Virus record (IMG/VR): IMGVR_UViG_3300042564_005465
Length of the DNA: 64,000 nucleotides
Reading direction: 5' to 3' (one strand)
DNA from: an uncultured virus (IMG/VR IMGVR_UViG_3300042564_005465)
Taxonomy: Duplodnaviria; Heunggongvirae; Uroviricota; Caudoviricetes
Part shown: one piece after another, positions 1 to 64,000 of the stretch
Layout of the letters: every line of letters starts with the position of its first letter
Position numbering within the stretch: the stretch's first letter is position 1
Notes under the pieces: model-generated
What the model was told of the DNA's origin: nothing
What the model saw: the letters and a program-made list of their open reading frames with translations, nothing else
Databases searched by the model: none
Position numbers and translations under genes: made by a program

Positions 1-255
1 GCACCCACTTCAGTTGGTGGTAGTTTCTCGTGCAGCGACCAGCAGCTCACCACACTTGAAGGTGCACCCACTTCAGTTGGTGGTGATTTCTTGTGCCACA
101 ACAACCAGCTCACCACACTTGAAGGTGCACCCACTTCAGTTGGTGGTAGTTTATTGTGCCACATCAACCAGCTTACCACACTTGAAGGTGCACCCACTTC
201 AGTTGGTGGTGATTTCTGGTGCTACACCAACCAGCTCACTACACTTAAAGGAATG
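1..255 (+). repeat. 63-bp coding tandem repeat (about 4 units visible)
   Basis: GCACCCACTTCAGTTGGTGGT at 1, 64, 127, 190. Confidence 0.95.
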
Positions 256-471
256 CCAACTGTACCTGGAATCTTACATCTCTCCTATAGCCCCACTTTG
301 CCACTGCTTCGTTGTTTGCTCGCAAAAGAGATTCAACTGTATCCTGAGAATGGGAAGCACAAAACAGCTGAAGAAATTCTCAATCGATACGCAGGGCAAG
401 GCAAACGAGCCCTATTTGATTGCCAAAAAGAATTGGAAGATGAAGGTTTTGAAGGGAATGCCAGATGGTAA
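1..471 (+). CDS. LRR-like repeat protein, 5'-truncated by window edge (family with conserved tail YAGQGKRALFDCQKELEDxGFEGNARW)
   Basis: Frame 1 is open from base 1; 21-aa repeats xxNQLTTLEGAPTSVGGxFxC; tail shared with six other ORFs in the window. Confidence 0.85.
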   Translation, partial: APTSVGGSFSCSDQQLTTLEGAPTSVGGDFLCHNNQLTTLEGAPTSVGGSLLCHINQLTTLEGAPTSVGGDFWCYTNQLTTLKGMPTVPGILHLSYSPTLPLLRCLLAKEIQLYPENGKHKTAEEILNRYAGQGKRALFDCQKELEDEGFEGNARW

Positions 472-1136
472 TCAAAAAAGAAGTAATGGCTTTGTTGAAA
501 GCTAATTTCAAAACAACTGGTTCAATAACCATTGACGATAAGGGATTGGTTAGTTGTACAGGTATGGTAACTCCTAAAAAGAAGTTGAAGAGATTGCCTG
601 TTGCTTTTGATAAGGTTGGTGGTAATTTCTGGTGCCACAACAACCAGCTCACTACACTTGAAGGTGCACCCACTTCAGTTGGTGGTAATTTCTGGTGCGA
701 CAACAACCAGCTCACTACACTTGAAGGTGCACCCACTTCAGTTGGTGGTAGTTTCTTGTGCTACAGCAACCAGCTCACCACACTTGAAGGTGCACCCACT
801 TCAGTTGGTGGTGATTTCTACTGCGACAACAACCAGCTCACCACACTTGAAGGTGCACCCACTTCAGTTGGTGGTAATTTCTGGTGCAAAAAAAACCAGC
901 TCACCGCACTTGAAGGCTTGCCAACCATACCTGGAATCTTACATCTCTCCTATAGCTCCACTTTGCCACTGCTTCGTTGTTTGCTCGCAAAAGAGATTCA
1001 ACTGTATCCTGAGAATGGGAAGCACAAAACAGCTGAAAGCATTTTGAACAAATATGCTGGACAAGGCAAACGAGCAATGTTTGATTGCCAAAAAGAATTG
1101 GAAGATGCAGGATTTGAAGGAAATGCAAAATGGTAA
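465..1136 (+). CDS. LRR-like repeat protein, same family
   Basis: Five 21-aa repeats, LPLLR motif and conserved tail; start overlaps the previous stop (ATGGTAA). Confidence 0.9.
   Translation: MVIKKEVMALLKANFKTTGSITIDDKGLVSCTGMVTPKKKLKRLPVAFDKVGGNFWCHNNQLTTLEGAPTSVGGNFWCDNNQLTTLEGAPTSVGGSFLCYSNQLTTLEGAPTSVGGDFYCDNNQLTTLEGAPTSVGGNFWCKKNQLTALEGLPTIPGILHLSYSSTLPLLRCLLAKEIQLYPENGKHKTAESILNKYAGQGKRAMFDCQKELEDAGFEGNAKW
615..915 (+). repeat. 63-bp coding tandem repeat (about 5 units)
   Basis: GCACCCACTTCAGTTGGTGGT at 666, 729, 792, 855. Confidence 0.95.
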
Positions 1137-1188
1137 TTTGTGCACTGCAACAATTTCCTGTTAAATAGCCAAAAACAGGAGAACTATT

Positions 1189-1341
1189 ATGTTTTTGGAA
1201 AAAATTCGTCAATGGTGGCACTATTATTGCATGACCAATGAGGAACGCTATCTGAGTGAAGCTGTTGATGTTGTTGACTTTGAGTGCCGATTGAAAAGGG
1301 TTGAAACTCAACGTCATCAAAAAATTCACATGCCTATTTGA
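1189..1341 (+). CDS. Small 50-aa protein, DUF3563-like
   Basis: TAAATA, then AGGAG RBS; MFLEKIRQWW...EERYLSEAVDVVDFECRLKR; below the ORF-track size cutoff. Confidence 0.55.
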   Translation: MFLEKIRQWWHYYCMTNEERYLSEAVDVVDFECRLKRVETQRHQKIHMPI

Positions 1342-1409
1342 AAGGGTTTGACGTAACCTCTGCCCTCAGCTAGAATTTGCTACAACAAAACGCTGATAGG
1401 GACAACGAG

Positions 1410-1979
1410 ATGAAATTGAATCTGCGCAAGGCTGCTGCTGTGCAAAACAGCATTCGAGCTGCTATCAGTGAGCGTCAATCACAGCTTACTGGCGAACTAA
1501 CTATGGAACTTTGGTCAGTAAATGATGAGATGCTGGCAATTGCTCGTGGTGCGCAACTGCGTGCAATTGATGAGATTGATCGTCTTGAGTCAACACTCGC
1601 AAACATCCGAGAGCAAGTGGGTGCAGCCAATGTAAAGTGCAGTGTTAGTAAACTGCTATGTGAGCAGGCTGTAGTAGCTGCTCAGATTTCGCGGTTCTCC
1701 CGGCTGGTGAAGAGCACTCCTGTTCCCAGCAGCACACACCTGGCAGAGCGTGCCAAAAGCATCTCGGTTGCCAATGAGAAAAGCTCTTACCGAATCACCG
1801 AAAGCTTTTCTGTTGGTGTGTTCAGCCTTACCGACATTGAGAAGTTCAACACTCAGCTGGTAACACTGCGTCGCAGGCAGACAGCTATTGGTGAAGAGCT
1901 TATCACTGCTAACATCTCTACTGAAATCAATATTCGAGACCAAGACTGGACATGGCTTGAGTCTCTAGGTATTGTGTAG
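1410..1979 (+). CDS. Coiled-coil protein, weakly DIP1984/septicolysin-like
   Basis: MKLNLRKA start; heptad-rich helices; C-terminal IGEELITANISTEI; promoter TTGACG-N17-TAGAAT upstream. Confidence 0.6.
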   Translation: MKLNLRKAAAVQNSIRAAISERQSQLTGELTMELWSVNDEMLAIARGAQLRAIDEIDRLESTLANIREQVGAANVKCSVSKLLCEQAVVAAQISRFSRLVKSTPVPSSTHLAERAKSISVANEKSSYRITESFSVGVFSLTDIEKFNTQLVTLRRRQTAIGEELITANISTEINIRDQDWTWLESLGIV

Positions 1980-1999
1980 GCCCACAAAGCCTGCACAAT

Positions 2000-2212
2000 C
2001 AGGTCACAAGTGAAGGAAAAAACAAGACATTATCATTGACAGGATGGATAACATCCTCCAGGGCTAAACCCATTGCTCAGCACGTTTTCGGTATGCCTCA
2101 CGGGCTCCATTTGTTTTTTGTTGTGCTGCTATATTGGGATTGTGTTTTGCAGTTTGTTGGTTGTCGTTTGTTCTTTGTTAGAGTCTCTGTTTGATCTTGA
2201 GTTTGTGACCTG
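2000..2212 (+). ncRNA. Candidate structured RNA closed by a 10-bp helix, with a periodic TTG tract
   Basis: CAGGTCACAA (2000-2009) pairs with TTGTGACCTG (2203-2212); inner hairpin AGGATG/CATCCT; TTG every 7 nt from 2142 to 2177. Confidence 0.55.
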
Positions 2213-2236
2213 TTTCTTCTTTTGAAAGACATTCTT

Positions 2237-3061
2237 ATGAAATTTGCCCTTATCTCTGACATCCACATTGACCACAGTGGGTGGGATTGGCAACTTCTTG
2301 ACAAAGTTGACTCTGCTACTCCACTTGTGGTGTGTGGCGACATTGAAAATGATGTTCGCGCTGGAAGCCGGTGGCTGCGCGAAGCTGGGCAGCGATTTGA
2401 ACATGTGATTTGGGTGGCCGGCAACCATTGCATGTACAACCTAGGATTTCATTCCACTCGACTGAGTGACCCAGAGTTTGACGCTCAGTATCCCTATCCG
2501 CGCACTGTTGAGGAAATCTACGACCACTACAGCCGATATAGCAAGGCACATAATGTCTCCTTTCTGCATAGAGGCAGTGTTGTGGTCAACGGTGTGAAGT
2601 TTGTGGGTGCTACTGGTTGGCATGATTTCCAAGCTGGTAGCCCATTTGACTTTGAGCAGCAATCCTCAGCTTACCTACATTACATGAATGATGCTCGCTA
2701 TATCCAGTGGGGCACAGAATACAAGGTGCAAGCAATTGTAGACTCTGCAAAAGCGGATGCTGAGTATATCCAAAACGCTGTAACCAACTCAGCACACCAT
2801 GTGGTGGTAATGACGCATCATGCACCTAATCGAGTGCTGCTGAAGTATAATCCAAACCCCAGGTGGGTTATGCTAAATGGCAGTTATGCAAACACACTCT
2901 TGGAACCCATCACCAACTCAAACATTCGCGCTTGGTGCTTTGGTCACACACATGACCGTCAAGACCGAGTGCTAAATGGTGTTCGCTACATCAACAATGC
3001 TCGAGGCTATCCTGGTGAAAACCCTGGTTGGACTCCAGTGGAAATTGAAATTGATATTTGA
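2237..3061 (+). CDS. Calcineurin-like metallophosphoesterase
   Basis: SDIH, GD, GNH, THH and GHTH motifs. Confidence 0.9.
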   Translation: MKFALISDIHIDHSGWDWQLLDKVDSATPLVVCGDIENDVRAGSRWLREAGQRFEHVIWVAGNHCMYNLGFHSTRLSDPEFDAQYPYPRTVEEIYDHYSRYSKAHNVSFLHRGSVVVNGVKFVGATGWHDFQAGSPFDFEQQSSAYLHYMNDARYIQWGTEYKVQAIVDSAKADAEYIQNAVTNSAHHVVVMTHHAPNRVLLKYNPNPRWVMLNGSYANTLLEPITNSNIRAWCFGHTHDRQDRVLNGVRYINNARGYPGENPGWTPVEIEIDI

Positions 3062-3094
3062 CACAACACTATTTGTCATCTATCCTTAAAAGGA

Positions 3095-3301
3095 AGAATG
3101 CTTACAGCAAAGTTTATGCAATTGGAAAAGTGCAAAAACAGCATTCTGTTTACGGGCTTGAGGATTTGGTTCAGCAAACCTTTGGATAACGTTTTGTTTA
3201 TCAAAACCAGTGGTTCAATTCCACATCCAAATCCGTGCCCACCACAAAGGATCTCTTCCGCAAACTTAAAATCGCATCATGTGTGATACAAAGGAGATCC
3301 T
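3095..3301 (+). ncRNA. Array of three stem-loop RNAs with T[AT]C[AC]GCAA motif (Y-RNA-like candidate)
   Basis: 8-bp closing stems AGAATGCT/AGCATTCT, GGATTTGG/CCAAATCC, AGGATCTC/GAGATCCT; T-arm GTGG-TTCAATT-CCAC in unit 2; promoter at 3058. Confidence 0.65.
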
Positions 3302-3571
3302 GTGACTACTCAAATAAATGCACAATACATCAGCTATCAAACATATCGTTGGTTAAGCCCCTTGATCTACGAGATCATTGCAGAAGTCTCGGCTCAGAAC
3401 ATTGATATAGCTCAAGACGTAGTAAATGACAAGTTTGTAATCTTTTTTGAAGTAGAGAACACTAGATACACGCTGCCAATCTACAATAACCGACTGCAAG
3501 GCTTTCCTCTTGATTTGAAAGATGACAGTTTCCAAGAATTGATTGCTGAAATCAAGCTGCGACATTTTTGA
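3302..3571 (+). CDS. Hypothetical protein
   Basis: 89-aa ORF with AAGGAG RBS. Confidence 0.55.
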   Translation: MTTQINAQYISYQTYRWLSPLIYEIIAEVSAQNIDIAQDVVNDKFVIFFEVENTRYTLPIYNNRLQGFPLDLKDDSFQELIAEIKLRHF

Positions 3572-3596
3572 CACAACCCTGTTTACAGGGTATAGT
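3568..3596 (+). promoter_or_regulatory. Sigma70-type promoter with palindromic spacer
   Basis: TTGACA-N17-TATAGT containing ACCCTGT-TT-ACAGGGT. Confidence 0.65.
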
Positions 3597-3626
3597 TCAC
3601 TACACATATGCATGAGGAAATTTTGC

Positions 3627-5036
3627 ATGAGCTTTGCAGCAGCCGTTGATCTCACCCACTCAGAAACAGCCAATGGCATGCCCACCAATGCAACAACCAA
3701 CAATCCTGTATTGGATCTCTTTGCTGTCATCGGCAGCAGTCGAGGCAAAAATCTGTCTACTCAATTTTCTGCTGCATTCAGTTGTGATACACTGCTGACA
3801 GTGAAAACCCTGTTTTGGGCACGTGATGCACGCGGTGGTGCTGGTGAACGCGATATTTTCCGGAAATTGTTCAACCAACTGTGTGAGAAGGATCCAGAGC
3901 TGGCAATTCGCTTGCTCACATTGATCCCTGAGTTTGGTAGATATGACGACTTACTCAGTATTGCTCATCCACTAGTGCAACAGGTTGCACTAGCATATTA
4001 TGCTGATGAGCTGCACAAAGGCAAGGCACTAGCAGCCAAATATGCCCCGCGCCAAGGACAACTAGCCAATCGCTTGCGCAAACTCTTGGGAATCAAAACT
4101 CCCAAAGAATATCGCCAGTTAGTGGTTAACCAATGTCACACAGTGGAACAACAGATGTGTGCGCGACAATGGCACAACATTCACTATAGCCAATTGCCTT
4201 CTGTAGCCAGTGCTCGCTATCAAAAGGCTTTTTTGAAAAATGATCCAGCACGCTACAACCTTTGGAAAGAGGGTTTGAAAACTGGTGTTGCCCGTGTGAA
4301 CAGCTCCGTTCTCTTTCCCTACGATGTGTTGAAGAGCATGCGTAATGGCGATGCAGAAGTTGCGCAAGCTCAATGGGACAGCCTACCAAATCTGTTGGGT
4401 GAGGACAACATCCTTCCAATGGTTGACACCTCTGGTAGCATGAGTAGTGCTGTTGGCGGCAACTCCAAACTCTCCTGTATGGAGGTGGCCTTGAGTTTGG
4501 GGCTCTATGTAAGTGACAAACAACAGGGCGCTTTCAAAGACTTGCTGTTGACCTTTTCAGGTGATAGTCGAATTGAGCGACTGCAAGGCAGCTTGACGGA
4601 GAAGGTGCGCCAAATCAGCACACTGCATTGGGGCATGAACACCAGCATTGAACGAGCTTTCCGTGAGATCTTGCGTGTGGCTGTGATGGGTAATGTGCCC
4701 AACAGTGAAATGCCCAAGGTGGTGCTGGTGCTGAGTGATCAAGAGTTTGACTCCTCAAGCGATGGTAACAAAATGGCTTGGAACATAGCTCAAGAAACTT
4801 TCCAACGGCACAGCTACTCAACTCCAAAAATTGTTTGGTGGAACCTAAATGCTCGCGCAGGAAATTTTCCCGTAAGGGCACACAGCACAGGGGCTGCTTT
4901 GGTAAGTGGATTCTCTCCCAGCATCTTGAAAAGCATTTTGAAATGCGAGGAGTTTTCGCCGTTGACTGTGATGCTGGAAACGCTGAACAATCCACGCTAT
5001 GATAATGTAGCTGCGGCTGTAGGACACAACTCTTGA
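3627..5036 (+). CDS. DUF2828-type TROVE/Ro-like protein with C-terminal vWA domain
   Basis: RDARGGAGER, EFGRYDDL, AAKYAPR, MIDAS motif DTSGSM, LSDQEFD, WWNL, VSGFSP; start placed at MSFAAA after the promoter and GAGG. Confidence 0.85.
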   Translation: MSFAAAVDLTHSETANGMPTNATTNNPVLDLFAVIGSSRGKNLSTQFSAAFSCDTLLTVKTLFWARDARGGAGERDIFRKLFNQLCEKDPELAIRLLTLIPEFGRYDDLLSIAHPLVQQVALAYYADELHKGKALAAKYAPRQGQLANRLRKLLGIKTPKEYRQLVVNQCHTVEQQMCARQWHNIHYSQLPSVASARYQKAFLKNDPARYNLWKEGLKTGVARVNSSVLFPYDVLKSMRNGDAEVAQAQWDSLPNLLGEDNILPMVDTSGSMSSAVGGNSKLSCMEVALSLGLYVSDKQQGAFKDLLLTFSGDSRIERLQGSLTEKVRQISTLHWGMNTSIERAFREILRVAVMGNVPNSEMPKVVLVLSDQEFDSSSDGNKMAWNIAQETFQRHSYSTPKIVWWNLNARAGNFPVRAHSTGAALVSGFSPSILKSILKCEEFSPLTVMLETLNNPRYDNVAAAVGHNS

Positions 5037-5878
5037 GCACCTTGCCTTACAGCATTTATCAAGGTGATAATGTTGGCATGCTGAAACAGTATGTTCTTGA
5101 CTCCAGCATTGATCTCACTGTCACTAGTCCTCCTTACGACAGCCTCCGAGACTACAAAGGCCACACTTGGGATTTTGATGAGTTGTTGAAGGAACTCAAA
5201 AGAGTAACAAAGCCTGGTGGTATTGTCATGTGGAATGTGGCTGATCAAGTTGTGAATGGCAGTGAAACTGGCACAAGCTTTCGACAAGCTTTGAAATTCA
5301 TAGACAGTGGTTGGCGACTTCATGATACAATGGTTTACGAAAAAGCCAACTTCAGCAATCCCAGCAGCAACCGGTACCACCAATTGGCAGAGTGGATGTT
5401 TGTGTTCAGCCTTGGAAAACCCAAAACCTTCAATCCCATCAAAGACAAACCTACTACAGCATTGAATAATCCTGATCATGCACGCATGGCAACATTTGGT
5501 AAGAACACAGTGCGTAACAAGGATGGTCTCATGCAAGACAGGGGGTCGAGAAAGGACTACTCAGAGTTTGGTATGCGAGGCAATATTTGGCGCATGAAAA
5601 CAGCAGGGCAAGAACGGCCATGCAAGAGCATTTCTCATCCAGCCAAAATGCCCACAGCTATGGCCCATGATCATATCATCAGTTGGAGCAATCCAGGAGA
5701 TGTAATCTTGGACCCATTTGCAGGCAGTGGAACAACTGGTGTAGAGGCATTGAAACTGGGGCGACACTTTGTTGGAACTGAAATAGCCCAAGAATATTTT
5801 GAGATCATGCAGAACAACTTGAATGACTGGGTAAGTTTGAACAATATAATCAATCCTGTTGCATCCAAAGACGAATAA
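5033..5878 (+). CDS. DNA methyltransferase, beta class (N4-C/N6-A)
   Basis: TSPPY precedes HPA and DPFAGSGTT. Confidence 0.92.
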   Translation: MSTLPYSIYQGDNVGMLKQYVLDSSIDLTVTSPPYDSLRDYKGHTWDFDELLKELKRVTKPGGIVMWNVADQVVNGSETGTSFRQALKFIDSGWRLHDTMVYEKANFSNPSSNRYHQLAEWMFVFSLGKPKTFNPIKDKPTTALNNPDHARMATFGKNTVRNKDGLMQDRGSRKDYSEFGMRGNIWRMKTAGQERPCKSISHPAKMPTAMAHDHIISWSNPGDVILDPFAGSGTTGVEALKLGRHFVGTEIAQEYFEIMQNNLNDWVSLNNIINPVASKDE

Positions 5879-5892
5879 CAGTAAATATAACA

Positions 5893-5949
5893 TGGAGTTG
5901 ACTCAAAAGTAACTCCCTAAACATCTTGCTTTAAGAAGGAGATAACAAA
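5893..5949 (+). promoter_or_regulatory. ROSE-like RNA thermometer candidate in the dnaK leader
   Basis: Hairpin GGAGTT/AACTCC, then TCTTGCTT-TAAG-AAGGAGA sequestering the SD with a UUGCU motif. Confidence 0.45.
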
Positions 5950-7785
5950 ATGACTATCATTGCGATAGATCTTGGAACTACGAATTCATGCGTGGCCATT
6001 ATGGAAAATGGCACAGCTCGCGTAATTGAAAACGCAGAAGGTGCACGCACAACCCCCAGCATTGTGGCTTGGACTGACAAGGAACAACTGGTTGGACAAG
6101 CTGCCAAACGACAGGCTGTTACAAATCCCGAAAACACAGTTTTTGAAAGCAAGCGCCTGATTGGTCGGCGCTTTGCGGATCCATCAGTCGCAGCAGATAT
6201 GAAAACACTACCTTACAAAATTGTCAAGGCTGACAATGGCGATGCATGGGTAGAAACTCGAGGTCAGGCTCGCAGTCCAGCTGAGATTGGCGCTCAGGTG
6301 CTGTTGAAGATGAAAGAAACGGCAGAAACCTATCTGGGGAAAAAAGTCTCCCAAGCTGTTCTGACAGTACCTGCATATTTTGATGATGCACAACGACAGG
6401 CAACAAAAGATGCTGGCCGCATTGCTGGACTTGAAGTGATGCGTATCATAAATGAACCCACAGCAGCAGCTCTAGCTTTCAGCACTGACAAAGGTGGTGA
6501 TGGCAAGGTAATTGTTGTGGATTCAGGCGGTGGCACACATGACGTCAGTGTACTAGATATTGGTAGTGGTGTTGTAGAGGTGCTCAGCACCAATGGTGAT
6601 ACACATCTTGGTGGTGCGGATTTTGATGCCCGAGTAACAGACTATCTTGCTCAAGAGTTCTTGCGTGACCAAGGGCTAGATCTCCGGAAGGACAAAATGG
6701 CTGTGCAACGTTTGCGTGAAGCCGCAGAGCGTGCAAAGATTGAACTCAGCAGCACTAGTGAAACTGAAGTCAACTTGCCTTATATCACAGCTGACTCTTC
6801 TGGTCCCAAACATCTGTTGGTGAAGCTCTCTCGTGCAAAGTTCGAAGAGCTGACCTCTGATCTTGTGAAGCGCATCATAGCCCCGTGCCAGGCTGCACTT
6901 AAGGATGCATCAATCAACAAAAATGAGATAAAAGAGATTATCCTCGTTGGTGGCACCACACGTATTCCAGCAGTGCGCCAAGCCATCCGAGACTTCTTTG
7001 GCAAGGAGCCCAACCACTCTGTAAATCCAGATGAGGCTGTGGCCATTGGTGCGGCTGTGCAGGCTGGTGTCTTGCAAGGTGATGTGAAGGATGTGCTGCT
7101 GCTGGATGTGACTCCACTTAGCCTAGGCATTGAGACAATGGGAGGTGTGTTCACCAAACTCATCGAAAAGAACACCACGATCCCAACCAAAAAGGAACAA
7201 GTTTTCAGTACTGCTGAAGACAACCAGCAGGCAGTTACTATCAAAGTGTTCCAAGGTGAGAGAAGTATGGCGCGAGATAATAAATCGCTAGGTCAATTTG
7301 ACCTCAAAGACATTCCACCAGCACCGCGCGGCGGCCCCCAGATCGCCGTAGCATTTGATATTGATGCGAATGGCATTGTCACTGTCAGTGCACAAGACAA
7401 GGGCACTGGCAAAACTCAACAAATCTCAATCCAAGCCAATGGTGGACTGTCAGAGGCTGAGATTTTAGAAATGATCCGTCAAGCTGAAGAAAACGAAGCA
7501 GCAGACCAGGAGCGTCGGCGCGTTGCAGACGCACGCAACAATGCTGATGGCGTTATCGCTTCAGTAGAGCGGGTGCTTAAGGAAAATGTCGACAAAATCT
7601 CTGAAAGACTTCGTGCAGAAGCTGAACCCCAGTTAGCTACGTTGCGTCATGTATTAGACGGAGAGGATGTTGAAATCATTGAGAAAGAAACTACAAAACT
7701 TAGTGAAATCTCCATGAAGCTGGGTGAGGAAATCTACAAAAATACACAGGCTGAAACCTCAGCTGAACCCACCCAAAACTCTTGA
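5950..7785 (+). CDS. dnaK: Hsp70 chaperone DnaK
   Basis: [44 protein letters not shown]. Confidence 0.98.
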
Positions 7786-7792
7786 GCTCCAA

Positions 7793-7828
7793 AGAAGGCA
7801 GCATTGAAGACTGCTGCCTTCCTTCTTG
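7793..7828 (+). terminator. Hairpin, probable terminator after dnaK
   Basis: GAAGGCAGCA/TGCTGCCTTC stem followed by CTTCTT. Confidence 0.55.
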
Positions 7829-7860
7829 ACTGAACAATTGTTTCCGCATATGCTGCGCAC

Positions 7861-8079
7861 ATGAGCGATGAACCAGCATACTTCAAACGGCGTGTGAGCC
7901 GCACAAAATACTACTACAACCCAAATTTTGGCGACAGTCGAGTGTGTGCTGACCCAGAATGCCAGCACACCTATGCAAGACATTTTGACCCCTACGAGGA
8001 TTGGGCTGCTGCGGGCTGCAAATATTGCAGTTGCAGCAAATTCAAAACCTCACGCAAGCTTGTGTGTAATCCAGCTTGA
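7861..8079 (+). CDS. Small Cys/His-rich (zinc-binding) protein
   Basis: CADPECQH...H...CKYCSC. Confidence 0.55.
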   Translation: MSDEPAYFKRRVSRTKYYYNPNFGDSRVCADPECQHTYARHFDPYEDWAAAGCKYCSCSKFKTSRKLVCNPA

Positions 8080-8129
8080 CATGCACGCGCATGTGTGCTA
8101 TAGAGGCACACTGAATAAGGAGTATCCTA

Positions 8130-8630
8130 GTGCCTGAATTTTTGGTTTGCGCAAAGAGTCAAGTGCGTGCTCGTGTGAGAAGCATGGATGCAACACACCT
8201 AGTGACTCTTTTGGATCCTGGTGATGATGTCCACAAGCCCAACAGGATCAGTCCTGAAAATTGGATTTGGCTTCGTGTGGAAGATGAGGAAAATTCCACT
8301 TGTGCCAACGCACCTACTCTTGCTCATGCCCAGAGAGTCATTGATTTCGGTGCATCACTACCTTTTGATGCTCGTGTCGTAGTACACTGCTACGCCGGAG
8401 TAAGCAGAAGTACAGCCACTGGATTGGCACTCTGGCTCCAAAGCAACGGCACACACCGTCTTGAGGAGGCTGAAGCTTGGCTGTTGGCTCATCGTGAAAG
8501 GCCTTGCCCAAATATGCTGTTGGCTGAACATTTTGACCATCTGTTGGGGATGAATGGGGAGTTTGTGCGGCTGTGCGATCAGATTGGTGAAGGCAGTATG
8601 GCTCGTTGGTGGAAAACTCAAGAGCTATAA
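8130..8630 (+). CDS. Tyrosine/dual-specificity phosphatase-like protein
   Basis: VHCYAGVSRS (CX5R) and PN motif. Confidence 0.88.
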   Translation: MPEFLVCAKSQVRARVRSMDATHLVTLLDPGDDVHKPNRISPENWIWLRVEDEENSTCANAPTLAHAQRVIDFGASLPFDARVVVHCYAGVSRSTATGLALWLQSNGTHRLEEAEAWLLAHRERPCPNMLLAEHFDHLLGMNGEFVRLCDQIGEGSMARWWKTQEL

Positions 8631-8693
8631 ACTAACGGGTTTTGGTAAGCCCACAATATTTTAAATACCTTATGTTTTTGAGGTATTTGCCAA

Positions 8694-8810
8694 ATGGCTG
8701 CAACCATTAGAGCCTTCAGAAAAATTTGGGTCATGACATTTGTGGCACTGTCAAGTGCCACAGCCTTTTATTTGGCAGCAGCATTGGGCTGGGCAACTTT
8801 TTGGTGGTAG
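8694..8810 (+). CDS. 38-aa single-TM peptide
   Basis: MAATIRAFRKIWVMTFVALSSATAFYLAAALGWATFWW after TAAATA and GAGG. Confidence 0.45.
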   Translation: MAATIRAFRKIWVMTFVALSSATAFYLAAALGWATFWW

Positions 8811-8817
8811 GAACAAT

Positions 8818-9303
8818 TTGGCGACAGGCGATTTTATTAAACAACATTTGTCTAAATTTCAATTTGCGGCAGTGGCAATTACAATATTGCTGGGTGCACA
8901 CACAATTTACGACAGATTTTTCAAAACTGCTGAACCGGTGTTGATTTGGGATCCAGAAGGTTTCGGCATCACGCCCACAAACAGCTACAGCAGTTTTCAA
9001 GTGGCAGCCAGCCGGAAAAAATTCCGCGATGATTGTCCGTTGCGCAGCTTTGATGCACACATAATAGACCGAGATGGTTTTATTCATCAAATCACCACCA
9101 GCGCCAATCGAAGTGTTGGTAAGACTTCAACAGGTTTTGAAAATTTCCAGTTTCTCATCAAAATAAATGATCTTGAGTCTGTGCCAGGAGGCAAGGCTCG
9201 ATTGCGTGGAATTTTGGTATATGAATGCAAGGAAGGGCAACAAGTAATTGAATATCCTGAAACAGACCGATTAACTTTGGAGATTGTAAGTGGATCAAAA
9301 TAA
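8818..9303 (+). CDS. Membrane-anchored periplasmic protein
   Basis: N-terminal TM segment followed by a soluble domain with two Cys; TTG start inferred. Confidence 0.55.
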   Translation: MATGDFIKQHLSKFQFAAVAITILLGAHTIYDRFFKTAEPVLIWDPEGFGITPTNSYSSFQVAASRKKFRDDCPLRSFDAHIIDRDGFIHQITTSANRSVGKTSTGFENFQFLIKINDLESVPGGKARLRGILVYECKEGQQVIEYPETDRLTLEIVSGSK

Positions 9304-9559
9304 GAAAAGTCCAAACAACTGGAAAGACTATGCAGGCATAGCAGTATGCAGTGTCACAGTCTTGGCATTCATTGCCATTGGCTTCATCATCATGGCAGCC
9401 AAAACAGCTGGTGTAGACATGAGCCCTCCGGGTGATTGGATGGCTGCTATGCTGAGTTTGGCCAGCACTGCACTTGGTTGGCTAGCTGGTCAGAAGGGCA
9501 GCAAGGAATCTGAGTCAATACCCGCTCCTCCAGTTGAGAAAACTTTGCCCATCAGCTGA
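9290..9559 (+). CDS. Two-TM small protein (holin-like)
   Basis: Two hydrophobic helices and a charged C-terminus. Confidence 0.5.
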   Translation: MDQNKKSPNNWKDYAGIAVCSVTVLAFIAIGFIIMAAKTAGVDMSPPGDWMAAMLSLASTALGWLAGQKGSKESESIPAPPVEKTLPIS

Positions 9560-9655
9560 ATTTTGTCACACTAGTCCTTATAATGAAAATCCCAAAGGCT
9601 AACTGTCTATAACAAAAAATTGTAGAGTTTTTGGACACTTGGTGTTGACGCACTT

Positions 9656-10135
9656 GTGTCTGCTGTAGCAAACTAATGTCTACAGCAGACACGATATGGC
9701 GGTAATTGGCTCCGCTGGCGGAAGGGATGGTACTCCATCAGGAACGCAAACAAATCGGTAGACTCTGCCTGCCGGACCGAGAAGCACAGCTGGTTCCCTC
9801 ACAAAGAAGCTCTCCAGTTCGAACTCGGAATACACGGTCAAGTGGAACATAGACCCAAAATTATCTTCAACATGTGAGGCATGTTGCCAAAGGATCGCTC
9901 TGTTTTGTGCATGAACATCGATCACGGAATTGGTTTGTTTATGGTTTTCAAACCAATTTTTTCCGCTGCATCTACTTAGTAGAGAGACAGGTTGTGGACA
10001 GGAATGTCTGAGGGTACCGTGCAACCGCCCCAAGTGCTAACACACTCACAACAAAACCATCTGAGACTGGTGCCTATAGTAGTAGTCTTGTTTTTGTTTT
10101 CCCACATATTTGTTGGGAGAGCATGTTCTGAGTCC
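9656..10135 (+). ncRNA. Candidate large structured non-coding RNA or origin region
   Basis: No convincing ORF; many stems, e.g. GTGTCTGCTGTAG/CTACAGCAGACAC, CAACATG/CATGTTG, AATTGGTTTG/CAAACCAATT, GATGG/CCATC. Confidence 0.45.
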
Positions 10136-10163
10136 CAATACCTGCGTAGATATGAGTTAGTTT

Positions 10164-10511
10164 TTAAAAACTCTTTCCCCAATTGCGCATCAATATTCCA
10201 GCAACAGAATTGGCTTCGTTCTCAATAGCACTTCCTGTTTCACCATCCTGATTGGTTAACTCTTGTAGCTCACTTTGCTTCTGGTGAACCAGTTCATGTG
10301 CGATAGTCCGACAAATATCCAATAGGTGGCGACCGTCAACAGACACTGTAATCTTCCTGTTGATGGGATCATAACCACCAAAAGTGCTTTGTATGCCATG
10401 TTTCATACGACTGGATCGTAATCTTACTACCACTGGAGTTTGGATATCTAATTCTTTTTTGGCCCATTTGACAAAATTTGTGATTTCAGGAACTAGGGGA
10501 TGGCTTTTCAT
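10164..10511 (-). CDS. Zincin-like metallopeptidase (HExxH)
   Basis: RTIAHELVHQKQ...ENEAN; TAAATA 5 nt before the ATG. Confidence 0.75.
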   Translation of the reverse strand: MKSHPLVPEITNFVKWAKKELDIQTPVVVRLRSSRMKHGIQSTFGGYDPINRKITVSVDGRHLLDICRTIAHELVHQKQSELQELTNQDGETGSAIENEANSVAGILMRNWGKSF

Positions 10512-10579
10512 ACACATATTTAGGTTGACACTTTGGGGAAGGAATGCTACGTTCTCCACATAGAGAGAAGGTTAACAGC

Positions 10580-10999
10580 ATGTCAGGATTGCCGGCTGAT
10601 GGTGAACGGGTAAGGATTGAAAGTCGGGACCTTACCAAAGTTCAGGGTTGGCCTGCTAATCGAACCTCAATTTTTGAGGGCATTGTAGTTCCAACTTTTT
10701 CTTGGCTAGAGGGGCCACATATTTGTATCACAAGTAATGATATAAAAATCCCTGTGCGCAGTTTCAAAATGGAACACGTAGTCAAGATTGTTCGAGCTGA
10801 TGGCAGTGAAACCTTGCCGCCTTCTGTAGCTCCTGTGAAAAAGGAAAAAGACACCAGCTGGATGGTAACAGGCAGCAAAGGCGCATCGTATGTGGTGTCT
10901 AGGAGCGGCAGCCGTTGGCACTGCTCGTGTGTGGCGGGCGGTTTTGGCCGAGCCTGCAAACATGTTAAGGAAATTCAAGCCAAAATGGCCAATTCATGA
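10580..10999 (+). CDS. SWIM zinc-finger protein
   Basis: GSKGASYVV...WHCSC...CKHV. Confidence 0.8.
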   Translation: MSGLPADGERVRIESRDLTKVQGWPANRTSIFEGIVVPTFSWLEGPHICITSNDIKIPVRSFKMEHVVKIVRADGSETLPPSVAPVKKEKDTSWMVTGSKGASYVVSRSGSRWHCSCVAGGFGRACKHVKEIQAKMANS

Positions 11000-11009
11000 A
11001 AGGAAAAAC

Positions 11010-11201
11010 ATGTCAAAACTAGGAACAATGAAGAAGGTTGGTGAATCCTTCAACATCTATCGGTATGACAACGGATGGATGGTTGAAATCACCGGACGCG
11101 ACAAGGAAAGTGATTGGATTACATCGAAGATTGTCTGCAACAGCGAACAAGAAGTAGTAGCTTTGTTCACCCAATACAACACAATTGAAATTGATCGCTA
11201 A
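11010..11201 (+). CDS. Hypothetical phage protein
   Basis: AAGGA RBS; YRYDNGWMVEITG. Confidence 0.65.
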   Translation: MSKLGTMKKVGESFNIYRYDNGWMVEITGRDKESDWITSKIVCNSEQEVVALFTQYNTIEIDR

Positions 11202-11210
11202 TCATAGACA

Positions 11211-11237
11211 AAAAAGCCCGCTTAACGCGGGCTTTTT
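11211..11237. terminator. Bidirectional intrinsic terminator
   Basis: AAAAAGCCCGC-TTAAC-GCGGGCTTTTT between convergent genes. Confidence 0.85.
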
Positions 11238-11239
11238 GC

Positions 11240-11395
11240 TTATTTCTTTTGAGGCCAAATATCTTTGATATTGACCTTGCTCATTTCTGTTACCAAATTC
11301 ATATGAGCCTCATACATTTTTGCTGCTGTGTCCATATAAGTTGCGGCTACAGCAGCATACCAATTGGTAACGCTTCGTGCGATATCGTTGTTCAT
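11240..11395 (-). CDS. Small helical protein
   Basis: GGGAG RBS and TAAATA upstream. Confidence 0.5.
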   Translation of the reverse strand: MNNDIARSVTNWYAAVAATYMDTAAKMYEAHMNLVTEMSKVNIKDIWPQKK

Positions 11396-11458
11396 TGTTA
11401 TTCTCCCCTTTGTGTCTAGTCTATTTATGTTGCGGTGCAACATCATAGATGTCAACCT

Positions 11459-12049
11459 TCACCAGCGAGCATTTTTTTCAAATCCAGCATCTTCCAATTC
11501 TTTTTGGGCATCAAACATTGCACGTTTTCCTTGTCCTGCATATCTTCTTAAGATGTCTTTGACCTTCTCAGCTGCTCGATTTTCAATTGCATTGGTGTTA
11601 CCATATGCAATGCCTATTCGGCAGGCATTCAACAACCGAAGAACCGGAAGAGTAGAGCTCCAGGTGAAAATTACAGCTTCTACACTAGCAGGAAACCCCT
11701 CTAGACTTTGTAGTCTAGGCATTAAGCTTATGTTGAACACTCCACCAACAGTGTCTGGCGCACCCCTCAAATCAGATAGCTTGTTTCGGTCTACCAAACA
11801 GTCTCCTGTGACTTCACCAGGACAGCCATATAACGAACTCAAGTTGCTGTCTCGAACATTGAATGTACCCACAACCTTACCAAAGGCAAATGGCAAGCTG
11901 CCATTGGGAAATCTATATTGGCTTGGCCTTATATCAGAATACACATTCAGTCTGCCTTGACTATCAAAATCATATTTTTTGTCTTCAATTATTGAATAGG
12001 CAACAAAATAGGAATTCAACTCCTGTAAAATCTTCTCTTTGTCTACCAT
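11459..12049 (-). CDS. LRR-like family protein (last in array)
   Basis: Diverged 21-aa repeats; tail YAGQGKRAMFDAQKELEDAGFEKNARW. Confidence 0.88.
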   Translation of the reverse strand: MVDKEKILQELNSYFVAYSIIEDKKYDFDSQGRLNVYSDIRPSQYRFPNGSLPFAFGKVVGTFNVRDSNLSSLYGCPGEVTGDCLVDRNKLSDLRGAPDTVGGVFNISLMPRLQSLEGFPASVEAVIFTWSSTLPVLRLLNACRIGIAYGNTNAIENRAAEKVKDILRRYAGQGKRAMFDAQKELEDAGFEKNARW

Positions 12050-12597
12050 TTTGCGTTGCCTTCAAATCCTGCATCTTCCAAGTCTTTTTGACAATCAAAC
12101 ATTGCTCGTTTGCCTTGACCTGCATATTTGTTCATTATTGCCATGACCCTAGGTTGGCCATACAGCACTACCTCACGGGCGTTTAGAGTTCTCAGCAATG
12201 GCAGGGATGGCCCCCATTTCAAACTGACCCTTTTGCCTACCTTTTGTGGAAAGCCGTCAAGAGAAACAAGCGGGTTGCGGTTTACAAAAAAATTGCCACC
12301 CACCTCTAAGGGAGCACCAATCAGTGTGGTGAGCTTGTTACCAGCCAACTCACAGTCGCCAGTTACAAGTTGGGGCATGTTGTGTAAGGTTTTAAGGCCT
12401 TTTTCTTCAGCAACAAAATCCCCCGTCACTGTGCCGAACTTGACTGGTATCTCAGCCAGTTCATCAAGCATGTAAACATTCCACTGCACATCTACTGTGC
12501 CATCATCACGTATTTGCATTTGTTTGGATAGGCGATATTGATCACCAGGGTCAAAGTATTTGCACCACACTCTCAAGATCTCTTCTTTGTCTACCAT
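12043..12597 (-). CDS. LRR-like family protein
   Basis: Repeats; tail KYAGQGKRAMFDCQKDLEDAGFEGNAKW. Confidence 0.88.
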   Translation of the reverse strand: MVDKEEILRVWCKYFDPGDQYRLSKQMQIRDDGTVDVQWNVYMLDELAEIPVKFGTVTGDFVAEEKGLKTLHNMPQLVTGDCELAGNKLTTLIGAPLEVGGNFFVNRNPLVSLDGFPQKVGKRVSLKWGPSLPLLRTLNAREVVLYGQPRVMAIMNKYAGQGKRAMFDCQKDLEDAGFEGNAKW

Positions 12598-13184
12598 CGA
12601 GCATTCCCTTCAAATCCAGCATCTTCCAATTCTTTTTGACAATCAAACATGCCCTTTTTGCCAAATCTGCGATATTTTCTCAAAATACTCAACACTTGTT
12701 TGGGGTGGGAGTCAGCTGGATCGCGCATTTGAAACCATTCCAGCTCGATCCATTTGCATGTTAGGAGTCGCAACATAGGCATATTTGGATACCAAGATAC
12801 AACTACACTTTGGTCTGGAGGTAAACCTTCAAGACTCTTGAAGTTAATTCCAGAAATATTGAGTTGGCCAGAGATTTGTTGGGTCAATCCCACAAGATTG
12901 GTCAGTGGATTGTCATCAATGCTCATGCTACCGTGCACAACTTCTGGGCTGCCTTCTAGGCTTGTCAATCCACAGTTGTTCATACCCACATTACCATGGA
13001 TAGTCCCAAAATTCACTGGCCACATGCCGTCAGGCATGTGCAGGCCATTTCTTCTTATAACATTGCCAAGGATGTTAAGAGAACCGTTTTCTTTCAGAAA
13101 TCTGTATCTGCCTCTCTGGATGATGTCTTCAGAATTTTCAAAATAGTGTTCAAAAATACGTAATATAGATTCTTCATCTACCAT
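12591..13184 (-). CDS. LRR-like family protein
   Basis: Repeats; tail GKKGMFDCQKELEDAGFEGNARW. Confidence 0.88.
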   Translation of the reverse strand: MVDEESILRIFEHYFENSEDIIQRGRYRFLKENGSLNILGNVIRRNGLHMPDGMWPVNFGTIHGNVGMNNCGLTSLEGSPEVVHGSMSIDDNPLTNLVGLTQQISGQLNISGINFKSLEGLPPDQSVVVSWYPNMPMLRLLTCKWIELEWFQMRDPADSHPKQVLSILRKYRRFGKKGMFDCQKELEDAGFEGNARW

Positions 13185-13936
13185 TTTGCGTTTCCTTCAT
13201 AGCCAGAGTCTTCCAGTTCTTTTTGGCAATCAAACAAAGCCCGTTTGCCTTGCCCTGCGTATTTCATAAGGATGTTTTTCACAGCTCTAGCATCTTGATT
13301 CAAAGTAGGATACAATCCTATGTCATCTGCAACCAATGTTCGTAATAACGGGAGATTTTTGTGATACGGGCCCCAAAAACCCGCCATTTCTCGTGGCGCA
13401 CCATCAAGGCTTGTTAATGGGGTATCTATGCAAGTGAAATAGCCTGAGACTTTGGTGGGAGCACCTTTGAGATTGGTGAGATTATTGATGTCACAGCGAA
13501 AATCACCATTGACACTATCAGGCCCACCTTCAAGAGAAGACAGTTGATTCTTATAGCAAAAAAAACTGCCGGGAGAGATGTTTGGTACCCCCTTCAAGCT
13601 ATTCAGCTTGTTATGATTGACCGAAGTTACCCCGCCCACTGTTTTTGGAAAACCTTCAAGTGTCTCAAGTTCATTCTCACGAGCATCAAAATCACCCATA
13701 ACTTCGAAAGGACTGCCCAACAGACTAGTTAAGTTGTTTTTTGAGCAGAGGAAATCTCCTGTAACCAATTTGAAACGGCAAGGCAAAATTGTTGCAGAGA
13801 GCCGGAGACTCACGTTGCCATATGCTGATACTAGGCCTGCATCATCCACCTCTATTTTTCCTGAATGACTTGTCCCGGCATGAAAATCAAAGTTATAGTG
13901 AAATATTTTCAGGACACTTTCCCGTAGACTTACCAT
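13178..13936 (-). CDS. LRR-like family protein (more repeats)
   Basis: About six 21-aa repeats and the conserved tail. Confidence 0.88.
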   Translation of the reverse strand: MVSLRESVLKIFHYNFDFHAGTSHSGKIEVDDAGLVSAYGNVSLRLSATILPCRFKLVTGDFLCSKNNLTSLLGSPFEVMGDFDARENELETLEGFPKTVGGVTSVNHNKLNSLKGVPNISPGSFFCYKNQLSSLEGGPDSVNGDFRCDINNLTNLKGAPTKVSGYFTCIDTPLTSLDGAPREMAGFWGPYHKNLPLLRTLVADDIGLYPTLNQDARAVKNILMKYAGQGKRALFDCQKELEDSGYEGNAKW

Positions 13937-14505
13937 CTGGCATTGCCTTCATACCCTGCATCTTCCAGTTCTTTTTGGCAATCAAACAAAGCCCTTTTGC
14001 CTTGCCCTTCGTATTTTTTCATAATAGCAACAGGGGGTTTATGGTCTAAGCTCAAATTGGCAAACACAATTTGTGGTGCCACCAAGGCCCTCAACAAAGG
14101 CAACTGGGGATGGTAGGGAAGGTATAAGGTGTTTCCAATTTCAGAGGCAAGGCCGTCAAGGTTCTCCAACGGATTATTGCTAGCCTCGTAGGTCCCTCCT
14201 ACTTTTTTTGGCCCACCAAGCAAGGTGGTCAATTTGTTGCCGCTGCAATAGAAATTTTGTCTAACCGTCAGTGGGCAACCTTCTAGAGAGGTTAAATTGC
14301 GGTTTTGTATTTGCATACTGAAATTCGCTGCTTCAAATTCCACCGGCAATTTTCCATCAGGCGGACTACGCCACAAGAAAACATTGTTCAAAACAGTGAT
14401 TTTGCCAGTGGTGGGATTGATATTGAGACTGCCTTTTGAGGTTACAAAGCCTGGACCATCAAAATACGTTCTGTAACTTTTCTCAATTTCTTTCACATTT
14501 ACCAT
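13930..14505 (-). CDS. LRR-like family protein (first in array)
   Basis: Start reassigned to MVNVKE by analogy with the family's Met-Val starts; conserved tail. Confidence 0.85.
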   Translation of the reverse strand: MVNVKEIEKSYRTYFDGPGFVTSKGSLNINPTTGKITVLNNVFLWRSPPDGKLPVEFEAANFSMQIQNRNLTSLEGCPLTVRQNFYCSGNKLTTLLGGPKKVGGTYEASNNPLENLDGLASEIGNTLYLPYHPQLPLLRALVAPQIVFANLSLDHKPPVAIMKKYEGQGKRALFDCQKELEDAGYEGNARW

Positions 14506-14564
14506 CTTGCATTCCTTCAAACTTATCAAGTTCCAGTTTTTTGACCATCAAATAAGACACGTTT
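14499..14564 (-). pseudogene. Frameshifted relic of the LRR-family C-terminal tail
   Basis: Minus strand reads KRVLFDGQK/LELDKFEG/NARW* with two small indels, ending in ATGGTAA. Confidence 0.75.
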
Positions 14565-14653
14565 TCATAGGCTTGCGTCATACAGATCTTCCAATGAGGT
14601 GCAATATTTAGGTTTGGGTTGACACATTTCAAGAACCTTGTAAGCTGCGCAGT

Positions 14654-15049
14654 ATGACACGCGAAAAAATGCACCAAGTGACTGTTGTCAAGGAATTTGT
14701 GGATTTGATTCACAAATTTCAACGGGCAACCAATTATAGCCTTTTCTCGGGCAGCCCCAGCTGGGGTGTCAGTAGGATGAGTATTCCTGAGTTTGACTTC
14801 ACGTTTGACAGAGGTCTCTCACGTGGATGGGCAGACGCAGCCAAGAGCTTCCCTGATACCTGGGAGATGGAAATAGTGACTCCTGATGTTTTGGTATCAG
14901 CCAGAGTCTCAACCCCTGTTAGCTTTTATACCATGTGGGAAGACCTGTCAACTAAGTTGAATGCCAAATGGAATGTGGAGATTGTTGGTGACCTCAGTTC
15001 TTTGAGTGACGTCTCCACTTGGTTGAAACTCAGCTGGCCAGTTGACTAA
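14654..15049 (+). CDS. Hypothetical protein
   Basis: 131-aa ORF after a TTGACA promoter. Confidence 0.6.
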   Translation: MTREKMHQVTVVKEFVDLIHKFQRATNYSLFSGSPSWGVSRMSIPEFDFTFDRGLSRGWADAAKSFPDTWEMEIVTPDVLVSARVSTPVSFYTMWEDLSTKLNAKWNVEIVGDLSSLSDVSTWLKLSWPVD

Positions 15050-15065
15050 TTCAGACTCATATATT

Positions 15066-15135
15066 TAAATAGTGTTGAAAGTGGACTTGGACTGTTCATC
15101 CCACTCTAAACACTCTGTACAGTCATCAAACACTC
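15066..15135 (+). promoter_or_regulatory. TAAATA box plus pseudoknotted leader upstream of queD
   Basis: AGTGG/CCACT stem; loop GACTGT pairs with ACAGTC at 15119-15124. Confidence 0.45.
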
Positions 15136-15152
15136 AGATTTGGAGAGAATAG

Positions 15153-15689
15153 ATGACATATTTACCAGCAGACACATATCAATACGTTTCAACTAAGGAA
15201 TATGTCGATGCATTTCCTTGCGCCTATCGTCAATGGCGGGCTGATGACAAGCCCAATGGGATGCCAGGGTGCAACAAGATTCACGGCTACAGCTTCAGTG
15301 TGAAGTTTTATTTTGGTGCAAACACACTAGATGCACGTCGCTGGGTTGCAGATTACGGCGCACTCCGACCCTTGAAAAGTTTCCTTGAAGATCAACTGGA
15401 TCACTGCCTCTTAGTGTCAGAAGATGATCCTGAGATCGAGTGGTACCGAGAAGCTCAAGCTCGTGGAATTGCCAAGGTTACAGTTCTGCCCAAGTTGGGG
15501 TGTGAAGGCTTGGCAGATATGCTATATCGCTACGTAAATGGGGTTTTCATTCCCGAGCAATGGGGAAGTGGCGAAGCAGCCCGAGTTTGGTGTTTTAGAT
15601 GCGAAGTCCGTGAAACCCAAGCTAACATGGCATATCGAGAAGGACATCGCAGCTGGCATAAGCCAGATTTGAGCGATCTTTTTGACTGA
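15153..15689 (+). CDS. queD: 6-pyruvoyl-tetrahydropterin synthase / QueD family
   Basis: CAYRQWRA...CNKIHGYS...DYG..L...LDH...GCEGLA...EVRETQAN. Confidence 0.88.
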   Translation: MTYLPADTYQYVSTKEYVDAFPCAYRQWRADDKPNGMPGCNKIHGYSFSVKFYFGANTLDARRWVADYGALRPLKSFLEDQLDHCLLVSEDDPEIEWYREAQARGIAKVTVLPKLGCEGLADMLYRYVNGVFIPEQWGSGEAARVWCFRCEVRETQANMAYREGHRSWHKPDLSDLFD

Positions 15690-15749
15690 TAGCACTTGAC
15701 ACCTCTGTGTGCTGTGCTATAGTAGGCACACATACAGAGGACTTTTCAA

Positions 15750-16229
15750 ATGCTTGAGCAACATCAACTGCGTTATCTTGAGCGGCTTTGGAAAACTCAA
15801 GATAATGAAGTAGGTAAAAAACAAGAGCCTTGGTTCTATCTTGTTCTTGGACTTTGTGCAGTCTTTATGGTTTTCAATCCCTTTCCTGACTGGAAGCTGG
15901 GAGAGATGAGCAAGCTCATTAGTATCGTATATGTGCTGCTCACTACCATTTCAACCAGCATTTTGTGGATTATGGCCAGCCCCTCCCGAGTACAAAACTG
16001 GAAGCTGGAACAAGTATTTGACAAAACTATGGTAGAAATGGCCTTGGAAAGCTCTTGGCGCGACACACTACGCTATGCTATTATCTTGGGTGTAGCAATT
16101 GGATTTTACATCATGGGCAGCATTTGGGCAAGTGCTTTGACACTGATTTGGCTGGTTATGAAATTTGAGCTTAAACAACGTTGGAAAATGTTCATCGCAT
16201 ATCGCATTCGTGAAATTCCCAACCGTTAG
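15750..16229 (+). CDS. Membrane protein
   Basis: Four hydrophobic segments. Confidence 0.65.
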   Translation: MLEQHQLRYLERLWKTQDNEVGKKQEPWFYLVLGLCAVFMVFNPFPDWKLGEMSKLISIVYVLLTTISTSILWIMASPSRVQNWKLEQVFDKTMVEMALESSWRDTLRYAIILGVAIGFYIMGSIWASALTLIWLVMKFELKQRWKMFIAYRIREIPNR

Positions 16230-16240
16230 GGCTCACTCCC

Positions 16241-16687
16241 ATGGAACCTCACACGACGCAAACGCTTTTGCCGCGTGATCATAAGATTCTCAAGACTCTG
16301 CTGCACATGGCACAGGATGTAGCGCCTGTAGCCAACGCTAGGCTGGCTGCTGCTATTGCAGTTCGGGGAGACATTGTCAGTTTTGGTAACAACAGCCTTC
16401 GTTCGCATCCTTTTGCTAATAAATTTGGCAAGAACGAGCACAGCCAATTCTGGCATGCGGAAACTCATGCCATCTTCAACGCCTTGAAGCGTCACAATGT
16501 AGATATCCTAGAGCGTGCCACATTGTATGTGGTGCGTGTTAAGCGGCCCCACGAAACCAGCAAGGAGTGGATTGTGGGCACAAGCAAGCCTTGCAAAGGC
16601 TGCCGCCGTTGCATTATGGAGTTTGGTATTCCGCGGGTAGTCTATGGGACAGAAAGTGAGTTTGTTTGTGAAGGGGTTGATCTCTAA
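16241..16687 (+). CDS. Cytidine/dCMP deaminase-family zinc protein
   Basis: HAE...PCxxC motif. Confidence 0.88.
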   Translation: MEPHTTQTLLPRDHKILKTLLHMAQDVAPVANARLAAAIAVRGDIVSFGNNSLRSHPFANKFGKNEHSQFWHAETHAIFNALKRHNVDILERATLYVVRVKRPHETSKEWIVGTSKPCKGCRRCIMEFGIPRVVYGTESEFVCEGVDL

Positions 16688-16736
16688 GCCACTGCATAAA
16701 TAATCCTACAAAGCAAGAGATTTTTGAGGATTGAGT

Positions 16737-17879
16737 ATGCCAACACCTTCATTTCAGCCCACCTATTACAGAATTACATGGACTGGTAATGCACCCACAG
16801 ACTACAATGCCCTTACAGGAACGCAAGCTGGTGGTGTTGACAACACCAAACCTGAGGCCTACAATCGCAGAGTGAGTGTTACTGGTACTATATCGACTCC
16901 AACTGTGACACCTGGCCATAGCATTTTCTTAAATGGCATCGAAATTGTGTTCACCGGCGCCGGTGACCTTGCCGCTGTAATCAGTGACATCAATAGTAGC
17001 CAACGCCTCACAGGCGTTTGTGCTCATTCAGGCACAGTAACAAATTACCTCACAGTCACTAACTCTCCAGGGTATGAGGGGTCGAGCATTACTATTGCCA
17101 GTGGCACTGGAACAGCACGGACTGATTTGGGATTACCTGCCATAACCTATCAAGGTTATGAGATTCAAGTAAGCACTGCAACAGCTTTTCCTGTGTTGAA
17201 TGGCGACAACATCAAAATAAACGGTGTCACAGTAACCTTTGCTACTGGTGCCTTAAATCAAGCTGGTGTTATCAACACCATCAACAGCTTGAGCTATGCC
17301 ACTAACGTGAGCGCTTTGGCTTGTGGTGATAAGATTCAGTTAGCCTCAGTAAATGGTCAACCATTTGCATTATTGGATGGTTCAGTTGCTGGCAGCCTTG
17401 CCAAGTTGGGCTACGTTGCAGGCAACTATGGCGGCTATCCCACCACTTATGCCTTGAGCTTGGCTAAAGAGCGTGCCAACATGCGCTGGGAACAGATCGT
17501 AAACAACCTAGGCTTGCTGATCAGCCCTATATTTTTGGATGATGTGATCAAAACCGGCAATTTCACAGGCGAAGCACCTGTAACAACTATGGCGTGGACT
17601 GTGGGTTATGATCGTCCCAGCCACTTGTACTACGAAGACAGCACTAGCCTTGGCAGCTATCTCACTGGCGTCAATGCCTTAAAGAGATTAGTAGCAGAGG
17701 CATTGATTGTGGACTTGCAGGGCAACCAAGAGGTGTTTGATCCCACAATCCAAGGCTATGGCAATTCCTGTGCAAGACCCAATCCTTTGGAAATCTTGCG
17801 TGTAACAGCAGCGGCTCTTGACACTGTGGTTACTGATGTTGAAGACAACATCACTGTTTCAATTATCAACAACGTTTGA
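16737..17879 (+). CDS. Putative virion structural protein
   Basis: Thr/Gly/Asn-rich with two internal INGxxxxF...INxIN repeats; TAAATA upstream. Confidence 0.55.
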   Translation: MPTPSFQPTYYRITWTGNAPTDYNALTGTQAGGVDNTKPEAYNRRVSVTGTISTPTVTPGHSIFLNGIEIVFTGAGDLAAVISDINSSQRLTGVCAHSGTVTNYLTVTNSPGYEGSSITIASGTGTARTDLGLPAITYQGYEIQVSTATAFPVLNGDNIKINGVTVTFATGALNQAGVINTINSLSYATNVSALACGDKIQLASVNGQPFALLDGSVAGSLAKLGYVAGNYGGYPTTYALSLAKERANMRWEQIVNNLGLLISPIFLDDVIKTGNFTGEAPVTTMAWTVGYDRPSHLYYEDSTSLGSYLTGVNALKRLVAEALIVDLQGNQEVFDPTIQGYGNSCARPNPLEILRVTAAALDTVVTDVEDNITVSIINNV

Positions 17880-17949
17880 TGTTGACTTACAGCGGAGATT
17901 GATTATAGTTTGGAATGTTATTGAGTAAAAACAAGGGCTGGATTGACAG

Positions 17950-18381
17950 ATGACTTTTGACAACGGTCAAATGACTTTGATACATCTTGTAAGCTTTCCG
18001 TCCTTGTGGTTACCACCTCCCAAGACTATAAAAGCATTGATAGTTGGCCTCGAGCAACAAGCTATGGAAGAGCTTGTTGCTCATTGCCAAAATGATTTTG
18101 CTGATTACAGTTTTGCCTTTTACTATTTGTCCAGCATGGACTTAAGTCAAACAGATATGATTGACTGGCTTATTATCAATCAAAACCATATGGATGGTTC
18201 CTTCATACAAGTAAGCGACTGGTCAACACTGTCCTTGGCGTTATCAGGCAAAGGTTTGGTCAGAATTGGCCAAGAACAAGCAAGTGCAGAAATACAAAAA
18301 TTGGCAGAATATGCAGGCCAAAAATGTGCATCCTTAAACACATTTATCCTTGAATTAACAACATATAGTAGGAAGGTATGA
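17950..18381 (+). CDS. Hypothetical protein
   Basis: 143-aa ORF coupled to clpX (ATGA overlap). Confidence 0.55.
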   Translation: MTFDNGQMTLIHLVSFPSLWLPPPKTIKALIVGLEQQAMEELVAHCQNDFADYSFAFYYLSSMDLSQTDMIDWLIINQNHMDGSFIQVSDWSTLSLALSGKGLVRIGQEQASAEIQKLAEYAGQKCASLNTFILELTTYSRKV

Positions 18382-19628
18382 CCACAAACATCAAAGCTCT
18401 ACATTATTGTAGTTTTTGTGGAAAAAACCAAACTCAAGTAAAAACACTCATTGCAGGTAGTAATACATTTATTTGCAGTGAATGTATTACCTTGTGTATG
18501 GAAATTATCAAACCACAAGACGAACAAAATGTACACATCATTCCCAAAGAATTAACGCCTCCCAAAATTGTTGAGTATTTGGATCAACATGTGATTGGGC
18601 AAAAAAATGCCAAAAAGTCATTGGCTGTGGCAATTTACAACCACTTGAAGCGTGTCAACAATCCAGTTGTGGATGGTGTCAGTATTGACAAAAGCAACAT
18701 TATGATGATTGGCAACAGTGGTGTTGGCAAAACTCATATGGTCAAAACCCTAGCCAAAATCCTGGAAGTGCCATTTGCTGTGGTTGATGCCACCAGCCTA
18801 AGCCAAACAGGATATGTGGGATTAGACCCAGAGGAGTGCCTTGCACGTCTATACCAGGCTGCTGAGAACAATATGGAATTGGCAGAAAAAGGCATTGTTT
18901 TCATTGATGAAATTGACAAGATAGGGCGCAAAGGAGAGAACGTAAGCACTACTAGAGATGTCAGTGGCGAAGGTGTCCAACAAGCTCTTTTGAAAATTAT
19001 TGAAGGCAGCGATGTGAAATTCAGTCCCATGGGCGGCCGCAAGAACCCCAACGGTGAGTTTGTTACTATGAACACACAGAATGTGTTGTTTATCGTTGGT
19101 GGTGCATTTGAAGGACTTGACAAAATCATTGAGGCACGTTTGGATGAAAAAACCAGTGGTATTGGATTTTTAAGTGCTACTAAAGAACAGCACAGCCCAG
19201 ATAAGACCCAGCGTTTGATGAGTCAAGTAACAACGGAAGATCTCATATCATTTGGTATGATTCCTGAACTTTGTGGGCGCATACCTGTTATCTTGAGTTT
19301 TGACGATCTTGATCATGATACATTGAAAAAGATTTTAGTGGAACCAAAAAACAGCATTGTTAAACAATTTCAAAAACTGTTCCAACTAGATGGCATCAGT
19401 TTGGAATTTGAAGATGATGCAGTGGATGAAGTTGCCAAGCAGGTGCTGACCAAAAAAACTGGCGCCCGAGGGTTGCGTGCTGTAATTGAACGGGTGTTGA
19501 TGGAAAGCCAATTTCAAATCACCTCCTTGCGCGATCAAGGAGTCACTGACTTAACAGTCACGCTGGATAATGTTCAAAACCTCACTCCCTTGAAACAAGT
19601 GTTGACTGATGAACACTCCCAGCTATAA
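18378..19628 (+). CDS. clpX: ATP-dependent Clp protease ATP-binding subunit
   Basis: CSFCGK zinc finger, GVGKT, IDEIDK, RDVSGEGVQQALLK, IGF loop, GARGLR. Confidence 0.97.
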   Translation: MTTNIKALHYCSFCGKNQTQVKTLIAGSNTFICSECITLCMEIIKPQDEQNVHIIPKELTPPKIVEYLDQHVIGQKNAKKSLAVAIYNHLKRVNNPVVDGVSIDKSNIMMIGNSGVGKTHMVKTLAKILEVPFAVVDATSLSQTGYVGLDPEECLARLYQAAENNMELAEKGIVFIDEIDKIGRKGENVSTTRDVSGEGVQQALLKIIEGSDVKFSPMGGRKNPNGEFVTMNTQNVLFIVGGAFEGLDKIIEARLDEKTSGIGFLSATKEQHSPDKTQRLMSQVTTEDLISFGMIPELCGRIPVILSFDDLDHDTLKKILVEPKNSIVKQFQKLFQLDGISLEFEDDAVDEVAKQVLTKKTGARGLRAVIERVLMESQFQITSLRDQGVTDLTVTLDNVQNLTPLKQVLTDEHSQL

Positions 19629-20223
19629 TCAGCGAGTAAACAGAAAGGACCGAGACAACTCTATGAAAGAACCTGCCATGCTGGCCAACGACCGCATCCG
19701 TGCGCCTGAGGTAAGGCTGATCGACGCTGAAGGAACAAATGTTGGTGTTGTGAAAACCAAAGATGCGTTGTTTCAAGCACAGCGAGCTGGACTTGATCTG
19801 GTGGTAATCAATCAACAATCTACACCAATGGTGGTGAAGATTTTGGACCTAAACAAGCATCTCTATGCACTGAAACTTGCTGCCAAAGAGCGTGCTAAAA
19901 AGAGTCGCGAAAGCGAGGTTCAAATGAAAGAAATTCAACTTCGCCCTGTGACTGATAGTCACGATATCAATGTCAAAGCCACTAAGGCACGTGATTTTCT
20001 AGCAGACAATTGCCGAGTCAAAGTTGTTATCAAGTTCCGTGGCAGAGAAATGAGTTTCACAAAACTGGGGTTTGGGGTAATTGATCAGTTTGTAAGCCTT
20101 GTGGGCAATTTCAAATATGAAAAAGAACCCAGCATGCAAGGTAATAGCATTACTGCTATCTTGGTTGCCAACAAACAGATACCAGCATCAACACCAGCAC
20201 CAAAAGACGCAACAACCCCTTAA
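19609..20223 (+). CDS. infC: Translation initiation factor IF-3
   Basis: NDRIRAPEVRLID...GLDLV...KEIQLRP...KVVIKFRGRE; start could be 19663. Confidence 0.95.
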   Translation: MNTPSYNQRVNRKDRDNSMKEPAMLANDRIRAPEVRLIDAEGTNVGVVKTKDALFQAQRAGLDLVVINQQSTPMVVKILDLNKHLYALKLAAKERAKKSRESEVQMKEIQLRPVTDSHDINVKATKARDFLADNCRVKVVIKFRGREMSFTKLGFGVIDQFVSLVGNFKYEKEPSMQGNSITAILVANKQIPASTPAPKDATTP

Positions 20224-20230
20224 ATAGGGC

Positions 20231-20926
20231 ATGCGTATCCAAGATTTAACCAATACAAAGTTACTGCCTCGCCCAGATGAATTGGGCGAGGCATATTTTT
20301 ACATTGACAGTCAGCTTGTTGATGTGGGCAGCTTTCGCAATCATCGAGATTGGCTTGTTGCGCACAGCGGCCAACTGCGCTTACCTGATTACGTAAAAGA
20401 AAAACCTTCCAAAGCCCTTTGGGAAGGATATCGCACGGGCATTATACGTTTGGTTTGGGACAAAGGTGGCAAATGGAAAACTGGCCAAGGTCACAAACAA
20501 GGCAATGTGCTGTATGTCAATGGCTTTGATCGTGATGTGTGGAAAAATATTCAAAAGATAATGAATGAACCCTGCTGGCAAGGTCATATAGACACAGTGG
20601 TAATTGAGTATGTGAGAGAAGTGAACGGCAAGCCCAATTGGTACCACACTGACATATTCAAAGGTGGTGCGCTGGAGAGTTTGTACAAAGGCCGCCGCCC
20701 ACGCAGAGAACGCCTCCCTCCTGATGCTATATATGGTGGTCATGAAGGTTATTACGAAAGCGTAGCTAAGAATCGTCTCGTTAACCACTGGAACGACACA
20801 TTGGAAACTCCTGTAATGGAAATGTTCAATCAGCATTTTGTTTCCACGGAATTTTTTGACATGCTAAAACATGTGCCACATAATAAATGGGTGTTGCAGT
20901 CACACAATTACGCTGTCTACACATAA
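20231..20926 (+). CDS. Hypothetical late protein with MRIQDL N-terminus
   Basis: TAAATA 4 nt before the ATG. Confidence 0.65.
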   Translation: MRIQDLTNTKLLPRPDELGEAYFYIDSQLVDVGSFRNHRDWLVAHSGQLRLPDYVKEKPSKALWEGYRTGIIRLVWDKGGKWKTGQGHKQGNVLYVNGFDRDVWKNIQKIMNEPCWQGHIDTVVIEYVREVNGKPNWYHTDIFKGGALESLYKGRRPRRERLPPDAIYGGHEGYYESVAKNRLVNHWNDTLETPVMEMFNQHFVSTEFFDMLKHVPHNKWVLQSHNYAVYT

Positions 20927-20942
20927 TACACTGTGAGGAAGT

Positions 20943-21167
20943 ATGGACGATTTCCATCTGAATAAAAAAGGCATGACAGTGCGGGTTAACAATAACCACA
21001 TTGAAAGTGCCATCAGCCAACTCAAGCGACGGATGAATCAAGAAGGCGTAACAAAGGAGCTGCGCAGGCGCAGATACTATGAGAAGCCAACTACTCGTCG
21101 TCGTCGTGAGAAAGCCGAAGCAAAAATTCGGTGGCTACGTAAGAAAGCAACTCTTGACCCTTGGTGA
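20943..21167 (+). CDS. rpsU: Ribosomal protein bS21
   Basis: VRVNNNHIESAISQLKRR...ELRRRRYYEKPTTRRRR. Confidence 0.92.
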   Translation: MDDFHLNKKGMTVRVNNNHIESAISQLKRRMNQEGVTKELRRRRYYEKPTTRRRREKAEAKIRWLRKKATLDPW

Positions 21168-21250
21168 CGGACCTGTTTGTTCTCTGCCGGATAATCTCAA
21201 AAAGGAGGCGATAATCTCAATTGCGGAGAACACAAGAGAAAGCTTAAGGC

Positions 21251-21282
21251 AAAATAGGGCTCTTTTTGAGCCCTATTTTTTT
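21251..21282 (+). terminator. Intrinsic terminator
   Basis: AAAATAGGGCTC/GAGCCCTATTTT followed by a T-run. Confidence 0.85.
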
Positions 21283-21322
21283 CTTTGGTTGACAAAAATT
21301 CAACTGTTGACTATAAATAATG

Positions 21323-21393
21323 TGCTGAGATAGTTCAGCAGAAGTGCCTGATTAGGGCTTCAACATAAACTTCGCTTTTATAGGAGGTCAAAT
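21323..21393 (+). promoter_or_regulatory. ROSE-like RNA thermometer candidate in the hsp20 leader
   Basis: Two upstream hairpins, then TTCGCT-TTTAT-AGGAGG. Confidence 0.55.
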
Positions 21394-21864
21394 ATGCGTA
21401 ATACTCTTTCTCTTCAATCAACAAGTTTTGAAGACATGATTCGCGATTTCAATCGCATTGCAGTGGGGTTTGAGCCCACACTGCGCAATCTCAATTCACT
21501 ACGCCAAAACAGTGCAACTACTTTTCCTCCGTATGACTTGGAAAAGATTGGTGAGCATGAATATCGACTCAGCATGGCTGTTGCTGGTTACAGTGCCGCC
21601 GACATTGACATTGTTGAGCACGACGGTGTGCTGACAGTTGAAGGCAAAGTGTCAAATGACGCCAACCGGGTGTATCTACACAAGGGGATTGCAGGACGCA
21701 GCTTCAAGCGTGTGTTTTACATGGACCAGTATGTTCGTGTGCAACATTCTACACTTGAGAATGGAATCCTTGTGATTGACTTTGTTCAAGATGTGCCAGA
21801 GGCACTCAAGCCCAAAAAGATTACAATCAATTCAACACAGCCCAAGGCTATTGAATCAGAATAA
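21394..21864 (+). CDS. Small heat-shock protein Hsp20 (IbpA-like)
   Basis: FPPYD...AVAG...YLHKGIAGRSF...NGIL...PE..KPKKI. Confidence 0.95.
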   Translation: MRNTLSLQSTSFEDMIRDFNRIAVGFEPTLRNLNSLRQNSATTFPPYDLEKIGEHEYRLSMAVAGYSAADIDIVEHDGVLTVEGKVSNDANRVYLHKGIAGRSFKRVFYMDQYVRVQHSTLENGILVIDFVQDVPEALKPKKITINSTQPKAIESE

Positions 21865-22404
21865 TTATTTTGGTGGCAGTGCGCTAGACATGGGAACCAA
21901 CCCATGTCTAGCATCATCTTCATAATAACCAAAGCCAGCTGCAACGCCTTTCAACTGCCTTTTAAGCAAAGAATCTTGTCCACTTGAGTCTTCACTATCT
22001 GATTCAAATGACTTCTCTACCCAAATGGGACTATTTTGATCTTTGATGCGCTTTTGAAGTTCAGTAGCATCTCTCTGGCCGCTTTCAGAATAGGCTTTGG
22101 AATACAGCCGAGGCACCAACAGGTTCCCAGATTGCTCTATTATAACATAATATATTGCACCAAGGTCTTGTTTGCTGGGATTGGGTTCACGAGACATTGT
22201 GTGAGCCAAAAGAAATTTGTTTGGTAACGGTGCCGTGTGGGCATAACCTTGCGTAATAAACCAAATTACATTTGCACTGATACCCACAGCTAGTGAACTT
22301 ACAATCAAGAGAGCTTTCACACTCCAATGCCAGTGGCTCCAGATCAAACTCACAGCTAACAAGAGGAAAATACTGGTCAAGAGAATCAAAAACAGTGTGC
22401 CCAT
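21865..22404 (-). CDS. Membrane protein, third gene of MotA-like cluster
   Basis: Two N-terminal TMs, PRLY motif, C-terminal LPPK. Confidence 0.65.
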   Translation of the reverse strand: MGTLFLILLTSIFLLLAVSLIWSHWHWSVKALLIVSSLAVGISANVIWFITQGYAHTAPLPNKFLLAHTMSREPNPSKQDLGAIYYVIIEQSGNLLVPRLYSKAYSESGQRDATELQKRIKDQNSPIWVEKSFESDSEDSSGQDSLLKRQLKGVAAGFGYYEDDARHGLVPMSSALPPK

Positions 22405-22409
22405 AGTTC

Positions 22410-23063
22410 TTACCTTGGTGGTGCTGGTGGAATGCCTGGAGGCGTGTTCAAGCTGGGTGTCACAAGCTTGACGTCTCTTGTTGTGTCAAAACCTGACAGC
22501 CACTTGGCAGATGAGATATCAAAACGCACCACATGAGCCTCTTGCGCTATGCGATGTAAGGTAACAACTCGTTCAAACGCTGTGTGGACTTTGGGGTTCA
22601 ATAAAATAACTTCCAGCTTGACTTCAACAGGTGTGGGTGTGCGAGCATTATAATAATGCACATTTACTATCCACTCTCCCGGCACTGGTGTGCGAAAGGC
22701 CACAACTTCTCTGTTGTTGACTACAACCACACGTTCATTGTTGATCATGCTCCAATCACTTGCTACGCCTCGTGCATCACGCTCTAGATTGGCAAAACAC
22801 GCTTCTTTACGCACGTAATTTAACTGGTCACCGTTGGGGCAGCGAACATGCACGTCTATATCAGCGTCTGTGCTATTTGACCAAGTAACCACCAACATGG
22901 CAAAAACAGGAGGGGTGTATCCTTCTGTTTCATACTTTTTGTTTGAATCAACACTCATTAGCATGAGTCCCAAGAAGGCCAGCACTAACAAAGCTTTCAA
23001 CATAGTCAAAGCAAAGTTTGCCAGGATAGTGGCCCCACTGTTGCTTTGTGTGGGAAATTTCAC
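22410..23063 (-). CDS. Single-TM protein with YfaP/DUF2135-like periplasmic domain
   Basis: TW...DADIDVHVRCP...LERDARG...NRE...PGEWIVNVHYY. Confidence 0.65.
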   Translation of the reverse strand: MKFPTQSNSGATILANFALTMLKALLVLAFLGLMLMSVDSNKKYETEGYTPPVFAMLVVTWSNSTDADIDVHVRCPNGDQLNYVRKEACFANLERDARGVASDWSMINNERVVVVNNREVVAFRTPVPGEWIVNVHYYNARTPTPVEVKLEVILLNPKVHTAFERVVTLHRIAQEAHVVRFDISSAKWLSGFDTTRDVKLVTPSLNTPPGIPPAPPR

Positions 23064-23599
23064 CTCACTTGGCCTTGATTTTTCAAGAAGTCAATCACAG
23101 CGTTTTGATGCAAGCGGCTGTGAAAGTCTAGGAAAATTTTCACTAAGATACTGATGGCTGTGGGGAAAAATGCAATGGCGATACCAGAAAACATTTTCAA
23201 CAAGTGTGGTTGGATGGTGTTGATATCAAAACTTGTCAAGCCAAAAAATGGCATCAGCGCCAAGATAACTCCAATCACGGTACCAAAAATACCAGCTGCC
23301 ACAACTATTTCGCTCATGAAACTTACAAAGCTGTGCTTGTTCCAGAGGGTGTCAGGATCAATTTGTGATATAAGCCCACCATTTTTGAGTTCAGTAATCT
23401 TTCGACTCAACCCAATAAGTTGAATTCCACCAGCAATTTCTGTGAACAGCCAAATACCAAAAATAGCTGTGCTCAAAAATGTGAGATCATAATTCCAAAT
23501 CAAGCCAAATAATCCAGTGCTGGCTGCTGTCAACACTGTTCCAGCCAATACCACAAGGTAGGCTAACCAAAATAATGCGTGTTTGTGTGCCTCTATCAT
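23060..23599 (-). CDS. MotA/TolQ/ExbB proton-channel-like membrane protein
   Basis: GIFGTVIG...GIAIAFFPTA TM pair. Confidence 0.7.
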   Translation of the reverse strand: MIEAHKHALFWLAYLVVLAGTVLTAASTGLFGLIWNYDLTFLSTAIFGIWLFTEIAGGIQLIGLSRKITELKNGGLISQIDPDTLWNKHSFVSFMSEIVVAAGIFGTVIGVILALMPFFGLTSFDINTIQPHLLKMFSGIAIAFFPTAISILVKIFLDFHSRLHQNAVIDFLKNQGQVR

Positions 23600-23664
23600 A
23601 ATAGCTTATTTAACATACCAAAATCTCATAATAAGCTTGTATAAGGATATACAAGGGTAGGGTA

Positions 23665-24252
23665 ATGAAAAAAATAGTATTTGTGGGCGGGCCCGGGAGT
23701 GGAAAAAGCACTATTTCAGCAGAAGTTTTTGTAGAGCTGAAAAAGCGTGGGGCCAATGTTGAACTTGTTACAGAGTGGATTCGGCAAGATCTTTGGATCA
23801 ACGGACCAATGACTACAATTTGGGAACAGTTTCGCACCTACGCCAAGCAGCGAGAAATTGAAGACAGTGTTCCCACAACTGTAGATTGGGTTGTTACAGA
23901 CAGCGGAACACTGACTCCCTACTTTTACGCTATTGAATACTGCGATCAAAAGGATCCCAGACAAAGGTTGGTGCTGCATGAGATGTACAATCGATTGGTT
24001 ACTGACATTTTTACCAACCGATACACTCATATTTTTTACTTGCCCACAACAGAAACATACAAACGCAACAGCAATATCTTAAGTGACGGCACTAGGTTCC
24101 AAACTCTGGAACAAGCTAACAAACTGGATCAAAACATGCGAAGCACTTTTTGTGAGATGATCAAAAATGATTCAGTCTACACTGTAGATGTGCCTCTTGA
24201 AGAGAGAAGCCAGTTTGTTCTTGACAAACTGGGATTTGGCACACAAAAATAG
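23665..24252 (+). CDS. NadR/Ttd14-like (AAA_28) P-loop kinase
   Basis: GGPGSGKST, ELVTEW, VTDS, R-FQ. Confidence 0.8.
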   Translation: MKKIVFVGGPGSGKSTISAEVFVELKKRGANVELVTEWIRQDLWINGPMTTIWEQFRTYAKQREIEDSVPTTVDWVVTDSGTLTPYFYAIEYCDQKDPRQRLVLHEMYNRLVTDIFTNRYTHIFYLPTTETYKRNSNILSDGTRFQTLEQANKLDQNMRSTFCEMIKNDSVYTVDVPLEERSQFVLDKLGFGTQK

Positions 24253-24273
24253 TCTTATCCAAGGAATATTTTT

Positions 24274-24600
24274 ATGAGTGCAACTCAAACTGAAATTGAT
24301 ACCAAAACAACAACCAAAACCGAACTAAAGCCTCCCAGTCTCTATGATGTTATTTTTTTCAATGACAGCAAAACTCATTATGAGTTTGTTGTTTTGATTT
24401 TGATGCATATCTTTGGCAAGAGTTATGAAACTGCTATGGAGCTAACCAACCAAATCCATGATAAGGGCAGAGAAGTAGTAGCCACATATTCATACGAAAT
24501 TGCCTCCACCAAAAGAGACGAAACCATATCTACTGCACGAACAAATGGCCATCCATTGCGTGTGGAAATTGAACCCAACAGCAATGGAGACGACATTTGA
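24274..24600 (+). CDS. clpS: Clp protease adaptor ClpS
   Basis: PPSLYDVIFFND..T.YEFVV...IH..G...EIA...HPL. Confidence 0.92.
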   Translation: MSATQTEIDTKTTTKTELKPPSLYDVIFFNDSKTHYEFVVLILMHIFGKSYETAMELTNQIHDKGREVVATYSYEIASTKRDETISTARTNGHPLRVEIEPNSNGDDI

Positions 24601-25130
24601 CCAACTTTAACTATTTCAAAACACAAGATATGGCTTTGGCTCCTCAATACAGCACCGAACAAGCCAGTTGTTTTGATCTATGTGCTTGTCTCGTTCCTGA
24701 ATCCAGCATAACTGGTTTCAATAGGTTCAATGAGAAAATTTGGAGCGAAAGCGTTGTCAGCAGTAGTGGGTCAATCACCTTGTATCCGCAAGACCGGATG
24801 TTGATCCCAACTGGATTAGTGTTCAATATTCCAGATGGTTACAGCATCCGCATTCATCCACGCAGCGGCATTAGCTTCAAAAATGGCATACAATTGGCCA
24901 ACTGTGAAGGTGTAATTGACAGCGACTACTATCACGAGACGTTTGTTGCACTTGTTAACATAAGTGACGTGCCTTTTACTATCAAACACGGTGATAGAAT
25001 TGCACAAGCTGAACTAGTGCAGGATCTTGGAGCCAAGTTTTCAGAAACAACAGAACGTCCAGAAATGCGAACCAATAGACAGGGTGGATTTGGTAGCACT
25101 GGAATTGAAACAGTGGAGAAAAAGCAATGA
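24597..25130 (+). CDS. dut: dUTPase (trimeric)
   Basis: FDL, IPTG, PRSG, GVIDSDY, GDRIAQ, GGFGSTG. Confidence 0.95.
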   Translation: MTNFNYFKTQDMALAPQYSTEQASCFDLCACLVPESSITGFNRFNEKIWSESVVSSSGSITLYPQDRMLIPTGLVFNIPDGYSIRIHPRSGISFKNGIQLANCEGVIDSDYYHETFVALVNISDVPFTIKHGDRIAQAELVQDLGAKFSETTERPEMRTNRQGGFGSTGIETVEKKQ

Positions 25131-25507
25131 CTGAAATCCCCTATGCTGAAAGCATCTTAAACAATCGTAAAACCAATCAATGGTTTGTTCAGTTTTTCAA
25201 AGATCAAGATGGCTTACGAAATCAAGCAGTGTTTGATGCTCACACAGATTGGTTCAATGCCAACTTACTGAGTTGCCGTATGGTCACAAGTGTTGGAGCC
25301 CCTACTGAAAACACAGGATTTTATCATGTGAATTTTGTAAATCAAGATGATCCCAGATTAGCACTCTATCAGCAGGCATTTGAAAACGACGATGGCAGCA
25401 GCAAGCATCCTGAATCATATCAACTGTATGAGTGGGATTACAACAATTGGGTTGAGCGGGGTGGTCCCCTTGAATTCGCTGAGTTTGAAAAAAACAAAAC
25501 TCGTTGA
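25127..25507 (+). CDS. Hypothetical protein
   Basis: 126-aa ORF coupled to dut. Confidence 0.6.
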   Translation: MTEIPYAESILNNRKTNQWFVQFFKDQDGLRNQAVFDAHTDWFNANLLSCRMVTSVGAPTENTGFYHVNFVNQDDPRLALYQQAFENDDGSSKHPESYQLYEWDYNNWVERGGPLEFAEFEKNKTR

Positions 25508-25563
25508 CGTAAGGTTTGTTGGCGCTTACAACCTAGTGAGCGCAACAAAGCAAGGACACGTTT

Positions 25564-27231
25564 ATGAGTATTACCAAGTTGGCTGAGCCCAAGAAAAAAA
25601 TCACCAAGTCGTCACCTGGCACTTCCCTATTGTTCAAGCATTTTCGCACACAACTTGTGAAAGACACGCACACTGGTGTGGAAGAGCTTGTGGTGGAAAT
25701 GAACCGTGCACCGTTGCGCGACATTTGCCGGCAGTATCTGAACCTTGAAGGGCTCTATGACGATGTGCCAAAGATCCATGCCACTATGCTGTTTGATTGC
25801 ATTGATCGACTGCGGCAAGCTGCCCGGCGAGAAAAAAGTGCAGCCGTTGAAGAGCTGCTAAAGCTCCTCGAACTGGAAAACAAACAGGCACTGGGTCGCC
25901 TCCAGAATCAACTGGACAAGGGGGTCATTAGCTTTGGGCTGCTGAGCCATTTGTTCAACAGCGGGACCGAAATTGTTGTCATGAATGACGAGCCGCTTGC
26001 TGGTGTGGTTACAGATACACGATATCGACAAAGCCTTTTTGGCGATTATCTGGAAATCTTTTTTGAACGCCTGGAAAGTGACGGCAAGGAAATCAGCACT
26101 GTTCGCGACAGCGTGCGAGTGCAACGATTCTCCGGACTTCGTGAGGTAAATCGGCTTTCAGTTCGCATTCTGGACGCACACTGGCGAGAAGTGCTCACTG
26201 CTCGTGGGCGCAAGTATGTGCAAGTGGCCCAAGGTGCTCACTACCAAAACTACACTGGCCAAATGCAGATCAAGGGTTGGTGGAGTTGGAGTCCTCTGCG
26301 TGCAGATGGGCGCATCATGGTTGACATCAAGACCTATAACCAGTTTTGCAGTCGCGATAGCGATGATGACAGCGATTATGACGGTGACGACTCTCATGAC
26401 AACACAGTGTCTGAAGATCAGCTGTGGCGTTGCAGCCCTTATATCCTCGGCTTCAGTTTTGCCACCAAGCAATGGGGTCGTTTTTCTGTCAGCCGCATTC
26501 AAGACATTCAGTTCCGAGATGCAGCATTTGATCAGCTTGTGCTGGCTCCAGAAAAGAAGGAGCTGATTCGGAGCCTTGTGGTTGACAGCAGCAGTGGGTT
26601 CCAAGACATTATCAGCGGCAAAGGTGGTGGCTGCATCTTTCTGCTGCATGGCGAACCAGGTGTGGGCAAGACCCTTACTGCTGAAGCTGTTAGCGAACTG
26701 CTGCACCGTCCACTCTACTCTGTAAGTGTTGGCGAGCTGGGAGTTGACATCGAAAGCCTTGAAAAGAACTTGCGTCGCATCCTTGATGTGGCACAGATTT
26801 GGGATGCAGTTATTCTCATCGACGAGGCAGACATTTTCCTTGAAAAGCGAGGAAATGACATTGTTCGAAATTCCCTCTGTGCGGTTTTCTTGCGTCTTTT
26901 GGAATATCATCAGGGCGTAATGTTCCTCACCACCAACCGTGTGAAGGAATTTGATCCAGCTTTTTATAGCCGAATCTCAATTGCACTTCGTTATGGCAAT
27001 CTGCAAGCTGAGGCGCGAGAACAGGTTTGGACCAACCTACTGGCTGCTGCTGGTATTGATGGCTTGGATCCTGCAGAACTGGCTGAGGTTGAGATCAACG
27101 GGCGACAGATCAAAACGATCATTCGCCTAGCACAAGGCCTTGCGCGTCAACAAGGTGTGCCTGTGGGGATTCAACATGTGAACCAAACACTGGACATTGG
27201 GCGTCAATTTTTCGAAGACATCAAAGCCTAA
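25564..27231 (+). CDS. AAA+ ATPase
   Basis: GEPGVGKTLTAE, LIDEADIFL, FLRLLEY, LTTNR, NGRQIK. Confidence 0.92.
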   Translation: MSITKLAEPKKKITKSSPGTSLLFKHFRTQLVKDTHTGVEELVVEMNRAPLRDICRQYLNLEGLYDDVPKIHATMLFDCIDRLRQAARREKSAAVEELLKLLELENKQALGRLQNQLDKGVISFGLLSHLFNSGTEIVVMNDEPLAGVVTDTRYRQSLFGDYLEIFFERLESDGKEISTVRDSVRVQRFSGLREVNRLSVRILDAHWREVLTARGRKYVQVAQGAHYQNYTGQMQIKGWWSWSPLRADGRIMVDIKTYNQFCSRDSDDDSDYDGDDSHDNTVSEDQLWRCSPYILGFSFATKQWGRFSVSRIQDIQFRDAAFDQLVLAPEKKELIRSLVVDSSSGFQDIISGKGGGCIFLLHGEPGVGKTLTAEAVSELLHRPLYSVSVGELGVDIESLEKNLRRILDVAQIWDAVILIDEADIFLEKRGNDIVRNSLCAVFLRLLEYHQGVMFLTTNRVKEFDPAFYSRISIALRYGNLQAEAREQVWTNLLAAAGIDGLDPAELAEVEINGRQIKTIIRLAQGLARQQGVPVGIQHVNQTLDIGRQFFEDIKA

Positions 27232-27234
27232 ACA

Positions 27235-27266
27235 AAAGTGTGGATGCTGTAAGGCATCCACACTTT
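27235..27266. terminator. Hairpin terminator
   Basis: AAAGTGTGGATGC-TGTAAG-GCATCCACACTTT. Confidence 0.75.
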
Positions 27267-27277
27267 AAATACTCTCG

Positions 27278-27859
27278 ATGACATATAACATATTGGCTAT
27301 TCATGGGGCGTTCAGCACGCCCCTTATTTTTGGTTTTTTGAAACACGAGCTATCCCAGTTCAACTGGAGGTTTGTGGACTATCCCTTACAACCAGACAAT
27401 ATTCAGTCTGTGCTCACTAGGGCTCAAGAATTTGAGGCAGGATCAAGCCACTACCATGTTGTTGGTCACAGCATGGGAGGATTGGTTGCCTTAAGCTTGA
27501 GCTCATTGCCTTGGGTTAAAAGTGTCACTACAATAGCAACGCCGTTGGGCGGTATTGATCTCACCCCCTTCCAAAGGTGGGTCAATCGAAGCCATTTTTT
27601 GAATGAAATCACACCCAACAGCAAGCTAGTTAAAACACTGCGAACAAACAGCTATTCTCAACCCATTCAACACATCATTAGCACAAAAGGATTCAATCCT
27701 TGGTTATGGGAAGACAATGATGGTGTAGTAACCCTTCGCAGCCAAAGAAGTTGGGGTGCTGGCTCCAGAATTGAAGTTCCAGCCAGCCATTCAGAGGTAA
27801 TGTTGCATCCCACGACAGCACAAACTCTCCGCGATTTTTGGACATTTGACACACACTAA
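27278..27859 (+). CDS. Alpha/beta hydrolase (lipase/esterase)
   Basis: IHG, GHSMGG, NDGVV and H catalytic-triad pattern. Confidence 0.9.
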   Translation: MTYNILAIHGAFSTPLIFGFLKHELSQFNWRFVDYPLQPDNIQSVLTRAQEFEAGSSHYHVVGHSMGGLVALSLSSLPWVKSVTTIATPLGGIDLTPFQRWVNRSHFLNEITPNSKLVKTLRTNSYSQPIQHIISTKGFNPWLWEDNDGVVTLRSQRSWGAGSRIEVPASHSEVMLHPTTAQTLRDFWTFDTH

Positions 27860-27893
27860 TTTGTATGTGTAGCCTAAACAGGCTCGTGAAACA

Positions 27894-29429
27894 CTAAAAA
27901 GTCGAAGCTGTCAAATCTACTGTTATCCCAGTGATATTGGGGTCATCTGGATTTGGTGCAATAACGTCAAACACATCTCCCGGAAGGAAAGTCTCTGCCG
28001 CAGCACACGTTAGCGTGGCAACAGTCCCAGCAGCCGCAAAGTCTGCAGTTGCAAAGGGAGTGCCATTTCTGCGGAATGTCAAGGTGTAAGGGGCTGCTGG
28101 CCCAGTCAAAGACCTTACGCTACTGCCTGCCAAGGAAATTTGAAACTCAACTGATACACTCATCACATCATAAAATAGGATTTCAGAAACTCCAGGGGCA
28201 AAAATCTTTGTGAAACTGATGTTGCGGCTAGCTGCTGTTCCCACATTTGTTTGGCTGCCATTGTGTAGTATATTACCTACACCGTAGTCTGCTACACCTT
28301 GCGCAACATCAAAGTTGTCACCTATGCTTGCACAATTGACGCTGGGATTTCCAAATACCACAGCTCTGGTTCCTTCAGAGATACCGCAATTGGAAAATCT
28401 ATTGCCAGTGCTAGCTAGGCCAAAATTTGTACCATTGTAAAACACAGCAATGTTGTCTATGTCTGAAAAACTACTGGCAGTGACAGTAGTATGAGCGGGA
28501 CCACCATTTACAGCTAGGCTACCCATGCATACACCGCGCCAAAGATTATTGAAACTGCAATCCACAACAGTTGTAAATCTCACGTCTTCATCAGCATAAA
28601 TTCCATATGTGCAATAGCTGAATTCACAATGCAAGAAGCTGGCACGCTCAACTTCAATGGCAACTGGACTTAGATTTTGAAGCCTTACAGAAGAGTAAGG
28701 AAATAACCCACTGTCAGCAGGCACATAAGGGCCTACAAAACGAACATTGTCAAATGTAATTTTTTGATAGCGATTTAGCAACACACAGTCAATTTTGTTG
28801 CCGTTGGTGCTGACAGTTAAGTTGCGCACTGAAATGTTTTTGGGCAGTGTAGCACCGCTTGTGCCAATATTTCCACCAGTATTGCCTTGGCTGTCAGCTG
28901 TTTCCATAGCGCAAAGCAGGGACGCATCATTTACTAAAACAACAGTGTTGTCTACCCCATCACCCACTAAATTTAAGTAGGGATACAACAAAATAGAGGC
29001 TTCAATCGCGTATGTGCCAGCAGGGAGATACAAGGTTATTTGTCGGGCTTGGTCAATAACGGCTAGATTGCCTAGAGAGGTAAACAACTCTTGAATGGCA
29101 GCATTGATGGCTGGTGCGTCGTTGGTTGATCCATTGCCAGTTGCACCAAAATCTTTTACAGAGGCAAAATCATTGAGTTTGGCCCCTAACGGGCGGGCAA
29201 CTGACGCCACAATTGCCAAATCTTTTGTGCGCCAAAAGTTTGTGATCAAATCATTATTTGGGCTATAAGAAGTAAGGATTTGTGTGTTGCCACCAAAGGG
29301 CTGGCCATTACCAATAAACAACTCCCGAGTATCAATACACCACCCCAATTCACCCTCATAAAGTTCTTGTGGCAGATCAGTTTTGATCCCTCTGCGATGT
29401 TGAATGCGTGCAAATGTGGTTATGGCCAT
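27894..29429 (-). CDS. Tail fibre/spike-like protein with pectate-lyase-like beta-helix
   Basis: RIQHRRG...GELGW..DTRELFIGNG, SVKDFGATGNG..DAPAINAAI, LYLPAGTY; TAAATA upstream. Confidence 0.8.
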   Translation of the reverse strand: MAITTFARIQHRRGIKTDLPQELYEGELGWCIDTRELFIGNGQPFGGNTQILTSYSPNNDLITNFWRTKDLAIVASVARPLGAKLNDFASVKDFGATGNGSTNDAPAINAAIQELFTSLGNLAVIDQARQITLYLPAGTYAIEASILLYPYLNLVGDGVDNTVVLVNDASLLCAMETADSQGNTGGNIGTSGATLPKNISVRNLTVSTNGNKIDCVLLNRYQKITFDNVRFVGPYVPADSGLFPYSSVRLQNLSPVAIEVERASFLHCEFSYCTYGIYADEDVRFTTVVDCSFNNLWRGVCMGSLAVNGGPAHTTVTASSFSDIDNIAVFYNGTNFGLASTGNRFSNCGISEGTRAVVFGNPSVNCASIGDNFDVAQGVADYGVGNILHNGSQTNVGTAASRNISFTKIFAPGVSEILFYDVMSVSVEFQISLAGSSVRSLTGPAAPYTLTFRRNGTPFATADFAAAGTVATLTCAAAETFLPGDVFDVIAPNPDDPNITGITVDLTASTF

Positions 29430-29566
29430 TTTTTAACTCTCTATCTTGCTCAACTCTTATTTATGAGTAGCACCGTTATATAATTTGGCATGTCGTTGTT
29501 GAGCACATAGATTCAATTTAACAAGCGACTATCTTTGTCATCACCTCAAATCCAGGAGCCATAAGT

Positions 29567-30286
29567 TTGTCTGAAATTTTGATCCAAAAACTCTTGCGCA
29601 AGACTCCAAGCCGAGAAAATCTAGTTGTTGTGCGGGCAGGGAGCAATAGCAATCACTCCTTATGGACATCTGGATGCGAAGAAACAAGGAATTGGGACTT
29701 GTTGGTTAGCTATTACGAACCAGCGCCAAATTGGCAAGAAACCATTGGTGAAGGATGTGTGTTGCATCAGGCAAACAAGCTGTCAGCCTTAAAAGTCTAC
29801 TGGGAACAGGGTTGGTTTCAAGACTATAATTACATTTGGTTTCCTGATCCTGATCTAGAGATCAAGGGCAAGGATATTGATTTGTTGTTTGCAGCAATGA
29901 AATTATTTGATTTAAGTCTTGCACAGCCCAGTCTCACCTTAGACAGCTACACCAGTCACAGCATTACCAAACAAGTCTTGGGTTCTGTCTTGCGTTACAC
30001 TACATTTGTTGAAATGATGCTACCTTGTTTCTCTAAAAATGCATTGGACATTTGTGCACCATCATTTGATAGCAACACATTCATGTGGGGTATTGATCAT
30101 GTGTGGAGCAAACTGCTGGGTTATCCTGACAAAAAGATTGCAATTATCGACCAAATTTGTGTTAGACATGGAACACCTGTGGGCAGCAGCTATGATATTC
30201 AACACGCTTACAAAGAAATGTTTCTCACGCTGGCCAGGTATAATGTAAGTGTGCGGATGGATGTGTTGGACACAATTTATCTCTAG
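29567..30286 (+). CDS. DUF707-like glycosyltransferase
   Basis: YNYIWFPDPDL, LAQPSL, FVEMMLPCFS, WGID. Confidence 0.8.
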   Translation: MSEILIQKLLRKTPSRENLVVVRAGSNSNHSLWTSGCEETRNWDLLVSYYEPAPNWQETIGEGCVLHQANKLSALKVYWEQGWFQDYNYIWFPDPDLEIKGKDIDLLFAAMKLFDLSLAQPSLTLDSYTSHSITKQVLGSVLRYTTFVEMMLPCFSKNALDICAPSFDSNTFMWGIDHVWSKLLGYPDKKIAIIDQICVRHGTPVGSSYDIQHAYKEMFLTLARYNVSVRMDVLDTIYL

Positions 30287-30356
30287 ACATTTGGGCCAAA
30301 ACTGCTAGATTTGGGTCCACGCTTTAAATAATTGGTACAGAAAAGCGAGGTATGTG

Positions 30357-31112
30357 ATGCGATCTGATATGGCTAAGGTTATTGTGGAGCGTCCCCGGGT
30401 GGGCGGCAAGTGGCACAAAAAAGGCCGGCCTGCTCGTGAGCTGGATGAAAATGCCCTTCACGAAGGCATGCGTGCGCCCTATGTTCGCCACTACAACGCC
30501 AAAGAGCTCAACGAAAATCTTGCACCGCTGCTGCGCTTTCTCAACAGTCGAGTGGGCCAGCTGTGGGACAATGTCTACAGCGAAATTTGTGAAAACATCC
30601 GCGTTACCAATGCAGTGCAGGACCACATTCGTGTTCATGTGAAACAGTTTGTGGAGACAGCAACCAGTGTTGACAAGGAGGGCGTGATCTGGATCAACGG
30701 GTATAGGCCCTATCCTCTGGCAGAGGACGGGTTTACGCGGTTTTACGTTGATCCTCGAGACGGCCTGCTGTGCCGCAATCCCAATCATGTGAGTTGGACT
30801 GCTTGGCAAAAGGAATATCGAGCCCAACAGGAGAGCAAGCGACTGGAAACTGCCCGCACATTGCCCAATGGAGTGGAAATTCGCAAGCATGAGGGCATTT
30901 GGTATGCGGTTGAGTTGGCTCCTGTGCCCACGCCAGAACTGGGAACAGGTTGGGTGGACCGCCGAGGCAACGCTCACAAGGTGCGTCGAGCAGTGAGTGT
31001 GTATGATGTGCTGCTGAAGAAGTTCATTAGCGAAACCCACGGCACCTATGTGTGCAACAAGCGGCAACTCAGCCACCAGGAACTGAAAACTTATGGAGTA
31101 ACAAATGACTGA
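30357..31112 (+). CDS. Conserved hypothetical protein
   Basis: MRSDMAKVIVERPR...LNENLAPL.RFL...WD.VYSEI...KRQLS. Confidence 0.75.
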   Translation: MRSDMAKVIVERPRVGGKWHKKGRPARELDENALHEGMRAPYVRHYNAKELNENLAPLLRFLNSRVGQLWDNVYSEICENIRVTNAVQDHIRVHVKQFVETATSVDKEGVIWINGYRPYPLAEDGFTRFYVDPRDGLLCRNPNHVSWTAWQKEYRAQQESKRLETARTLPNGVEIRKHEGIWYAVELAPVPTPELGTGWVDRRGNAHKVRRAVSVYDVLLKKFISETHGTYVCNKRQLSHQELKTYGVTND

Positions 31113-31518
31113 CGTTAAGAAAGGTTACCTGGGTTGGGCATTGCCTTTGGAGACAAAAGATGCACTGCTGGAGAAGTTTCCTGCAGAGTATTCCCAAGTT
31201 GTGGCACATCACTGTACTTTGAAGTTTGGGGTTGATGCAGATACGCCTATGCCTACAGAAACAACTGCCACAGTAGTGGGGGTTGCTGATGACAATAACG
31301 GTGTGCAAGCTCTTGTGCTATCCATTGGGGGTAGCACCACTCGGCCTGATGGCAGCACCTACCACATCACGTGGAGCCTTAACCCAGGTCGCAAACCAGT
31401 GGAGAGCAACGAGGTTATCAAACGGTTTGGTTGGACGCCAGCTAGTCCCTTCACCCGAATCCCCCTTGTGCCAAAATTTTTCCCACATGCACAAAAGAAA
31501 GCTGTTGACAACGCTTGA
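31105..31518 (+). CDS. 2H phosphoesterase-like protein
   Basis: Two HxT motifs, HCTL and HITW. Confidence 0.75.
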   Translation: MTDVKKGYLGWALPLETKDALLEKFPAEYSQVVAHHCTLKFGVDADTPMPTETTATVVGVADDNNGVQALVLSIGGSTTRPDGSTYHITWSLNPGRKPVESNEVIKRFGWTPASPFTRIPLVPKFFPHAQKKAVDNA

Positions 31519-31699
31519 CCTTGTGCTATAGTGCGGGGGTAACGGAGTACACGGCAATGAGCTTGGTTTGGGGCCTGTTTTTGGTGTACTTGTTTTGTTG
31601 GATGTTCCGTTTGGACTTCCCACTGGTGATGATGGCTCTGTGGAGCAGCAATCAAACCCTGCCTCGTCTCAACACCCGCAAGCTCAAGGAAATCTGGAA

Positions 31700-32854
31700 G
31701 TGAATCCAGCTGCACCCCTAACAACTCCTGCACTGCTGGAACTGCGTGATGCGTTCCAGCTGGCGGGGTTTGGCCTCAGGCTGGTTGGTGGTTGCGTAAG
31801 AGACGCACTGCTGGGCTACGTTCCAAACGACATTGACCTGCACACTGATGCTACTCCGGAAGAGGCCACTGCCATCTACGAGAGGCTGAAACTACGCTGG
31901 ATCCCCACTGGCATGGATCATGGCACAGTAACCGTGGTGCTGAACGATGTCACGTATGAGATCACCAGCCTGAGGGAGGATGTCAGCACAGACGGTCGAC
32001 GTGCTGTGGTGCGCTACACCCGAGATTGGGCGGTGGACGCTGCCAGGCGGGACTTCACCATCAACAGTATGAGCATGACGCTGGATGGCGAGCTGTTTGA
32101 CATCTTCGGCGGTGCCCGGGACCTGCGTGAGGGCAGGGTGCGGTTTGTGGGCTACCCAGACACTCGCATCCAGGAGGACTATCTGCGCATCCTGCGTTGG
32201 TATAGGTTCACTGCACGCTTTGGCAAGGAGTATGACGCTGATGCGCTGGCTGCTGTGAGACGGCATCGCGCGGGTCTGAGCACAATCAGTGTAGAGAGGA
32301 TCTGGAGCGAGATCAAACAGATCATCACGGGCCCCAAGGGGGTAAGCACGGTTGATGACATGTGGCGTGCGCAGCTTATGGCTGGCTTTGCTGGCTTTCC
32401 TCGTGGTGCACCGTGGTATGGGCACCCCCAGGTCCCTCCTGTGCCCGATACCACCAACCCAGTCACACTGATGGTGTACATGTGGCGTGGAGAGGTACCA
32501 GGTGTGCTGAAACACTGGAAGGCCAGCAGGGAGGAGATTGATCTGGCCCAGTATCTCGCCCACCCCGATCGGGACTGGAAGGGGAAAAATCCCTTCCGTG
32601 AGATGGCCGTGCATGGCGTCTCCCGGGAGTGGGCACGAGAGCTGGCTGCTCTCCAGAACATGGATGTGTTTGAGAGGGCTGTGCTGGACACTTGGGAGGT
32701 GCCTGAGTTTCCAGTCACTGGTTACGATCTCATCCAGATGGGCATGCGGCCAGGCCCTGATTATGGCGTGACTCTGGACCGGCTGAGGAATCTGTGGGCT
32801 GACAGTGGCTACACCTTTACCAAAGAGCAACTGCTGGCCCACATTCAGGTCTAG
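31700..32854 (+). CDS. cca: Class II tRNA nucleotidyltransferase (CCA-adding/poly(A) polymerase family)
   Basis: VGGCVRD, DID, RRDFTINSM, EDYLRILR, ERIWSE; GTG start at 31700 inferred. Confidence 0.93.
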   Translation: MNPAAPLTTPALLELRDAFQLAGFGLRLVGGCVRDALLGYVPNDIDLHTDATPEEATAIYERLKLRWIPTGMDHGTVTVVLNDVTYEITSLREDVSTDGRRAVVRYTRDWAVDAARRDFTINSMSMTLDGELFDIFGGARDLREGRVRFVGYPDTRIQEDYLRILRWYRFTARFGKEYDADALAAVRRHRAGLSTISVERIWSEIKQIITGPKGVSTVDDMWRAQLMAGFAGFPRGAPWYGHPQVPPVPDTTNPVTLMVYMWRGEVPGVLKHWKASREEIDLAQYLAHPDRDWKGKNPFREMAVHGVSREWARELAALQNMDVFERAVLDTWEVPEFPVTGYDLIQMGMRPGPDYGVTLDRLRNLWADSGYTFTKEQLLAHIQV

Positions 32855-33406
32855 CGAGTGGGACGGGGCGCAATGCCCTGTCTCACCAGCTCAGCCCGGC
32901 TGGTGGCAGCATCTTGAATACCAAAAGTCTCTAGCCGCACATTGTTGCGACGGAGGAAGTCTGTGAGCACAAAATTGGGCAAGTCAGCCCCACGAATGTA
33001 GTAGTCGCCAGGCTCAACCTGTTGTGGATGATAGCCTGCCAAATCATCTTCGGGTCTACGCTGCCATCTCTTTTCCGCACGCTTCAACACCAACAGTGCA
33101 GCATGACGGTAAAAAGTCATCTGCTGTTATGTCATCAGTGCCTGTGTGTTGATCCCATTGTGGATACTGATGGCGCATTTGGCCTATGATGGCTGAGATG
33201 CACTTGTATAACTCTGCTCGATCAGCAGCAAACACCACATTCTCCAGTGGTATGCCAGCTTCTCTATACTCTTGGTAGGCATGGGCAGTAAACTTTCCCA
33301 CTTGAGGCAAGAGTCCAAAGTCCATTATATCTGGCACAAACTCTTTGAGAGTGCCGTGATAAAGAGTGCGGGGAGTGCTCTCATTGAGAAGTTCAGTTAT
33401 CAGCAT
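32851..33406 (-). pseudogene. Frameshift-split ADP-ribosyltransferase/Tpt1-like protein
   Basis: LYHGT...GLLP in 33056-33406; reading continues as YRHAALL...VEPGDYY in 32851-33120 if one T of GACTTTTTAC is skipped. Confidence 0.55.
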
Positions 33407-33456
33407 AGTCACTTATTTATCAGGTATAGACATTTGATACACGCTCGACTACACAC

Positions 33457-34062
33457 CTAGGTGTGTAGTGTTTGCGATAGCCAATTACGGACCTGTCTTC
33501 CCACCGTACTGATTTGGATCTCAGCTTGTGTGCCCCAATTCTCCACTTCCCAGTATGCGTCCTGGAATAGATTTTTGTAGTTGGCGCGGTTATTTTCAAT
33601 TTTTTGCCAAGTATCCTTAAGGTAGTCAAAATCAACTTTGCGTCCAGTGTGCTTGAATCTTTGTTCTGCATTGGATTGTGCAACTTCAAATGGTGTTCTA
33701 ACCAATATCATAGCAGCGGAATAGTTGTAAGACAAAAATTGTTGACGTTTTTGTTGATAATCTTGAAAGTTTCGTCCTGTGCCATCTATAATCATGCCCA
33801 ATCCCTGGCGAAGCCAACTGAGACGGAATTTTTCAGCTTGGGCAGACAGGGGGTGCGGTGAAAAATCAATATTTTCTAGATTAGTTTGCGATCGTTGCAT
33901 AAGTTGCGCAAGACTATCAGGATCAACAACTTTCAAAGATCTGCCAAAAATACGAGTTCTAACTGTGGTTTTGCCTGATCCTGGGCTTCCTGCCATGAAC
34001 ACCACTTTGCGGTTGAACTGGTCATGCAGGCCGTCATGCAGGATTAAATCGTAAATTCTCAT
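33457..34062 (-). CDS. Zeta-toxin/AAA_33-like P-loop kinase
   Basis: AGSPGSGKTT, VDPD, IIDGTG, R...GRKV. Confidence 0.85.
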   Translation of the reverse strand: MRIYDLILHDGLHDQFNRKVVFMAGSPGSGKTTVRTRIFGRSLKVVDPDSLAQLMQRSQTNLENIDFSPHPLSAQAEKFRLSWLRQGLGMIIDGTGRNFQDYQQKRQQFLSYNYSAAMILVRTPFEVAQSNAEQRFKHTGRKVDFDYLKDTWQKIENNRANYKNLFQDAYWEVENWGTQAEIQISTVGRQVRNWLSQTLHT

Positions 34063-34086
34063 TGTCTTATTTACACGGTTTGGTAG

Positions 34087-34956
34087 CTATGTGCCTTTGG
34101 GCGGCACACCAAACCTCTGCGCAACAGCATCACCCCACACATCTAGTTTGAGTGCATAATATTCGCCTGAGATGTAGACTTCAACTTCTGATTCCAGAGC
34201 TTGTTCGAGATGGTCTTTTCTTGGTTGATACATGTCAACAAAAGCGTCCATATCAACATCTCCTATTTCAAGATCTTCATCTTCAAGATCATCCTCGTCT
34301 TCATCATCGCCAACATTCCAGTTGGTGAGATGGCTGGGGATGCGCGGCATGGGTATCTCCATTTCATCACAAAATTCCTCTACTTTTTCCATTATCTCCT
34401 CTAGAGTATCGGTGGGCTGTAGACCTGCAAAAGGCGGATACATGAGGTCCAATTGCTTTTGCGCATCAGGATATTTCTTGACCCATTGACGTATCCAGGC
34501 TATGAGCTCAGCGGCTATCTGTTGAGTGTTAGATTCATTTTTGAGAGGAATCTGCTGAATGTGATATAGGTCAAGATCATGCTGATTGGTGTAAGTAAAC
34601 TGGTGTTTGCCGTCTATTGGAAATATTATATAGACTGTTCCATAATTTTTTGCTCGAATAGGATCGCTTGTGGCAAAGATGCTACTGCTGCGCAGTGCAG
34701 AGAATCCCAGGCGCGTCAAAGCTTGGTCAAACAAATCTGAAAATTCTTTTTTGCTGGTTTTGGGATTTCTGTAGCTGGTGGTTGCCATGTAGGCGATTTT
34801 GCCAGGATTTTGACCTCTCAACAGCCATTTACCGGCTATTTTTACCGCTGCAAGATATTGTTTGCAGTCTCTCTCAATAGCATCAAGCCATTCTCCTTCA
34901 GATTGTTCGAAGATTTTTGAATGACGCCGCATGGCAATTATTTCACGAATTCTCAT
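34087..34956 (-). CDS. Hypothetical late protein, possible ADP-ribosyltransferase fold
   Basis: MRIREI start; LLRG...RSSSIFATS...YG.VY.IFP...EV. Confidence 0.6.
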   Translation of the reverse strand: MRIREIIAMRRHSKIFEQSEGEWLDAIERDCKQYLAAVKIAGKWLLRGQNPGKIAYMATTSYRNPKTSKKEFSDLFDQALTRLGFSALRSSSIFATSDPIRAKNYGTVYIIFPIDGKHQFTYTNQHDLDLYHIQQIPLKNESNTQQIAAELIAWIRQWVKKYPDAQKQLDLMYPPFAGLQPTDTLEEIMEKVEEFCDEMEIPMPRIPSHLTNWNVGDDEDEDDLEDEDLEIGDVDMDAFVDMYQPRKDHLEQALESEVEVYISGEYYALKLDVWGDAVAQRFGVPPKGT

Positions 34957-35093
34957 CTAAATTCTGTTTCCGTTCAAAAGGCATTTGCGTTATTTAACAA
35001 GTTAAGGCAATCCGAGCAGGTCTGGCTCCTGATTTTTGTTCTAGGCACAGCACACTTTCCTGCTAATATGACAACATAAGAAAGGATTCAATT

Positions 35094-35525
35094 ATGGTTG
35101 ATTCTCAGGATACGGCTGAGGCCCAAGTGCGAGTGGGTGTTGGAGTAATGCTCCTTGCGCCAAATGGTTATGTGCTCATGCGCCGGCAGGGTAGTCACGG
35201 CGAGGGTGAGTGGAGTTTTCCCGGAGGGCATCTCGAGTTTTCAGAGACTGTGCTGGACTGTGCCCGGCGAGAGGTCGCCGAAGAGCTGGGTGTCATGCTG
35301 AAAGATCCTTGCACTGTGCCACTGTTCACAGAGGATTTTTTCCCAGAGCATCAGCGCCACTATATCACAGTCTACGTCACAGGCTGGTGTGAGGAAACTC
35401 CGCGCATTCTTGAACCGGAAAAGTGCAGTCAACTCAAGATGGTCACACTGGGCGACAGTCTCCCCACTCCCACCTTCAGCGGTGTGGAGCGGGTTTGGGA
35501 ATACAAGAGCCGCAGCATCATCTGA
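35094..35525 (+). CDS. Nudix hydrolase
   Basis: GGHLEFSETVLDCARREVAEELG. Confidence 0.93.
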   Translation: MVDSQDTAEAQVRVGVGVMLLAPNGYVLMRRQGSHGEGEWSFPGGHLEFSETVLDCARREVAEELGVMLKDPCTVPLFTEDFFPEHQRHYITVYVTGWCEETPRILEPEKCSQLKMVTLGDSLPTPTFSGVERVWEYKSRSII

Positions 35526-35587
35526 CTATAAGAGATTGACACTGGCGCAGATTGTGCTAGTATGGTGGATGAAAAGGAGCCTATTGG

Positions 35588-35923
35588 ATGACTTACACTC
35601 TGTTCCTTGATGATGTTCGCGATCCCAGCTGGGCTTATCCCCATGAGGACACTGGCGAGTGGATTGTATGCCGGAGCTTTGATGAGGCTGTGGCTGTGTG
35701 TGAGGATCTAGGCTGTCCAAGTGAGGTAAGCTTGGATCACGATCTCGGCGATGGCACGCCCACTGGCTATGACTTTGCACATTGGCTCATCTCCAAGGAC
35801 ATGGATGCACCTTTTTTCCCTGATGGTTTTCGATATCAAACTCACAGTGCCAATCCCGTAGGCGCTGAAAACATTCGCCAGCTTTTGAAAGGTTATTTTC
35901 AACACAAAGGAGTTTCCAAGTGA
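35588..35923 (+). CDS. Cyclic-phosphate-processing receiver-domain protein
   Basis: LFLDDVR, SLDHDLG, TGYD, HSANPVG. Confidence 0.82.
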   Translation: MTYTLFLDDVRDPSWAYPHEDTGEWIVCRSFDEAVAVCEDLGCPSEVSLDHDLGDGTPTGYDFAHWLISKDMDAPFFPDGFRYQTHSANPVGAENIRQLLKGYFQHKGVSK

Positions 35924-36510
35924 GTTTAGTTGACCGCTTTTTCACAGTCACGCGTCTACGAAAGTGGTTTGGCACAGGATTCACTGCCGGTATCACAATT
36001 GGACTTATGATTTTTGGAGGTTTAGTACTGCTGGGCTTTGTTGGCATACTGCTCTCTGGACTGGGCTTGGCTGAGGCAGTATTCAGTTGTTTTGTGATGT
36101 TCCTATTGGGAATGCTGGTATTCATCGGGGTAAATGTCTTTTTAACAAACAAAGATCCACGATGGATGGTTGTGATTATAGGTTATCTAGTGCCCAAGTC
36201 TATGCCAGTTGTGTTGAAAGATTATCAGCGAGACACTTACTATAGCCTTGCATGGCCGGATGATGCTGGCGTTTGGCGCTGCCCAATCTACTACGGCACA
36301 GGTGTAGGCGATGTGAAACTTAACCCCAATGGCTCTTGTGGTAACGAAAGCTACATCTATTTTTGGCAACCTTTACGAGACAGTGACAGAATGCAATTCT
36401 TCCTCCACAATGAGGATGTGGTGTATTTTGATGATTTGGCTGGCATGGATCGTCAGGACATTAGCAAGCTAGTTAGCAAAATGAGAAAAGAGGCACAAAA
36501 TGTTGTTTAG
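35920..36510 (+). CDS. Membrane protein
   Basis: Two to three TMs followed by a soluble domain. Confidence 0.6.
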   Translation: MSLVDRFFTVTRLRKWFGTGFTAGITIGLMIFGGLVLLGFVGILLSGLGLAEAVFSCFVMFLLGMLVFIGVNVFLTNKDPRWMVVIIGYLVPKSMPVVLKDYQRDTYYSLAWPDDAGVWRCPIYYGTGVGDVKLNPNGSCGNESYIYFWQPLRDSDRMQFFLHNEDVVYFDDLAGMDRQDISKLVSKMRKEAQNVV

Positions 36511-36685
36511 ATTGTTTGAAATCACTTGGGATCATGGGTTCCTTCAAGACAAAGATCTTCCTTGTGAAACCATTGTAGATGCGCTGCGGGACAACGATTC
36601 AAATCGTTTGAAACTCAAATTGATGGATCAGCTAGATGCTGAGTATAATGGGACGGTAAAAGATTTGAAATGGGAAGAGATTTAA
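36500..36685 (+). CDS. Small hypothetical protein
   Basis: 61-aa ORF with GAGG RBS. Confidence 0.5.
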   Translation: MLFRLFEITWDHGFLQDKDLPCETIVDALRDNDSNRLKLKLMDQLDAEYNGTVKDLKWEEI

Positions 36686-36688
36686 CGT

Positions 36689-37171
36689 ATGGACTTTGTT
36701 GACAAAGCAGCCTTGAATAAGGGCTACACATTTGGAATTGCATCAGATCATGCTGGTGTGGAACTTAAAACACACTTGGTCAATCTGTTGAGAAATCGTG
36801 GACATGAGGTGGTTGATTTTGGTCCAGAAACGGAGGATCGAGTGGACTATCCAGACTATGCCACCAAAGTGTGTGCTGGTGTTTTGGGCGGCCGAGTTGA
36901 CAGAGGCATTTTGATTTGTGGCAGTGGCATTGGCATGAGCATAGCAGCCAATCGCCATCAGGGAATTCGCTGTGCACTAGTGCATGATCCAGTGGGCGCA
37001 GAGCTCAGTCGACGTCACAATAACAGCAATGTCATTGCGTTGGGTGCACGGTTACTAGGCCCTGACCAAGCTTCAGCATGTGTGCAGACCTGGCTACAAA
37101 CTCCTTTTGACGGCGGGCGGCATCAAGGGCGAATTGACAAGCTAGATCTCCAGGATGGTTTAAATATCTGA
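36689..37171 (+). CDS. rpiB: Ribose-5-phosphate isomerase B
   Basis: SDHAG, DYPD, CGSGIG, ANR, HNNSN, GGRH. Confidence 0.96.
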   Translation: MDFVDKAALNKGYTFGIASDHAGVELKTHLVNLLRNRGHEVVDFGPETEDRVDYPDYATKVCAGVLGGRVDRGILICGSGIGMSIAANRHQGIRCALVHDPVGAELSRRHNNSNVIALGARLLGPDQASACVQTWLQTPFDGGRHQGRIDKLDLQDGLNI

Positions 37172-37192
37172 GCCCAAATAGGAGCTCATAAT

Positions 37193-38149
37193 ATGATATT
37201 GGTTACTGGCGGTGCTGGATTTATTGGCTCCAACGTTGTTAAATCCCTGTGCAACAGTGGTTATGATGTGGCTGTGGTTGATCATTTGGGTTCAGACGGC
37301 AAATGGACAAACCTGCGAGACTGTGATCTGTGGAAGTTTTGGCAGCCAGATGAGATCACTCGGGCGTTAGCTGGTGGGCCCAAAGCGGTGATCCATTTGG
37401 GCGCCATCAGTGATACCACAGCCACCAACGGCGATGAGGTGATGAAAAATAATTTTACCTTGAGCTCCAACATTTGGGAATGGTGTTCTCAACATAATGT
37501 GCCGTTCATCTATGCCAGTTCAGCAGCAACCTATGGTGATGGCAGTGCTGGCTTTGATGACGAATCTAATCTAAGCTCCTTGCGCCCTTTGAATCTTTAT
37601 GGGTGGAGCAAGCATGTTTTTGACCAAAAAGTCTTGAAATGTGTTGAAAATCAAAAGCTCACACCACCCCAATGGGTGGGACTGAAGTTTTTCAATGTCT
37701 ATGGTCCACACGAATCTCACAAAAATGCCATGGCCAGTGTATGCTATAGTCAATACAAACAATTGAAACAAGGTAATCCCTTGCGATTGTTCAAGAGCAC
37801 AGTGGCAAATTTGCCCCACGGTGAACAGAGTCGAGACTTTGTGTGGGTAGGCGATGTGGTTGATGTCATCCGTTGGTTTTTAGACAATCCTGACAAGAGC
37901 GGTATTTTCAATGTGGGTACTGGAAGAGCCGAAAGTTTCAACATTGTGGCACATGCTCTATTGAATAATTTGAATTTACCAGATGAAATTCAGTATGTGG
38001 ATATGCCACTGTCTTTGCGGGACAAATACCAAAACTTCACGCAAGCCAAAATGTCAAAACTGCGCTCAATTGGTTATACAAGCAGCATGTGCTCAGTGAG
38101 CCAGGGTGTGGCGCAATACGTTGAATGGCTTGAACAAAATCTAGCGTAA
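37193..38149 (+). CDS. hldD: ADP-L-glycero-D-manno-heptose 6-epimerase
   Basis: TGGAGFIGSN, HLGAISDT, YASSAATYG, PLNLYGWSK, FFNVYGP.E.HK..MAS. Confidence 0.95.
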   Translation: MILVTGGAGFIGSNVVKSLCNSGYDVAVVDHLGSDGKWTNLRDCDLWKFWQPDEITRALAGGPKAVIHLGAISDTTATNGDEVMKNNFTLSSNIWEWCSQHNVPFIYASSAATYGDGSAGFDDESNLSSLRPLNLYGWSKHVFDQKVLKCVENQKLTPPQWVGLKFFNVYGPHESHKNAMASVCYSQYKQLKQGNPLRLFKSTVANLPHGEQSRDFVWVGDVVDVIRWFLDNPDKSGIFNVGTGRAESFNIVAHALLNNLNLPDEIQYVDMPLSLRDKYQNFTQAKMSKLRSIGYTSSMCSVSQGVAQYVEWLEQNLA

Positions 38150-38560
38150 CCAGCCTATTTTGGCGCCACTGCTGACTCTAGACTCATACTCTTGAACACT
38201 ACCAGGATAGCGCCATGCCCAAACCGCACCTGCTGCCATCAGCAGTGCAACTCCACCACATATCCAAAAGTTACCAGTTGTAAACCAAAGAGTGATAAGG
38301 CTAATGTCCATGGTGATAACCATTGCCCATTTGCCTTTTGTTGGAAAAACTCGCTTATTGGTCCAATTTTGCAGGAATGGGCCAAAAAACTTGTGGTTCA
38401 TGAGCCAGTTGTGCCAGCGATCATTTGATTTGGCGAAACAATAGGCAGCGCCAACTGACGGTGTGCTCCAAGGAATGCCTGGGAGAATGATGCCCAAATA
38501 GGCCACTCCTAGTAACAGCAATCCCAACATAAACCAAAGTGTTTTGCGCCAATTTTTCAT
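38141..38560 (-). CDS. YbaN/DUF454 membrane protein
   Basis: GIILPGIP.STP...CFAKS...HNWLMNH..FGP. Confidence 0.85.
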   Translation of the reverse strand: MKNWRKTLWFMLGLLLLGVAYLGIILPGIPWSTPSVGAAYCFAKSNDRWHNWLMNHKFFGPFLQNWTNKRVFPTKGKWAMVITMDISLITLWFTTGNFWICGGVALLMAAGAVWAWRYPGSVQEYESRVSSGAKIGWLR

Positions 38561-38608
38561 CAACTATTTAAGGGTAATAAATACACAAGCAAAATAAGGA
38601 ACTACATC

Positions 38609-40156
38609 ATGTCTGAAAGTAAGCCAATTGATTCAAAATTACGCAACTTGCATTTGGCTATGCAATACGACGATGAGGGTTATCCAGAACTGCGTGTTGG
38701 GGCAAGAATTGTAAGCCCTGATCCCCTACCAGTAACGTTGGGTAGTGAATCCATTACCATAACAGGAGATGTGAATGTAAGCTCAAGTGTGGGCATCAAC
38801 AACACTGAGGAAGATGCTGCTAACATGCACATTGCATCAGTTGGTACCAGCGGGGTACTCACTACTGATTATTTGCCAGTTGGTGGAACAGTAGAGGCAA
38901 CACAAGGCACAAATCCATGGATAGTGAGTGGCTCAGTTACAGCTTTGGACGATCCCACAGCAACAGACGCCTTTGGCCGCAAACGAGTCAGTAACCCTTT
39001 CACATTGTTTGACAGCAGTTTTCGCTATAGTGACAATCCCACCAAATGGAATAGCAGCACATCAGGCACCACAAGCGAAACATTTTTACCAAATGAGTCA
39101 AGTATTGGATTGGCTGTTGGTGGCGCGAACGGAGACAGCATTATTCGAGAAACAAAGCGAGTGTTCAATTATCAGCCAGGCAAGAGTCTCTTGATTATGA
39201 GCACTTTTGTGATGAACGCTGGTAAGCCCAATTTGCGTCAACGGGTGGGATATTTTGGTGCACAAAATGGCATCTACTTTGAACTTGAAGGAACAACAAA
39301 AAACCTTGTGATCAGAAAGTACATCTCTGGCGTAGTGGATGATACTACAGAAAAAGTACCACAAGGAAACTGGAACGGAGACCGTCTCAATGGACTTAGT
39401 GGATTACACAATCCAAGTGGATTTGATTTGGATCCCAGCACATCACAAATTTTCTGGATGGATGTCGAATGGCTGGGTGTTGGATCAGTGAGATGTGGCT
39501 TTGTGATAAATGGCAAATTCATTGTATGTCACACTTTTGATCATGCCAACAGCTTTACCTCTGTTTATATGACCACAGCCAGCTTGCCTTTGCGCTATGA
39601 GATTACCAACACTGGCATTACAGGCGGTGCCAGCTCTATGAAACAGATATGTTCCACAGTAATCTCTGAAGGTGGTTATGCAGCCACCAGCAGAAGCAGG
39701 AGTGCAAGCACGACGCTGGAAGGTCCACAAGTGAGTCAAACCAATTGGACACCATTGGTGAGCATTAGATTGAAGTCAGCTCGATTGGATGGCATTGTTT
39801 TCCCGGCTAGATTGGACGTGTTTGGACGCCAAAGCAATCCCTACAAATGGGGCGTGTTTGTGGGCGGCACTTTGTCCAACAACAGCACCTTAACTTGGGT
39901 TGATGCAGGATCAGACAGTTCAGTTGAATACAATCTCAATGCAACTGCCATAACAGGAGGAACACTTATTGATCAAGGTATCTTTGTTGGCAACGCCATT
40001 GGTGGTCCTGTGTCTGCCACTCCGGTAGGCCAAAGCCAAGATGTTCAGTTGGGACGCTTGTTGAACGGAACTGCTGAAACACTCACAGTAGCTGCTATTG
40101 CCACCAACAACAATGACACGGCTGTTTGCAGCCTTGTTTGGCAGGAGTTCGGCTGA
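38609..40156 (+). CDS. Putative virion structural protein
   Basis: DAFGR.RVSNPFTLFD, YQPGKS, EWLGVG motifs typical of large-phage structural proteins; TAAATA upstream. Confidence 0.7.
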   Translation: MSESKPIDSKLRNLHLAMQYDDEGYPELRVGARIVSPDPLPVTLGSESITITGDVNVSSSVGINNTEEDAANMHIASVGTSGVLTTDYLPVGGTVEATQGTNPWIVSGSVTALDDPTATDAFGRKRVSNPFTLFDSSFRYSDNPTKWNSSTSGTTSETFLPNESSIGLAVGGANGDSIIRETKRVFNYQPGKSLLIMSTFVMNAGKPNLRQRVGYFGAQNGIYFELEGTTKNLVIRKYISGVVDDTTEKVPQGNWNGDRLNGLSGLHNPSGFDLDPSTSQIFWMDVEWLGVGSVRCGFVINGKFIVCHTFDHANSFTSVYMTTASLPLRYEITNTGITGGASSMKQICSTVISEGGYAATSRSRSASTTLEGPQVSQTNWTPLVSIRLKSARLDGIVFPARLDVFGRQSNPYKWGVFVGGTLSNNSTLTWVDAGSDSSVEYNLNATAITGGTLIDQGIFVGNAIGGPVSATPVGQSQDVQLGRLLNGTAETLTVAAIATNNNDTAVCSLVWQEFG

Positions 40157-40746
40157 TGCTTTCTTTTGGTATCCCCTATGTGTTGTTTTGCAGCGTCATG
40201 TGGCGGCTTAGAGGAGGTGCATGGTCTACTCTATTACACATTCACATGGGCACAACCGTTACTCGTTTTGTAAGTGCATTTTTGATCAGCTTGCCTTTGG
40301 CTTGGTGGTTTGCAAATTGGTACATAGTCCCTGGAGTTACATTTGGACTTTGGTTTGGCTTGGTGCTAGGTGGATATGGGCCATTCATGGGCATGGGAGA
40401 TCATGCCGTTATCCCTGCCAAAACTTGGATCAACTTTTTTCCAAAACTGTTGGGGTTACAGCCCTACAGTGTGGCTTGGGACTTTGCAGGCATGTGGTTT
40501 TCAGGAGTTCTCATCTACAGTTGGGTCGTTTTGATAGCAGTTGCCTCAAGTGGAACACTCTTGTTACTAGCTCTGATTCCCATCTCAGGATTAGTTTTTG
40601 CCGGCAGTTATTACTTAATGAGCCACATACCGGACAGTGAGTTTCCTATCATTCCAGGATTCACCGCCCCAGAGCATGAAGTTTTTGGTGAATTGTGTGC
40701 CGGATTTTGGACAGGCGTGCTGTTGTTTTTGTGCGCAAACCTTTAA
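40156..40746 (+). CDS. Multi-TM membrane protein
   Basis: WRLRGG motif and about five TMs. Confidence 0.65.
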   Translation: MLSFGIPYVLFCSVMWRLRGGAWSTLLHIHMGTTVTRFVSAFLISLPLAWWFANWYIVPGVTFGLWFGLVLGGYGPFMGMGDHAVIPAKTWINFFPKLLGLQPYSVAWDFAGMWFSGVLIYSWVVLIAVASSGTLLLLALIPISGLVFAGSYYLMSHIPDSEFPIIPGFTAPEHEVFGELCAGFWTGVLLFLCANL

Positions 40747-40843
40747 AGAAGTTGACGCATCAAACCTAAACAATTATTATCATTTGTATTGTATTTTGAA
40801 GTTATGCGTAAAAATATCTTCAAAAGATTAGGATCTAGTGATA

Positions 40844-41620
40844 ATGACAGAATTAGTTTTAGGCGCAGCCTATGGATATTCAGCAGAACAAGTCAAGCCC
40901 TTTGTAACAACATTGCGCCGCTATTACACCGGCAAAATAGCTTTTTTAGTATCTGTGGATCTGGATCCCACTCTTGTAGAGCTTTGTCAAGAATCTGGTA
41001 TTGATTTTTTTATTGTTGACGGAGATCAAAGCAATCCTATTCACATGCAGTGGGCTAGGTTTTTTCATTATGAAAATATTTTGAGCCATCCGTTTTTCAC
41101 CAATACTACTAGAGTGTTACTAACAGACATACGCGACGTTATCTTTCAAGCCCATCCTTTTAGCCTGCCTATGACTACTGATTTTGAATTCTTTACTGAA
41201 CCAGAAACAATCAAAAATAGCTTTGTCAACAGAGGGTGGTTGCAGGAACGTTATGGCGTAGCTGAGACCTATGCTTGGGAGAACAAAAACATCATTTGTT
41301 CTGGAACCATCCGAACCACTATGGCTGGTGCACAAGTGGTGGTGCGAAACATGATTATGGAAAGTGAAAAGCTGCAAGCTACTGGACGCAGTCCTTTGGA
41401 TCAGCCCATGCTAAATTATTTGGTCTACAGCGGGGCTTTTTTCAATTACAGAGTTTTTGATAACGGAGAGGGGGCTGTAGACACATTGCATTTTGCCAAA
41501 GAGTTAAAATTTTCCCCCTCTGGTGTTCTCTTGAACAAAAACAATCAACCTGTGCCTATTATTCATCAGTGGGATCGAACTCAAGCACTAGTTCCAGTGT
41601 TTGAAAAAATATTTGCATAA
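40844..41620 (+). CDS. Glycosyltransferase-like protein
   Basis: LTDIRDVIFQ.HPF, CSGT, DQ..LNY, HQWDR. Confidence 0.8.
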   Translation: MTELVLGAAYGYSAEQVKPFVTTLRRYYTGKIAFLVSVDLDPTLVELCQESGIDFFIVDGDQSNPIHMQWARFFHYENILSHPFFTNTTRVLLTDIRDVIFQAHPFSLPMTTDFEFFTEPETIKNSFVNRGWLQERYGVAETYAWENKNIICSGTIRTTMAGAQVVVRNMIMESEKLQATGRSPLDQPMLNYLVYSGAFFNYRVFDNGEGAVDTLHFAKELKFSPSGVLLNKNNQPVPIIHQWDRTQALVPVFEKIFA

Positions 41621-41721
41621 ATGTCTTTCTGGATAACAAGGACTATCCTATCCTGAGAATGCTTGTTCAAAACTCCCGCACACTCATGTGAGTGCCACGT
41701 CAACATCAGCAGTCCATCACC

Positions 41722-41850
41722 ATAGTGGGTGCTCCTACTGCATCAGCTGTCACATATCGTAGCGGCACCCGATTTGGTCCCAGCAGTATTAGAGATGCCA
41801 GCGTGATGTAACCAATGGAGTGCATGAGAAATTTCCAGTTGACATTTCTC
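41722..41850 (+). pseudogene. Agmatinase/ureohydrolase gene remnant
   Basis: IVGAPTASAVTYRSGTRFGPSSIRDASVM* then, in a shifted frame, TNGVHEKFPVDI. Confidence 0.7.
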
Positions 41851-41917
41851 AGTTTTGCTGGAGATATAATATCTTATACATAACCTGTTAAATACCGCAT
41901 AGCAAGGATATGACACT

Positions 41918-43213
41918 ATGCGAATCACAGAAATAGCAAGCCAAAGCGCATCTGGTGGTTGGGAAAAATTGGACCCATACCGTTTACCTAGTATTCTTTT
42001 GGCTCAAATACCTCAATATTATAGAGGCAGTCACAATATTTGGGCATTAAATCCAACTAAGTTCGAAACTCCTTTGATGGCAATTGGTGATTTTGGTATT
42101 TGGGAACCCATCATAAATGACAAGTATTTCAGCAAAGAGTTTGTTGCAGCAATGCTGACCAACTTAGTGAATTTTACTGGTAAGCAACAATTCTCTACAC
42201 GAAGTGGATATGTTTGGAGGAATCCAGAAGTTCTGCCATTTTTCGATGCATTTTCATTTCCAAAAATCGCACCCGCTGATGGCGCCAATTTTTGGTATGA
42301 GGTGCCGTTGGCTCAAGAAATATTTGGCTACGAGTATCAAAATCAACGCTCTGTTGCAGACAAGTGTTACGCAATTTTACCAAACAAGGCGTTCAACTCA
42401 GCAGATGATTTGCACACCCAATTTTTCAACACCTACCGGGTGTTCACAAAAGGCACAAAAGTTATTAGCATCTCAGGTAATGTGGGAAGATCTTCATTGC
42501 AGAACCTGGTAGACGCAGTGGGCCTCACTGACAGCAGTGGAGCGCATGGCAGCACTTGGATAGTGCGTAACGGTAAGGTTGAAGACTTATACCAAGTTGC
42601 CTTCACAGATCCTGATGGCACATTGAGTGATGGAACCAAACTCTGGAAATTACCCAGCTATGTAATACCAGCATTGAGCACAATCCAATTTGAAAAAACT
42701 TGGAAAACAGCAGACAGTGCCTTTTTGGCGCTTTTGCCCAAAAGCACAGGTACAGAACTCAACAACACTATACTGGTGGCAATCCGCAAGGGAAATATTT
42801 TGGGGATGGCTAGAGGGCACTATGCACAAGCCACTGAACCAGAATTGGCTCATCTGGCCTCGTTATTAGCTAATGAAAAAGGCGTTGGTGCTAGCAAGGA
42901 TAAATTTGTCAAGCCCAATAGCAATTTTCACAACATGTTGAAATATGTTGACGCCAACCCAGGAAGTCCCCGCACAGGATATTTTGTAAAAGGTTTGGGC
43001 CGGTCTGCACAAGGCCTCCCAGCAGCCAACAGCCCACAAAGCCTTGATGGATTGGCAGCACGTTTGGAGCTTTTGACCTTGAAAGACCCAGGCGATAAAC
43101 CCACAACATATCATCTACGGCTGACCTCAGAAGGTGAACTTATGTTGGACTGGCTGGACGCCGGTAGGAAAATCAATCTTACTGACATTGCCAGGAAAGT
43201 TTCCAGTAGTTAA
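41918..43213 (+). CDS. Hypothetical late protein with MRITEI N-terminus
   Basis: 431-aa ORF; TAAATA at 41889. Confidence 0.7.
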   Translation: MRITEIASQSASGGWEKLDPYRLPSILLAQIPQYYRGSHNIWALNPTKFETPLMAIGDFGIWEPIINDKYFSKEFVAAMLTNLVNFTGKQQFSTRSGYVWRNPEVLPFFDAFSFPKIAPADGANFWYEVPLAQEIFGYEYQNQRSVADKCYAILPNKAFNSADDLHTQFFNTYRVFTKGTKVISISGNVGRSSLQNLVDAVGLTDSSGAHGSTWIVRNGKVEDLYQVAFTDPDGTLSDGTKLWKLPSYVIPALSTIQFEKTWKTADSAFLALLPKSTGTELNNTILVAIRKGNILGMARGHYAQATEPELAHLASLLANEKGVGASKDKFVKPNSNFHNMLKYVDANPGSPRTGYFVKGLGRSAQGLPAANSPQSLDGLAARLELLTLKDPGDKPTTYHLRLTSEGELMLDWLDAGRKINLTDIARKVSSS

Positions 43214-43263
43214 AACATTTGTTTGGGCATATAATGCTCTACAGACCATGAAAGGAACTGTCT

Positions 43264-43452
43264 ATGAAACAATTTTGGGCTGTTGGTGGGGTATTCACTG
43301 ATCACAAATTCACAGAGTTGGAACCCAATACCGGAGAGTGCTATGGGCCATTCTCAACACGTGAAGAGGCAGAAAGGATTGCAGCAGAAAAAGTACGCAA
43401 GAACATCGACATCTGTTGGTACAACTTGTTTGTAACTGAAACTTGCAAATAG
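43264..43452 (+). CDS. Small protein, DUF4170-like
   Basis: WAVGGVFTD..F......E.YGPF...EEA. Confidence 0.6.
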   Translation: MKQFWAVGGVFTDHKFTELEPNTGECYGPFSTREEAERIAAEKVRKNIDICWYNLFVTETCK

Positions 43453-43456
43453 CCAC

Positions 43457-43487
43457 AAAAAAAGCCCCGGAAATTCCGGGGCTTTTT
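43457..43487. terminator. Bidirectional intrinsic terminator
   Basis: AAAAAGCCCCGGAA-A-TTCCGGGGCTTTTT. Confidence 0.88.
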
Positions 43488-43508
43488 CATTTACGAAGTT
43501 CTGTTGTA

Positions 43509-44000
43509 TCAGAACTTGTAGGCTGCACCAACAGTGACCATGTTTGCACCCTTGCGTCCATTCACGCTTTCAAAAGCAGCGAAGTGACGATAACGCAGGT
43601 CAAGATCAATGTTCTGGGAAACAGCAACACGAGCGCCAGCACCCACATTGTAGAGCGCAACACTGGTGTTACCATTGGTGGTATTCAGTCGGTTCATGCC
43701 CACACCTGCACCAAGCAGTGCATATGGGGTCACAATCGTGCCAGTTGGAATGCTGAGAACAGCATTAGCCATCAGGGCTTGGCCGTTACCGTTCTTGTAC
43801 CAGATCTGGTCAAAAGTGCCTTCAGTCCGCACAAAGCGATTGTATTGGTAACCAACAACAGCACCAGCAGAGACCTTGCTGGAGTCTTGTAGCACAGTGC
43901 CAACGTTGGCACCCACATACATACCGCGATCATTGGTTTGTGCTTCTGCAACACCAACAAGACCCAGTGCCATTACAGCGGCGAGAATTAGCTTTTTCAT
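43509..44000 (-). CDS. Outer-membrane beta-barrel protein (8-stranded, OmpA-N/Ail-like)
   Basis: Signal peptide, YVG, PYALLGAG, DLRYR, terminal YKF. Confidence 0.88.
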   Translation of the reverse strand: MKKLILAAVMALGLVGVAEAQTNDRGMYVGANVGTVLQDSSKVSAGAVVGYQYNRFVRTEGTFDQIWYKNGNGQALMANAVLSIPTGTIVTPYALLGAGVGMNRLNTTNGNTSVALYNVGAGARVAVSQNIDLDLRYRHFAAFESVNGRKGANMVTVGAAYKF

Positions 44001-44198
44001 ATGAATATTCCTTCATTTTCAAGCAAGTCAGTGACATCACTGCTCTTTGCCCTATCAGCTTACGGGCTGCTGTTTTGTGTGTCTACCAACTTGCGGAATT
44101 TGCTGATAAACATATGTTACTGAGCATTGCAGCAAAAGTCAAACCTTGCACTTGACACAGGGGCTAATGCGTATATCTTTGGTGTGAAGGAGATCACT

Positions 44199-44537
44199 AT
44201 GGGCATTTCAACACATGTTTACGCCATCTTGGGTGTGAAAATTCCCTGGGACGAGGAGTTCTGTGATGCACATGAGCTAGTGTATGATGATGACGATGTT
44301 CCTGATTTGATTTTTGATGGCATGAGTGGCGAGTATATTGTGCTGGGAAAAATCTTGTTCGACAGTGGAGATTTTCGCTGGGGCTTCGAAAAGGGGGACA
44401 TTTGGAAAACCGTTGACAACAGCAGGTTTGCAGAAATTGAACGAAACTATCGAGAAGAATTCTCTCGCAAGTTTCCTCAGTTCATGCACCTACTCAACCA
44501 GCCGTTTGAGCTGCATGTGTTTTTGCACTGGAGTTGA
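44199..44537 (+). CDS. Hypothetical phage protein
   Basis: AAGGAG RBS; DGMSGEY motif. Confidence 0.65.
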   Translation: MGISTHVYAILGVKIPWDEEFCDAHELVYDDDDVPDLIFDGMSGEYIVLGKILFDSGDFRWGFEKGDIWKTVDNSRFAEIERNYREEFSRKFPQFMHLLNQPFELHVFLHWS

Positions 44538-44821
44538 TGATTTTGTATTATCACAAAGAGTTTAGGCGAAATGGCTACTGTACTCAACTGCGTGTAAGTG
44601 ATAGCTACTATGACCGCATTTGCGTGTGGTGTAATGATCGATTTGGTGACAAGTATGCGTGTCGCTATCACACCTGGGACCAGTTGGGCGAGTGGCAACT
44701 CTACACACGAAGTGACTTTGCAGAGTTTTCACTTATGTGGGGAGGTGTTGGTACACCTCATACACCCATTGGTGACATCAATTTCTACGGCACACTATAA
44801 GATTTTGAAGGAGCTCACACA

Positions 44822-45025
44822 ATGACACGCTATCATCTTTTCAAAGGCACTCGAGGTTATGCAGGGCATGCCTATTGTGGCCCCAGCAATGATGGTCAAC
44901 CAGCCCAGGCTGACACACTGGAAGAGGCACTAGATATTCGTGCTCGCTTGATGGTTCGTAATCCTGGAGTGGGCTGGGGGATTCATGACCTAGAGGTAGG
45001 CAGTGACGTTCCGCTATCACGCTGA
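44822..45025 (+). CDS. Small hypothetical protein, paralog of 50950-51165
   Basis: RYHLFKGTRGY.GHAY.GPS...RNPGVGWGI. Confidence 0.7.
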   Translation: MTRYHLFKGTRGYAGHAYCGPSNDGQPAQADTLEEALDIRARLMVRNPGVGWGIHDLEVGSDVPLSR

Positions 45026-45093
45026 AAGATCAGTTGATGTAGTTCACAAAGTTGCTGTAAGTTATCTATACCTAGGACAAGGTCTCTGAAATC

Positions 45094-45387
45094 ATGCGTA
45101 TGCCTCGTGAGCTGGATAATTTGTATCCTGATGTGCCTGATCACTTTGAAGACGTTTGGTTTGGTGATTGGTCTGACTATGACGAATACAGTCATCTCAT
45201 TATTGTGCGAGACCTTAAAACCAAGCAGTACTACCGACAAACGTGGAATTACAATGATATGGTGGAATCCAATCTCAATCCCATGACATGGAATCCAGCT
45301 GCAATAAGTGAAAGAGAGGCAATCCACGATCTATTGGATTGGAATGCAATTGGTGTGCCTCAGAAAGTTGCCTTTCAAGGTTGGTGA
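45094..45387 (+). CDS. Small hypothetical protein, paralog of 52013-52303
   Basis: PRELD.LY..VPDHF...FQGW. Confidence 0.7.
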   Translation: MRMPRELDNLYPDVPDHFEDVWFGDWSDYDEYSHLIIVRDLKTKQYYRQTWNYNDMVESNLNPMTWNPAAISEREAIHDLLDWNAIGVPQKVAFQGW

Positions 45388-45514
45388 TCAAGAAAAAGTC
45401 TTGAGTTGGTGAGAGAAGTAAGCTTCTGATATTTTGTTATCAGAAGGTGAATTCTTTTGATCAAAATCAGAGCTTATTGACACATTTGACTGTCAACCAG
45501 CATAATAAAAATAA

Positions 45515-45880
45515 ATGAATCAGACCATGAACAATAGTGAACTAGCAGAAAGTCTTACCGCACATATTCAAAATATGTTGGATCTTACCTCACAGTTGAA
45601 TGACACAATTGAACAAGAAAATCAACTGCATAGTGAGCTCACTAGGATTGGTAGACTGAAATCGCAATTACAAAAAGAGATCAAAGAAGCGAAAAAGCTC
45701 TTGGATTGGTGTATTGAAACCAGAAGTGATCCCACACAAGCTCGCTTGAGCAACAGTGATGAAGAGCTCAAAAACAAAATGCAACCCAGTGGGTCACGGC
45801 AATTTCTCACTGAGCAAACTAAAAATTATATTGATGTCCTAACACAAATAGGAATCAACACAAAAAATTTCACAGGATAA
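45515..45880 (+). CDS. Coiled-coil protein, tandem paralog 1
   Basis: KKLLDWCIET.SDP..A.L. Confidence 0.6.
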   Translation: MNQTMNNSELAESLTAHIQNMLDLTSQLNDTIEQENQLHSELTRIGRLKSQLQKEIKEAKKLLDWCIETRSDPTQARLSNSDEELKNKMQPSGSRQFLTEQTKNYIDVLTQIGINTKNFTG

Positions 45881-45883
45881 GTC

Positions 45884-46318
45884 ATGAGCACATTTAATCA
45901 ACTCACGCGGAGCTATCGACAACACAAAAAAACTGCGACTAAAATCCAAAGGCAAATACAACTCTTGCAAGAAAAAGTTCAGAAGTTGCGTGGTCAGGAA
46001 AACGATATCAAACGAGATCTTAGACTAACCAAAAGTCTCATTGACTATTGCGTTGAAACTGGTGAAAGTCCTGTGGAGGCACAATTGAAAAACACGCCTG
46101 CTGAAATAGTTGAGTATGTTGGCAAACTGCATCTTGACCTCACTTACGGGCATGACATGTTTTCCAGCAGTGGGTCAACTTACAATATCACATCACCAAC
46201 AATGTTGTCAGGCAGTCTATCCAGCAACAGCATCAGTATTACACCTTACCTTGGCACATCAACCATAAGCAGTAGTGGTATTTCCACTGCAATAAATGGG
46301 TCTATTACCACCGTATGA
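45884..46318 (+). CDS. Coiled-coil protein with Ser/Thr tail, tandem paralog 2
   Basis: KSLIDYCVET.ESP..A.L. Confidence 0.6.
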   Translation: MSTFNQLTRSYRQHKKTATKIQRQIQLLQEKVQKLRGQENDIKRDLRLTKSLIDYCVETGESPVEAQLKNTPAEIVEYVGKLHLDLTYGHDMFSSSGSTYNITSPTMLSGSLSSNSISITPYLGTSTISSSGISTAINGSITTV

Positions 46319-46725
46319 AATTGGTGTTTGTTAACGGCTGTTTTGATGTGTTGCATTGCGGACACATTCTGTTGTTAAAATATGCTCGCTCACTGGGAGA
46401 TCGCTTGGTAGTTGCTATCGACAGCGATGCTAGAGTCCAGTTTTTAAAAGGAGCTTGTAGGCCCATCAACAGGGCAGAAGATCGTTGTCTCCTGCTGGAA
46501 AGCATTCGCTATGTTGATGAAACCCGTGTGTTCAACACAGAGCAAGAGCTTGTTGAGTTGACGGCACTGTTACAGCCTGACATAATGGTAGTAGGCAGCG
46601 ATTACCAAAACAGAAAAGTAATTGGCGCAGAACATGCCAAGGAGACATTATTCTTTGACCGAATCCCCCACTACAGTACAACGCAAATCCTTGAAGGTTC
46701 TCCTCTTGGGAGAAAGCTGTTGTGA
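46315..46725 (+). CDS. Heptose-1-phosphate adenylyltransferase (HldE domain II / RfaE2-like)
   Basis: NGCFDVLHCGH, DSD.RV..LKG..RPIN, GSDY, STT. Confidence 0.9.
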   Translation: MKLVFVNGCFDVLHCGHILLLKYARSLGDRLVVAIDSDARVQFLKGACRPINRAEDRCLLLESIRYVDETRVFNTEQELVELTALLQPDIMVVGSDYQNRKVIGAEHAKETLFFDRIPHYSTTQILEGSPLGRKLL

Positions 46726-47452
46726 CGAATATCACTATGGCGTTGTAAATCGAATTGCAGCTGAAGCTCCTGTTCCCATCCTAGACTATCAGGATGTTGA
46801 AAAACGTTCAGGTATGGCATCCAATGTGCGTAGCAATCTAATTGCTCTGGGTGCCAGTGTTGATTTCGTAACCAATCATCCCAGCCAACTTATCAAACGG
46901 CGGTTTGTGGACACGCGGAGTAACCAAATGCTCATGCGTCAAGACATTGAGTCGCACATCAGTCCTGCCACAGTGGACATCAGTCCAGGATATGATGCCT
47001 TGGTAATCTCTGACTACAACAAGGGCTTGATTGACTCAACCTATATCAAAGGAGTTTGTGAAACCTTTGAAGGACCCATTTTTGTTGACAGCAAGCGAAC
47101 TGATCTCAGTGCATTTGAGAAAAGCTTCATCAAAGTCAATGAGTTTGAAGAAAAGGCGTTGCATCAGTTGCCAAAAAATCACCAATTGATTACAACACTG
47201 GGAAAACGTGGTGCCAAATGGAACAATCAGTTGTTCACTGCGCCAAGGGTTGATGTGTTTGATGTTACAGGGGCTGGCGATGTGTTCCTAGCCAGCTTGG
47301 TTTGGTTTTATATGGAAACAACTGACTTGCCCAGGAGTATCCATACAGCAGTGTATCTAGCCAGCCGGAGCGTGCAACATATGGGCATCTACACGCTTAC
47401 ACAAAAAGATATCCAAGCGGCAAAAGATTTTCAAAAAACACTGCCAGATTAG
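46691..47452 (+). CDS. Heptose-7-phosphate kinase (HldE domain I, PfkB family)
   Basis: RIAAEAPVP, ISDYNKG, DVTGAGD; TTG start at 46691 inferred. Confidence 0.9.
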   Translation: MKVLLLGESCCDEYHYGVVNRIAAEAPVPILDYQDVEKRSGMASNVRSNLIALGASVDFVTNHPSQLIKRRFVDTRSNQMLMRQDIESHISPATVDISPGYDALVISDYNKGLIDSTYIKGVCETFEGPIFVDSKRTDLSAFEKSFIKVNEFEEKALHQLPKNHQLITTLGKRGAKWNNQLFTAPRVDVFDVTGAGDVFLASLVWFYMETTDLPRSIHTAVYLASRSVQHMGIYTLTQKDIQAAKDFQKTLPD

Positions 47453-48162
47453 GCAGTTGGCATATAACTGCTGGCCAGCTTAGCTAGAGCTTTTTTGCCA
47501 TCAAAAGCAGTGAGTATGAATCCGTCTCTGCTTGTATCAAGAGGGTCTGCGCCAAGTGCTGCTCTAGCCCACATGAGCCAAGGCAACACGTCAAGCCTGC
47601 TTAGTTGGAGTAGCACTATTTGCCCTTCGCGGTCCTCAGCCAACAGTGGAAACAATTCACCAATGGCTTCTTTTTCTTCTTGACTTAGCGGTAAGGGTTT
47701 TGGCTTCTTAACAACTTCAGGTTTTGGCTCTTGATGGGGTTTTTCCCACAGCTTCCACTCATTCCTAGTTAACTTTTTTAACCAAACGGCGATGATATCA
47801 AGGTTGTTCTTCTCTTCAATGTCATGGGGTCCCACAGCAATAAGAAACACTGCATCAGAGTATAGTTGATAGAGCACAATCACCTTGCCTCGGATAGCAT
47901 GCCAACGTCTCACTCGAGGCTGCGATTGTTGTGAATTGGGGATTTTGAGCCGCTGTATATCGCCTGGGCCTGTGAGAGGCGTGTCTTTGGCATCATAAGG
48001 CACGTGGCTCAAGCCGCCCTTTTGCCAGTGAGCTAGCCACTCGTCAAAGTTTTTTTCAAAATCAGGAGTTTGAATAGCAGTTTGCCAATCTTTGTTCCAA
48101 CGACTGCTGGCGTAAACTTCTCTAGGTTGGCCTTCTTGTTCCAGTAGGTCGCTTATTCTCAT
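47449..48162 (-). CDS. RelE/YafQ-like ribonuclease domain protein with MRISDL N-terminus
   Basis: KDTPLTG...RRWH...IVLYQ...FLIAVGPH resembles YafQ (DHxLxG...RxCH...LIY...RxGxH). Confidence 0.6.
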   Translation of the reverse strand: MRISDLLEQEGQPREVYASSRWNKDWQTAIQTPDFEKNFDEWLAHWQKGGLSHVPYDAKDTPLTGPGDIQRLKIPNSQQSQPRVRRWHAIRGKVIVLYQLYSDAVFLIAVGPHDIEEKNNLDIIAVWLKKLTRNEWKLWEKPHQEPKPEVVKKPKPLPLSQEEKEAIGELFPLLAEDREGQIVLLQLSRLDVLPWLMWARAALGADPLDTSRDGFILTAFDGKKALAKLASSYMPTA

Positions 48163-48177
48163 GCCTGTGTGAACGCC

Positions 48178-48339
48178 TTATGCACTCTTGTCACTCTCTG
48201 CAATTACCTTTTGAACTGCCTCAAGCTCTGCATCCTTCTCAGCCAAAATCGCCGGAAATGCACCTGCACGCTCAAAACTTTCCCGCAGCTGAGCCTGCTT
48301 CACACGCGCCTTGATTTGTTCAAACTTGCTGCGGTCCAT
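48178..48339 (-). CDS. Small helical protein upstream of the YafQ-like gene
   Basis: AGGAG RBS; TAAATA at 48362-48367. Confidence 0.55.
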   Translation of the reverse strand: MDRSKFEQIKARVKQAQLRESFERAGAFPAILAEKDAELEAVQKVIAESDKSA

Positions 48340-51300
48340 TTGCCATCTCCTGTTTATCACATATTTAGTGAGCCCAATATAGTGAAAACCAAAATAGGCG
48401 TCAACCAAAAATTTTTAGATTTTCCTGTTGACAGGGTAGATGCCAATGTGTATGTTGCGGATGTGAACAACAAACACATGGAGCGGACAATGATCCTCAC
48501 CGACGCTACTGCTATTGCTATCATCAACAATGACCTGGAAATCTCCGATATCCTGGGTTATGATGTGAGCGTGCCCGACAATGACTACGAGTGCCTCAGC
48601 CGCATGTTTGAAAACATGTGCCAGGACCGCTTTATGCATGCGGATGATGACAGTTGCGAGATTGAAAACCACATGTATGACGACATTGTGTCCGAGTATG
48701 GATACCTTGTGGATGAGGCAAAGCAGGCAGCTTAAAAACAGTTGATGCAGGGTTGTCTTGCTCTTGACATCCAAGGCAACCTTGCTATGCTGCCGGCAAC
48801 AGAACACGATGCACATGAGGGCAAGATGAACTTGGTTGCCAAGACTGTTTGTGAATATGCCAATCAACGCACTGGTGTTGCCTGGGGCAAAAAGTGGCAG
48901 CTGACTGATCTTGATAGCAACAAGACCTATGGAGAACTGATGTGGAACAGCCTGTGGGGCACCCAAAAGTTCTGTGTCAGCATCCTTAACCCAGTTCATC
49001 CCGAGCTGGGGTTGCACAGCTATACCTTGTTTGAGGACAGGACAGTGGCGCTGAAGTGGGCACGGGAACAGATCGAAGGCTTGCCTAGTGTCACTTGTGA
49101 GCTCATTGATGCTGCTATCCAGCGTGTGAAGGACAGCCGCTACCAGGATGAGATGTCGGACGACTACGCCTACAGCAACGGCAAGGTGGCGCACTGGAAC
49201 AAGCTACAACGTGAGCTGGAAAATCAACTGAAGACTTTGGTTTGACCACAAGACTGTATGGATCAACACAATGAGCATCTCCAAAGATGGCATCCACAAC
49301 TGGAACTATCATGCCCATGTTCAGTGGTTGCGCAATGCCAACTTGGTAATGCAGCGTGTGGAACGAGACCCTGTGACTCCCAGCAACATTGTGGTGTTTT
49401 TTGAGAAGATTGTGGGTTGACAAGTTACCAATGCCTGCTATAATCCGCTCAGCAACGTAGGAAAGCCAAACATGAGCAATTCCGCTGTGTATCGATTCAT
49501 CAACAAAAGCAACAACCGTGTAGACTACTTTGGCCATCCTGCTGAACTGGCAGATCATATGCTGGGCAAGAGGCTCAGCAACATCCTTGTGATCAAATCC
49601 GATGACAAGGGAGATAGGCTGGTAACGTTTGCCAGCCCTTACGTTGACACCATGGAAACTGCGCTGCGAGCAGCCTAAAAAAACTGGTTGACAGTGTCCC
49701 GCGTTGTGCTATAATGCGCGCATAAGCAAAAACGGAGCATACAAAATGTGCGGCAAGATTGATATGGTATGGACTCGCAAGGAACGTGCAGTTGTCCAGA
49801 AGGCTTACCCTGCTGGTAGTCACATTCCAGTAGCTCTTTGGCCCAGCACCAGCGGCCGAAGTGTGCAGGTAATTGTGCATGGACAGCGTGTAGATGAGGG
49901 CACTACAAAAATCCGGTGGGGCTATGCTGTAAACCGTATTGGTGACCTCTCTCTGCGCATTCGCTTGCCCAAGGAGCAAGTTGACATGTGTGCATATGTT
50001 GCTCTTAAGATCAACCAAGCTATTTGGGGCAAGAACATCAAGAATTATTATCAAATTTCAGCCAAAAATAGTGGTTGACAGCGCCTGCAAACGTGCTATA
50101 ATGCCCACATAGACAGCGACACAGCAAGAGGACACTGCAACATGGTCAAGTTTGAGATAAACTGGGAAATGACTGCTCGTGGCACGCGGTTTGCGTTCCT
50201 GGACACTGACGAGGGCACCACGGGCCTCATTGTTGAGGATCAGGCCTACGACATGACCTACAGCAACGACGGCTACGGCGGCGGCTTCGACGCTGAAGTG
50301 GGCGGCTACACGCTGGGCGGGCAGGGCGACGATACGTGCGAGGTGTGGCAGGACGAGGACGGAGGCATTCTCAAGGCTGGCACAAGCGACGAGTGCTGGC
50401 ATTGGGTGGTGGACCAGCTTGCTGGCAAGGGCGACGCTGAGCCCGAAACTGAGACCATGAACATGCGTTGGGACATGGATGCGATGGACAGGGGCGACAC
50501 TCGCATTGTGCATGTGAGCGGGCGTGTGATGGAACTGGTGGGTGTGGAACTCCACAACGAGGGCAAGTGGCAGGCCCGGGACGGTGAGCGTTGCATTGCG
50601 CAGGGCACGTGGCGCCGCGAGGACTACAAGATTGTGATCAAGGACCAGGAGGGCAACCGCTTGGCTCGCTTTGACAGCGAGGATGCGCCGGGGCTGACGG
50701 ACTGGGCTGAGAAGGTGCTGACCAACACCTGCCCGGTGTGATTTTTGGTTGACATCCCCTACAACCATGCTATAATGCGCACATAGACAGCAAGGAAGAC
50801 CAATCATGCGAGTTTTTTGCATCCCGGCTGTGACTCTTGCAGACGCCTTGTGCAAGGCTGCGGCGCTGCATGGACCGCTCACCAGCAACTACAGTGTGAG
50901 CCTTTTGAACAATAGGCGTTGGCTGATCACCTGCGGCAGGGAGTAGGCCGTGGCACGCTATCACCTGTTCAAGGGCACTCGAGGGTATAACGGGCATGCC
51001 TATAGAGGGCCCAGCAGTGGCGGCGAGGTGGCAGAAGCCTCCACACTGGAGGAGGCAGAGGCTTGGCGCGGGCAGCTTCTGGAGAGAAATCCTGGGGTAG
51101 GCTGGGGCATCCGTGACACTCATACAGGCGAGGATATTCCTTTCAAGCCAGCTAACACTTGTTAACACACTGCCCATCCCTGCTATAGTGCCCACAGAGA
51201 CAGCAAGTTAAACTTGAAATGGCTAATCCCAAGTCCACCAAGCAAGTGTCTTCCACCCATCTGGACCAGATCGCGCCCTACGGAAGCTAATCGGTCCCCG

Positions 51301-53717
51301 GGGCGGCTTTGGTTGACGATGCACAGACAGCATGCTATTGTGCCTGTGCAAGACAGGAGCAAGATATGTACTTCTACCTTTGGCTCGGATGCTTTGGCCT
51401 TTGGCTCGGTGGCGTTTTCATCGGCATTGCCATTGGCCTTAGTATGTAAAAACAGCGTTGGGGATGATCACCATGCCACCCTGGAGAATTTTGATGGGGA
51501 AGGGCCCAAAATTGGCGGCACAGGGCTACAAGAACCAGGCAGCTGGCGGCCGGCAAGAGTATTGCATTCAAGCCAACCAAAAGTGGTTGACACCTTCTGC
51601 AAAAGTGCTATAGTGCAGGGGTAGACAGCAATAAGGCTGATGATATGAGCTACTCTTATGCGGACGAGCTGATAAGTGATCTCCACAAAGATGCTTATGG
51701 ATATCGTCCTCGCGGCGTGTATCTGCAGGACTGGAAGGACATGACTCCTGGCGAGAAGCAAGCCGAATGGGATCATCTCAGCCAGCTTGTGGGGGATGGT
51801 GAACAGGCCCGGAAGCTTGCCGAGGGCGAAGCTTACGATCATTGGTGCACGCACATTCTCCAGCTCACACTTGAACACGGTGTGAGTCATGCTCAAGCAG
51901 TCAAGCTTGACATGCGTGCACGCGGCGCTGACTCAGACATTGGTTACTATTGCTATCTTTTGGGACTGAGCTCAAGTGCAGAGAGTGAGATATCAGAGCT
52001 GTTGGAGGGGGTGTGATGCACTCTCCCCGAGAGCTTGATACTCTGTATGAGAACGTGCCGGACCACTTTCTCGAGCTTTATTTTCGAAGCTGGAACGGCT
52101 ACGAAGAATATGGGCACATGGCGATTGTGCAGCACACTGGTACCAATCAGCTTTACATTCACCGTTGGAACTACAGTGTGATGGCTGAGGACAACACTAT
52201 GAGGTGGGACCCTTGGGAGGTAACGGAAGAAGAGGCCATCCAGGAAATGCTGGAGTGGGACCAAGAGGTCGACGAGCACGAAGTTGGCTTTCAAGGTTGG
52301 TGATTGGTCTGCGGCACTGCAACCTGGCTATCTTAAACATGTTACGGAGAATAAGATGACAATCCTGGATTGGACCAGTCCCAAGAAGGTGATGACCACA
52401 GGAGAGCGAGCTCGCAATTACGGGTTCGATGGCGGCCCGCCAGGCGGTTACGTGCCCAACATGAGCGAAGATGATGCTGCCCAGTGGCGTGCCAAGCTGG
52501 TTGGCCACAAGTCAGGGCACCCGCAGGTGGAGATCCGCAAAACTGCCGGAGAAGCTCAGATCCTCCTCATCGTAAGCCTAGGCGATGGTTACAAATACAA
52601 GTATTACACTCCTGAGGGCACCAAGGGCATCAACGTCCACCTCAGCCTGAACGGGGCGGCGCAGATGTCCTTTCAGGAGATGGCTGAGATGGCCCAGGCG
52701 GTGGAAGAAGCCAAGGCTCACCTAATGGTATTTTTGGATTCCCAAATCGGTTGACAGGCACTGCCACCCTGCTATAATGCCCATATGAACAGAGAAGTTC
52801 GGAGCACTGAGATGAGCATTGCCAAAGAGACTCCTGCCCAGAAGCGTCGTCGGGAAAAGGAAGAACTGGAGATTGCCCAGCGTGAGAGTGAGCAGAAGTT
52901 TGAGGCGGAGAAATCAACTCGTCTCCTGCATGCCATGGCTCGTGCCCAAGGGCTAGGAGTTGAGGCGCAGGTGTTTTACCGCTACGAAGATGTGCTCATC
53001 TACCAGTTCGACTTCAGCCAAGTCAACCTGCCCAACAGCTTGGACACGTTTTGCGACACAGTGGCTGAACTCAGCGAGTGGATGATGGACAGCATCGAGA
53101 ACCAGCTCAAGCTGGTTGAAGAAGCTCGTGACCGTGGCAAGCGGTTGGCAAATCTTAAGAAAGAAGTGCTGGCTCGCCTCACTGATGAGGAACGTGAGGC
53201 GCTGGGTGTTTGATTGCCTGTTGACGGGTGTTCAAAACCTGCCGTCCAGACTGCGTAAATCTCTTGACAACATACTTAAACAGTGCTAGTGTAGGCACAT
53301 AACACAAAGGAATATCAAGATGTTCAATACCGATCACATGTGGACTGAACTGGCCCAAAACGGTCGCACCAATGTTGAGGTGCTGTCGCCCACTGGCAAT
53401 GAGCTTCGTGAGCAGCTTCAGATGGAAGCTGATGCCGAAGGTGTTCGCCTGCGCATGGACCTCAAGCCCAACAAGATGGGCAGCTACACCGCCTACGTGT
53501 ATCTGCGCAAGAACTGACAGCAAATAGCTTCCTAGATCAAAGGGCAGGCCATGCGTGCAATGAGAAACTTTCTCCTGGTGCTGTTTGCCATTATTTTTGT
53601 GGGCAACTTTGCCCTGTTTGGCGCATGTATCATGAGCGGCGATAAAAACAGCATGGCCTGTTGGCTCATCAGTGATCGTGTGGAAGTTGGCATTCAGCAG
53701 CGATAAGGAGTCACACA

Positions 53718-54443
53718 GTGAACACCGTTCAAGATTATCAGGGCAGCCCCAGTGAGCACTCACTCAAGAGTGCTACTCGCTGCATTGACATGAGCAAGGC
53801 CCTTGATTATCATGGCAGTCCTGGTGAGCACATTCTCAAGAGTGCTGCTCGCTGCATTGACATGAGCAAGACACAAGCCTGTGCGGTGCGACTGCATTTC
53901 AACGACGTTGAGCTGGTCATCGACCACACCATGACTGTGGATGAGATTGCCGAACGGTATGATCAGGAGCGTGTGTTGGCTGCCCAACGTTGGCGAGATA
54001 GTGATGCTGGGCGGCAAGTGATGCAGGAACTGGAAGATATCAGAGCAAGTCATCAAAGCCGGCATGACAAGCTCATGGCTGTGCTGTGGGACGTGGCAAG
54101 CGACGAGAGCAAGCTGATGGATTGGCTCTACGATTTCAGCGACGCCGCTGACCATGTGGGAGTAGAGGGCAAAGACTTTCAGCGAGTCAGCAGTGTGCTC
54201 GAGCTGCACGGGTATGTGGAAAATGACTGTGTGGGCTGGGACAAATGTCAGTTTGAAAATCCACGTGTCATGGCTCGCTACATTGCAGGGCAGGCGCTGA
54301 ACTGCATGAAACGCATGAACATGGGACCACATCCTATGACACAAAGCTTTGTGGAAAAATACCATGCGCTGACAAAACTCATTGACAGCCGAGCTATCCC
54401 TGCTATACTGAGTCCGGAAGCAAGGAAACTGTGTGATGACTGA
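53718..54443 (+). CDS. Hypothetical protein with 24-aa N-terminal duplication
   Basis: AAGGAG RBS; 72-bp tandem repeat at 53733 and 53805. Confidence 0.7.
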   Translation: MNTVQDYQGSPSEHSLKSATRCIDMSKALDYHGSPGEHILKSAARCIDMSKTQACAVRLHFNDVELVIDHTMTVDEIAERYDQERVLAAQRWRDSDAGRQVMQELEDIRASHQSRHDKLMAVLWDVASDESKLMDWLYDFSDAADHVGVEGKDFQRVSSVLELHGYVENDCVGWDKCQFENPRVMARYIAGQALNCMKRMNMGPHPMTQSFVEKYHALTKLIDSRAIPAILSPEARKLCDD

Positions 54444-56837
54444 CTCTGTATCTCGGTATCTCAGCACCTGGCAGGGCAACCGGCTGCTGGAAAAGCACAG
54501 CCTGGATGATGAAGGCACATGGCGAGTGCGTGGTGAAGATCCCAACCCTGACATGGGCGGGCATCATCATGAACCTGAGCTGGGTGTGTTTGAAGGTCGC
54601 TTGCGTGATATCATTGGGTATGCGGTACACCTGCCAGATTTCTACACTTGGGGAGCCGGTGGATCAATCGAACGCCATGTGCCCAAGCGGGTGATGAAGA
54701 TCACGGCCCTCAGTGTGCGAGAACTGAATGAAAAGCGTGAGCGTATTCGAGCTCTAGAGGAAGAGAAGAGTCGGATCGAACGCGAAATCGCATCAATCAA
54801 GAACGAGATAGGAGAGTAACATGAGCAAGCTGGTTCCCGTTGCCCGGCACACGCCCACTGTGTTTGTGCGGAGTGATCTGGTGGTGAGTATGGAGATTGT
54901 GGACTATGGCTCACATGCAGAGCCACAAATTTCTCTCACCCTTGGCACAATGGTGAGTGAGCGGTTTGACTCTGTCTCTGGGGCTTCTGAAGCCGCGGTG
55001 CGCATCTGCAATGTGTGCAATGAGGCTAAGTGATGACTCCGTTTGATCCGTCCACTGAATGGACAGTGGTCTCACCAGGTGTGATTGAGCTACCTACCAC
55101 CGGCATCACAATCCAACTCATGCCCAACTGGAGCACAGGTCATCGCTATCAAGTGATGTGGAACCATCGAGAAATCTCTCGCACTGCCACTCTTGACTTT
55201 GCCAAACTCGAGGCTCAACAATGGCTGAGAGAACTGTTGGCTATGGGAATGGAACCATGAGCACGCTTGGTGAACGCATGGTGGAGGCGGCGGCGCGGGC
55301 GATCTATCACGCCCATCTGCGCGAGGAAGCCACCCTATGGGATGATTTGGTAGCGGGCTACAGTGATAAGCCCGGCACGCTCGGGTATCGGGCGCTTCAA
55401 CGTTGTCGTACCCAAGCCCGCGCTGCTCTCGCCGATGCCCTCGCTGTGGCGGATGGGGATAAGGTAGTGTTGACGAGAGTGCCAGATGACGTGACTGAAA
55501 GTGATGCCCCTAAGTGCATGGGGACGGTGGATGGACTGGCTTGGTCTTTGGGATACTACGCTTGCCGATGCATTACGCTAAAGGAGAGGGTGACGCTGTG
55601 AGCGAGTTTAGTGACGACTATGATCCCAGGAAGGATCCCACTATCTCGGCTGAACTCCTGCTAGAGTATGAGCGTGAGGAAGAGGCCTATGATGAGGCTC
55701 GCGGACGGTTCAATTCTGTTCTCAAAAAGATCCGAGCTCATCGACTCACGTCATTGACAGAGATGCCTGAGTGTTCTGAATGCAGTGCTGGCATTGTGCG
55801 CAACAAGTGTGCCCTAGAGCTAGATTACTATAGCTGCCCGCGGCATGAGCAGGTGGAAGACTATGGTGGCTCAGAAGCCCTCATGCGCCACTTCAAAATT
55901 GGCCGCTATCGAGAAGACCTTGGGAACAACGCAGCATGACCACAGTGTATCGAATTCGCCACAAGCCCACGGGCATGTATTTCTGTCCCAGCCGAGAGAT
56001 CAAGATCAAGCTGGAGGGAGACAGCATTTGGCGGGCAAACGGTCGCTACATCAAAAGCAATCTCAGCAAGGACGGCAAGGCTTATGTGCGCCGGCCCACC
56101 GTCAAGCAGATTGGAGGCTATTACTATACTCATGTGGGTGTGACACATGTGGATGATCTCAACCACGGCGTCATGGGCGAATACCGAATGCTGCGAGTTG
56201 TTCCCGAAGAGTGGGAAATTGAAGCTGTTTAGTAAATGCACTCAACACACTTAGTTTGGAAGGAATGGAAGAATGGTGCTGAGAGCTGAGGCTGCCGCCA
56301 AACAGGACATGGCACGTCGAGAAAAACTTGAACACATTGTTGAGCTGCCACTCAAGATTCTGTATCTGCAGGCTCGAGCGCATGCGATAGAAGTAGGTGT
56401 CAGCGTCAAGTTCAACCACACTGGAATCAGTGTGGTGTTTGTTTTTGATGATGATGGTGGTGATTGGCTGGCGTTGTATGCGAGCACAAGTGCCCTGGCC
56501 AACAGCACGCCGGAAGAGGTTGCGGCTGTGGAAGCCCGACTCAATTTTATAGCAGCTGAACAAGCTGAGGCAACAAAGCGTCAAAAGTTGGCAGAGCAAG
56601 CTGCCAGCAAGCTCACAGCTGAAGAGCTTGAGGCATTGTTGCAGGAATACAAAATCCTATGACGCCTGAACAGAGAGCTCGCGAACTAGCACAATCAATT
56701 GATACCGAAGCACCTCGAATGCCCATGACTGTGTGGGACAGATTCATTCTCATAGCTGCACTAGCCTTGAGTGGCTACATGAGCTATCTGGTAATCACCA
56801 ACATCTACAAATTTGTATCTGTATTGTTTGTGGGATA

Positions 56838-57197
56838 ATGTGTGCCCGGTCCACAGTTGACCCAAGCGTCTACAGTCTCTATCCCTGTCCCTTCTGTGGA
56901 GAATCGGCTCGTCTAAACGAGTATTTTGACTACACCTACAATGATCCCTACGGCTACAGTGTGGAATGCGTGGACTGCGGATTGTGTCTTGACACTCATG
57001 ACACTGCTGAAGATGCAATTGCGGAATGGAACACTCGCTCACCAACTGAACAGGAAACAGTGCTGGTCCGCCAACTGGAGTTAGCCCAAGCTCGTGTAAG
57101 GGAGTTGGAAAGCTGGCTGACCAAGGTGGCCATTGGCACATGGAACGACATTGACACGGTAGTCAGCCACGCACAAAAATTGAAAAATAGTGGTTGA
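56838..57197 (+). CDS. Lar-family (restriction alleviation) zinc-ribbon protein
   Basis: PCPFCG...VECVDCG...AIAEWNTR. Confidence 0.75.
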   Translation: MCARSTVDPSVYSLYPCPFCGESARLNEYFDYTYNDPYGYSVECVDCGLCLDTHDTAEDAIAEWNTRSPTEQETVLVRQLELAQARVRELESWLTKVAIGTWNDIDTVVSHAQKLKNSG

Positions 57198-57621
57198 CAC
57201 CAGCACAAAATATGTTATGTTGCTGGCACATTGTTTTGGAAAGGTCTAGCGTGATGAACACTCTTGCCTCTATGTGGAATCAGATGTTTGGTATTCGCGC
57301 AGAACTTATGCGCATCCAAACGAGCCTTGACAACCACCTGTTCTTTCTCTCCAATCGAGAGAAGGTTGTAGCCAGCACTCTTGAGCGTTTGAGCCAGGTG
57401 CGAGAGCGCAACCCTGATTCAGCTGATAGGCTAGCACGCCTGGAAGAGATTTTCCTGAGCCGCGTTACCAATGCCAAAAACATGAGCGAAGTGTCCTCCA
57501 CCCTGGGCAAGCTCTTGAAGACCTTGGATCGCGAGCGGCTCGACTAAATCCCACTAGTTTGGGTTGACATAACCTACAAGTCTGCTATAGTCACCACACA
57601 ACAGAGAACAAGGATACTCTA

Positions 57622-59709
57622 GTGCGTATCACCAACAACACACAGACTCTGGAGCGAGGCGGAGTAGGCGAAGAGACCACTTTCCGCATCAAGGCCAATG
57701 CTCGTGCATTCAGCATCCTGTCGAGTAATCTCTATGCTGACAAGATCAAGGCTGTGATCCGCGAGCTCTCTTGCAATGCCTGGGACAGCCATGTGGCTGC
57801 TGGCAAGCAGGACACACCTTTTGATGTGCATCTGCCCAACAGCATGGAGCCTTGGTTCTCTGTGACCGACTACGGCCTGGGTCTCAGTCATGAGCAGGTG
57901 ATGGACCTATACACAACCTATTTCAGTTCCAGTAAGACCGAAAGCAACGACTATGTGGGTGCGCTGGGCCTGGGCAGCAAATCTCCCTTCGCCTACACAA
58001 ATGGCTTTGATGTTGTAAGCACCTTCAATGGTGAGCAGCACAGCTATGCCATGTTCATCAATGAGGCAGGCGAGCCGAGTGTAGCCAAGCTGGGGGTGCA
58101 AAACACCACTGCGCCCAATGGTGTGATGGTGAAGCTGCCTGTGAAGCGTGACGACATGGGCAACTTTTGCCAGACGGCAGAGCAAGTGTTCATGTGGTTT
58201 ACCAATCAGCCAGTGGTGTGTGGTAACAACAACTACAGGCAGCGATCCATCACTCGAACTCAAGAGGGAGATGGTTGGTATCTTCGAGACGAAGATCGCT
58301 ATTATCGCAGCGGTGCTGTGGCACGGATGGGCAGTGTTGCCTATCCCATCAAAAGCAGCCAGCTCAACAATCGCTTCACTAGCCTGATCCATCTACCACT
58401 GGTGATTGAATTCAACATTGGTGAGCTGGATGTGGCTGCTAGCCGTGAAGAACTCAGCTACGATCCCACCACCATTGCTGTTCTCGAGAGCAAGCTGGAC
58501 CAAGTGCTCCAGAACATTCGTGATGTGGTCAACAAGCAGTTTGAAGAAGCACCAACTCTTTGGGCAGCTCGGTGCCTCTACCACCAGCTGTGGCATCGAA
58601 ACTATCACACGCGGGGTTTGATCCAAGTTTTGAACTCTGCTGGTGTCTATCCCAAGTGGCAGGGAGAGGATATTTCAGCAAATGATTTTTATGCCAAGAC
58701 CCTTACTGAAAATCTTGCGGTTGTGTTGCACCATGTTCGAGACAGTGGGCGTCGAGAACAGGCCCGATACATCACAACCTCCAATGAAGTGACGTTTTTT
58801 CGGCAAGACTGCGTTGACACCACCAGCCGAGTTGGGCTTTGGCTAAAGGCTGAGCAAAAGGCAGGTCGACACCCGCGAGCCCATATCATCACCGGCGAAG
58901 ATGATGTTGTTGCCCAAGTGCTGGCCCAACTGGGCAATCCTCCAATTCAAAGCGCCAAGAGCTTGACACGTGCTGAACGTGTGGTAATGAAGTTCAAGGG
59001 TGCAGTATGGGTTGGCCGCGCAAGCATTTGGGGTCGAGTGCGCAAGAGTGATAACTGGGGCAATGAGAAGGAGCTTACTACTTCGCAGGGGGGGCTATAT
59101 GTGCAGATTGACGTACTGGACCCTGTAAGCCCAGATGGGCAGGACGTGGCCATGGGTGATCTAGTGCGTGGAATGGTTGGGCTTGGTATCATCAAGAGCG
59201 CAACTGAGATCTGGGGCATCAACAAAACCAATGTCAAGAAGATTGTTGGTGAGCCCAAGTGGATTGAGTTTACCAGCTGGGCTCACCAAGAGGTCCAGAA
59301 GTTTATTGACAACGGCAAGTGGAAGGACCGTGTGGTTGCCACTGGGTTGATCAACAGCTTTGTTCAGGCAGCTGGCAACAACCAATCCAATTGGCAGGTG
59401 TTTGCCAAGCATGAGAACGTGATTGGACGTATGGTACGCGAGTGGAATCAGCACACAGATGTGCTGAGCAAGGCCAAATCCAAGAACATGGATATTACTA
59501 TACAGGATCTCACACTGGCAGCTCGTTCAATTGGTGTGGACATCAAGGGCATCCGGCCCGACACTGCCCATGTGGACCTATTGTTTGACGAGATCAAGGC
59601 CCGGTATCCTCTCATGCGCTTTGCGTTCGGACTACGCAACGAGCCGTTGACCCCCTTTGTGGAGTATGTGGAGTCAATTGACAAAAACTCTCCACAAAAT
59701 AACACTTGA
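57622..59709 (+). CDS. rIIA: rIIA-like protein (GHKL ATPase N-terminus)
   Basis: F.ILSSNLY.DKI.AVIRELSCNA.D, D.G.G, SSK..SN, GLGSKSPFAY; adjacent to rIIB. Confidence 0.9.
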   Translation: MRITNNTQTLERGGVGEETTFRIKANARAFSILSSNLYADKIKAVIRELSCNAWDSHVAAGKQDTPFDVHLPNSMEPWFSVTDYGLGLSHEQVMDLYTTYFSSSKTESNDYVGALGLGSKSPFAYTNGFDVVSTFNGEQHSYAMFINEAGEPSVAKLGVQNTTAPNGVMVKLPVKRDDMGNFCQTAEQVFMWFTNQPVVCGNNNYRQRSITRTQEGDGWYLRDEDRYYRSGAVARMGSVAYPIKSSQLNNRFTSLIHLPLVIEFNIGELDVAASREELSYDPTTIAVLESKLDQVLQNIRDVVNKQFEEAPTLWAARCLYHQLWHRNYHTRGLIQVLNSAGVYPKWQGEDISANDFYAKTLTENLAVVLHHVRDSGRREQARYITTSNEVTFFRQDCVDTTSRVGLWLKAEQKAGRHPRAHIITGEDDVVAQVLAQLGNPPIQSAKSLTRAERVVMKFKGAVWVGRASIWGRVRKSDNWGNEKELTTSQGGLYVQIDVLDPVSPDGQDVAMGDLVRGMVGLGIIKSATEIWGINKTNVKKIVGEPKWIEFTSWAHQEVQKFIDNGKWKDRVVATGLINSFVQAAGNNQSNWQVFAKHENVIGRMVREWNQHTDVLSKAKSKNMDITIQDLTLAARSIGVDIKGIRPDTAHVDLLFDEIKARYPLMRFAFGLRNEPLTPFVEYVESIDKNSPQNNT

Positions 59710-59767
59710 CACTATTCCAACCTTATAATACATTCACTACTGTGAACAACCCGAAAGGAAACCTACA

Positions 59768-61096
59768 GTGAGCCTTCCTTATATCGCCGGACGTGACTTC
59801 CTTACTATCATGCACAACGGGGTAACCCATACTGTGCGTGAAGGCATGACCAACTACTTCAGCCTACGTGAAGCTGTTCGAGCCAAGGAGTGGGACCGTG
59901 TTCCTGATCTTCTTAGCCCAGCAAAGGCAGTTGAAACCTTTGGTGCTGGCACCATCAAAGTCGTGGATGGTGAAGTGCTGATGAATGGTCAGCCGCTGCA
60001 CAATGCTGTGACCCAGCGCATTCTGGAAATGGTAAGCGATGGCTTTGATGCTGCGCCGCTGACCCGCTTCCTGGAGAAGCTGATGCAGAACCCCAGCCGA
60101 ATTGCTGTTACTGAACTCTACGATTGGCTGGAGCGCACCAGCCTGCCCATTACTGAAGATGGTGACTTCCTGGCCTACAAGAAGGTGCGAGACGATTACG
60201 GCAGTTTTCATGACTATGGCAAGACCATGAACCGAGTGGGCGATAAGCCCAGCATGCCTCGCAATCAGGTGGATGACGTTCGGGACCGCACTTGCAGCTA
60301 CGGACTCCACTTCTGCAGCCTCAGCTACCTCCCTTGCTATCACGGTGGTCAAGGGCGTGTGATGATCGTGAAGATCAACCCCGCTGATGTAGTGAGCATC
60401 CCAAGCGACTACGACTTTGCCAAAGGCCGGGCCTGCACATATGAGGTAATTAGTGAGCACACTGCTGGTGAGGATCGCGAAGCGTTCTCTTCTCCGGTGG
60501 TTTCCAACCAGGGTGAGCCAGTGAAGAACGCTCGCACCAACACCTCAACTGCACAGGCTACGGCTGTGCTGGGTGTGGAGTTTGGGAACGCTGCTCGTGC
60601 AAAGCTGGTACAAGGGCTGGTGGATCAGGTTTCTCAACGCTACAGCGCAGGTCAAACCCGCAACCCAGAACAGGGTCGTGTGGATGGCTTTGACGATGCC
60701 TGGGACAACCGTGCACCTGACCTTGGACGATACCAAGGTAATGTCACCCGTGAGGCAGTGGACTACGCTCGGAGTTATTTCGAAGGCTACGACAAGTGCC
60801 GTGGAAACTCCAGCACTGTGACCACACCAGCGCCAACGGCAACAGTGGCTGACACTGGAATTTCTGTCGAGGACTTTGAGTATGAAGACGAGATCCAGCA
60901 GGCAGAGATCATCCGAGTGCTGAGCATGCCTGTGGGTTACCGCAAGCATGGTTACGACAATGGGTGGGATGAAGGCAACGTTGCTGGATGTAACCATGGT
61001 AAGGTTGGGCACTTCAATCTCTATGGTGCAGAAGAGGGCGGAAAAGGGTATCGGCGAGGCTACATTGACGGTTACCTCACTGGCTTCAACTTTTAA
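59768..61096 (+). CDS. rIIB: rIIB-like protein
   Basis: F...LMQNPS, LPITEDG.FLAYK.V, MPRNQVDD, CS.GLH, KINPADVVSIP.DY. Confidence 0.92.
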   Translation: MSLPYIAGRDFLTIMHNGVTHTVREGMTNYFSLREAVRAKEWDRVPDLLSPAKAVETFGAGTIKVVDGEVLMNGQPLHNAVTQRILEMVSDGFDAAPLTRFLEKLMQNPSRIAVTELYDWLERTSLPITEDGDFLAYKKVRDDYGSFHDYGKTMNRVGDKPSMPRNQVDDVRDRTCSYGLHFCSLSYLPCYHGGQGRVMIVKINPADVVSIPSDYDFAKGRACTYEVISEHTAGEDREAFSSPVVSNQGEPVKNARTNTSTAQATAVLGVEFGNAARAKLVQGLVDQVSQRYSAGQTRNPEQGRVDGFDDAWDNRAPDLGRYQGNVTREAVDYARSYFEGYDKCRGNSSTVTTPAPTATVADTGISVEDFEYEDEIQQAEIIRVLSMPVGYRKHGYDNGWDEGNVAGCNHGKVGHFNLYGAEEGGKGYRRGYIDGYLTGFNF

Positions 61097-61106
61097 CAAC
61101 ACAAGC

Positions 61107-61140
61107 TGGGGGAAGCACCAAGCTTCCCCCACAACCTTTG
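61107..61140 (+). terminator. Hairpin after rIIB
   Basis: TGGGGGAAGC-ACCAA-GCTTCCCCCA. Confidence 0.6.
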
Positions 61141-61153
61141 AAAGGTCTCCCTT

Positions 61154-61684
61154 ATGTTTGTTTGGGAATTTCTAGCAGTTGGGGCTCTGGGCTTTTGGCT
61201 GCTGCTGGTGCTGAGTGCCATTCTCATGAGTGAGATGCTGGACAACGATGCACCAGGTTGGGCAACCATTGTTGCTATCGTGACTATGGCTGTGTTGGTT
61301 GTGTTTGGTGGCTTAAACCCCATCTCATACCTAACTGCACATCCTGGTGAGATTGTGCTGGGAATTGCAGCTTACTTCTTTGCTGGTGCTGTGTGGAGTT
61401 TGGTCAAATGGTATTTTTGGCTGGTCAAGCTGCGTCGGCGAATTGATGCCGGCGAGACGCAAGAACGTGTGCTCTATACTGCAGGTGTGCGTCAGTTTCC
61501 TCCAAACCCTGGCGATCACAAAAGTCGGATCATTGGATGGATTGCACTTTGGCCTGCCAGCATGCTGTGGACCGTTATCAACGATCCGGTTCGGCGCGCT
61601 GCGGAAGAGATCTACGCTCGTCTAGGTGGCACTTATCAAAGGATCAGCAACCGGGTGTTTCAAGGCTACAACAAAAAGGACTAA
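61154..61684 (+). CDS. Membrane protein
   Basis: Three TMs; K.RIIGWIALWP motif. Confidence 0.7.
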   Translation: MFVWEFLAVGALGFWLLLVLSAILMSEMLDNDAPGWATIVAIVTMAVLVVFGGLNPISYLTAHPGEIVLGIAAYFFAGAVWSLVKWYFWLVKLRRRIDAGETQERVLYTAGVRQFPPNPGDHKSRIIGWIALWPASMLWTVINDPVRRAAEEIYARLGGTYQRISNRVFQGYNKKD

Positions 61685-61702
61685 TCTAAGAGGATATTGT
61701 TA

Positions 61703-61737
61703 AAATGGGGATGAGCAATCATCCCCATCCTTTTTTG
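61703..61737 (+). terminator. Intrinsic terminator
   Basis: ATGGGGATGA-GCAA-TCATCCCCAT followed by a T-run. Confidence 0.75.
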
Positions 61738-62022
61738 ACCAGTCTCCTAATATTTTCACATAAAGGATACGCACAGCTACGCCCAGTAGTTTTTGAATTT
61801 GGGTGTGTAGGTCATGTGTTCGATCAAGAGCGAATACCAAAGACTTCTGTGTCTTGTCACCAAGTTCAACTAATACAATATAATAATACAAGGGCAGTCT
61901 CCCCTGGTGATTTAACCATATTGGCTATTTAAATTTTTCAAAAGCCGTGGAATTTCAATTTAAATATCCTGCAGGTTGCCAAGTGCAGCCTTCTCATTAC
62001 ATTGAAATTTCCATAGGCACTG

Positions 62023-63813
62023 ATGACCCAATCCCTCTCTGAAGTTGATGCTACACAAATTGAAACTTGGCAACTGTTGGTGCCGCACATCAAAAAACCA
62101 ATTCCCAGTTGTCCACGATACACTGAACGACTTCTGCAAGAAATAGAGCTCATTACAGAACAGAGATTTGCGCCGCATTTTTTGCGGGTCTTGGAAATTT
62201 TGAATCTCACAAAGGATTTGCCACACATTACTCGAGGAAGTGCTGGCAGCTCACTGGTATGCTATCTTTTGGGAATTACTAATGTGGATCCTGTTGAGCA
62301 CAATATTCCCTTAGCACGATTTATCAACCCCTTGCGTGATGATTTGCCTGACGTTGACATAGATTTCAGCGCCAAGTTTCACAAAGAAGTATTGAATCGG
62401 ATCTACGCCCACTGGCCTGGCCGTGCTGCTCGCCTCAGCAACTATGTGAAATACCAACAAAAGAGTGCTGAGAAAGAGGCACTCAAGAGGGTATGTGGTA
62501 TCAAAGGCAAGCGTGTTAAAAACAACAAGCCCATTGAGTTGGTTCCTGATCATCAAAAAGCCGAATGGAAAAAACTCACCAATAGGCTGATAGGCAAAAA
62601 GAAAAGTATTTCAAAACACCCTGGTGGTGTAGTGGTTTTTGAACAACCCCCAGCACCAAGTTTGGTGTTAAAAAAAGACAACCAAATCTTACTTGACAAA
62701 TATGAGGTGGAAGACCTTGCACTTTTGAAGGTGGATGTGCTCAGCAACAGAGGGCTAAGTGTGCTGTGGGACTGTGACAAAAAGGGTGCATTTGACTATC
62801 CATTGGATTGTGATCTCACATTTGACATGCTCAGCGGAGGCGACAGCATTGGGGTTGTGCAAGGCGAAAGTCCTGTTATGCGACGCACCCTCAAGGGTTT
62901 GAGGCCCAGTTGTGTGAGCGATCTCACACTAGCTACAGCACTTATTCGGCCAGCAGCACTTACTGGGCGTCAAAAAGGTGTGTTTTTTCGAGAGTGGATT
63001 GGACACAACGGGAGGCCCGGAAAACTGCAACACAAAGGTGGTTTGATCTTTGATGAAGATGCTATTGAACTCATCTGCGATATTTTGAAATGCAACCCTT
63101 TTGAAGCTGATATGTATCGTAGAGGCTTTGTGAAGAAAAACGAAGAAATGATGTTTGATTTCATTGGGAAAATTGGTGAGAATCCGCAGAAAACTGAGAT
63201 TTTGAAGCTGTTGTCAAACATGGATGGATTTGGTTTATGCAAGGCACACAGCATCAACCTAGCTCATCTCATCTACGCACAAGCTTATGAGAAACAGCAT
63301 CACCCCAAGAGATTTTGGCTAGCTGTTCTTCAAAACGCTTGCAGCATGTATCGTCCTTGGGTGCACATTGAGGGTGCTAAAAAAGTTGGTTGGAAAATTG
63401 AAGGCAAGGGTCGACCTTGGAAGGTTGATGGTGATACTCTCTACAATGATCTGTGGACAGTGCCACTTTTTGAAAGCCACATTGATCAAATGGCCAAAAT
63501 GGGATTTTGGACACACAGCAGTTGGATGCCTGGCTGCTATTACCAAGAGTTTGGTGACACTGTTACACTTTGTGGGCTGGTAGCTGCACACAGATGCTAT
63601 CACAAGGGCAGTGGTGAGTTTGTGACATTTTGTACGCTGGGCGTGGGGCCTGGTCAATTTGCTGAGGTTGTGTTGCCTGGTATGGTGGGTTTGAAAAACA
63701 AATCTGTGGTTGACTTGGTGGGAAAGCTGAACATTATCAATGGTGTTGCCAGCATAACTGCACAAAAATTCAACACATATACCATTTGGGAACATGCCAA
63801 AAATTTAGGTTGA
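62023..63813 (+). CDS. dnaE: DNA polymerase III alpha-like (family C), lacking the PHP domain
   Basis: RGSAGSSLVCYLLGIT.VDP, RF..P.R...PDVDIDF, HPGG, KVDVL, IRP, KAHS. Confidence 0.92.
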   Translation: MTQSLSEVDATQIETWQLLVPHIKKPIPSCPRYTERLLQEIELITEQRFAPHFLRVLEILNLTKDLPHITRGSAGSSLVCYLLGITNVDPVEHNIPLARFINPLRDDLPDVDIDFSAKFHKEVLNRIYAHWPGRAARLSNYVKYQQKSAEKEALKRVCGIKGKRVKNNKPIELVPDHQKAEWKKLTNRLIGKKKSISKHPGGVVVFEQPPAPSLVLKKDNQILLDKYEVEDLALLKVDVLSNRGLSVLWDCDKKGAFDYPLDCDLTFDMLSGGDSIGVVQGESPVMRRTLKGLRPSCVSDLTLATALIRPAALTGRQKGVFFREWIGHNGRPGKLQHKGGLIFDEDAIELICDILKCNPFEADMYRRGFVKKNEEMMFDFIGKIGENPQKTEILKLLSNMDGFGLCKAHSINLAHLIYAQAYEKQHHPKRFWLAVLQNACSMYRPWVHIEGAKKVGWKIEGKGRPWKVDGDTLYNDLWTVPLFESHIDQMAKMGFWTHSSWMPGCYYQEFGDTVTLCGLVAAHRCYHKGSGEFVTFCTLGVGPGQFAEVVLPGMVGLKNKSVVDLVGKLNIINGVASITAQKFNTYTIWEHAKNLG

Positions 63814-63864
63814 CTGGTTCTTCAACTCTGCTATAACTACGCGATGAAGCAGAGGAGAGCAATA

Positions 63865-64000
63865 GTGAACAAATCTCACAAGCTGGTGGCTACAGCCCCT
63901 CGCAAGCCTCGCCGAGCAATGGAGCTGTTCTCTGACGCGAGGTTTCAGCCGCGTGTAGTGAAATCCAAGCGTGCTTACACCCGCCGGCCCCGCAACAACC
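63865..64000 (+). CDS. ArfA-like ribosome-rescue peptide (3'-truncated)
   Basis: GAGGAG RBS; LFSDARFQPRVVKSKRAYTRRPR resembles ArfA LFRQRVEKNKKGKGSY.RK. Confidence 0.55.
   Translation, partial: MNKSHKLVATAPRKPRRAMELFSDARFQPRVVKSKRAYTRRPRNN

Follow-up and report, generated by a model that had tools for sequence, protein, structure and literature searches.

Homogenized Repeats and Hypervariable Codons in a Family of Small LRR Genes of a Jumbo Phage: Probable Recombination and Diversifying Selection

Introduction

Several systems are known in which variation is concentrated in a few codons of a protein. Diversity-generating retroelements (DGRs) require a reverse transcriptase (RT), a non-coding template and adenine-specific change, as outlined in part of a published account (PMC5006420), and sections of another describe DGRs with non-A changes, with internal or multiple variable regions or with distant targets (PMC5758913). 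Near-identical tandem DNA units that evolve in concert, with replacement changes at few contact codons and with variation in copy number, have been described in portions of the work on the PRDM9 zinc-finger minisatellite (PMC3890296) and on TAL effector repeats (PMC10392669). In addition, an LRR locus of Flavobacterium psychrophilum is characterized, in part of the latter source, by tandem paralogues, variable repeat number, a hypervariable face, recombination and constant ends; its products are bacterial surface proteins with a secretion peptide and a type 9 signal, and many fragments occur (PMC10392669). As for phages, a single LRR-like vibriophage protein is reported in a section of one study (PMC10945359). 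The literature that we searched contained no account of phage arrays of the kind described below, and Matsushima et al. 2021, on the LRRs of dsDNA viruses, may bear on their repeat class.

Here we analyze two adjacent LRR genes, L1 and L2, at the start of a 64,000-nucleotide stretch of viral DNA (the window). A preliminary description, made from the letters alone, had noted hypervariable codons within 63-bp LRR repeats and had offered two explanations, strong diversifying selection with repeat homogenization or a targeted, DGR-like mutator. That observation is confirmed in part and that interpretation supported in part by our results. The explanation that we favor, with a probability of a little over 0.8, is that the units are homogenized and shuffled by recombination and that the binding face is under diversifying selection, the variation not being the work of a DGR.

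The Phage and Its Composite Genome

The window corresponds to 64 kb at the start of a contig (G000) of 71,398 bp and comes from a jumbo phage, contigs of which were found in lake-water sequencing runs (20 DNA runs, as assembled contigs); none of the sequencing runs listed with the phage was an RNA run. Pfam and PHROG annotation revealed that the contig encodes a DnaE-type polymerase, rIIA/rIIB, DnaK, ClpX, ClpP, ClpS and IF-3, and a Gp23-type capsid gene is located on a record joined to it. The 127-bp sequence with which one end of the contig begins recurs, on the opposite strand, at the start of the other end. Three other records (G002, G004 and G005) extend into one of these ends, a fourth (G006) terminates in the shared 127-bp word, and in the overlap of G005 with G006 the offset is constant, at about 72,054. 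G005, G006 and G000 thereby yield a composite circle of ~472 kb, which is arithmetic over records of more than one assembly and not a single molecule. Three assemblies are identical base for base over 11–12 kb at both contig ends, and a fourth over 662 bp.

Other features of the window were also recorded. Host-like genes of protein quality and translation (DnaK, ClpX, IF-3, Hsp20, ClpS, a second AAA ATPase and a MotA/ExbB-like gene) are positioned at 5950–27231, and the 596-aa product of an ORF at 62023–63813 is a DnaE-type polymerase that matches the NTPase and finger domains but not the PHP domain. A tailspike-like gene at 27894–29429 combines an Mtd N-terminal domain (PF18454) with a pectate-lyase-like body, no DGR parts having been found in the genome, and a short tandem repeat of 72 bp is present in two copies at 53733–53870.

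The LRR Gene Family

Profile and C-cap searches of the composite genome identified 28 paralogous LRR genes, arranged head to tail in four clusters (16 on G000, 10 on G005 and 2 on G006), all of them open and with no internal stops. Six young genes carry 33 near-identical units, the inverted repeat being counted once and the first two L1 units being taken from locus L005, and the remaining 22 paralogues show about 40–55% protein identity. Within the composite genome, the C-cap search retrieved only the family genes and a 47-aa mini-ORF (L012:4544–4687), which heads the fourth cluster, has the C-terminal end of the family without the LRR core and looks like a deletion between gene ends.

L1 occupies positions 1–471 of the plus strand, where its 5' part is lost at the contig end; the full protein (P0001) has 244 aa and six units. 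Four of these 63-bp (21-aa) units, each with variable codons 4, 6, 8 and 9, lie at 13–264 (plus strand), followed at 265–471 (plus strand) by a conserved C-terminal cap that ends in ...DCQKELEDEGFEGNARW and is common to all 28 paralogues. Positions 1–127 (plus strand) are the end of a perfect inverted repeat of ~469 bp; the same 127 bp run from G000:71398 downward, and we infer the full length from L005:9902–10370. L2 (465–1136, plus strand; P0004, 223 aa) consists of an N-cap, five 63-bp units at 615–929 (plus strand) and a C-cap. Its ATG start codon overlaps the last codon of L1, and the sequence of the cassette junction between the two genes (451–471, plus strand) includes a purine-rich, Shine–Dalgarno-like stretch 8 nt before this ATG; L1 and L2 may be translationally coupled. 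The conserved 3' end of L2 (1054–1136, plus strand) is a cassette-exchange breakpoint, at which identity to a sister strain (G003) resumes, from 0.42 to 0.88–1.0. No Pfam family was above cut-off on L1 or L2, and PHROGs placed them in two families of unknown function.

The second cluster comprises five older, diverged paralogues arranged head to tail on the minus strand (11459–14529), and in the sister strain another paralogue takes the place of its last gene (11459–12049). A remnant of the conserved gene end is present before the first gene of this cluster (14520–14560, minus strand). Beyond the window, a third cluster of nine paralogues (G000:65413–71398; L001) adjoins a ClpP gene, and its three genes nearest the contig end carry 21 further near-identical units. 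Directly upstream of the L1 cluster are two big ORFs of 921 and 801 aa (L052:5586–10772); positions 6011–9366 of that locus are only about 79% identical to the sister strain, and the preceding topoisomerase-like genes 97%.

The family extends well beyond this phage, as a homologue search revealed 3296 proteins among the 8000 candidates scored. An Atlas search with the C-cap returned no family and only unnamed viral clusters, and an exact-pattern scan of metagenome contigs gave 0 matches. A homologue, WXB48033.1, in the cultured Vibrio phage PP083314 (L126:3950–4585) has seven homogenized 63-bp units with the same codons variable. One clade of the family (P0012, P0036 and P0074) has other caps and starts like MKYLKKFNE, which we take to be reminiscent of capsid-targeting starts.

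Repeat Units and Predicted Fold

Nine 63-bp units are present, in agreement with the preliminary description, with starts at 13, 76, 139 and 202 and at 615, 678, 741, 804 and 867; they belong to two adjacent genes, with four and five units and a C-terminal cap each, rather than to one array at 1–915. The 11-codon scaffold quoted there is identical in all seven internal units, and its lists of variants at four codons are exact. Variation at these codons is real, but to call the repeats otherwise invariant was an overstatement: codon 5 varies once among the nine units, codon 10 is CAG in one of them, and codons 12 and 13 vary silently (CTC/CTT 8:1 and ACC/ACT 6:3). Twelve non-A scaffold positions are variable across all 33 units.

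The predicted structure is an LRR solenoid (pLDDT 97), and the unit core, FxCxxNxL, agrees with the LRR solenoid core, as does the fold. Structure comparison (VIA) gave its best Z with internalin C2 (Z 12.0, rmsd 3.8, 189 aligned), the top rows being almost all LRRs, and the best solved match by sequence was internalin J (E 3e-17). Foldseek against the PDB returned nothing at E<=0.001 and weak LRR rows only, and a structure search of a viral library gave four matches, three of them unnamed. In the motif register, the variable codons 4, 6, 8 and 9 correspond to LRR positions x3, x5, x7 and x8, which in LRRs generally face the ligand on the concave side. In 536 homologous units, the positions of codons 4, 6, 8 and 9, together with position 20, rank among those of highest entropy. 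Sequence, fold and motif register all support the suggestion that the variable codons are probably located on the LRR binding face, where they may contact a ligand.

The 63-bp period and the Cys at position 6 in 33/33 units agree with the 21-residue unit of the IRREKO class. The second half of the unit is LEGAP and not of the LDL type, with Gly or His at the Leu position in 527 of the 536 homologous units. Neither the IRREKO nor the “Bacterial” LRR class is a full fit for the repeat (PMC2946307).

Evidence Bearing on a Retroelement

A DGR, whether phage-borne or host-borne and acting in trans, would rewrite template adenines into the repeats, and a DGR-like, targeted adenine mutator was one of the two earlier explanations. 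Both an RT and a non-coding template were sought across the rest of the genome, and neither was found in the ~472-kb composite. The RT profiles PF00078 and TIGR04416 had no match in four records (G000, G003, G005 and G006), with control sequences detected, and among 19 related viral records, most of them fragments, no RT-profile match exceeded the cut-off. The Avd profile (NF033474) was absent from 4/4 records in a search in which no control genome reached the cut-off; to our knowledge, not all DGRs have Avd. With regard to the template, DNA and pattern matches placed every copy of a unit in six records inside family genes. An RT-like match in one related record was weak (17.8 bits), contained two internal stops and was dismissed.

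The AAY appearance of the variation is literally true at codons 4, 8 and 9, where the third base is kept in 33, 30 and 32 of the 33 units and the variants fit AAT or AAC parents, and an excess of NNY is observed at variable sites across the family. However, this appearance does not go beyond chance, with A-involving changes amounting to 10.5/17 in the nine units, compared with about 68% expected from composition. The larger repeat sets, in which an A-biased spectrum had been predicted, showed no A bias either: 18.7 of 30 changes in the 33 units involve A, as counted on minimum networks of codon alleles, against 63–66% expected without bias, and 209 of 330 in 27 arrays of other phages, against 203 expected. 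AAC is absent at codon 8 (0/9 and 0/33 units), and where codon 8 or 9 is AAA its third base departs from the fixed one.

Adenines at silent sites point in the same direction. Those at four-fold sites are fixed at codon 14 (31/31) and codon 21 (27/27), a silent A at codon 18 is changed in 2/18, and in the arrays of other phages silent A was changed in 34/353 cases, compared with 78/554 for non-A. The adenines in the variable patch are all at replacement sites, so the patch alone is compatible with a patch-limited mutator. A rule of the 5-A/1-non-A type was passed by 2 of 1056 ordered unit pairs, but with C or G as the template base it was passed by 1 and 1, about as frequently as with A, and no two- or three-unit stretch passed the A rule.

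The third bases could also be read in favor of a DGR. At variable sites in the arrays of other phages, 241 of 275 four-fold codons end in T or C, compared with 1638 of 2990 in the scaffold, an excess of the sign that a DGR would also produce. Across the family, codons 4, 8 and 9 seldom encode Lys, Glu, Gln, Trp or Met (3.5–6%), and this scarcity by itself favors T/C third bases. Codon 6, the most variable, argues against such a reading, as it ends in G in 24/33 units, starts with T in 23/33 and radiates from TGG/TTG; in the nine units, A occupies only 1 of its 27 positions. Here the third base stays fixed with no AAY parent. The identity of three assemblies across both contig ends also speaks against one, and we regard an active DGR, in the phage or its host, as highly improbable. 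With this false lead removed, the G-ending variable codon and the fixed silent adenines provide a simple internal control for similar cases.

Selection on Four Codons

The other earlier explanation, diversifying selection with repeat homogenization, is supported by a replacement excess at four codons combined with a uniform scaffold. In the nine window units, the four codons have a replacement diversity of 0.40, and silent diversity is 0.06; in the 33 units, replacement diversity is 0.44, about five times the silent value of 0.09, for codons that were picked post hoc in this focal set. Scaffold silent diversity is 0.08 in the units of the phage, and other phages have uniform scaffolds of their own. 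Replacement diversity exceeds silent diversity at the same four codons in 26 of 27 homogenized arrays of other phages, several of the 27 being related; these were drawn from 76 arrays of 46 related loci, of which 49 were left out for a scaffold identity below 0.80. Counts of units and arrays throughout this work are of sequences related to one another and hence not independent, and tree-based tests are invalid for recombining repeats, as discussed in part of the PRDM9 study (PMC3890296). Silent sites nested among the variable codons are fixed (codon 7 is TGC in 33/33 units, and codon 10 is AAC in 31/31 units with Asn), which indicates that the excess is codon-specific and that the patch cannot be put down simply to old DNA brought in from elsewhere. 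Selection is the probable cause of this excess.

Relaxed constraint has to be weighed here, whereby exposed codons drift while frequent conversion cleans the scaffold, with no positive selection. Change is tolerated at exposed LRR positions, a homogenized scaffold lowers silent diversity, and silent identity is only 0.58 in the 3' ends of old paralogues, all of which accord with such drift. However, an approximately five-fold excess of replacement over silent diversity is beyond its reach, no variation is seen at the silent sites that lie among the variable codons, and the equally exposed codons 20–21 of the convex side hardly vary in the focal set. We consider relaxed constraint improbable.

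Recombination and Exchange between Strains

Variants are shared among units as blocks. In the 33 units, seven pairs of four-codon haplotypes are identical, compared with 1.19 expected (p=0.0016), and one heavily changed variable block recurs in three genes. With duplicate blocks removed, linkage between codons is largely gone and not significant save for codons 8–9 (p=0.04). At the level of whole genes, the flanks of two clusters are 97–100% identical in the sister strain, but the genes that it has there are different ones, bounded by breakpoints in the conserved 3' end. Moreover, 25 close protein variants from other assemblies combine 39 unit types in new orders, with 2–7 units and exchanged ends, although these are protein-level data and some of the mosaics are possibly assembly chimeras. 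Over positions 917–15500, contigs of four runs were compared: the phage is near-clonal in three of the runs, one strain shows scattered changes, and the contigs break at shared 3' ends. Opposite-strand joints with sides of 32–51 letters were considered as rearrangements and set aside, as they most likely reflect shared 3' ends.

The contig break exactly at the shared 127-bp word and the near-identity of the units might suggest that repeats collapsed during assembly and that the whole pattern is an artefact. This is scarcely credible, given that the same sequence is present in three assemblies, that P0004 is found on 8 contigs, that the longest exact match between the L1 and L2 arrays is 51 bp, and that the same pattern appears in other phages and in the finished genome of the cultured Vibrio phage.

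L1 and L2 are among the youngest of the 28 genes for small LRR proteins, each of which has an N-cap, a series of 21-residue repeats and a conserved C-cap. According to the explanation by recombination and selection, the scaffold would be kept uniform, and units and genes shuffled, by homologous recombination between near-identical units and between gene ends, in the form of unequal crossover, gene conversion and whole-gene exchange. Ordinary point mutations would be preferentially retained by diversifying selection at x3, x5, x7 and x8, on the concave binding face. Each variable codon would radiate in single steps from its own ancestral codon, which would make the third bases look fixed.

A more active process can be proposed, namely a combinatorial repertoire in which the inverted repeat and the identical scaffolds serve to flip the 71-kb segment and reshuffle units rapidly enough for many binder variants to coexist in a single phage population, an effect like that of a shufflon or of the VLRs. 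The perfect inverted repeat of ~469 bp, which links both contig ends, is made up of the 5' halves of L1 (P0001) and of R1 (P0125). In addition, P0122 looks like a crossover of L1 and R1, the R1 core is joined to five different C-terminal tails among six records, and P0002 and P0043 are repeat-number variants with 6 and 3 units. However, three assemblies show no base difference over 11–12 kb at either end (a fourth, none over 662 bp), no contig was seen with both orientations, no recombinase stood out among the Pfam and PHROG matches of the 71-kb contig, and the mosaics are possibly misassemblies. Such a repertoire is conceivable, and in our judgment doubtful. Equally tentative is the broader proposal of a recombination-driven binder library, in which an invertible 71-kb segment and the identical scaffolds would reshuffle the binding-face modules of the 28 LRR genes on ecological time and the C-cap would direct them to one shared function, for example neutralizing or degrading host defence proteins. 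If this is true, the phage would possess, with no RT involved, its own counterpart of an adaptive receptor repertoire.

Possible Functions

The small size of the proteins, the lack of an obvious signal, the coupled genes, the turnover between strains and the fast-changing face fit intracellular arms-race binders. We consider the chances about even that the LRR proteins act inside the infected cell, binding fast-evolving host proteins such as defence factors. A role in the virion or at the surface is a weaker possibility, and an adaptor function for the phage ClpXP/DnaK machinery, suggested by the gene neighborhood, seems unlikely. The L1/L2 clade has a conserved start, MVDK..., which we take to be unlike the T4 capsid-targeting sequence, and no TATAAATA motif, presumably the T-even late promoter, was found upstream of the LRR clusters.

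Counter-defence genes gained via recombination are described for T4 in part of one study (PMC9391042). Among T-even phages, the internal proteins such as IPI, as portrayed in sections of another (PMC3012670), offer an analogy only: they are strain-variable small proteins with one conserved end and a plausible counter-defence role, but their fold is different, and by eye no T4-type N-terminal targeting sequence is seen in the L1/L2 clade.

These variable LRR binders make up a phage family that is large, widespread and unannotated, and they appear to be engaged in an arms race. If their targets are host defence proteins, they would constitute modular counter-defence factors of a new class and would offer a natural scaffold for binders. 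The homologue with the same homogenized units in a cultured Vibrio phage makes the function testable.

Comparison with Known Systems

The variable lymphocyte receptors of lampreys consist of LRR modules with a variable concave face, encoded by mosaic genes, and the phage family resembles them in each of these respects. The resemblance does not extend to their mode of assembly, since all phage units lie in intact genes, with neither an incomplete germline gene nor a donor-cassette library.

With DGRs of the BPP-1 Mtd type, as described in parts of two sources (PMC5006420; PMC5758913), the phage arrays share the focus of variation on a few ligand-facing codons, many of them AAY-compatible. They differ from DGRs in that no RT, Avd or template was found, silent adenines are fixed, A bias is lacking and variants are shared as blocks. 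In terms of repeat class, a 21-residue period and an FxCxxNxLxxL core are held in common with IRREKO repeats, including internalin J (PDB 3bz5), and with the “Bacterial” class (SspH, IpaH and YopM), following the relevant sections of PMC2946307. The same sections show where the phage repeats depart from both, position 1 being Gly and the variable segment being EGAPxSV rather than LDLxx (PMC2946307), and the phage proteins, unlike the LRR proteins of these classes, have no E3 ligase or wall-anchor domain.

The LRR locus of F. psychrophilum, so far as the part of the account concerned describes it (PMC10392669), is closer in organization, as tandem paralogues, variable repeat number, a hypervariable face, recombination and constant ends are all found in the phage as well. 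In contrast to those surface proteins, the phage proteins are small, show by eye no obvious signal and are encoded by 28 intact genes. Finally, the DNA-level homogenization of the units, the lineage-specific scaffolds and the replacement excess at putative contact codons are those of concerted evolution, as in the near-identical tandem units of PRDM9 (PMC3890296) and the TAL effectors (PMC10392669), whose changes at few contact codons and variation in copy number, as far as these sources detail them, recur in the phage arrays. The phage proteins are unrelated to PRDM9 and the TAL effectors, and they differ further in being encoded by many genes rather than one and in exchanging whole genes at a conserved 3' end.

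What the first reader, a model, noticed from the sequence alone, without database searches (positions are those of the whole stretch)
1410..2212. Coiled-coil gene followed by a stem-closed RNA with exact 7-nt TTG periodicity
Seen: about 20 nt after the stop, a perfect 10-bp helix (2000-2009 with 2203-2212) encloses about 190 nt. Its 3' half is U/G-rich, with TTG ending at 2142, 2149, 2156, 2163, 2170 and 2177 (GGGATTG TGTTTTG CAGTTTG TTGGTTG TCGTTTG TTCTTTG), and also at 2113 and 2120. The spacer bases vary, so this is not a microsatellite. Inference: an array of phased sites for an oligomeric ring or filament protein (compare TRAP binding spaced triplets), most plausibly the upstream DIP1984-like coiled-coil protein, forming a ribonucleoprotein or autoregulatory module I do not recognise.
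Basis: partly seen in the sequence, partly recalled or inferred. Interest (0 to 1): 0.8.

Follow-up and report, generated by a model that had tools for sequence, protein, structure and literature searches.

The report
Phage UUG-repeat RNA with partner protein
A giant phage carries a small helical protein gene of unknown function followed by a folded RNA of about 240 bases with eight evenly spaced UUG motifs, and the two occur together in many other phages, so they probably form an undescribed RNA-protein particle.

Summary
Six TTG at exact 7-nt spacing (2140-2177), plus two more in a loop, lie inside a closing helix (2000-2011/2201-2212) just after a 189-aa helical gene on a jumbo-phage contig. 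The tract belongs to a conserved RNA. Of 79 homologous loci with full flanks, 64 have a sense-strand phased TTG chain near the gene, against 1 of 79 antisense. Helices covary in three clades. Covariance models from two distant clades each rank this RNA first in 30 kb, though weakly. TTG columns are invariant in the close clade while spacers drift. In one phage clade the loop pair and the tract both use 8-nt spacing. The RNA can also lie upstream of the gene or a gene away, so it is not merely a 3' UTR. The protein is a remote DIP1984 (3kdq) fold relative, below family cut-offs, and is modelled as a homodimer. Best reading: a trans-acting RNP with about 7-8 protein-binding UUG sites. Binding, transcription and function are not shown. 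Phage PA5oct has the protein without a detectable RNA. Not in Rfam or the papers searched; earlier notes of this scan describe the same kind of module.

The parts
1348..1376 (+). sigma-70-like promoter (TTGACG-17-TAGAAT, 10 of 12) in front of the gene
   Evidence: consensus scan; 5 sites found in 1100-3700 against 4.1 expected by chance, so position is the only support
1410..1979 (+). 189-aa all-helical coiled-coil protein, remote DIP1984/3kdq-like; conserved R6, K7, Q12, R67, N74, R154/R155, N168
   Evidence: (pLDDT 96.9)
1971..1999 (+). P0 hairpin (1971-1981/1989-1999), overlapping the stop codon and abutting P1
   Evidence: 2 of 11 pairs change on both sides in the 6-sequence clade alignment
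2000..2212 (+). closed RNA body; P1 = 2000-2011/2201-2212
   Evidence: top match of models R1 and R2 in window 1-30000
2014..2198 (+). P2 helices: 2014-2017/2195-2198, 2020-2024/2188-2192, 2025-2028/2183-2186
2041..2057 (+). P3 hairpin (2041-2046/2052-2057)
2069..2138 (+). bipartite P4 helix (2069-2072/2135-2138 and 2078-2083/2123-2128); its loop holds a small hairpin (about 2095-2105) and the first two UUG
   Evidence: comparative structure (3 of 10 P4 pairs change on both sides); not the single-sequence MFE
2111..2120 (+). two UUG motifs 7 nt apart in the P4 loop
   Evidence: a TTG pair 7 or 8 nt apart within 60 nt before the tract in 25 of 31 hand-picked RNAs
2140..2177 (+). six UUG motifs at 7-nt period with variable 4-nt spacers
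   Evidence: (18 of 18 TTG columns invariant, 5 of 20 spacer columns invariant, 6 sequences)

Best explanation
1971-2212 encodes a structured non-coding RNA, made here from the same promoter as the 189-aa gene (inferred). Helices P0-P4 hold out a single-stranded array of about eight UUG(H) motifs: two in the P4 loop and six after P4. The neighbouring protein forms antiparallel coiled-coil dimers (modelled). Its invariant basic and amide residues (R6/K7/N74/R154-155/N168) are inferred to read one UUG each, and the 7-nt spacing is the step between adjacent protein sites. Several dimers (about four, for eight motifs) would assemble on one RNA into a particle of fixed stoichiometry that acts in trans. 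The most likely role, weakly inferred from context, is to keep RNA metabolism or translation running during infection, as a scaffold, decoy or protective particle. Shown: sequence, conservation, covariation, linkage to the gene. Modelled: protein fold and dimer. Inferred: transcription, binding, stoichiometry, role.
For: Linkage: 64 of 79 full-flank loci have a sense TTG chain of 4 or more within 700 nt, against 1 of 79 antisense and 1 of 66 distal flanks. By protein cluster at 50% identity it is 13 of 18 clusters; own-genome background is 1 of 98 windows. No other neighbouring gene family occurs in more than 27 of 96 loci. Covariation: 28 of 46 pairs change on both sides in clade C, 15 of 63 in clade B, 8 of 53 in the own clade; for this measure 0 of 500 shuffles reached the value in each, and slid controls were far lower. 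G-U versus A-C cells were 49:2 in clade B and 31:20 in clade C, favouring + strand RNA. Models from clades whose proteins are 25-29% identical to this one rank 1968-2222 and 1986-2215 first in 30 kb (E about 0.02 and 0.03). TTG is fixed while spacers vary, and the base after TTG is never G (0 of 122). Loop spacing and tract spacing are both 8 in 5 of 5 members of one cultured-phage clade and both 7 in 18 others. Self-association model: score 0.48, best control 0.00; the mark was reached by 20 of 30 solved pairs of one chain and 1 of 23 single chains; runs agree in at least 86% of contacts, partner pLDDT at least 81. That job is unlike the calibration (4 copies, own alignment), and likeness to solved 3kdq may contribute. 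Homologous proteins are made: PA5oct gp180 in virion MS, and fENko-Kae01 ENKO_435 by LC-MS/MS of a >300 kDa lysate fraction. tRNA genes lie within 2.5-4 kb in 22 of 52 loci scanned.
Against: No RNA-protein contact was tested, and no transcript data exist for this locus. The PA5oct homologue (E 3.9e-24) has no RNA beside it, and its genome has no TTG chain by pattern and no convincing R1 match; the protein can therefore exist without a recognisable partner. The motif count is not fixed: 2+6 in 6 of 31 RNAs, 2+5 in the period-8 clade, and fewer perfect units in many. The Kikimora phage uses GTG in place of TTG. The skeleton comparative fold is 17 kcal/mol above the MFE, which pairs part of the tract. 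Cross-clade model scores are only 12.5-13 bits, and R2 with default filters found only 3 of 25 other loci. The 7-to-8 switch is one clade, so one event. The model shows a dimer, not a ring. CBB_382 is absent from the 55 virion proteins of phage CBB. This window has no tRNA gene.
Confidence: 0.6

Rival explanations
1. The RNA is real, but its phased UUG sites bind a different oligomeric protein: a host RNA-binding ring, or a phage protein such as the DUF2828/DUF7788 protein encoded 1.4 kb downstream. The coiled-coil gene is a co-inherited partner with another role.
For: PA5oct has the protein without the RNA. The window encodes a DUF2828/DUF7788 protein, PHROG 850 'RNA-binding protein'.
Against: The DUF2828-like ORF cluster was near the gene in only 3 of 96 loci, all in the own clade. 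The RNA stays within about 700 nt of this gene across distant clades and gene orders.
Confidence: 0.14
2. Cis-acting autoregulation or mRNA stabilisation: the protein binds the array in its own transcript and sets its own level.
For: P0 overlaps the stop codon here. In the upstream-type loci the RNA ends a few bases before the start codon.
Against: The RNA lies downstream, upstream, or one gene away (L016, L045, L065, L068, L018, L027), and in L027 it has its own TTGACA-type promoter, seen by eye. The fold is far more elaborate than an operator needs (inference).
Confidence: 0.1
3. Type III toxin-antitoxin-like pair: the repeat-bearing RNA sequesters several copies of a harmful or anti-defence protein until it is degraded.
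For: One small gene plus a repeat-bearing RNA, often in one operon, is the ToxIN-type layout (recalled knowledge).
Against: No nuclease fold was found. The repeats are 3-nt motifs inside one closed fold, not tandem pseudoknot units. The protein occurs without the RNA in PA5oct.
Confidence: 0.08
4. RNA-only architecture: the UUG repeats make repeated tertiary or inter-RNA contacts, as in GOLLD/ROOL assemblies, and need no protein.
For: Phage RNA-only oligomers exist (PMC12286853, listing and start of abstract only).
Against: Tight linkage to one protein family. No complementary phased CAA array is seen in the RNA, and there is no long complement in the 71-kb genome.
Confidence: 0.05
5. A DNA-level heptamer repeat (STRR-like or binding-site array) that happens to lie here.
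For: Arrays matching TTG(N4)x6 are common in viral contigs for other reasons: only 1 of 130 pattern hits had a family gene in the fetched DNA (50 of the 130 had only short flanks).
Against: Single copy per genome, strand-specific, embedded in covarying helices with G-U pairs, and at a fixed position after P4.
Confidence: 0.03

Closest known systems
DIP1984 / Pfam DUF6847 (PF20935), structure 3kdq, function unknown
   Same: Top fold match in both PDB searches: Foldseek E 8.4e-3, prob 1.0, TM 0.45/0.53; VIA Z 10.1, rmsd 6.5, 144 aligned. Atlas feature hit 0.92 to a cluster with 19% DUF6847 members.
   Different: 189 aa against 152-153; 11-14% identity; no Pfam or NCBIfam family hit. The Z-score is within 1 of unrelated helical hairpins. 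No partner RNA turned up in the papers searched.
TRAP and HutP (oligomeric proteins that read spaced triplet repeats; recalled)
   Same: Single-stranded RNA with a fixed triplet, free spacers and a fixed period.
   Different: Motif UUG at period 7-8 rather than (G/U)AG at about 5. The protein is an all-helical coiled coil. The RNA is a closed, movable gene, not an attenuator leader.
Ro60/Rsr with Y RNA (recalled)
   Same: A protein gene beside a stem-closed small RNA, in RNA-repair or tRNA-rich neighbourhoods. A DUF2828/VWA-like gene lies nearby in this window.
   Different: No Rfam match. No TROVE fold in the partner protein. No tRNA-like domain.
GOLLD / ROOL / OLE RNAs
   Same: Elaborate phage or bacterial ncRNAs, often near tRNA genes.
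   Different: Much shorter (about 240 nt); no Rfam match; tied to one protein family.
Type III toxin-antitoxin (ToxIN; recalled)
   Same: A small gene plus a repeat-bearing RNA.
   Different: No nuclease fold; short motifs instead of tandem RNA units.

Membership tests
DUF6847 / DIP1984 family | Match above the curated cut-off of Pfam PF20935 or an NCBIfam model | tested here: not met
   No hit for the window protein; 1 of 148 relatives hits DUF6847, at E 0.0024; the profile does not find 3kdq by sequence.
DUF6847 / DIP1984 family | 3kdq fold (long helical hairpins with paired N- and C-terminal strands) | tested here: met
   Rank 1 in Foldseek and in VIA-wide, 144 residues aligned, moderate scores.
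TRAP/HutP-type attenuation | Spaced triplet repeats in single-stranded RNA | tested here: met
   UUG, period 7 or 8; single-strandedness is inferred from comparative structure.
TRAP/HutP-type attenuation | Repeats lie in a 5' leader overlapping an antiterminator of a regulated operon | tested here: not met
   Element lies after the stop codon here; its position varies among relatives.
TRAP/HutP-type attenuation | TRAP or HutP protein fold | tested here: inconclusive
   Not listed among fold matches; the model is all-helical.
Y RNA / GOLLD / ROOL / any Rfam family | Match to the Rfam covariance model | tested here: not met
   0 matches at E<=1 in window 1-6000.
Type III toxin-antitoxin | Toxic endoribonuclease neutralised by tandem RNA repeats | not testable with these tools
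   No toxin family hit; toxicity needs an experiment.
Ribonucleoprotein (general) | Transcript exists and binds the protein | not testable with these tools

The most novel reading that the evidence does not exclude
An undescribed class of phage and bacterial ribonucleoprotein in which a folded RNA acts as a ruler. Seven or eight phased UUG sites template the assembly of a fixed number of DIP1984-like coiled-coil dimers, and RNA spacing and protein geometry change together (7 to 8 nt in one clade). The particle serves jumbo phages in protecting RNA or translation, or in countering host defence.
Probability: 0.45. Interest if true: 0.88.

Novelty: categorically new. Interest (0 to 1): 0.74.

Why it matters
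If true, it gives a first function to a widespread orphan protein fold (3kdq, released in 2009 as functionally unknown) and adds a new RNA family and RNP type to jumbo-phage biology. It is directly testable: cultured phages carry it, and natural variants (period 7 or 8, UUG or GUG, protein without RNA) make a ready specificity-swap experiment. Within this scan the module type has been noted before (21 findings carry the word DIP1984), so this locus is a new, distant phage member of a candidate system not found in the papers searched, not a first sighting.

Tried and rejected
Rfam: 0 matches. tblastn of the window protein against annotated phages: none; relatives were reached through P0014 and the GAP32 protein, and L021's protein found none. 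RNA runs: no RNA holder listed, which is no evidence either way. The scan of bacterial genomes gave 1 partial locus, and its genome had no DUF6847 match, so bacterial DIP1984 RNAs were not examined. One plasmid-collection hit (Salipiger, 316 kb) has the same tract by eye. PA5oct ncRNA001-003 as partner: no phased TTG seen. Antisense target in the own genome: longest matches 11-19 nt, chance level. Conserved co-gene: none. A pseudoknot from the P0 loop to the 3' tail is visible by eye in other clades but not in this one. A long 5'-to-tract helix in the L005 MFE is not kept in the window. TRAP, HutP, TROVE and nuclease folds were not listed in the fold searches, which does not exclude them. Literature searches that found no description; term searches in one 2026 preprint found none. 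Not checked: candidate-motif lists outside Rfam, most subscription papers, and bioRxiv supplements (closed), any of which could hold this RNA.

Full report
Observation. The six-fold TTG run at period 7 is unique in the 64-kb window and arose in 1 of 5000 dinucleotide shuffles of its own region, counting any trimer and any period from 4 to 12. The region folds no better than shuffles as a single sequence (z -0.64). It has no Rfam match at E<=1 (window 1-6000).

Setting. The window is the first 64 kb of a 71,398-base virus record estimated at 17% complete, which implies a jumbo phage (inference). It encodes ClpX-, IF3-, poly(A) polymerase/CCA-type and DNA polymerase III alpha-like proteins, a metallophosphoesterase directly after the RNA, and a DUF2828/DUF7788 protein at 3630-5036. 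It has no tRNA genes. A sigma-70-like promoter lies at 1348-1376.

Protein. ORF 1410-1979 (189 aa) has no significant Pfam or NCBIfam hit and a weak PHROG 25230 hit (E 0.007). It has 349 relatives at E<=0.001 among 50%-identity representatives. I aligned 148 sequences: the query, 6 close hits and 141 other rows of the 150 listed, leaving out 8 short, long or partial ones. The model is confident (pLDDT 96.9), and its best PDB match is 3kdq (DIP1984) in two searches, at moderate scores. It is a remote relative, not a member by curated cut-offs. Near-invariant residues are R6, K7, R67, N74 and N168, with basic R154/R155. A four-copy prediction passed the tool's mark: 0.48 against best control 0.00; the mark was reached by 20 of 30 solved pairs of one chain and 1 of 23 single chains; contacts agree at least 86%, pLDDT at least 81. 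The confident interface is between two copies (residues 23-142); R67 is in it, the other conserved residues are not named. The job differs from the calibration, and similarity to 3kdq may contribute.

Linkage. Loci came from metagenome and viral scans (the metagenome scan kept 80 of 103) and six cultured phages. After removing duplicates there were 96; 17 lacked full flanks and were dropped. Of the other 79, 64 have a sense-strand chain of at least 4 TTG (steps of 7 or 8, one skip allowed) within 700 nt of the gene. The same flanks antisense give 1 of 79, and distal flanks 1 of 66. By protein cluster at 50% identity the figure is 13 of 18, or 16 of 18 for chains of at least 3; background in this genome is 1 of 98 windows. 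Among the 15 misses, three are full-length R1 matches (L025, L038, L043) and four belong to the clade C alignment. The rest show a closed stem and a degenerate tract by eye. The RNA lies downstream in most loci, directly upstream in others, and one gene away in at least six. No other neighbouring ORF family exceeds 27 of 96 loci. tRNA genes were found in 22 of 52 loci scanned.

RNA structure. The clades share one plan: a P0 hairpin, often over the stop codon; closing helices P1 and P2; one or two P3 hairpins; a bipartite P4 whose loop carries two TTG; then the tract. Pairs changing on both sides: 28 of 46 in clade C (25 sequences, structure placed by hand from one member), 15 of 63 in clade B (9 sequences, RNAalifold structure), 8 of 53 in the own clade (6 sequences, one partly misaligned). 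For this measure no shuffle reached the observed value, and the slid controls were much lower. The shuffles ignore relatedness, so these are not probabilities. G-U cells outnumber A-C cells 49:2 and 31:20. Models built only from clade B or clade C each rank this RNA first in window 1-30000 over the full model length, at about 13 bits (E about 0.02 and 0.03, rough). Sensitivity across clades is low (3 of 25 loci).

The motif. In the own clade 18 of 18 TTG columns are invariant against 5 of 20 spacer columns. Across 32 distinct tracts the base after TTG is never G (0 of 122) and the other spacer positions are free. In 31 hand-picked RNAs, 25 have a TTG pair before the tract. Six have exactly 2+6 motifs. 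The five enterobacterial jumbo phages have 2+5 with both loop and tract at period 8; they form one clade, so this is one switch. Kikimora uses GTG at period 7. The bare pattern is not diagnostic: 1 of 130 viral hits to TTG(N4)x6 had a family gene in the DNA fetched.

Experimental traces in print. PA5oct gp180 is a homologue, found in virion mass spectrometry with 5 peptides and 39.6% coverage (PMC7318152, passages and one supplement row). It has no adjacent RNA, and none was found in its genome; this counts against an obligatory partnership. The fENko-Kae01 homologue, which has the period-8 RNA, is flagged as identified by LC-MS/MS, but the authors say that sample holds any complex above 300 kDa (PMC11218385, passages). 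The CBB homologue is not among 55 virion proteins (PMC5259590, section 24). So the protein is made, and its location is unsettled.

Mechanism. Fixed triplets, free spacers, a fixed period shared by two separate parts of the RNA, and a bounded count are what a repeated protein site looks like (by analogy with TRAP and HutP, recalled). The one gene that travels with the RNA encodes a self-associating protein with invariant basic residues. I therefore favour a trans-acting RNP in which about four dimers read 7-8 UUG motifs (0.6). Its role is the weakest step: maintenance of RNA or translation, or counter-defence, is suggested only by tRNA-rich neighbourhoods. Rivals are another binding partner (0.14), cis autoregulation (0.10), a type III TA-like pair (0.08), an RNA-only assembly (0.05) and a DNA repeat (0.03).

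Novelty. I found no description in Rfam or in the paper searches. The library lacks most subscription papers, and bioRxiv supplements and non-Rfam motif lists were not seen. PMC12286853, PMC8040213 and PMC10889530 were seen as listings only; 10.64898/2026.09.22.753630 as term-search passages. Earlier AI notes of this scan report DIP1984-like genes with such RNAs in bacteria, archaea and phages.

Noticed in passing
window 1-471 and 465-1136 (+): Two paralogous genes built from 63-nt (21-aa) repeats with weak leucine-rich-repeat-like matches.
   Followed up: no
window 3630-5036 (+): DUF2828/DUF7788 (VWA-like) protein, PHROG 850 'RNA-binding protein', E 3.5e-130; near the coiled-coil gene in only 3 of 96 loci.
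   Followed up: partly
L085-L214 (many, e.g. L087, L097, L129): Abundant degenerate GCTTGNN heptamer arrays in small viral contigs, often several per contig, unrelated to this gene family.
   Followed up: no
L270, L273, L275, L277, L284 (after the gene): Enterobacterial jumbo phages have the RNA with period 8 in both the loop pair and the tract.
   Followed up: yes
L274:3076-3360: Brevundimonas phage Kikimora has GTG in place of TTG at period 7.
   Followed up: partly
L032, L035, L029, L033, L026 (5' end of the RNA): The P0 loop can pair with the 3' tail (pseudoknot) in these clades, seen by eye; not evident in the window's clade.
   Followed up: partly
L282:566-870 (PA5oct ncRNA003) and L280:1501-2064: PA5oct has the protein (virion MS) without an adjacent RNA; a transcribed ncRNA 4 kb upstream lacks phased TTG.
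   Followed up: partly
BFVD hits A0A1V0SA40, A0A5K0UAD2: Structural relatives in giant viruses of eukaryotes (Catovirus, Yasminevirus; E 1e-4 and 8e-4); whether they carry the RNA was not checked.
   Followed up: no
window 1914-1976: Synonymous codons in the last 21 codons are conserved with L005 (16 of 17, against 3-12 of 14-18 internally); the first 21 codons are too (18 of 20), so this is not specific to P0.
   Followed up: partly
window 33460-34062 (-), 31568-32854 (+), 19609-20223 (+): Zeta_toxin/AAA_33-type P-loop kinase, poly(A) polymerase/CCA-type nucleotidyltransferase and IF3 homologues.
   Followed up: no
window 1189-1341 (+): 50-aa ORF with a sub-threshold DUF3563 match (E 5e-4) upstream of the promoter.
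   Followed up: no

Follow-up and report, generated by a model that had tools for sequence, protein, structure and literature searches.

The phage record described here carries tandem hypervariable LRR arrays of a hitherto undescribed sort, and their genes make up a multigene family that is virus-restricted and undescribed. As a whole, the observations are best explained, with a probability of roughly 0.6, by a virus-restricted LRR family with self-starting junctions, tail-anchored exchange of gene bodies and a role as a binder repertoire. The encoded products are soluble LRR proteins of 184–307 aa, each closing with a near-invariant 27-aa tail.

Gene arrays and their proteins

The record (G000; 71,398 nt) comes from a freshwater (lake-water) huge phage of roughly 400 kb; "the window" denotes the whole 64,000-nt stretch of it that was analysed. 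We found 16 family copies in the record, seven in the window and nine outside it on the minus strand at 65410–71398, which together account for 14% of the record (10,172 nt). The plus-strand genes at 1–1136 are referred to as array B, the minus-strand genes at 11459–14505 as array A, and the minus-strand genes at 65410–71398 as the right-hand array. The seven open reading frames listed in the preliminary description were all recovered, with the following limits and neighbours:

1..471, plus strand: family gene of array B, truncated 5′ by the edge of the record; four 21-aa LRR units and the tail
465..471, plus strand: stop/start overlap ATGGTAA, 7 nt
465..1136, plus strand: family gene, 223 aa, last of array B; ends AAA TGG TAA and keeps ATGGTAA, followed by just a 12-codon frame
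11211..11237, unstranded: G+C-rich, terminator-like hairpin with T runs on either side
11240..11395, minus strand: small ORF, 51 aa, 3′ of array A; has an SD-like motif, GGGGAG, of its own
11459..12049, minus strand: family gene, 196 aa, last of array A; ends CGC TGG TGA, without SD-like motif and without ATG
12043..12597, minus strand: family gene, 184 aa; junction ATGGTAG at 12043–12049
12591..13184, minus strand: family gene, 197 aa; junction ATGGTAG at 12591–12597
13178..13936, minus strand: family gene, 252 aa; junction ATGGTAG at 13178–13184
13930..14505, minus strand: family gene, the first in array A, 191 aa when read from the ATG at 14505; junction ATGGTAA at 13930–13936
14499..14565, minus strand: frame-broken tail relic (KRVLFDGQK...NARW*), whose GAAGG and ATGGTAA serve the gene that opens array A

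The relic aligned with a score of 56, compared with 18.8 ± 2.7 (maximum 31) for shuffled sequences. At the other end of array A, the tail of the last gene reads FDAQK...FEKNARW, and the hairpin, terminator-like in form, would close both the array A operon and a convergent plus-strand gene. The small ORF between them is 98.6% identical to its counterpart in the related strain G001. The arrays also gave rise to a false "inverted terminal repeat" call. True terminal repeats were rejected: the call consists of 127 exactly matching nt followed by ~89% identity over ~900 nt of oppositely oriented family genes, and G001 runs beyond array B into 35 kb that G000 lacks. Arrays tend to break assemblies, as six contig ends in five related records sit inside them.

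Each protein starts with a cap helix at the N-terminus, continues with 2 to 11 LRR units and finishes with a C-terminal module that closes in the tail. The 21-aa unit, x-F-x-C-x-x-N-x-L-T-x-L-x-G-x-P-x-x-V-x-G, conforms to the tandem 20–30-aa units with an LxxLxLxxN core that define the LRR class, here as F/L-x-C-x-x-N-x-L-T-x-L. An alignment of 14 full-length copies gave a mean column identity of 34%, with M1-V2 and the tail invariant. AlphaFold2 modelled the 11459 protein (pLDDT 95.5, pTM 0.90) as a curved beta/coil solenoid with terminal caps, as expected for LRR proteins. The best solved-structure match was IpaH1880 (Z 8.4, a value in the middling range of the search tool; rmsd 3.4 over 132 residues, 18% identity), followed by LANP, a Leptospira LRR protein and YopM (Z 7.6) among others. 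The first five matches of this VIA search (Z 8.2–8.4), and most of the lower ones, we take to be LRR domains, judging by their titles. Foldseek returned no match in the PDB at E ≤ 1e-3. None of the seven window proteins exceeded the gathering score of a Pfam LRR model (best, LRRNT, 18.4 bits; cut-off 25.8), precomputed PF12799 assignments were present on 4 of 120 homologues among the matches listed, and no Pfam domain was found past the last LRR, where there is only the helical module that ends in the tail. Hydropathy revealed no transmembrane or signal-like stretch (maximum KD19 = 1.49) and no hydrophobic N-terminus (KD10 ≤ 1.64 over the first 30 aa). Every repeat has one Cys, on the beta strand, which fits a reducing cytoplasm.

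A profile of the tail retrieved 761 representatives at E ≤ 1e-3 and 182 at E ≤ 1e-10. The match lay at the extreme C-terminus of proteins of ≤290 aa, except in three long repeat proteins (1378–2149 aa). The long, eukaryote-like repeat proteins P0131, P0202 and P0244 were discarded as relatives, their Pfam matches being only summed sub-threshold noise. Among 245 homologues, 239 end in W and 169 open with MVD, MVN, MVT or MVS. A scan of 185,579 cellular species genomes returned 242 pattern stretches and no confirmed relative. PHROGs offered only weak families of unknown function (best phrog_21719, 2e-8, on the LRR part), BFVD four unnamed viral entries at E ≤ 1e-3, and the ESM Atlas, queried with the tail part, TM values >0.55 only with unnamed viral (Uroviricota) clusters of hypothetical proteins. 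The cluster names of ten homologues read "hypothetical" throughout, apart from one stray "VapD" label, and our literature search found no paper on the family.

The stop/start junction

Consecutive genes had been described as joined by one and the same 7-nt overlap. Indeed, ATGGTAA or ATGGTAG was found at 465, 12043, 12591, 13178, 13930 and 14499; at the last of these the overlap is present but the upstream partner is the tail relic at 14499–14565 and not an intact gene. The ATGGTAR overlap occurs at all 13 gene-to-gene joints of the record, eight of them internal to the right-hand array (8/8). Related records yielded 97 distinct gene ends, 78 of which are followed by another copy, and a start codon is kept at every one of these internal joints (ATG 71, GTG 6, TTG 1), in agreement with the proposal that the junction is a start signal. 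The suggested Shine–Dalgarno role of the Glu-Gly codons agrees with the finding of an SD-like motif at 66 of the 78 joints; such a motif precedes 39 of 84 other phage genes and 12% of random positions. Thus the start lies over the upstream stop and the SD-like motif inside the upstream gene, as in known overlapping genes. Supporting a nucleotide-level constraint, the Arg codon before the terminal Trp ends in A at 64 of 67 internal joints, as against 32.6% in 43 other genes (binomial p ~1e-27, indicative only because the rows are related), which indicates selection on a synonymous site. This preference is relaxed at array ends.

The further proposal that the last gene lacks an ATG, so that the chain stops, stands as a tendency and not as a rule. 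Within the record it applies to gene 11459, with CGC TGG TGA, but not to gene 465–1136, which keeps ATGGTAA; the array end at 65410 reads CGT TGG TAA, where ATG is lost and TTG left. The 14 array ends of the wider set comprise 7 ATG, 2 TTG and 5 CTG. CTG is found at none of the 78 internal joints and at 5 of the 14 array ends (Fisher p 4e-5; 3/9 and p 8e-4 when distinct array ends are counted). SD-like motifs did not differ significantly between internal joints (66/78) and array ends (9/14; p 0.13). A frameshift fusion of neighbouring genes was dismissed, as inspection found no slippery heptamer ahead of the stop.

These features suggest how a joint would work. Glu-Gly or Glu-Glu codons supply GAAGG or GAGGAG 8–9 nt upstream of the next start; the start codon is built from the third base of the Arg/Lys codon and the TG of the Trp codon, and the following Val from the last G of Trp and the first two bases of the stop. 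A ribosome finishing one gene would then sit ready to restart on the next, and we infer from the sequences that translation is coupled along the arrays. By the same logic, a gene body inserted between two tails would be expressed without signals of its own. Stop/start overlaps of the ATGA and TAATG types, such as trpB-trpA, couple translation within operons. The phage junction shares with them the phase of 1- and 4-nt overlaps and an SD-like motif inside the upstream gene. It differs in being 7 nt long and dictated by the terminal residues (R/K-W-stop giving M-V), and in recurring unchanged along whole arrays, across hundreds of clusters.

The constant tail and exchange of gene bodies

As had been noted, all seven window genes end in a shared tail, YxGQGKRA[LM]FD[CA]QK[ED]LEDxG[FY]ExNA[RK]W. 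Its Gly, Ala and Leu codons each use 3–4 synonymous forms among the 16 copies, indicating that the tail is constrained as protein. In the AlphaFold2 model the tail forms the C-terminal helix and terminal segment inside the globular fold (pLDDT 94–98). The C-terminal 75 aa modelled alone reached a pLDDT of 91.7 and resembled no solved chain at Z ≥ 5 (best 3.1). As a component of the fold, the tail is maintained by selection on the protein, and it could simply be a structural cap. The description of the tail as a docking element was not borne out, since AlphaFold2 places it within the fold and no partner was identified; its invariant charged surface nevertheless suggests one further interaction common to all copies.

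The arrays are cassette-like, as proposed, in that the bodies of the aligned copies diverge and the tail stays constant. Comparison with G001, a ~99%-identical strain that carries other bodies (98.95% over 10.5 kb), likewise bears out shuffling at the tail DNA in both arrays. Homology stops inside the tails of gene 11459 and gene 465–1136, and three breakpoints fall at the tail start or just 3′ of the start codon. Along gene 11459 the two strains are 99–100% identical up to ATGGTAGACAAA, ~45–50% identical in the body, and 100% identical again from TATGCAGGACAAGG. The swapped genes retain the flank-specific tail variants FDAQK, EKN and CGC TGG TGA. G001 and the related record G002 share a gene body of ~560 nt at 99–100% identity between flanks of ~70%, with the 3′ switch at a tail start and the 5′ breakpoint in non-repeated sequence. 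A further relative, G003, has a 47-aa remnant ahead of its first array gene. These data, from three contigs and about five breakpoints, show exchange of gene bodies at the tails as far as sequence comparison can tell; every relative was assembled from metagenomes, and the breakpoints sit at just those places where an assembler might join sequences wrongly.

Related strains differ between conserved flanks. In four lake-water runs, Logan contigs provided pieces with 0–2 differing letters on all five array A bodies (in run X24 they covered only part of 13178–13936), so array A appears stable in those runs; they gave no sign of rapid switching at the level of contigs, in which minor variants are not visible. 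The Logan contigs break at every tail, which implies exact repeats of at least 31 nt there. Four related records (L031–L034) share one 9-gene array, alike in ORF spacing and with identical tail scores.

The tail DNA and the first codons (ATG GTA GAC AAA) are the only stretch common to all copies, and would provide the homology for exchanging bodies between copies and between co-infecting phages. We infer homologous recombination as the mechanism. Integrons and shufflons, as site-specific cassette systems, have a dedicated integrase or invertase, and diversity-generating retroelements a reverse transcriptase with a template repeat. No Pfam match to any of these enzymes was found at E ≤ 1e-5 among the 73 window proteins, many of which belong to no family, so that one may have escaped notice. 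A diversity-generating retroelement was rejected, as this search returned no reverse transcriptase and there are many paralogues, not one template/variable pair.

Part of this could be explained by ordinary tandem duplication, with the tail and overlap inherited and kept only as a C-terminal cap and the apparent swaps being mis-assemblies at the tails. Tandem copying alone gives a shared junction, and the tail's place inside the predicted fold suits a mere cap; breaks of the Logan contigs at every tail and the unchanged array A in four runs fit mis-assembly. We nonetheless judge this account unlikely. The Arg third-base bias (64/67, relaxed at array ends) is synonymous, so that a need of the protein cannot account for it. 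Mis-assembly, for its part, is hard to reconcile with the short exact stretches shared between tail regions (median 15 nt, maximum 56 nt over the 120 pairs of the record), with the 5′ breakpoint of G001/G002 in unique sequence, and with the flank-specific variants retained by the swapped genes.

Known systems and possible roles

The preliminary description had called the proteins variable binders, and the distribution of substitutions agrees with this. Concave-face positions (3, 5, 7 and 8 of GGxFxCxxN) had pN 0.444 and pS 0.173, and the other 17 positions pN 0.094 and pS 0.133, as plain counts over non-independent pairs from 30 repeat units of 5 recent copies. Hypervariability thus falls on those residues that the beta strands of the repeats expose. 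On the sequence evidence, the arrays most likely encode a diversifying repertoire of intracellular binders against polymorphic host or competitor proteins.

The closest described architecture is a locus of Flavobacterium psychrophilum, which is reported to comprise up to 19 tandem genes with 2–14 LRRs each and hypervariable positions on one face (Altae-Tran et al. 2020, PMC10392669). Neither terminus varies there, the flanking genes are conserved, and strains differ in gene number and content with signs of recombination; secretion relies on a signal peptide and on a C-terminal signal for type 9 secretion (PMC10392669). The intergenic DNA is full of gene fragments, with junctions of 1–5 bp microhomology (PMC10392669). 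The locus resembles the phage arrays in its variable LRR number, constant C-terminus and tandem arrays that differ between strains (PMC10392669). However, it is cellular and its genes are spaced by intergenic DNA, whereas the phage genes overlap by 7 nt, exchange at a conserved tail and encode neither a signal peptide nor a Pfam C-terminal domain. Hydropathy and Pfam, respectively, showed no signal peptide and no type 9 secretion C-terminal domain in the phage proteins.

The 21-aa unit itself recurs in other phages. A hypothetical protein of Vibrio phage VB_VaC_SRILMA (WXB48033.1) has units of N-N-L-T-S-L-E-G-A-P-x-S-V-x-G-x-F-x-C-x-x with 45% identity over the LRR part, and unannotated ORFs of the uncultured huge phages LR756501-3 contain the same repeat unit. 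Unlike the arrays, the Vibrio phage gene is single-copy and has an unrelated C-terminus, no tail and no overlap junction. The IpaH, SspH and YopM effectors provide the best structural matches and have repeats of 20–22 aa, but the phage proteins have no secretion signal and no NEL E3-ligase domain after the LRR.

Large DNA viruses, namely giant viruses and poxviruses, have multigene families of ankyrin, FNIP and LRR repeat proteins, and lamprey variable lymphocyte receptors are built from cassettes. Like these, the phage family is an expanded, fast-diversifying set of repeat-protein binders with recombination between conserved segments; as in the viral families, array clusters break assemblies or lie near ends. 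Those systems belong to eukaryotic viruses or hosts and use separately expressed genes, whereas the phage arrays link their genes into polycistronic chains of the bacterial type, in which start signals are shared.

Other roles were weighed against intracellular binding of foreign proteins. Family members could bind one another, with the tail or the moderately conserved N-terminal cap as the oligomerisation surface; adjacency and coupled translation may then allow co-translational assembly of mixed LRR oligomers. Invariance extends to many of the exposed charged residues in the tail, and a complex prediction for the 12043 and 11459 proteins weakly favoured this, scoring 0.49 (runs 0.49, 0.42 and 0.62, sharing at least 89% of contacts, partner pLDDT at least 89) against 0.03 for the best of three controls. 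When the method was calibrated, 116 of 157 solved complexes and 2 of 215 mismatched pairs passed the mark. Passes at ≤0.60 comprised 18 of the 157 and both mismatches; at so low a score, a pass is wrong more often than it is right, except where the interaction was likely beforehand. In addition, both chains are paralogues with the same rows, in which within-chain signal can turn between-chain; the prediction reported no interface, and the Vibrio phage relative is single-copy. We therefore regard oligomerisation as improbable. We find it equally doubtful that the proteins act on the virion, as adhesins or as receptor-binding proteins of an alternative kind, with the tail anchoring each variable LRR to one site on the particle or directing its packaging. 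Diversifying pressure on the variable face favours this, as does the match in architecture to the tandem LRR surface proteins of F. psychrophilum (PMC10392669), but the signal peptide is absent, one Cys per repeat fits a reducing cytoplasm, Pfam and PHROG give no structural annotation, and the arrays do not adjoin the recognisable tail-fibre gene at 27894–29429.

The record encodes ClpX (18378–19628), ClpS (24274–24600) and ClpP (64523–65083, beside the right-hand array), together with DnaK and Hsp20. The C-terminal peptide of the adaptor SspB docks on ClpX, and a constant C-terminal tail on variable binders would suit an adaptor whose variable face catches host proteins and whose tail docks ClpX, ClpP or ClpS. 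This is very unlikely: the tail is folded into the domain and is not a free peptide, and G003 (11 copies, 76% complete) has no ClpP or ClpX match, although its missing part could hold both. Among the five records G000–G004, all of them fragments, only G000 has ClpP and ClpX. A broader version is quite unlikely as well: recombination at the tail would slot any LRR body into the chain, the preceding tail would supply the signals for its translation, and the tail would pass every binder of this plug-in library to one phage machine (ClpXP/ClpS or a mixed LRR oligomer), giving the phage a heritable, exchangeable repertoire with which to neutralise or degrade polymorphic host defence proteins. The preferred reading remains the virus-restricted family with self-starting junctions, tail-anchored exchange and a binder repertoire.

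Huge phages have many unexplained genes, and here ~14% of a 71-kb stretch belongs to one family that no database names. In it, one short coding segment would cap the protein, provide the next gene with its ribosome-binding site and start codon, and supply the homology for exchange. This leads to two testable ideas: that gene cassettes can be made portable by translational coupling, and that phages, like their hosts, maintain diversifying binder repertoires. Should host defence proteins prove to be the targets, the arrays would offer many natural inhibitors that share a small, stable LRR scaffold.

Arrays of the LRR family and their phage setting

The record (G000, 71,398 nt; GC 46.6%), whose first 64,000 nt make up the window, has a CheckV-estimated completeness of 17%. 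All ORFs named in the preliminary description were present when the window was checked, and a search of the whole record placed the family at three locations, with two small features following array A.

Family arrays and the features that follow array A
1–471 (cut) and 465–1136, + strand: array B, 2 genes
11211–11237: hairpin with T runs, after the 51-aa ORF of array A
11240–11395, − strand: small ORF of 51 aa closing array A, with its own GGGGAG
11459–14505, − strand: array A, 5 genes
65410–71398, − strand: right-hand array, beyond the window, 9 genes, the last cut by the record end

The 16 copies account for 14% of the record (10,172 nt). Fourteen of the proteins are full-length (184–307 aa) and share a mean column identity of 34% over a whole-length alignment, in which M1-V2 never varies, the first ~50 aa show moderate conservation and the LRR block differs in length. 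Their end is near-invariant and reads Y-x-G-Q-G-K-R-A-[LM]-F-D-C-Q-K-[ED]-L-E-D-A-G-F-E-G-N-A-[RK]-W. The first gene in array A is preceded by a relic, a frame-broken copy of the tail (..KRVLFDGQK..NARW*) at 14499–14565 (−), which retains GAAGG and ATGGTAA, the start signals of that first gene. Aligned with the tail of the 68570 gene, the relic scored 56, compared with 18.8 ± 2.7 (maximum 31) for shuffles. The array of the related virus record G003 likewise opens behind a 47-aa tail remnant. A weak promoter-like site at 14632–14603, upstream of array A, scored no better than chance.

The label 'inverted terminal repeats' was rejected for the two ends of the record, which carry family genes in opposite orientation and are not a real genome terminus. 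Positions 1–916 and 70483–71398 match exactly over 127 nt and are then ~89% identical over ~900 nt. The near-identical strain G001 continues through array B into 35 kb absent from G000, indicating that the arrays are internal to a larger genome; part of this extra DNA matches the end of G002, another related record, at 97% identity. Six contig ends fall inside arrays among G000–G004, the arrays being assembly break sites.

The neighbouring genes belong to a large tailed phage and encode DnaK, ClpX, ClpS, ClpP, Hsp20, IF3, DnaE, dUTPase and dCMP deaminase, together with a QueD-like enzyme, a DNA methylase and a tail-fibre-like protein. The phage's own proteostasis and translation set in the window comprises DnaK (5950–7785), ClpX (18378–19628), IF3 (19609–20223), Hsp20 (21394–21864) and ClpS (24274–24600); ClpP, at 64523–65083 of the record just beyond the window, adjoins the right-hand LRR array. 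A 511-aa protein at 27894–29429 (−), with an Mtd_N domain and a pectate-lyase-like beta-helix, is probably a tail fibre or depolymerase; the window showed no reverse transcriptase. Unusual phage cargo includes an OMP_b-brl outer-membrane beta-barrel protein (43509–44000, −), a zeta-toxin-like kinase (33457–34062, −) and a cREC_REC receiver domain (35588–35923, +). Between arrays B and A, an intergenic stretch of ~250 nt (~9682–9929) has two matches each in G002 and G003 at 73–76% DNA identity, and the rest of 1137–11458 has no match to either; the stretch gave no Rfam or tRNA match, and its RNA folding was unremarkable (z −1.27 and −0.46).

The start codon at gene joints is selected through a synonymous site

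At each of the 13 places in the record where one family gene meets the next, the sequence is xxA TGG TAR, and the following gene begins at the A of xxA (ATG GTA R..), giving a 7-nt overlap. Two and three codons ahead of the Arg/Lys codon stand GAA GGN, GAG GAG, GGG GGA or GCG GAG, which place a purine run resembling a Shine-Dalgarno (SD) sequence 8–9 nt before the ATG. The phage uses SD-like motifs outside the family too: an SD-like 4-mer lay at −18 to −5 in 39 of 84 crude non-family gene calls, compared with 12% of random positions.

Every family 3′ end in G000, in four related virus records and in 23 metagenome loci was gathered, for a total of 97 distinct ends, dereplicated by exact sequence alone and many of them still related, which divide into 78 internal joints, where another family gene follows in an overlapping frame, and 19 others. 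A start codon was kept at every internal joint (ATG 71, GTG 6, TTG 1), with TAG as the stop codon at 52, TAA at 23 and TGA at 3. The codon before Trp was AGA in 54 cases, CGA in 10, AAA in 7, AGG in 3, AAG in 3 and CAT in 1. Arg codons thus ended in A in 64 of 67 instances, as against 32.6% of the background Arg codons in 43 other genes of the record (AGA, 11.5%), with a binomial p of ~1e-27 that is indicative only, given related rows. Through this strongly biased synonymous site the start codon at the joints is selected. The overlap tolerates all three bacterial start codons, since G001 has a GTG joint (AGG TGG TAG) and a TTG joint (CAT TGG TAA; 12155–12835 and 11457–12161). In public data, 239 of 245 homologues end in W, 169 have one of the commonest openings (MVD, MVN, MVT, MVS) and seven open VV, matching the GTG form of the overlap; judged from these sequences, the junction signature extends across the whole family.

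Among the 19 non-internal ends, five run off the contig already reading MVDK..., and 14 are array ends, with ATG at 7, TTG at 2 and CTG at 5. CTG occurred at none of the 78 internal joints versus 5 of these 14 ends (Fisher p 4e-5), and after near-identical loci were collapsed it was found at 3 of 9 array ends (p 8e-4). The SD-like motif, present at 9 of 14 array ends and 66 of 78 internal joints, showed no significant difference (p 0.13). Both signals are lost at the end of array A (11459; GAA AAA AAT GCT CGC TGG TGA), and the right-hand array ends (65410) in GAC AAG AAC GCC CGT TGG TAA; array B (1136) retains GAAGGA and ATGGTAA, with only a 12-codon frame downstream. The proposal that the chain stops because the ATG has been lost therefore holds as a tendency but not as a law, half of the array ends still carrying ATG. 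We infer that each array would be transcribed as one mRNA and that ribosomes ending at the W-stop would restart at the overlapping AUG, aided by the SD-like motif in the tail codons.

Predicted fold, tail and variable face

Pfam returned nothing above threshold for the family, and PHROGs only weak families of unknown function. AlphaFold2, given a 14-row alignment, modelled the 11459 protein as a confident single domain (pLDDT 95.5, pTM 0.90) with an N-terminal helix, short solenoid strands, helices at 154–170 and 175–187, and a well-ordered terminal segment; helix 175–187 bears K-R-A-M-F-D-x-Q-K-E-L-E-D. Foldseek found no match to the model among solved structures at E ≤ 1e-3. In an exhaustive alignment against 48,161 chains, LRR domains ranked top, the best being IpaH1880 (Z 8.4, rmsd 3.4 over 132 residues, 18% identity), followed by LANP (Z 8.4), a Leptospira LRR protein (8.3) and YopM (7.6), values near 8 being middling by the tool's own grading. 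Folded alone, the last 75 aa also gave a confident model (pLDDT 91.7), which matched none of the solved chains at Z ≥ 5. The models indicate that the tail is the end of a C-terminal capping module, not a floppy appendage.

Among the 16 copies, the Gly, Ala and Leu positions of the tail use 3–4 synonymous codons each. Because the tail codons are free at synonymous sites, conservation acts on the protein and does not reflect DNA homogenisation, which establishes a protein-level constraint. Many invariant tail residues are charged (K, D, Q, K, E, D), in excess of the usual need of a cap, and this is the sole hint of a shared tail partner. Five recent copies are 85–92% identical in DNA, and their 30 repeat units read G-G-x-F-x-C-x-x-N-Q-L-T-T-L-E-G-A-P-T-S-V. 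At the four x positions, located on the strand of the LRR core motif, pN was 0.444 and pS 0.173, compared with 0.094 and 0.133 at the other 17 positions, the pairs in both sets not being independent. Such a pattern is expected of a face that binds ligands and experiences diversifying selection.

The family proteins showed neither a hydrophobic N-terminus nor a membrane segment, and we propose that the products would act as cytoplasmic binders of variable targets. Neighbouring family proteins might bind each other: complex prediction for two neighbours scored 0.49 against 0.03 for the best control, which lends this weak support, but by the tool's calibration a pass at this level is false more often than true unless the guess was probable in advance. 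A bolder, still speculative idea is that the family proteins might be adaptors for the phage Clp system.

Exchange of gene bodies and range of the family

G001 (49,073 nt) matches G000 1059–11556 at 98.95% identity over 10.5 kb, and both ends of this block fall inside tails. Within array A, the two strains are 97–100% identical through the 12043 gene and as far as ATGGTAGACAAA of the last gene; the body of that gene is only ~45–50% identical, and identity is 100% again from TATGCAGGACAAGG (tail Y-A-G-Q-G) onward, including the rare FDAQK, EKN and CGC TGG TGA variants. Array B is ~45–60% identical until GGACAAGGCAAACG of the last gene's tail, then 99%. In G001 this array has four genes, two of them begun by GTG and TTG overlaps, and its first gene shares ~560 nt at 99–100% with the first gene of the end array of G002 (328,603 nt; CheckV-estimated completeness 77%). 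Around this shared body the upstream DNA is ~70% and the tail 85% identical, with the 3′ switch at the tail start and the 5′ switch ~30 nt into the gene, in non-repeated sequence. When all HSP ends between sources were surveyed (≥300 nt at ≥96% identity), the G000/G001 ends lay at −75, −95 and +7/+16 nt from a family stop.

These comparisons use assembled sequences, in which chimeras would arise at conserved tails; counter to this, across 120 pairs of different copies the longest exact stretch shared by their tail regions is 15 nt at the median and 56 nt at most. Shuffling at the tail, as the preliminary description had suggested, is borne out in assemblies: G000 and G001 carry unlike bodies inside near-identical flanks, G001 and G002 a near-identical body inside diverged flanks, and in both comparisons the identity switches at the tail. 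Tail-to-tail recombination would move bodies, which could then be expressed without signals of their own. The array A region was found in 24 runs labelled lake water metagenome. Contigs of four runs cover all five of its bodies (in X24, one lake-water run, part of 13178–13936 only), though they break at each tail, so that linkage is not checkable by them. Array A appears stable in the four sampled runs, and four related records (L031–L034) have the same 9-gene array with the same ORF spacing; on this evidence, bodies seem to be exchanged between strains over evolutionary time rather than switched quickly.

A whole-protein profile matched 291 proteins at E ≤ 1e-3 (8,000 scored candidates); among the matches listed, at least 120 are unnamed or 'hypothetical', on contigs of up to 343 kb. 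A tail-only profile run on 1.84 billion representatives gave 761 matches at E ≤ 1e-3 and 182 at E ≤ 1e-10, located at the extreme C-terminus of proteins of ≤290 aa, with the exception of three long repeat proteins. These three (P0131, P0202 and P0244; 1378–2149 aa) are eukaryote-like and match in 9–14 stretches; in P0131 the match comes from a repeated I-L-x-x-Y-A-G-K-E-x-x-L-x-x-x-L, resembling the I-L-x-K-Y-A-G-Q-G-K of the tail. Pfam does not name the repeat of these long proteins, and the resemblance may be due to chance. No relative is encoded by any of the 242 candidate stretches from 185,579 species genomes of bacteria and archaea. The same 21-aa unit as in the family occurs in one gene of a cultured Vibrio phage; this gene, however, ends differently and lacks the overlap.

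Both coupling through overlapping stop and start codons and the expansion of repeat-protein families in large viruses are known already. Literature searches found no description of this phage LRR family or its junction. The nearest described system found is a locus of tandem LRR surface-protein genes in Flavobacterium psychrophilum, which shares with the phage family variable LRRs between constant ends and strain-specific arrays, but is cellular and secreted, with intergenic debris and microhomology junctions (PMC10392669). The family is real, widespread and unnamed, and what is unusual in it is the triple use of one coding segment.
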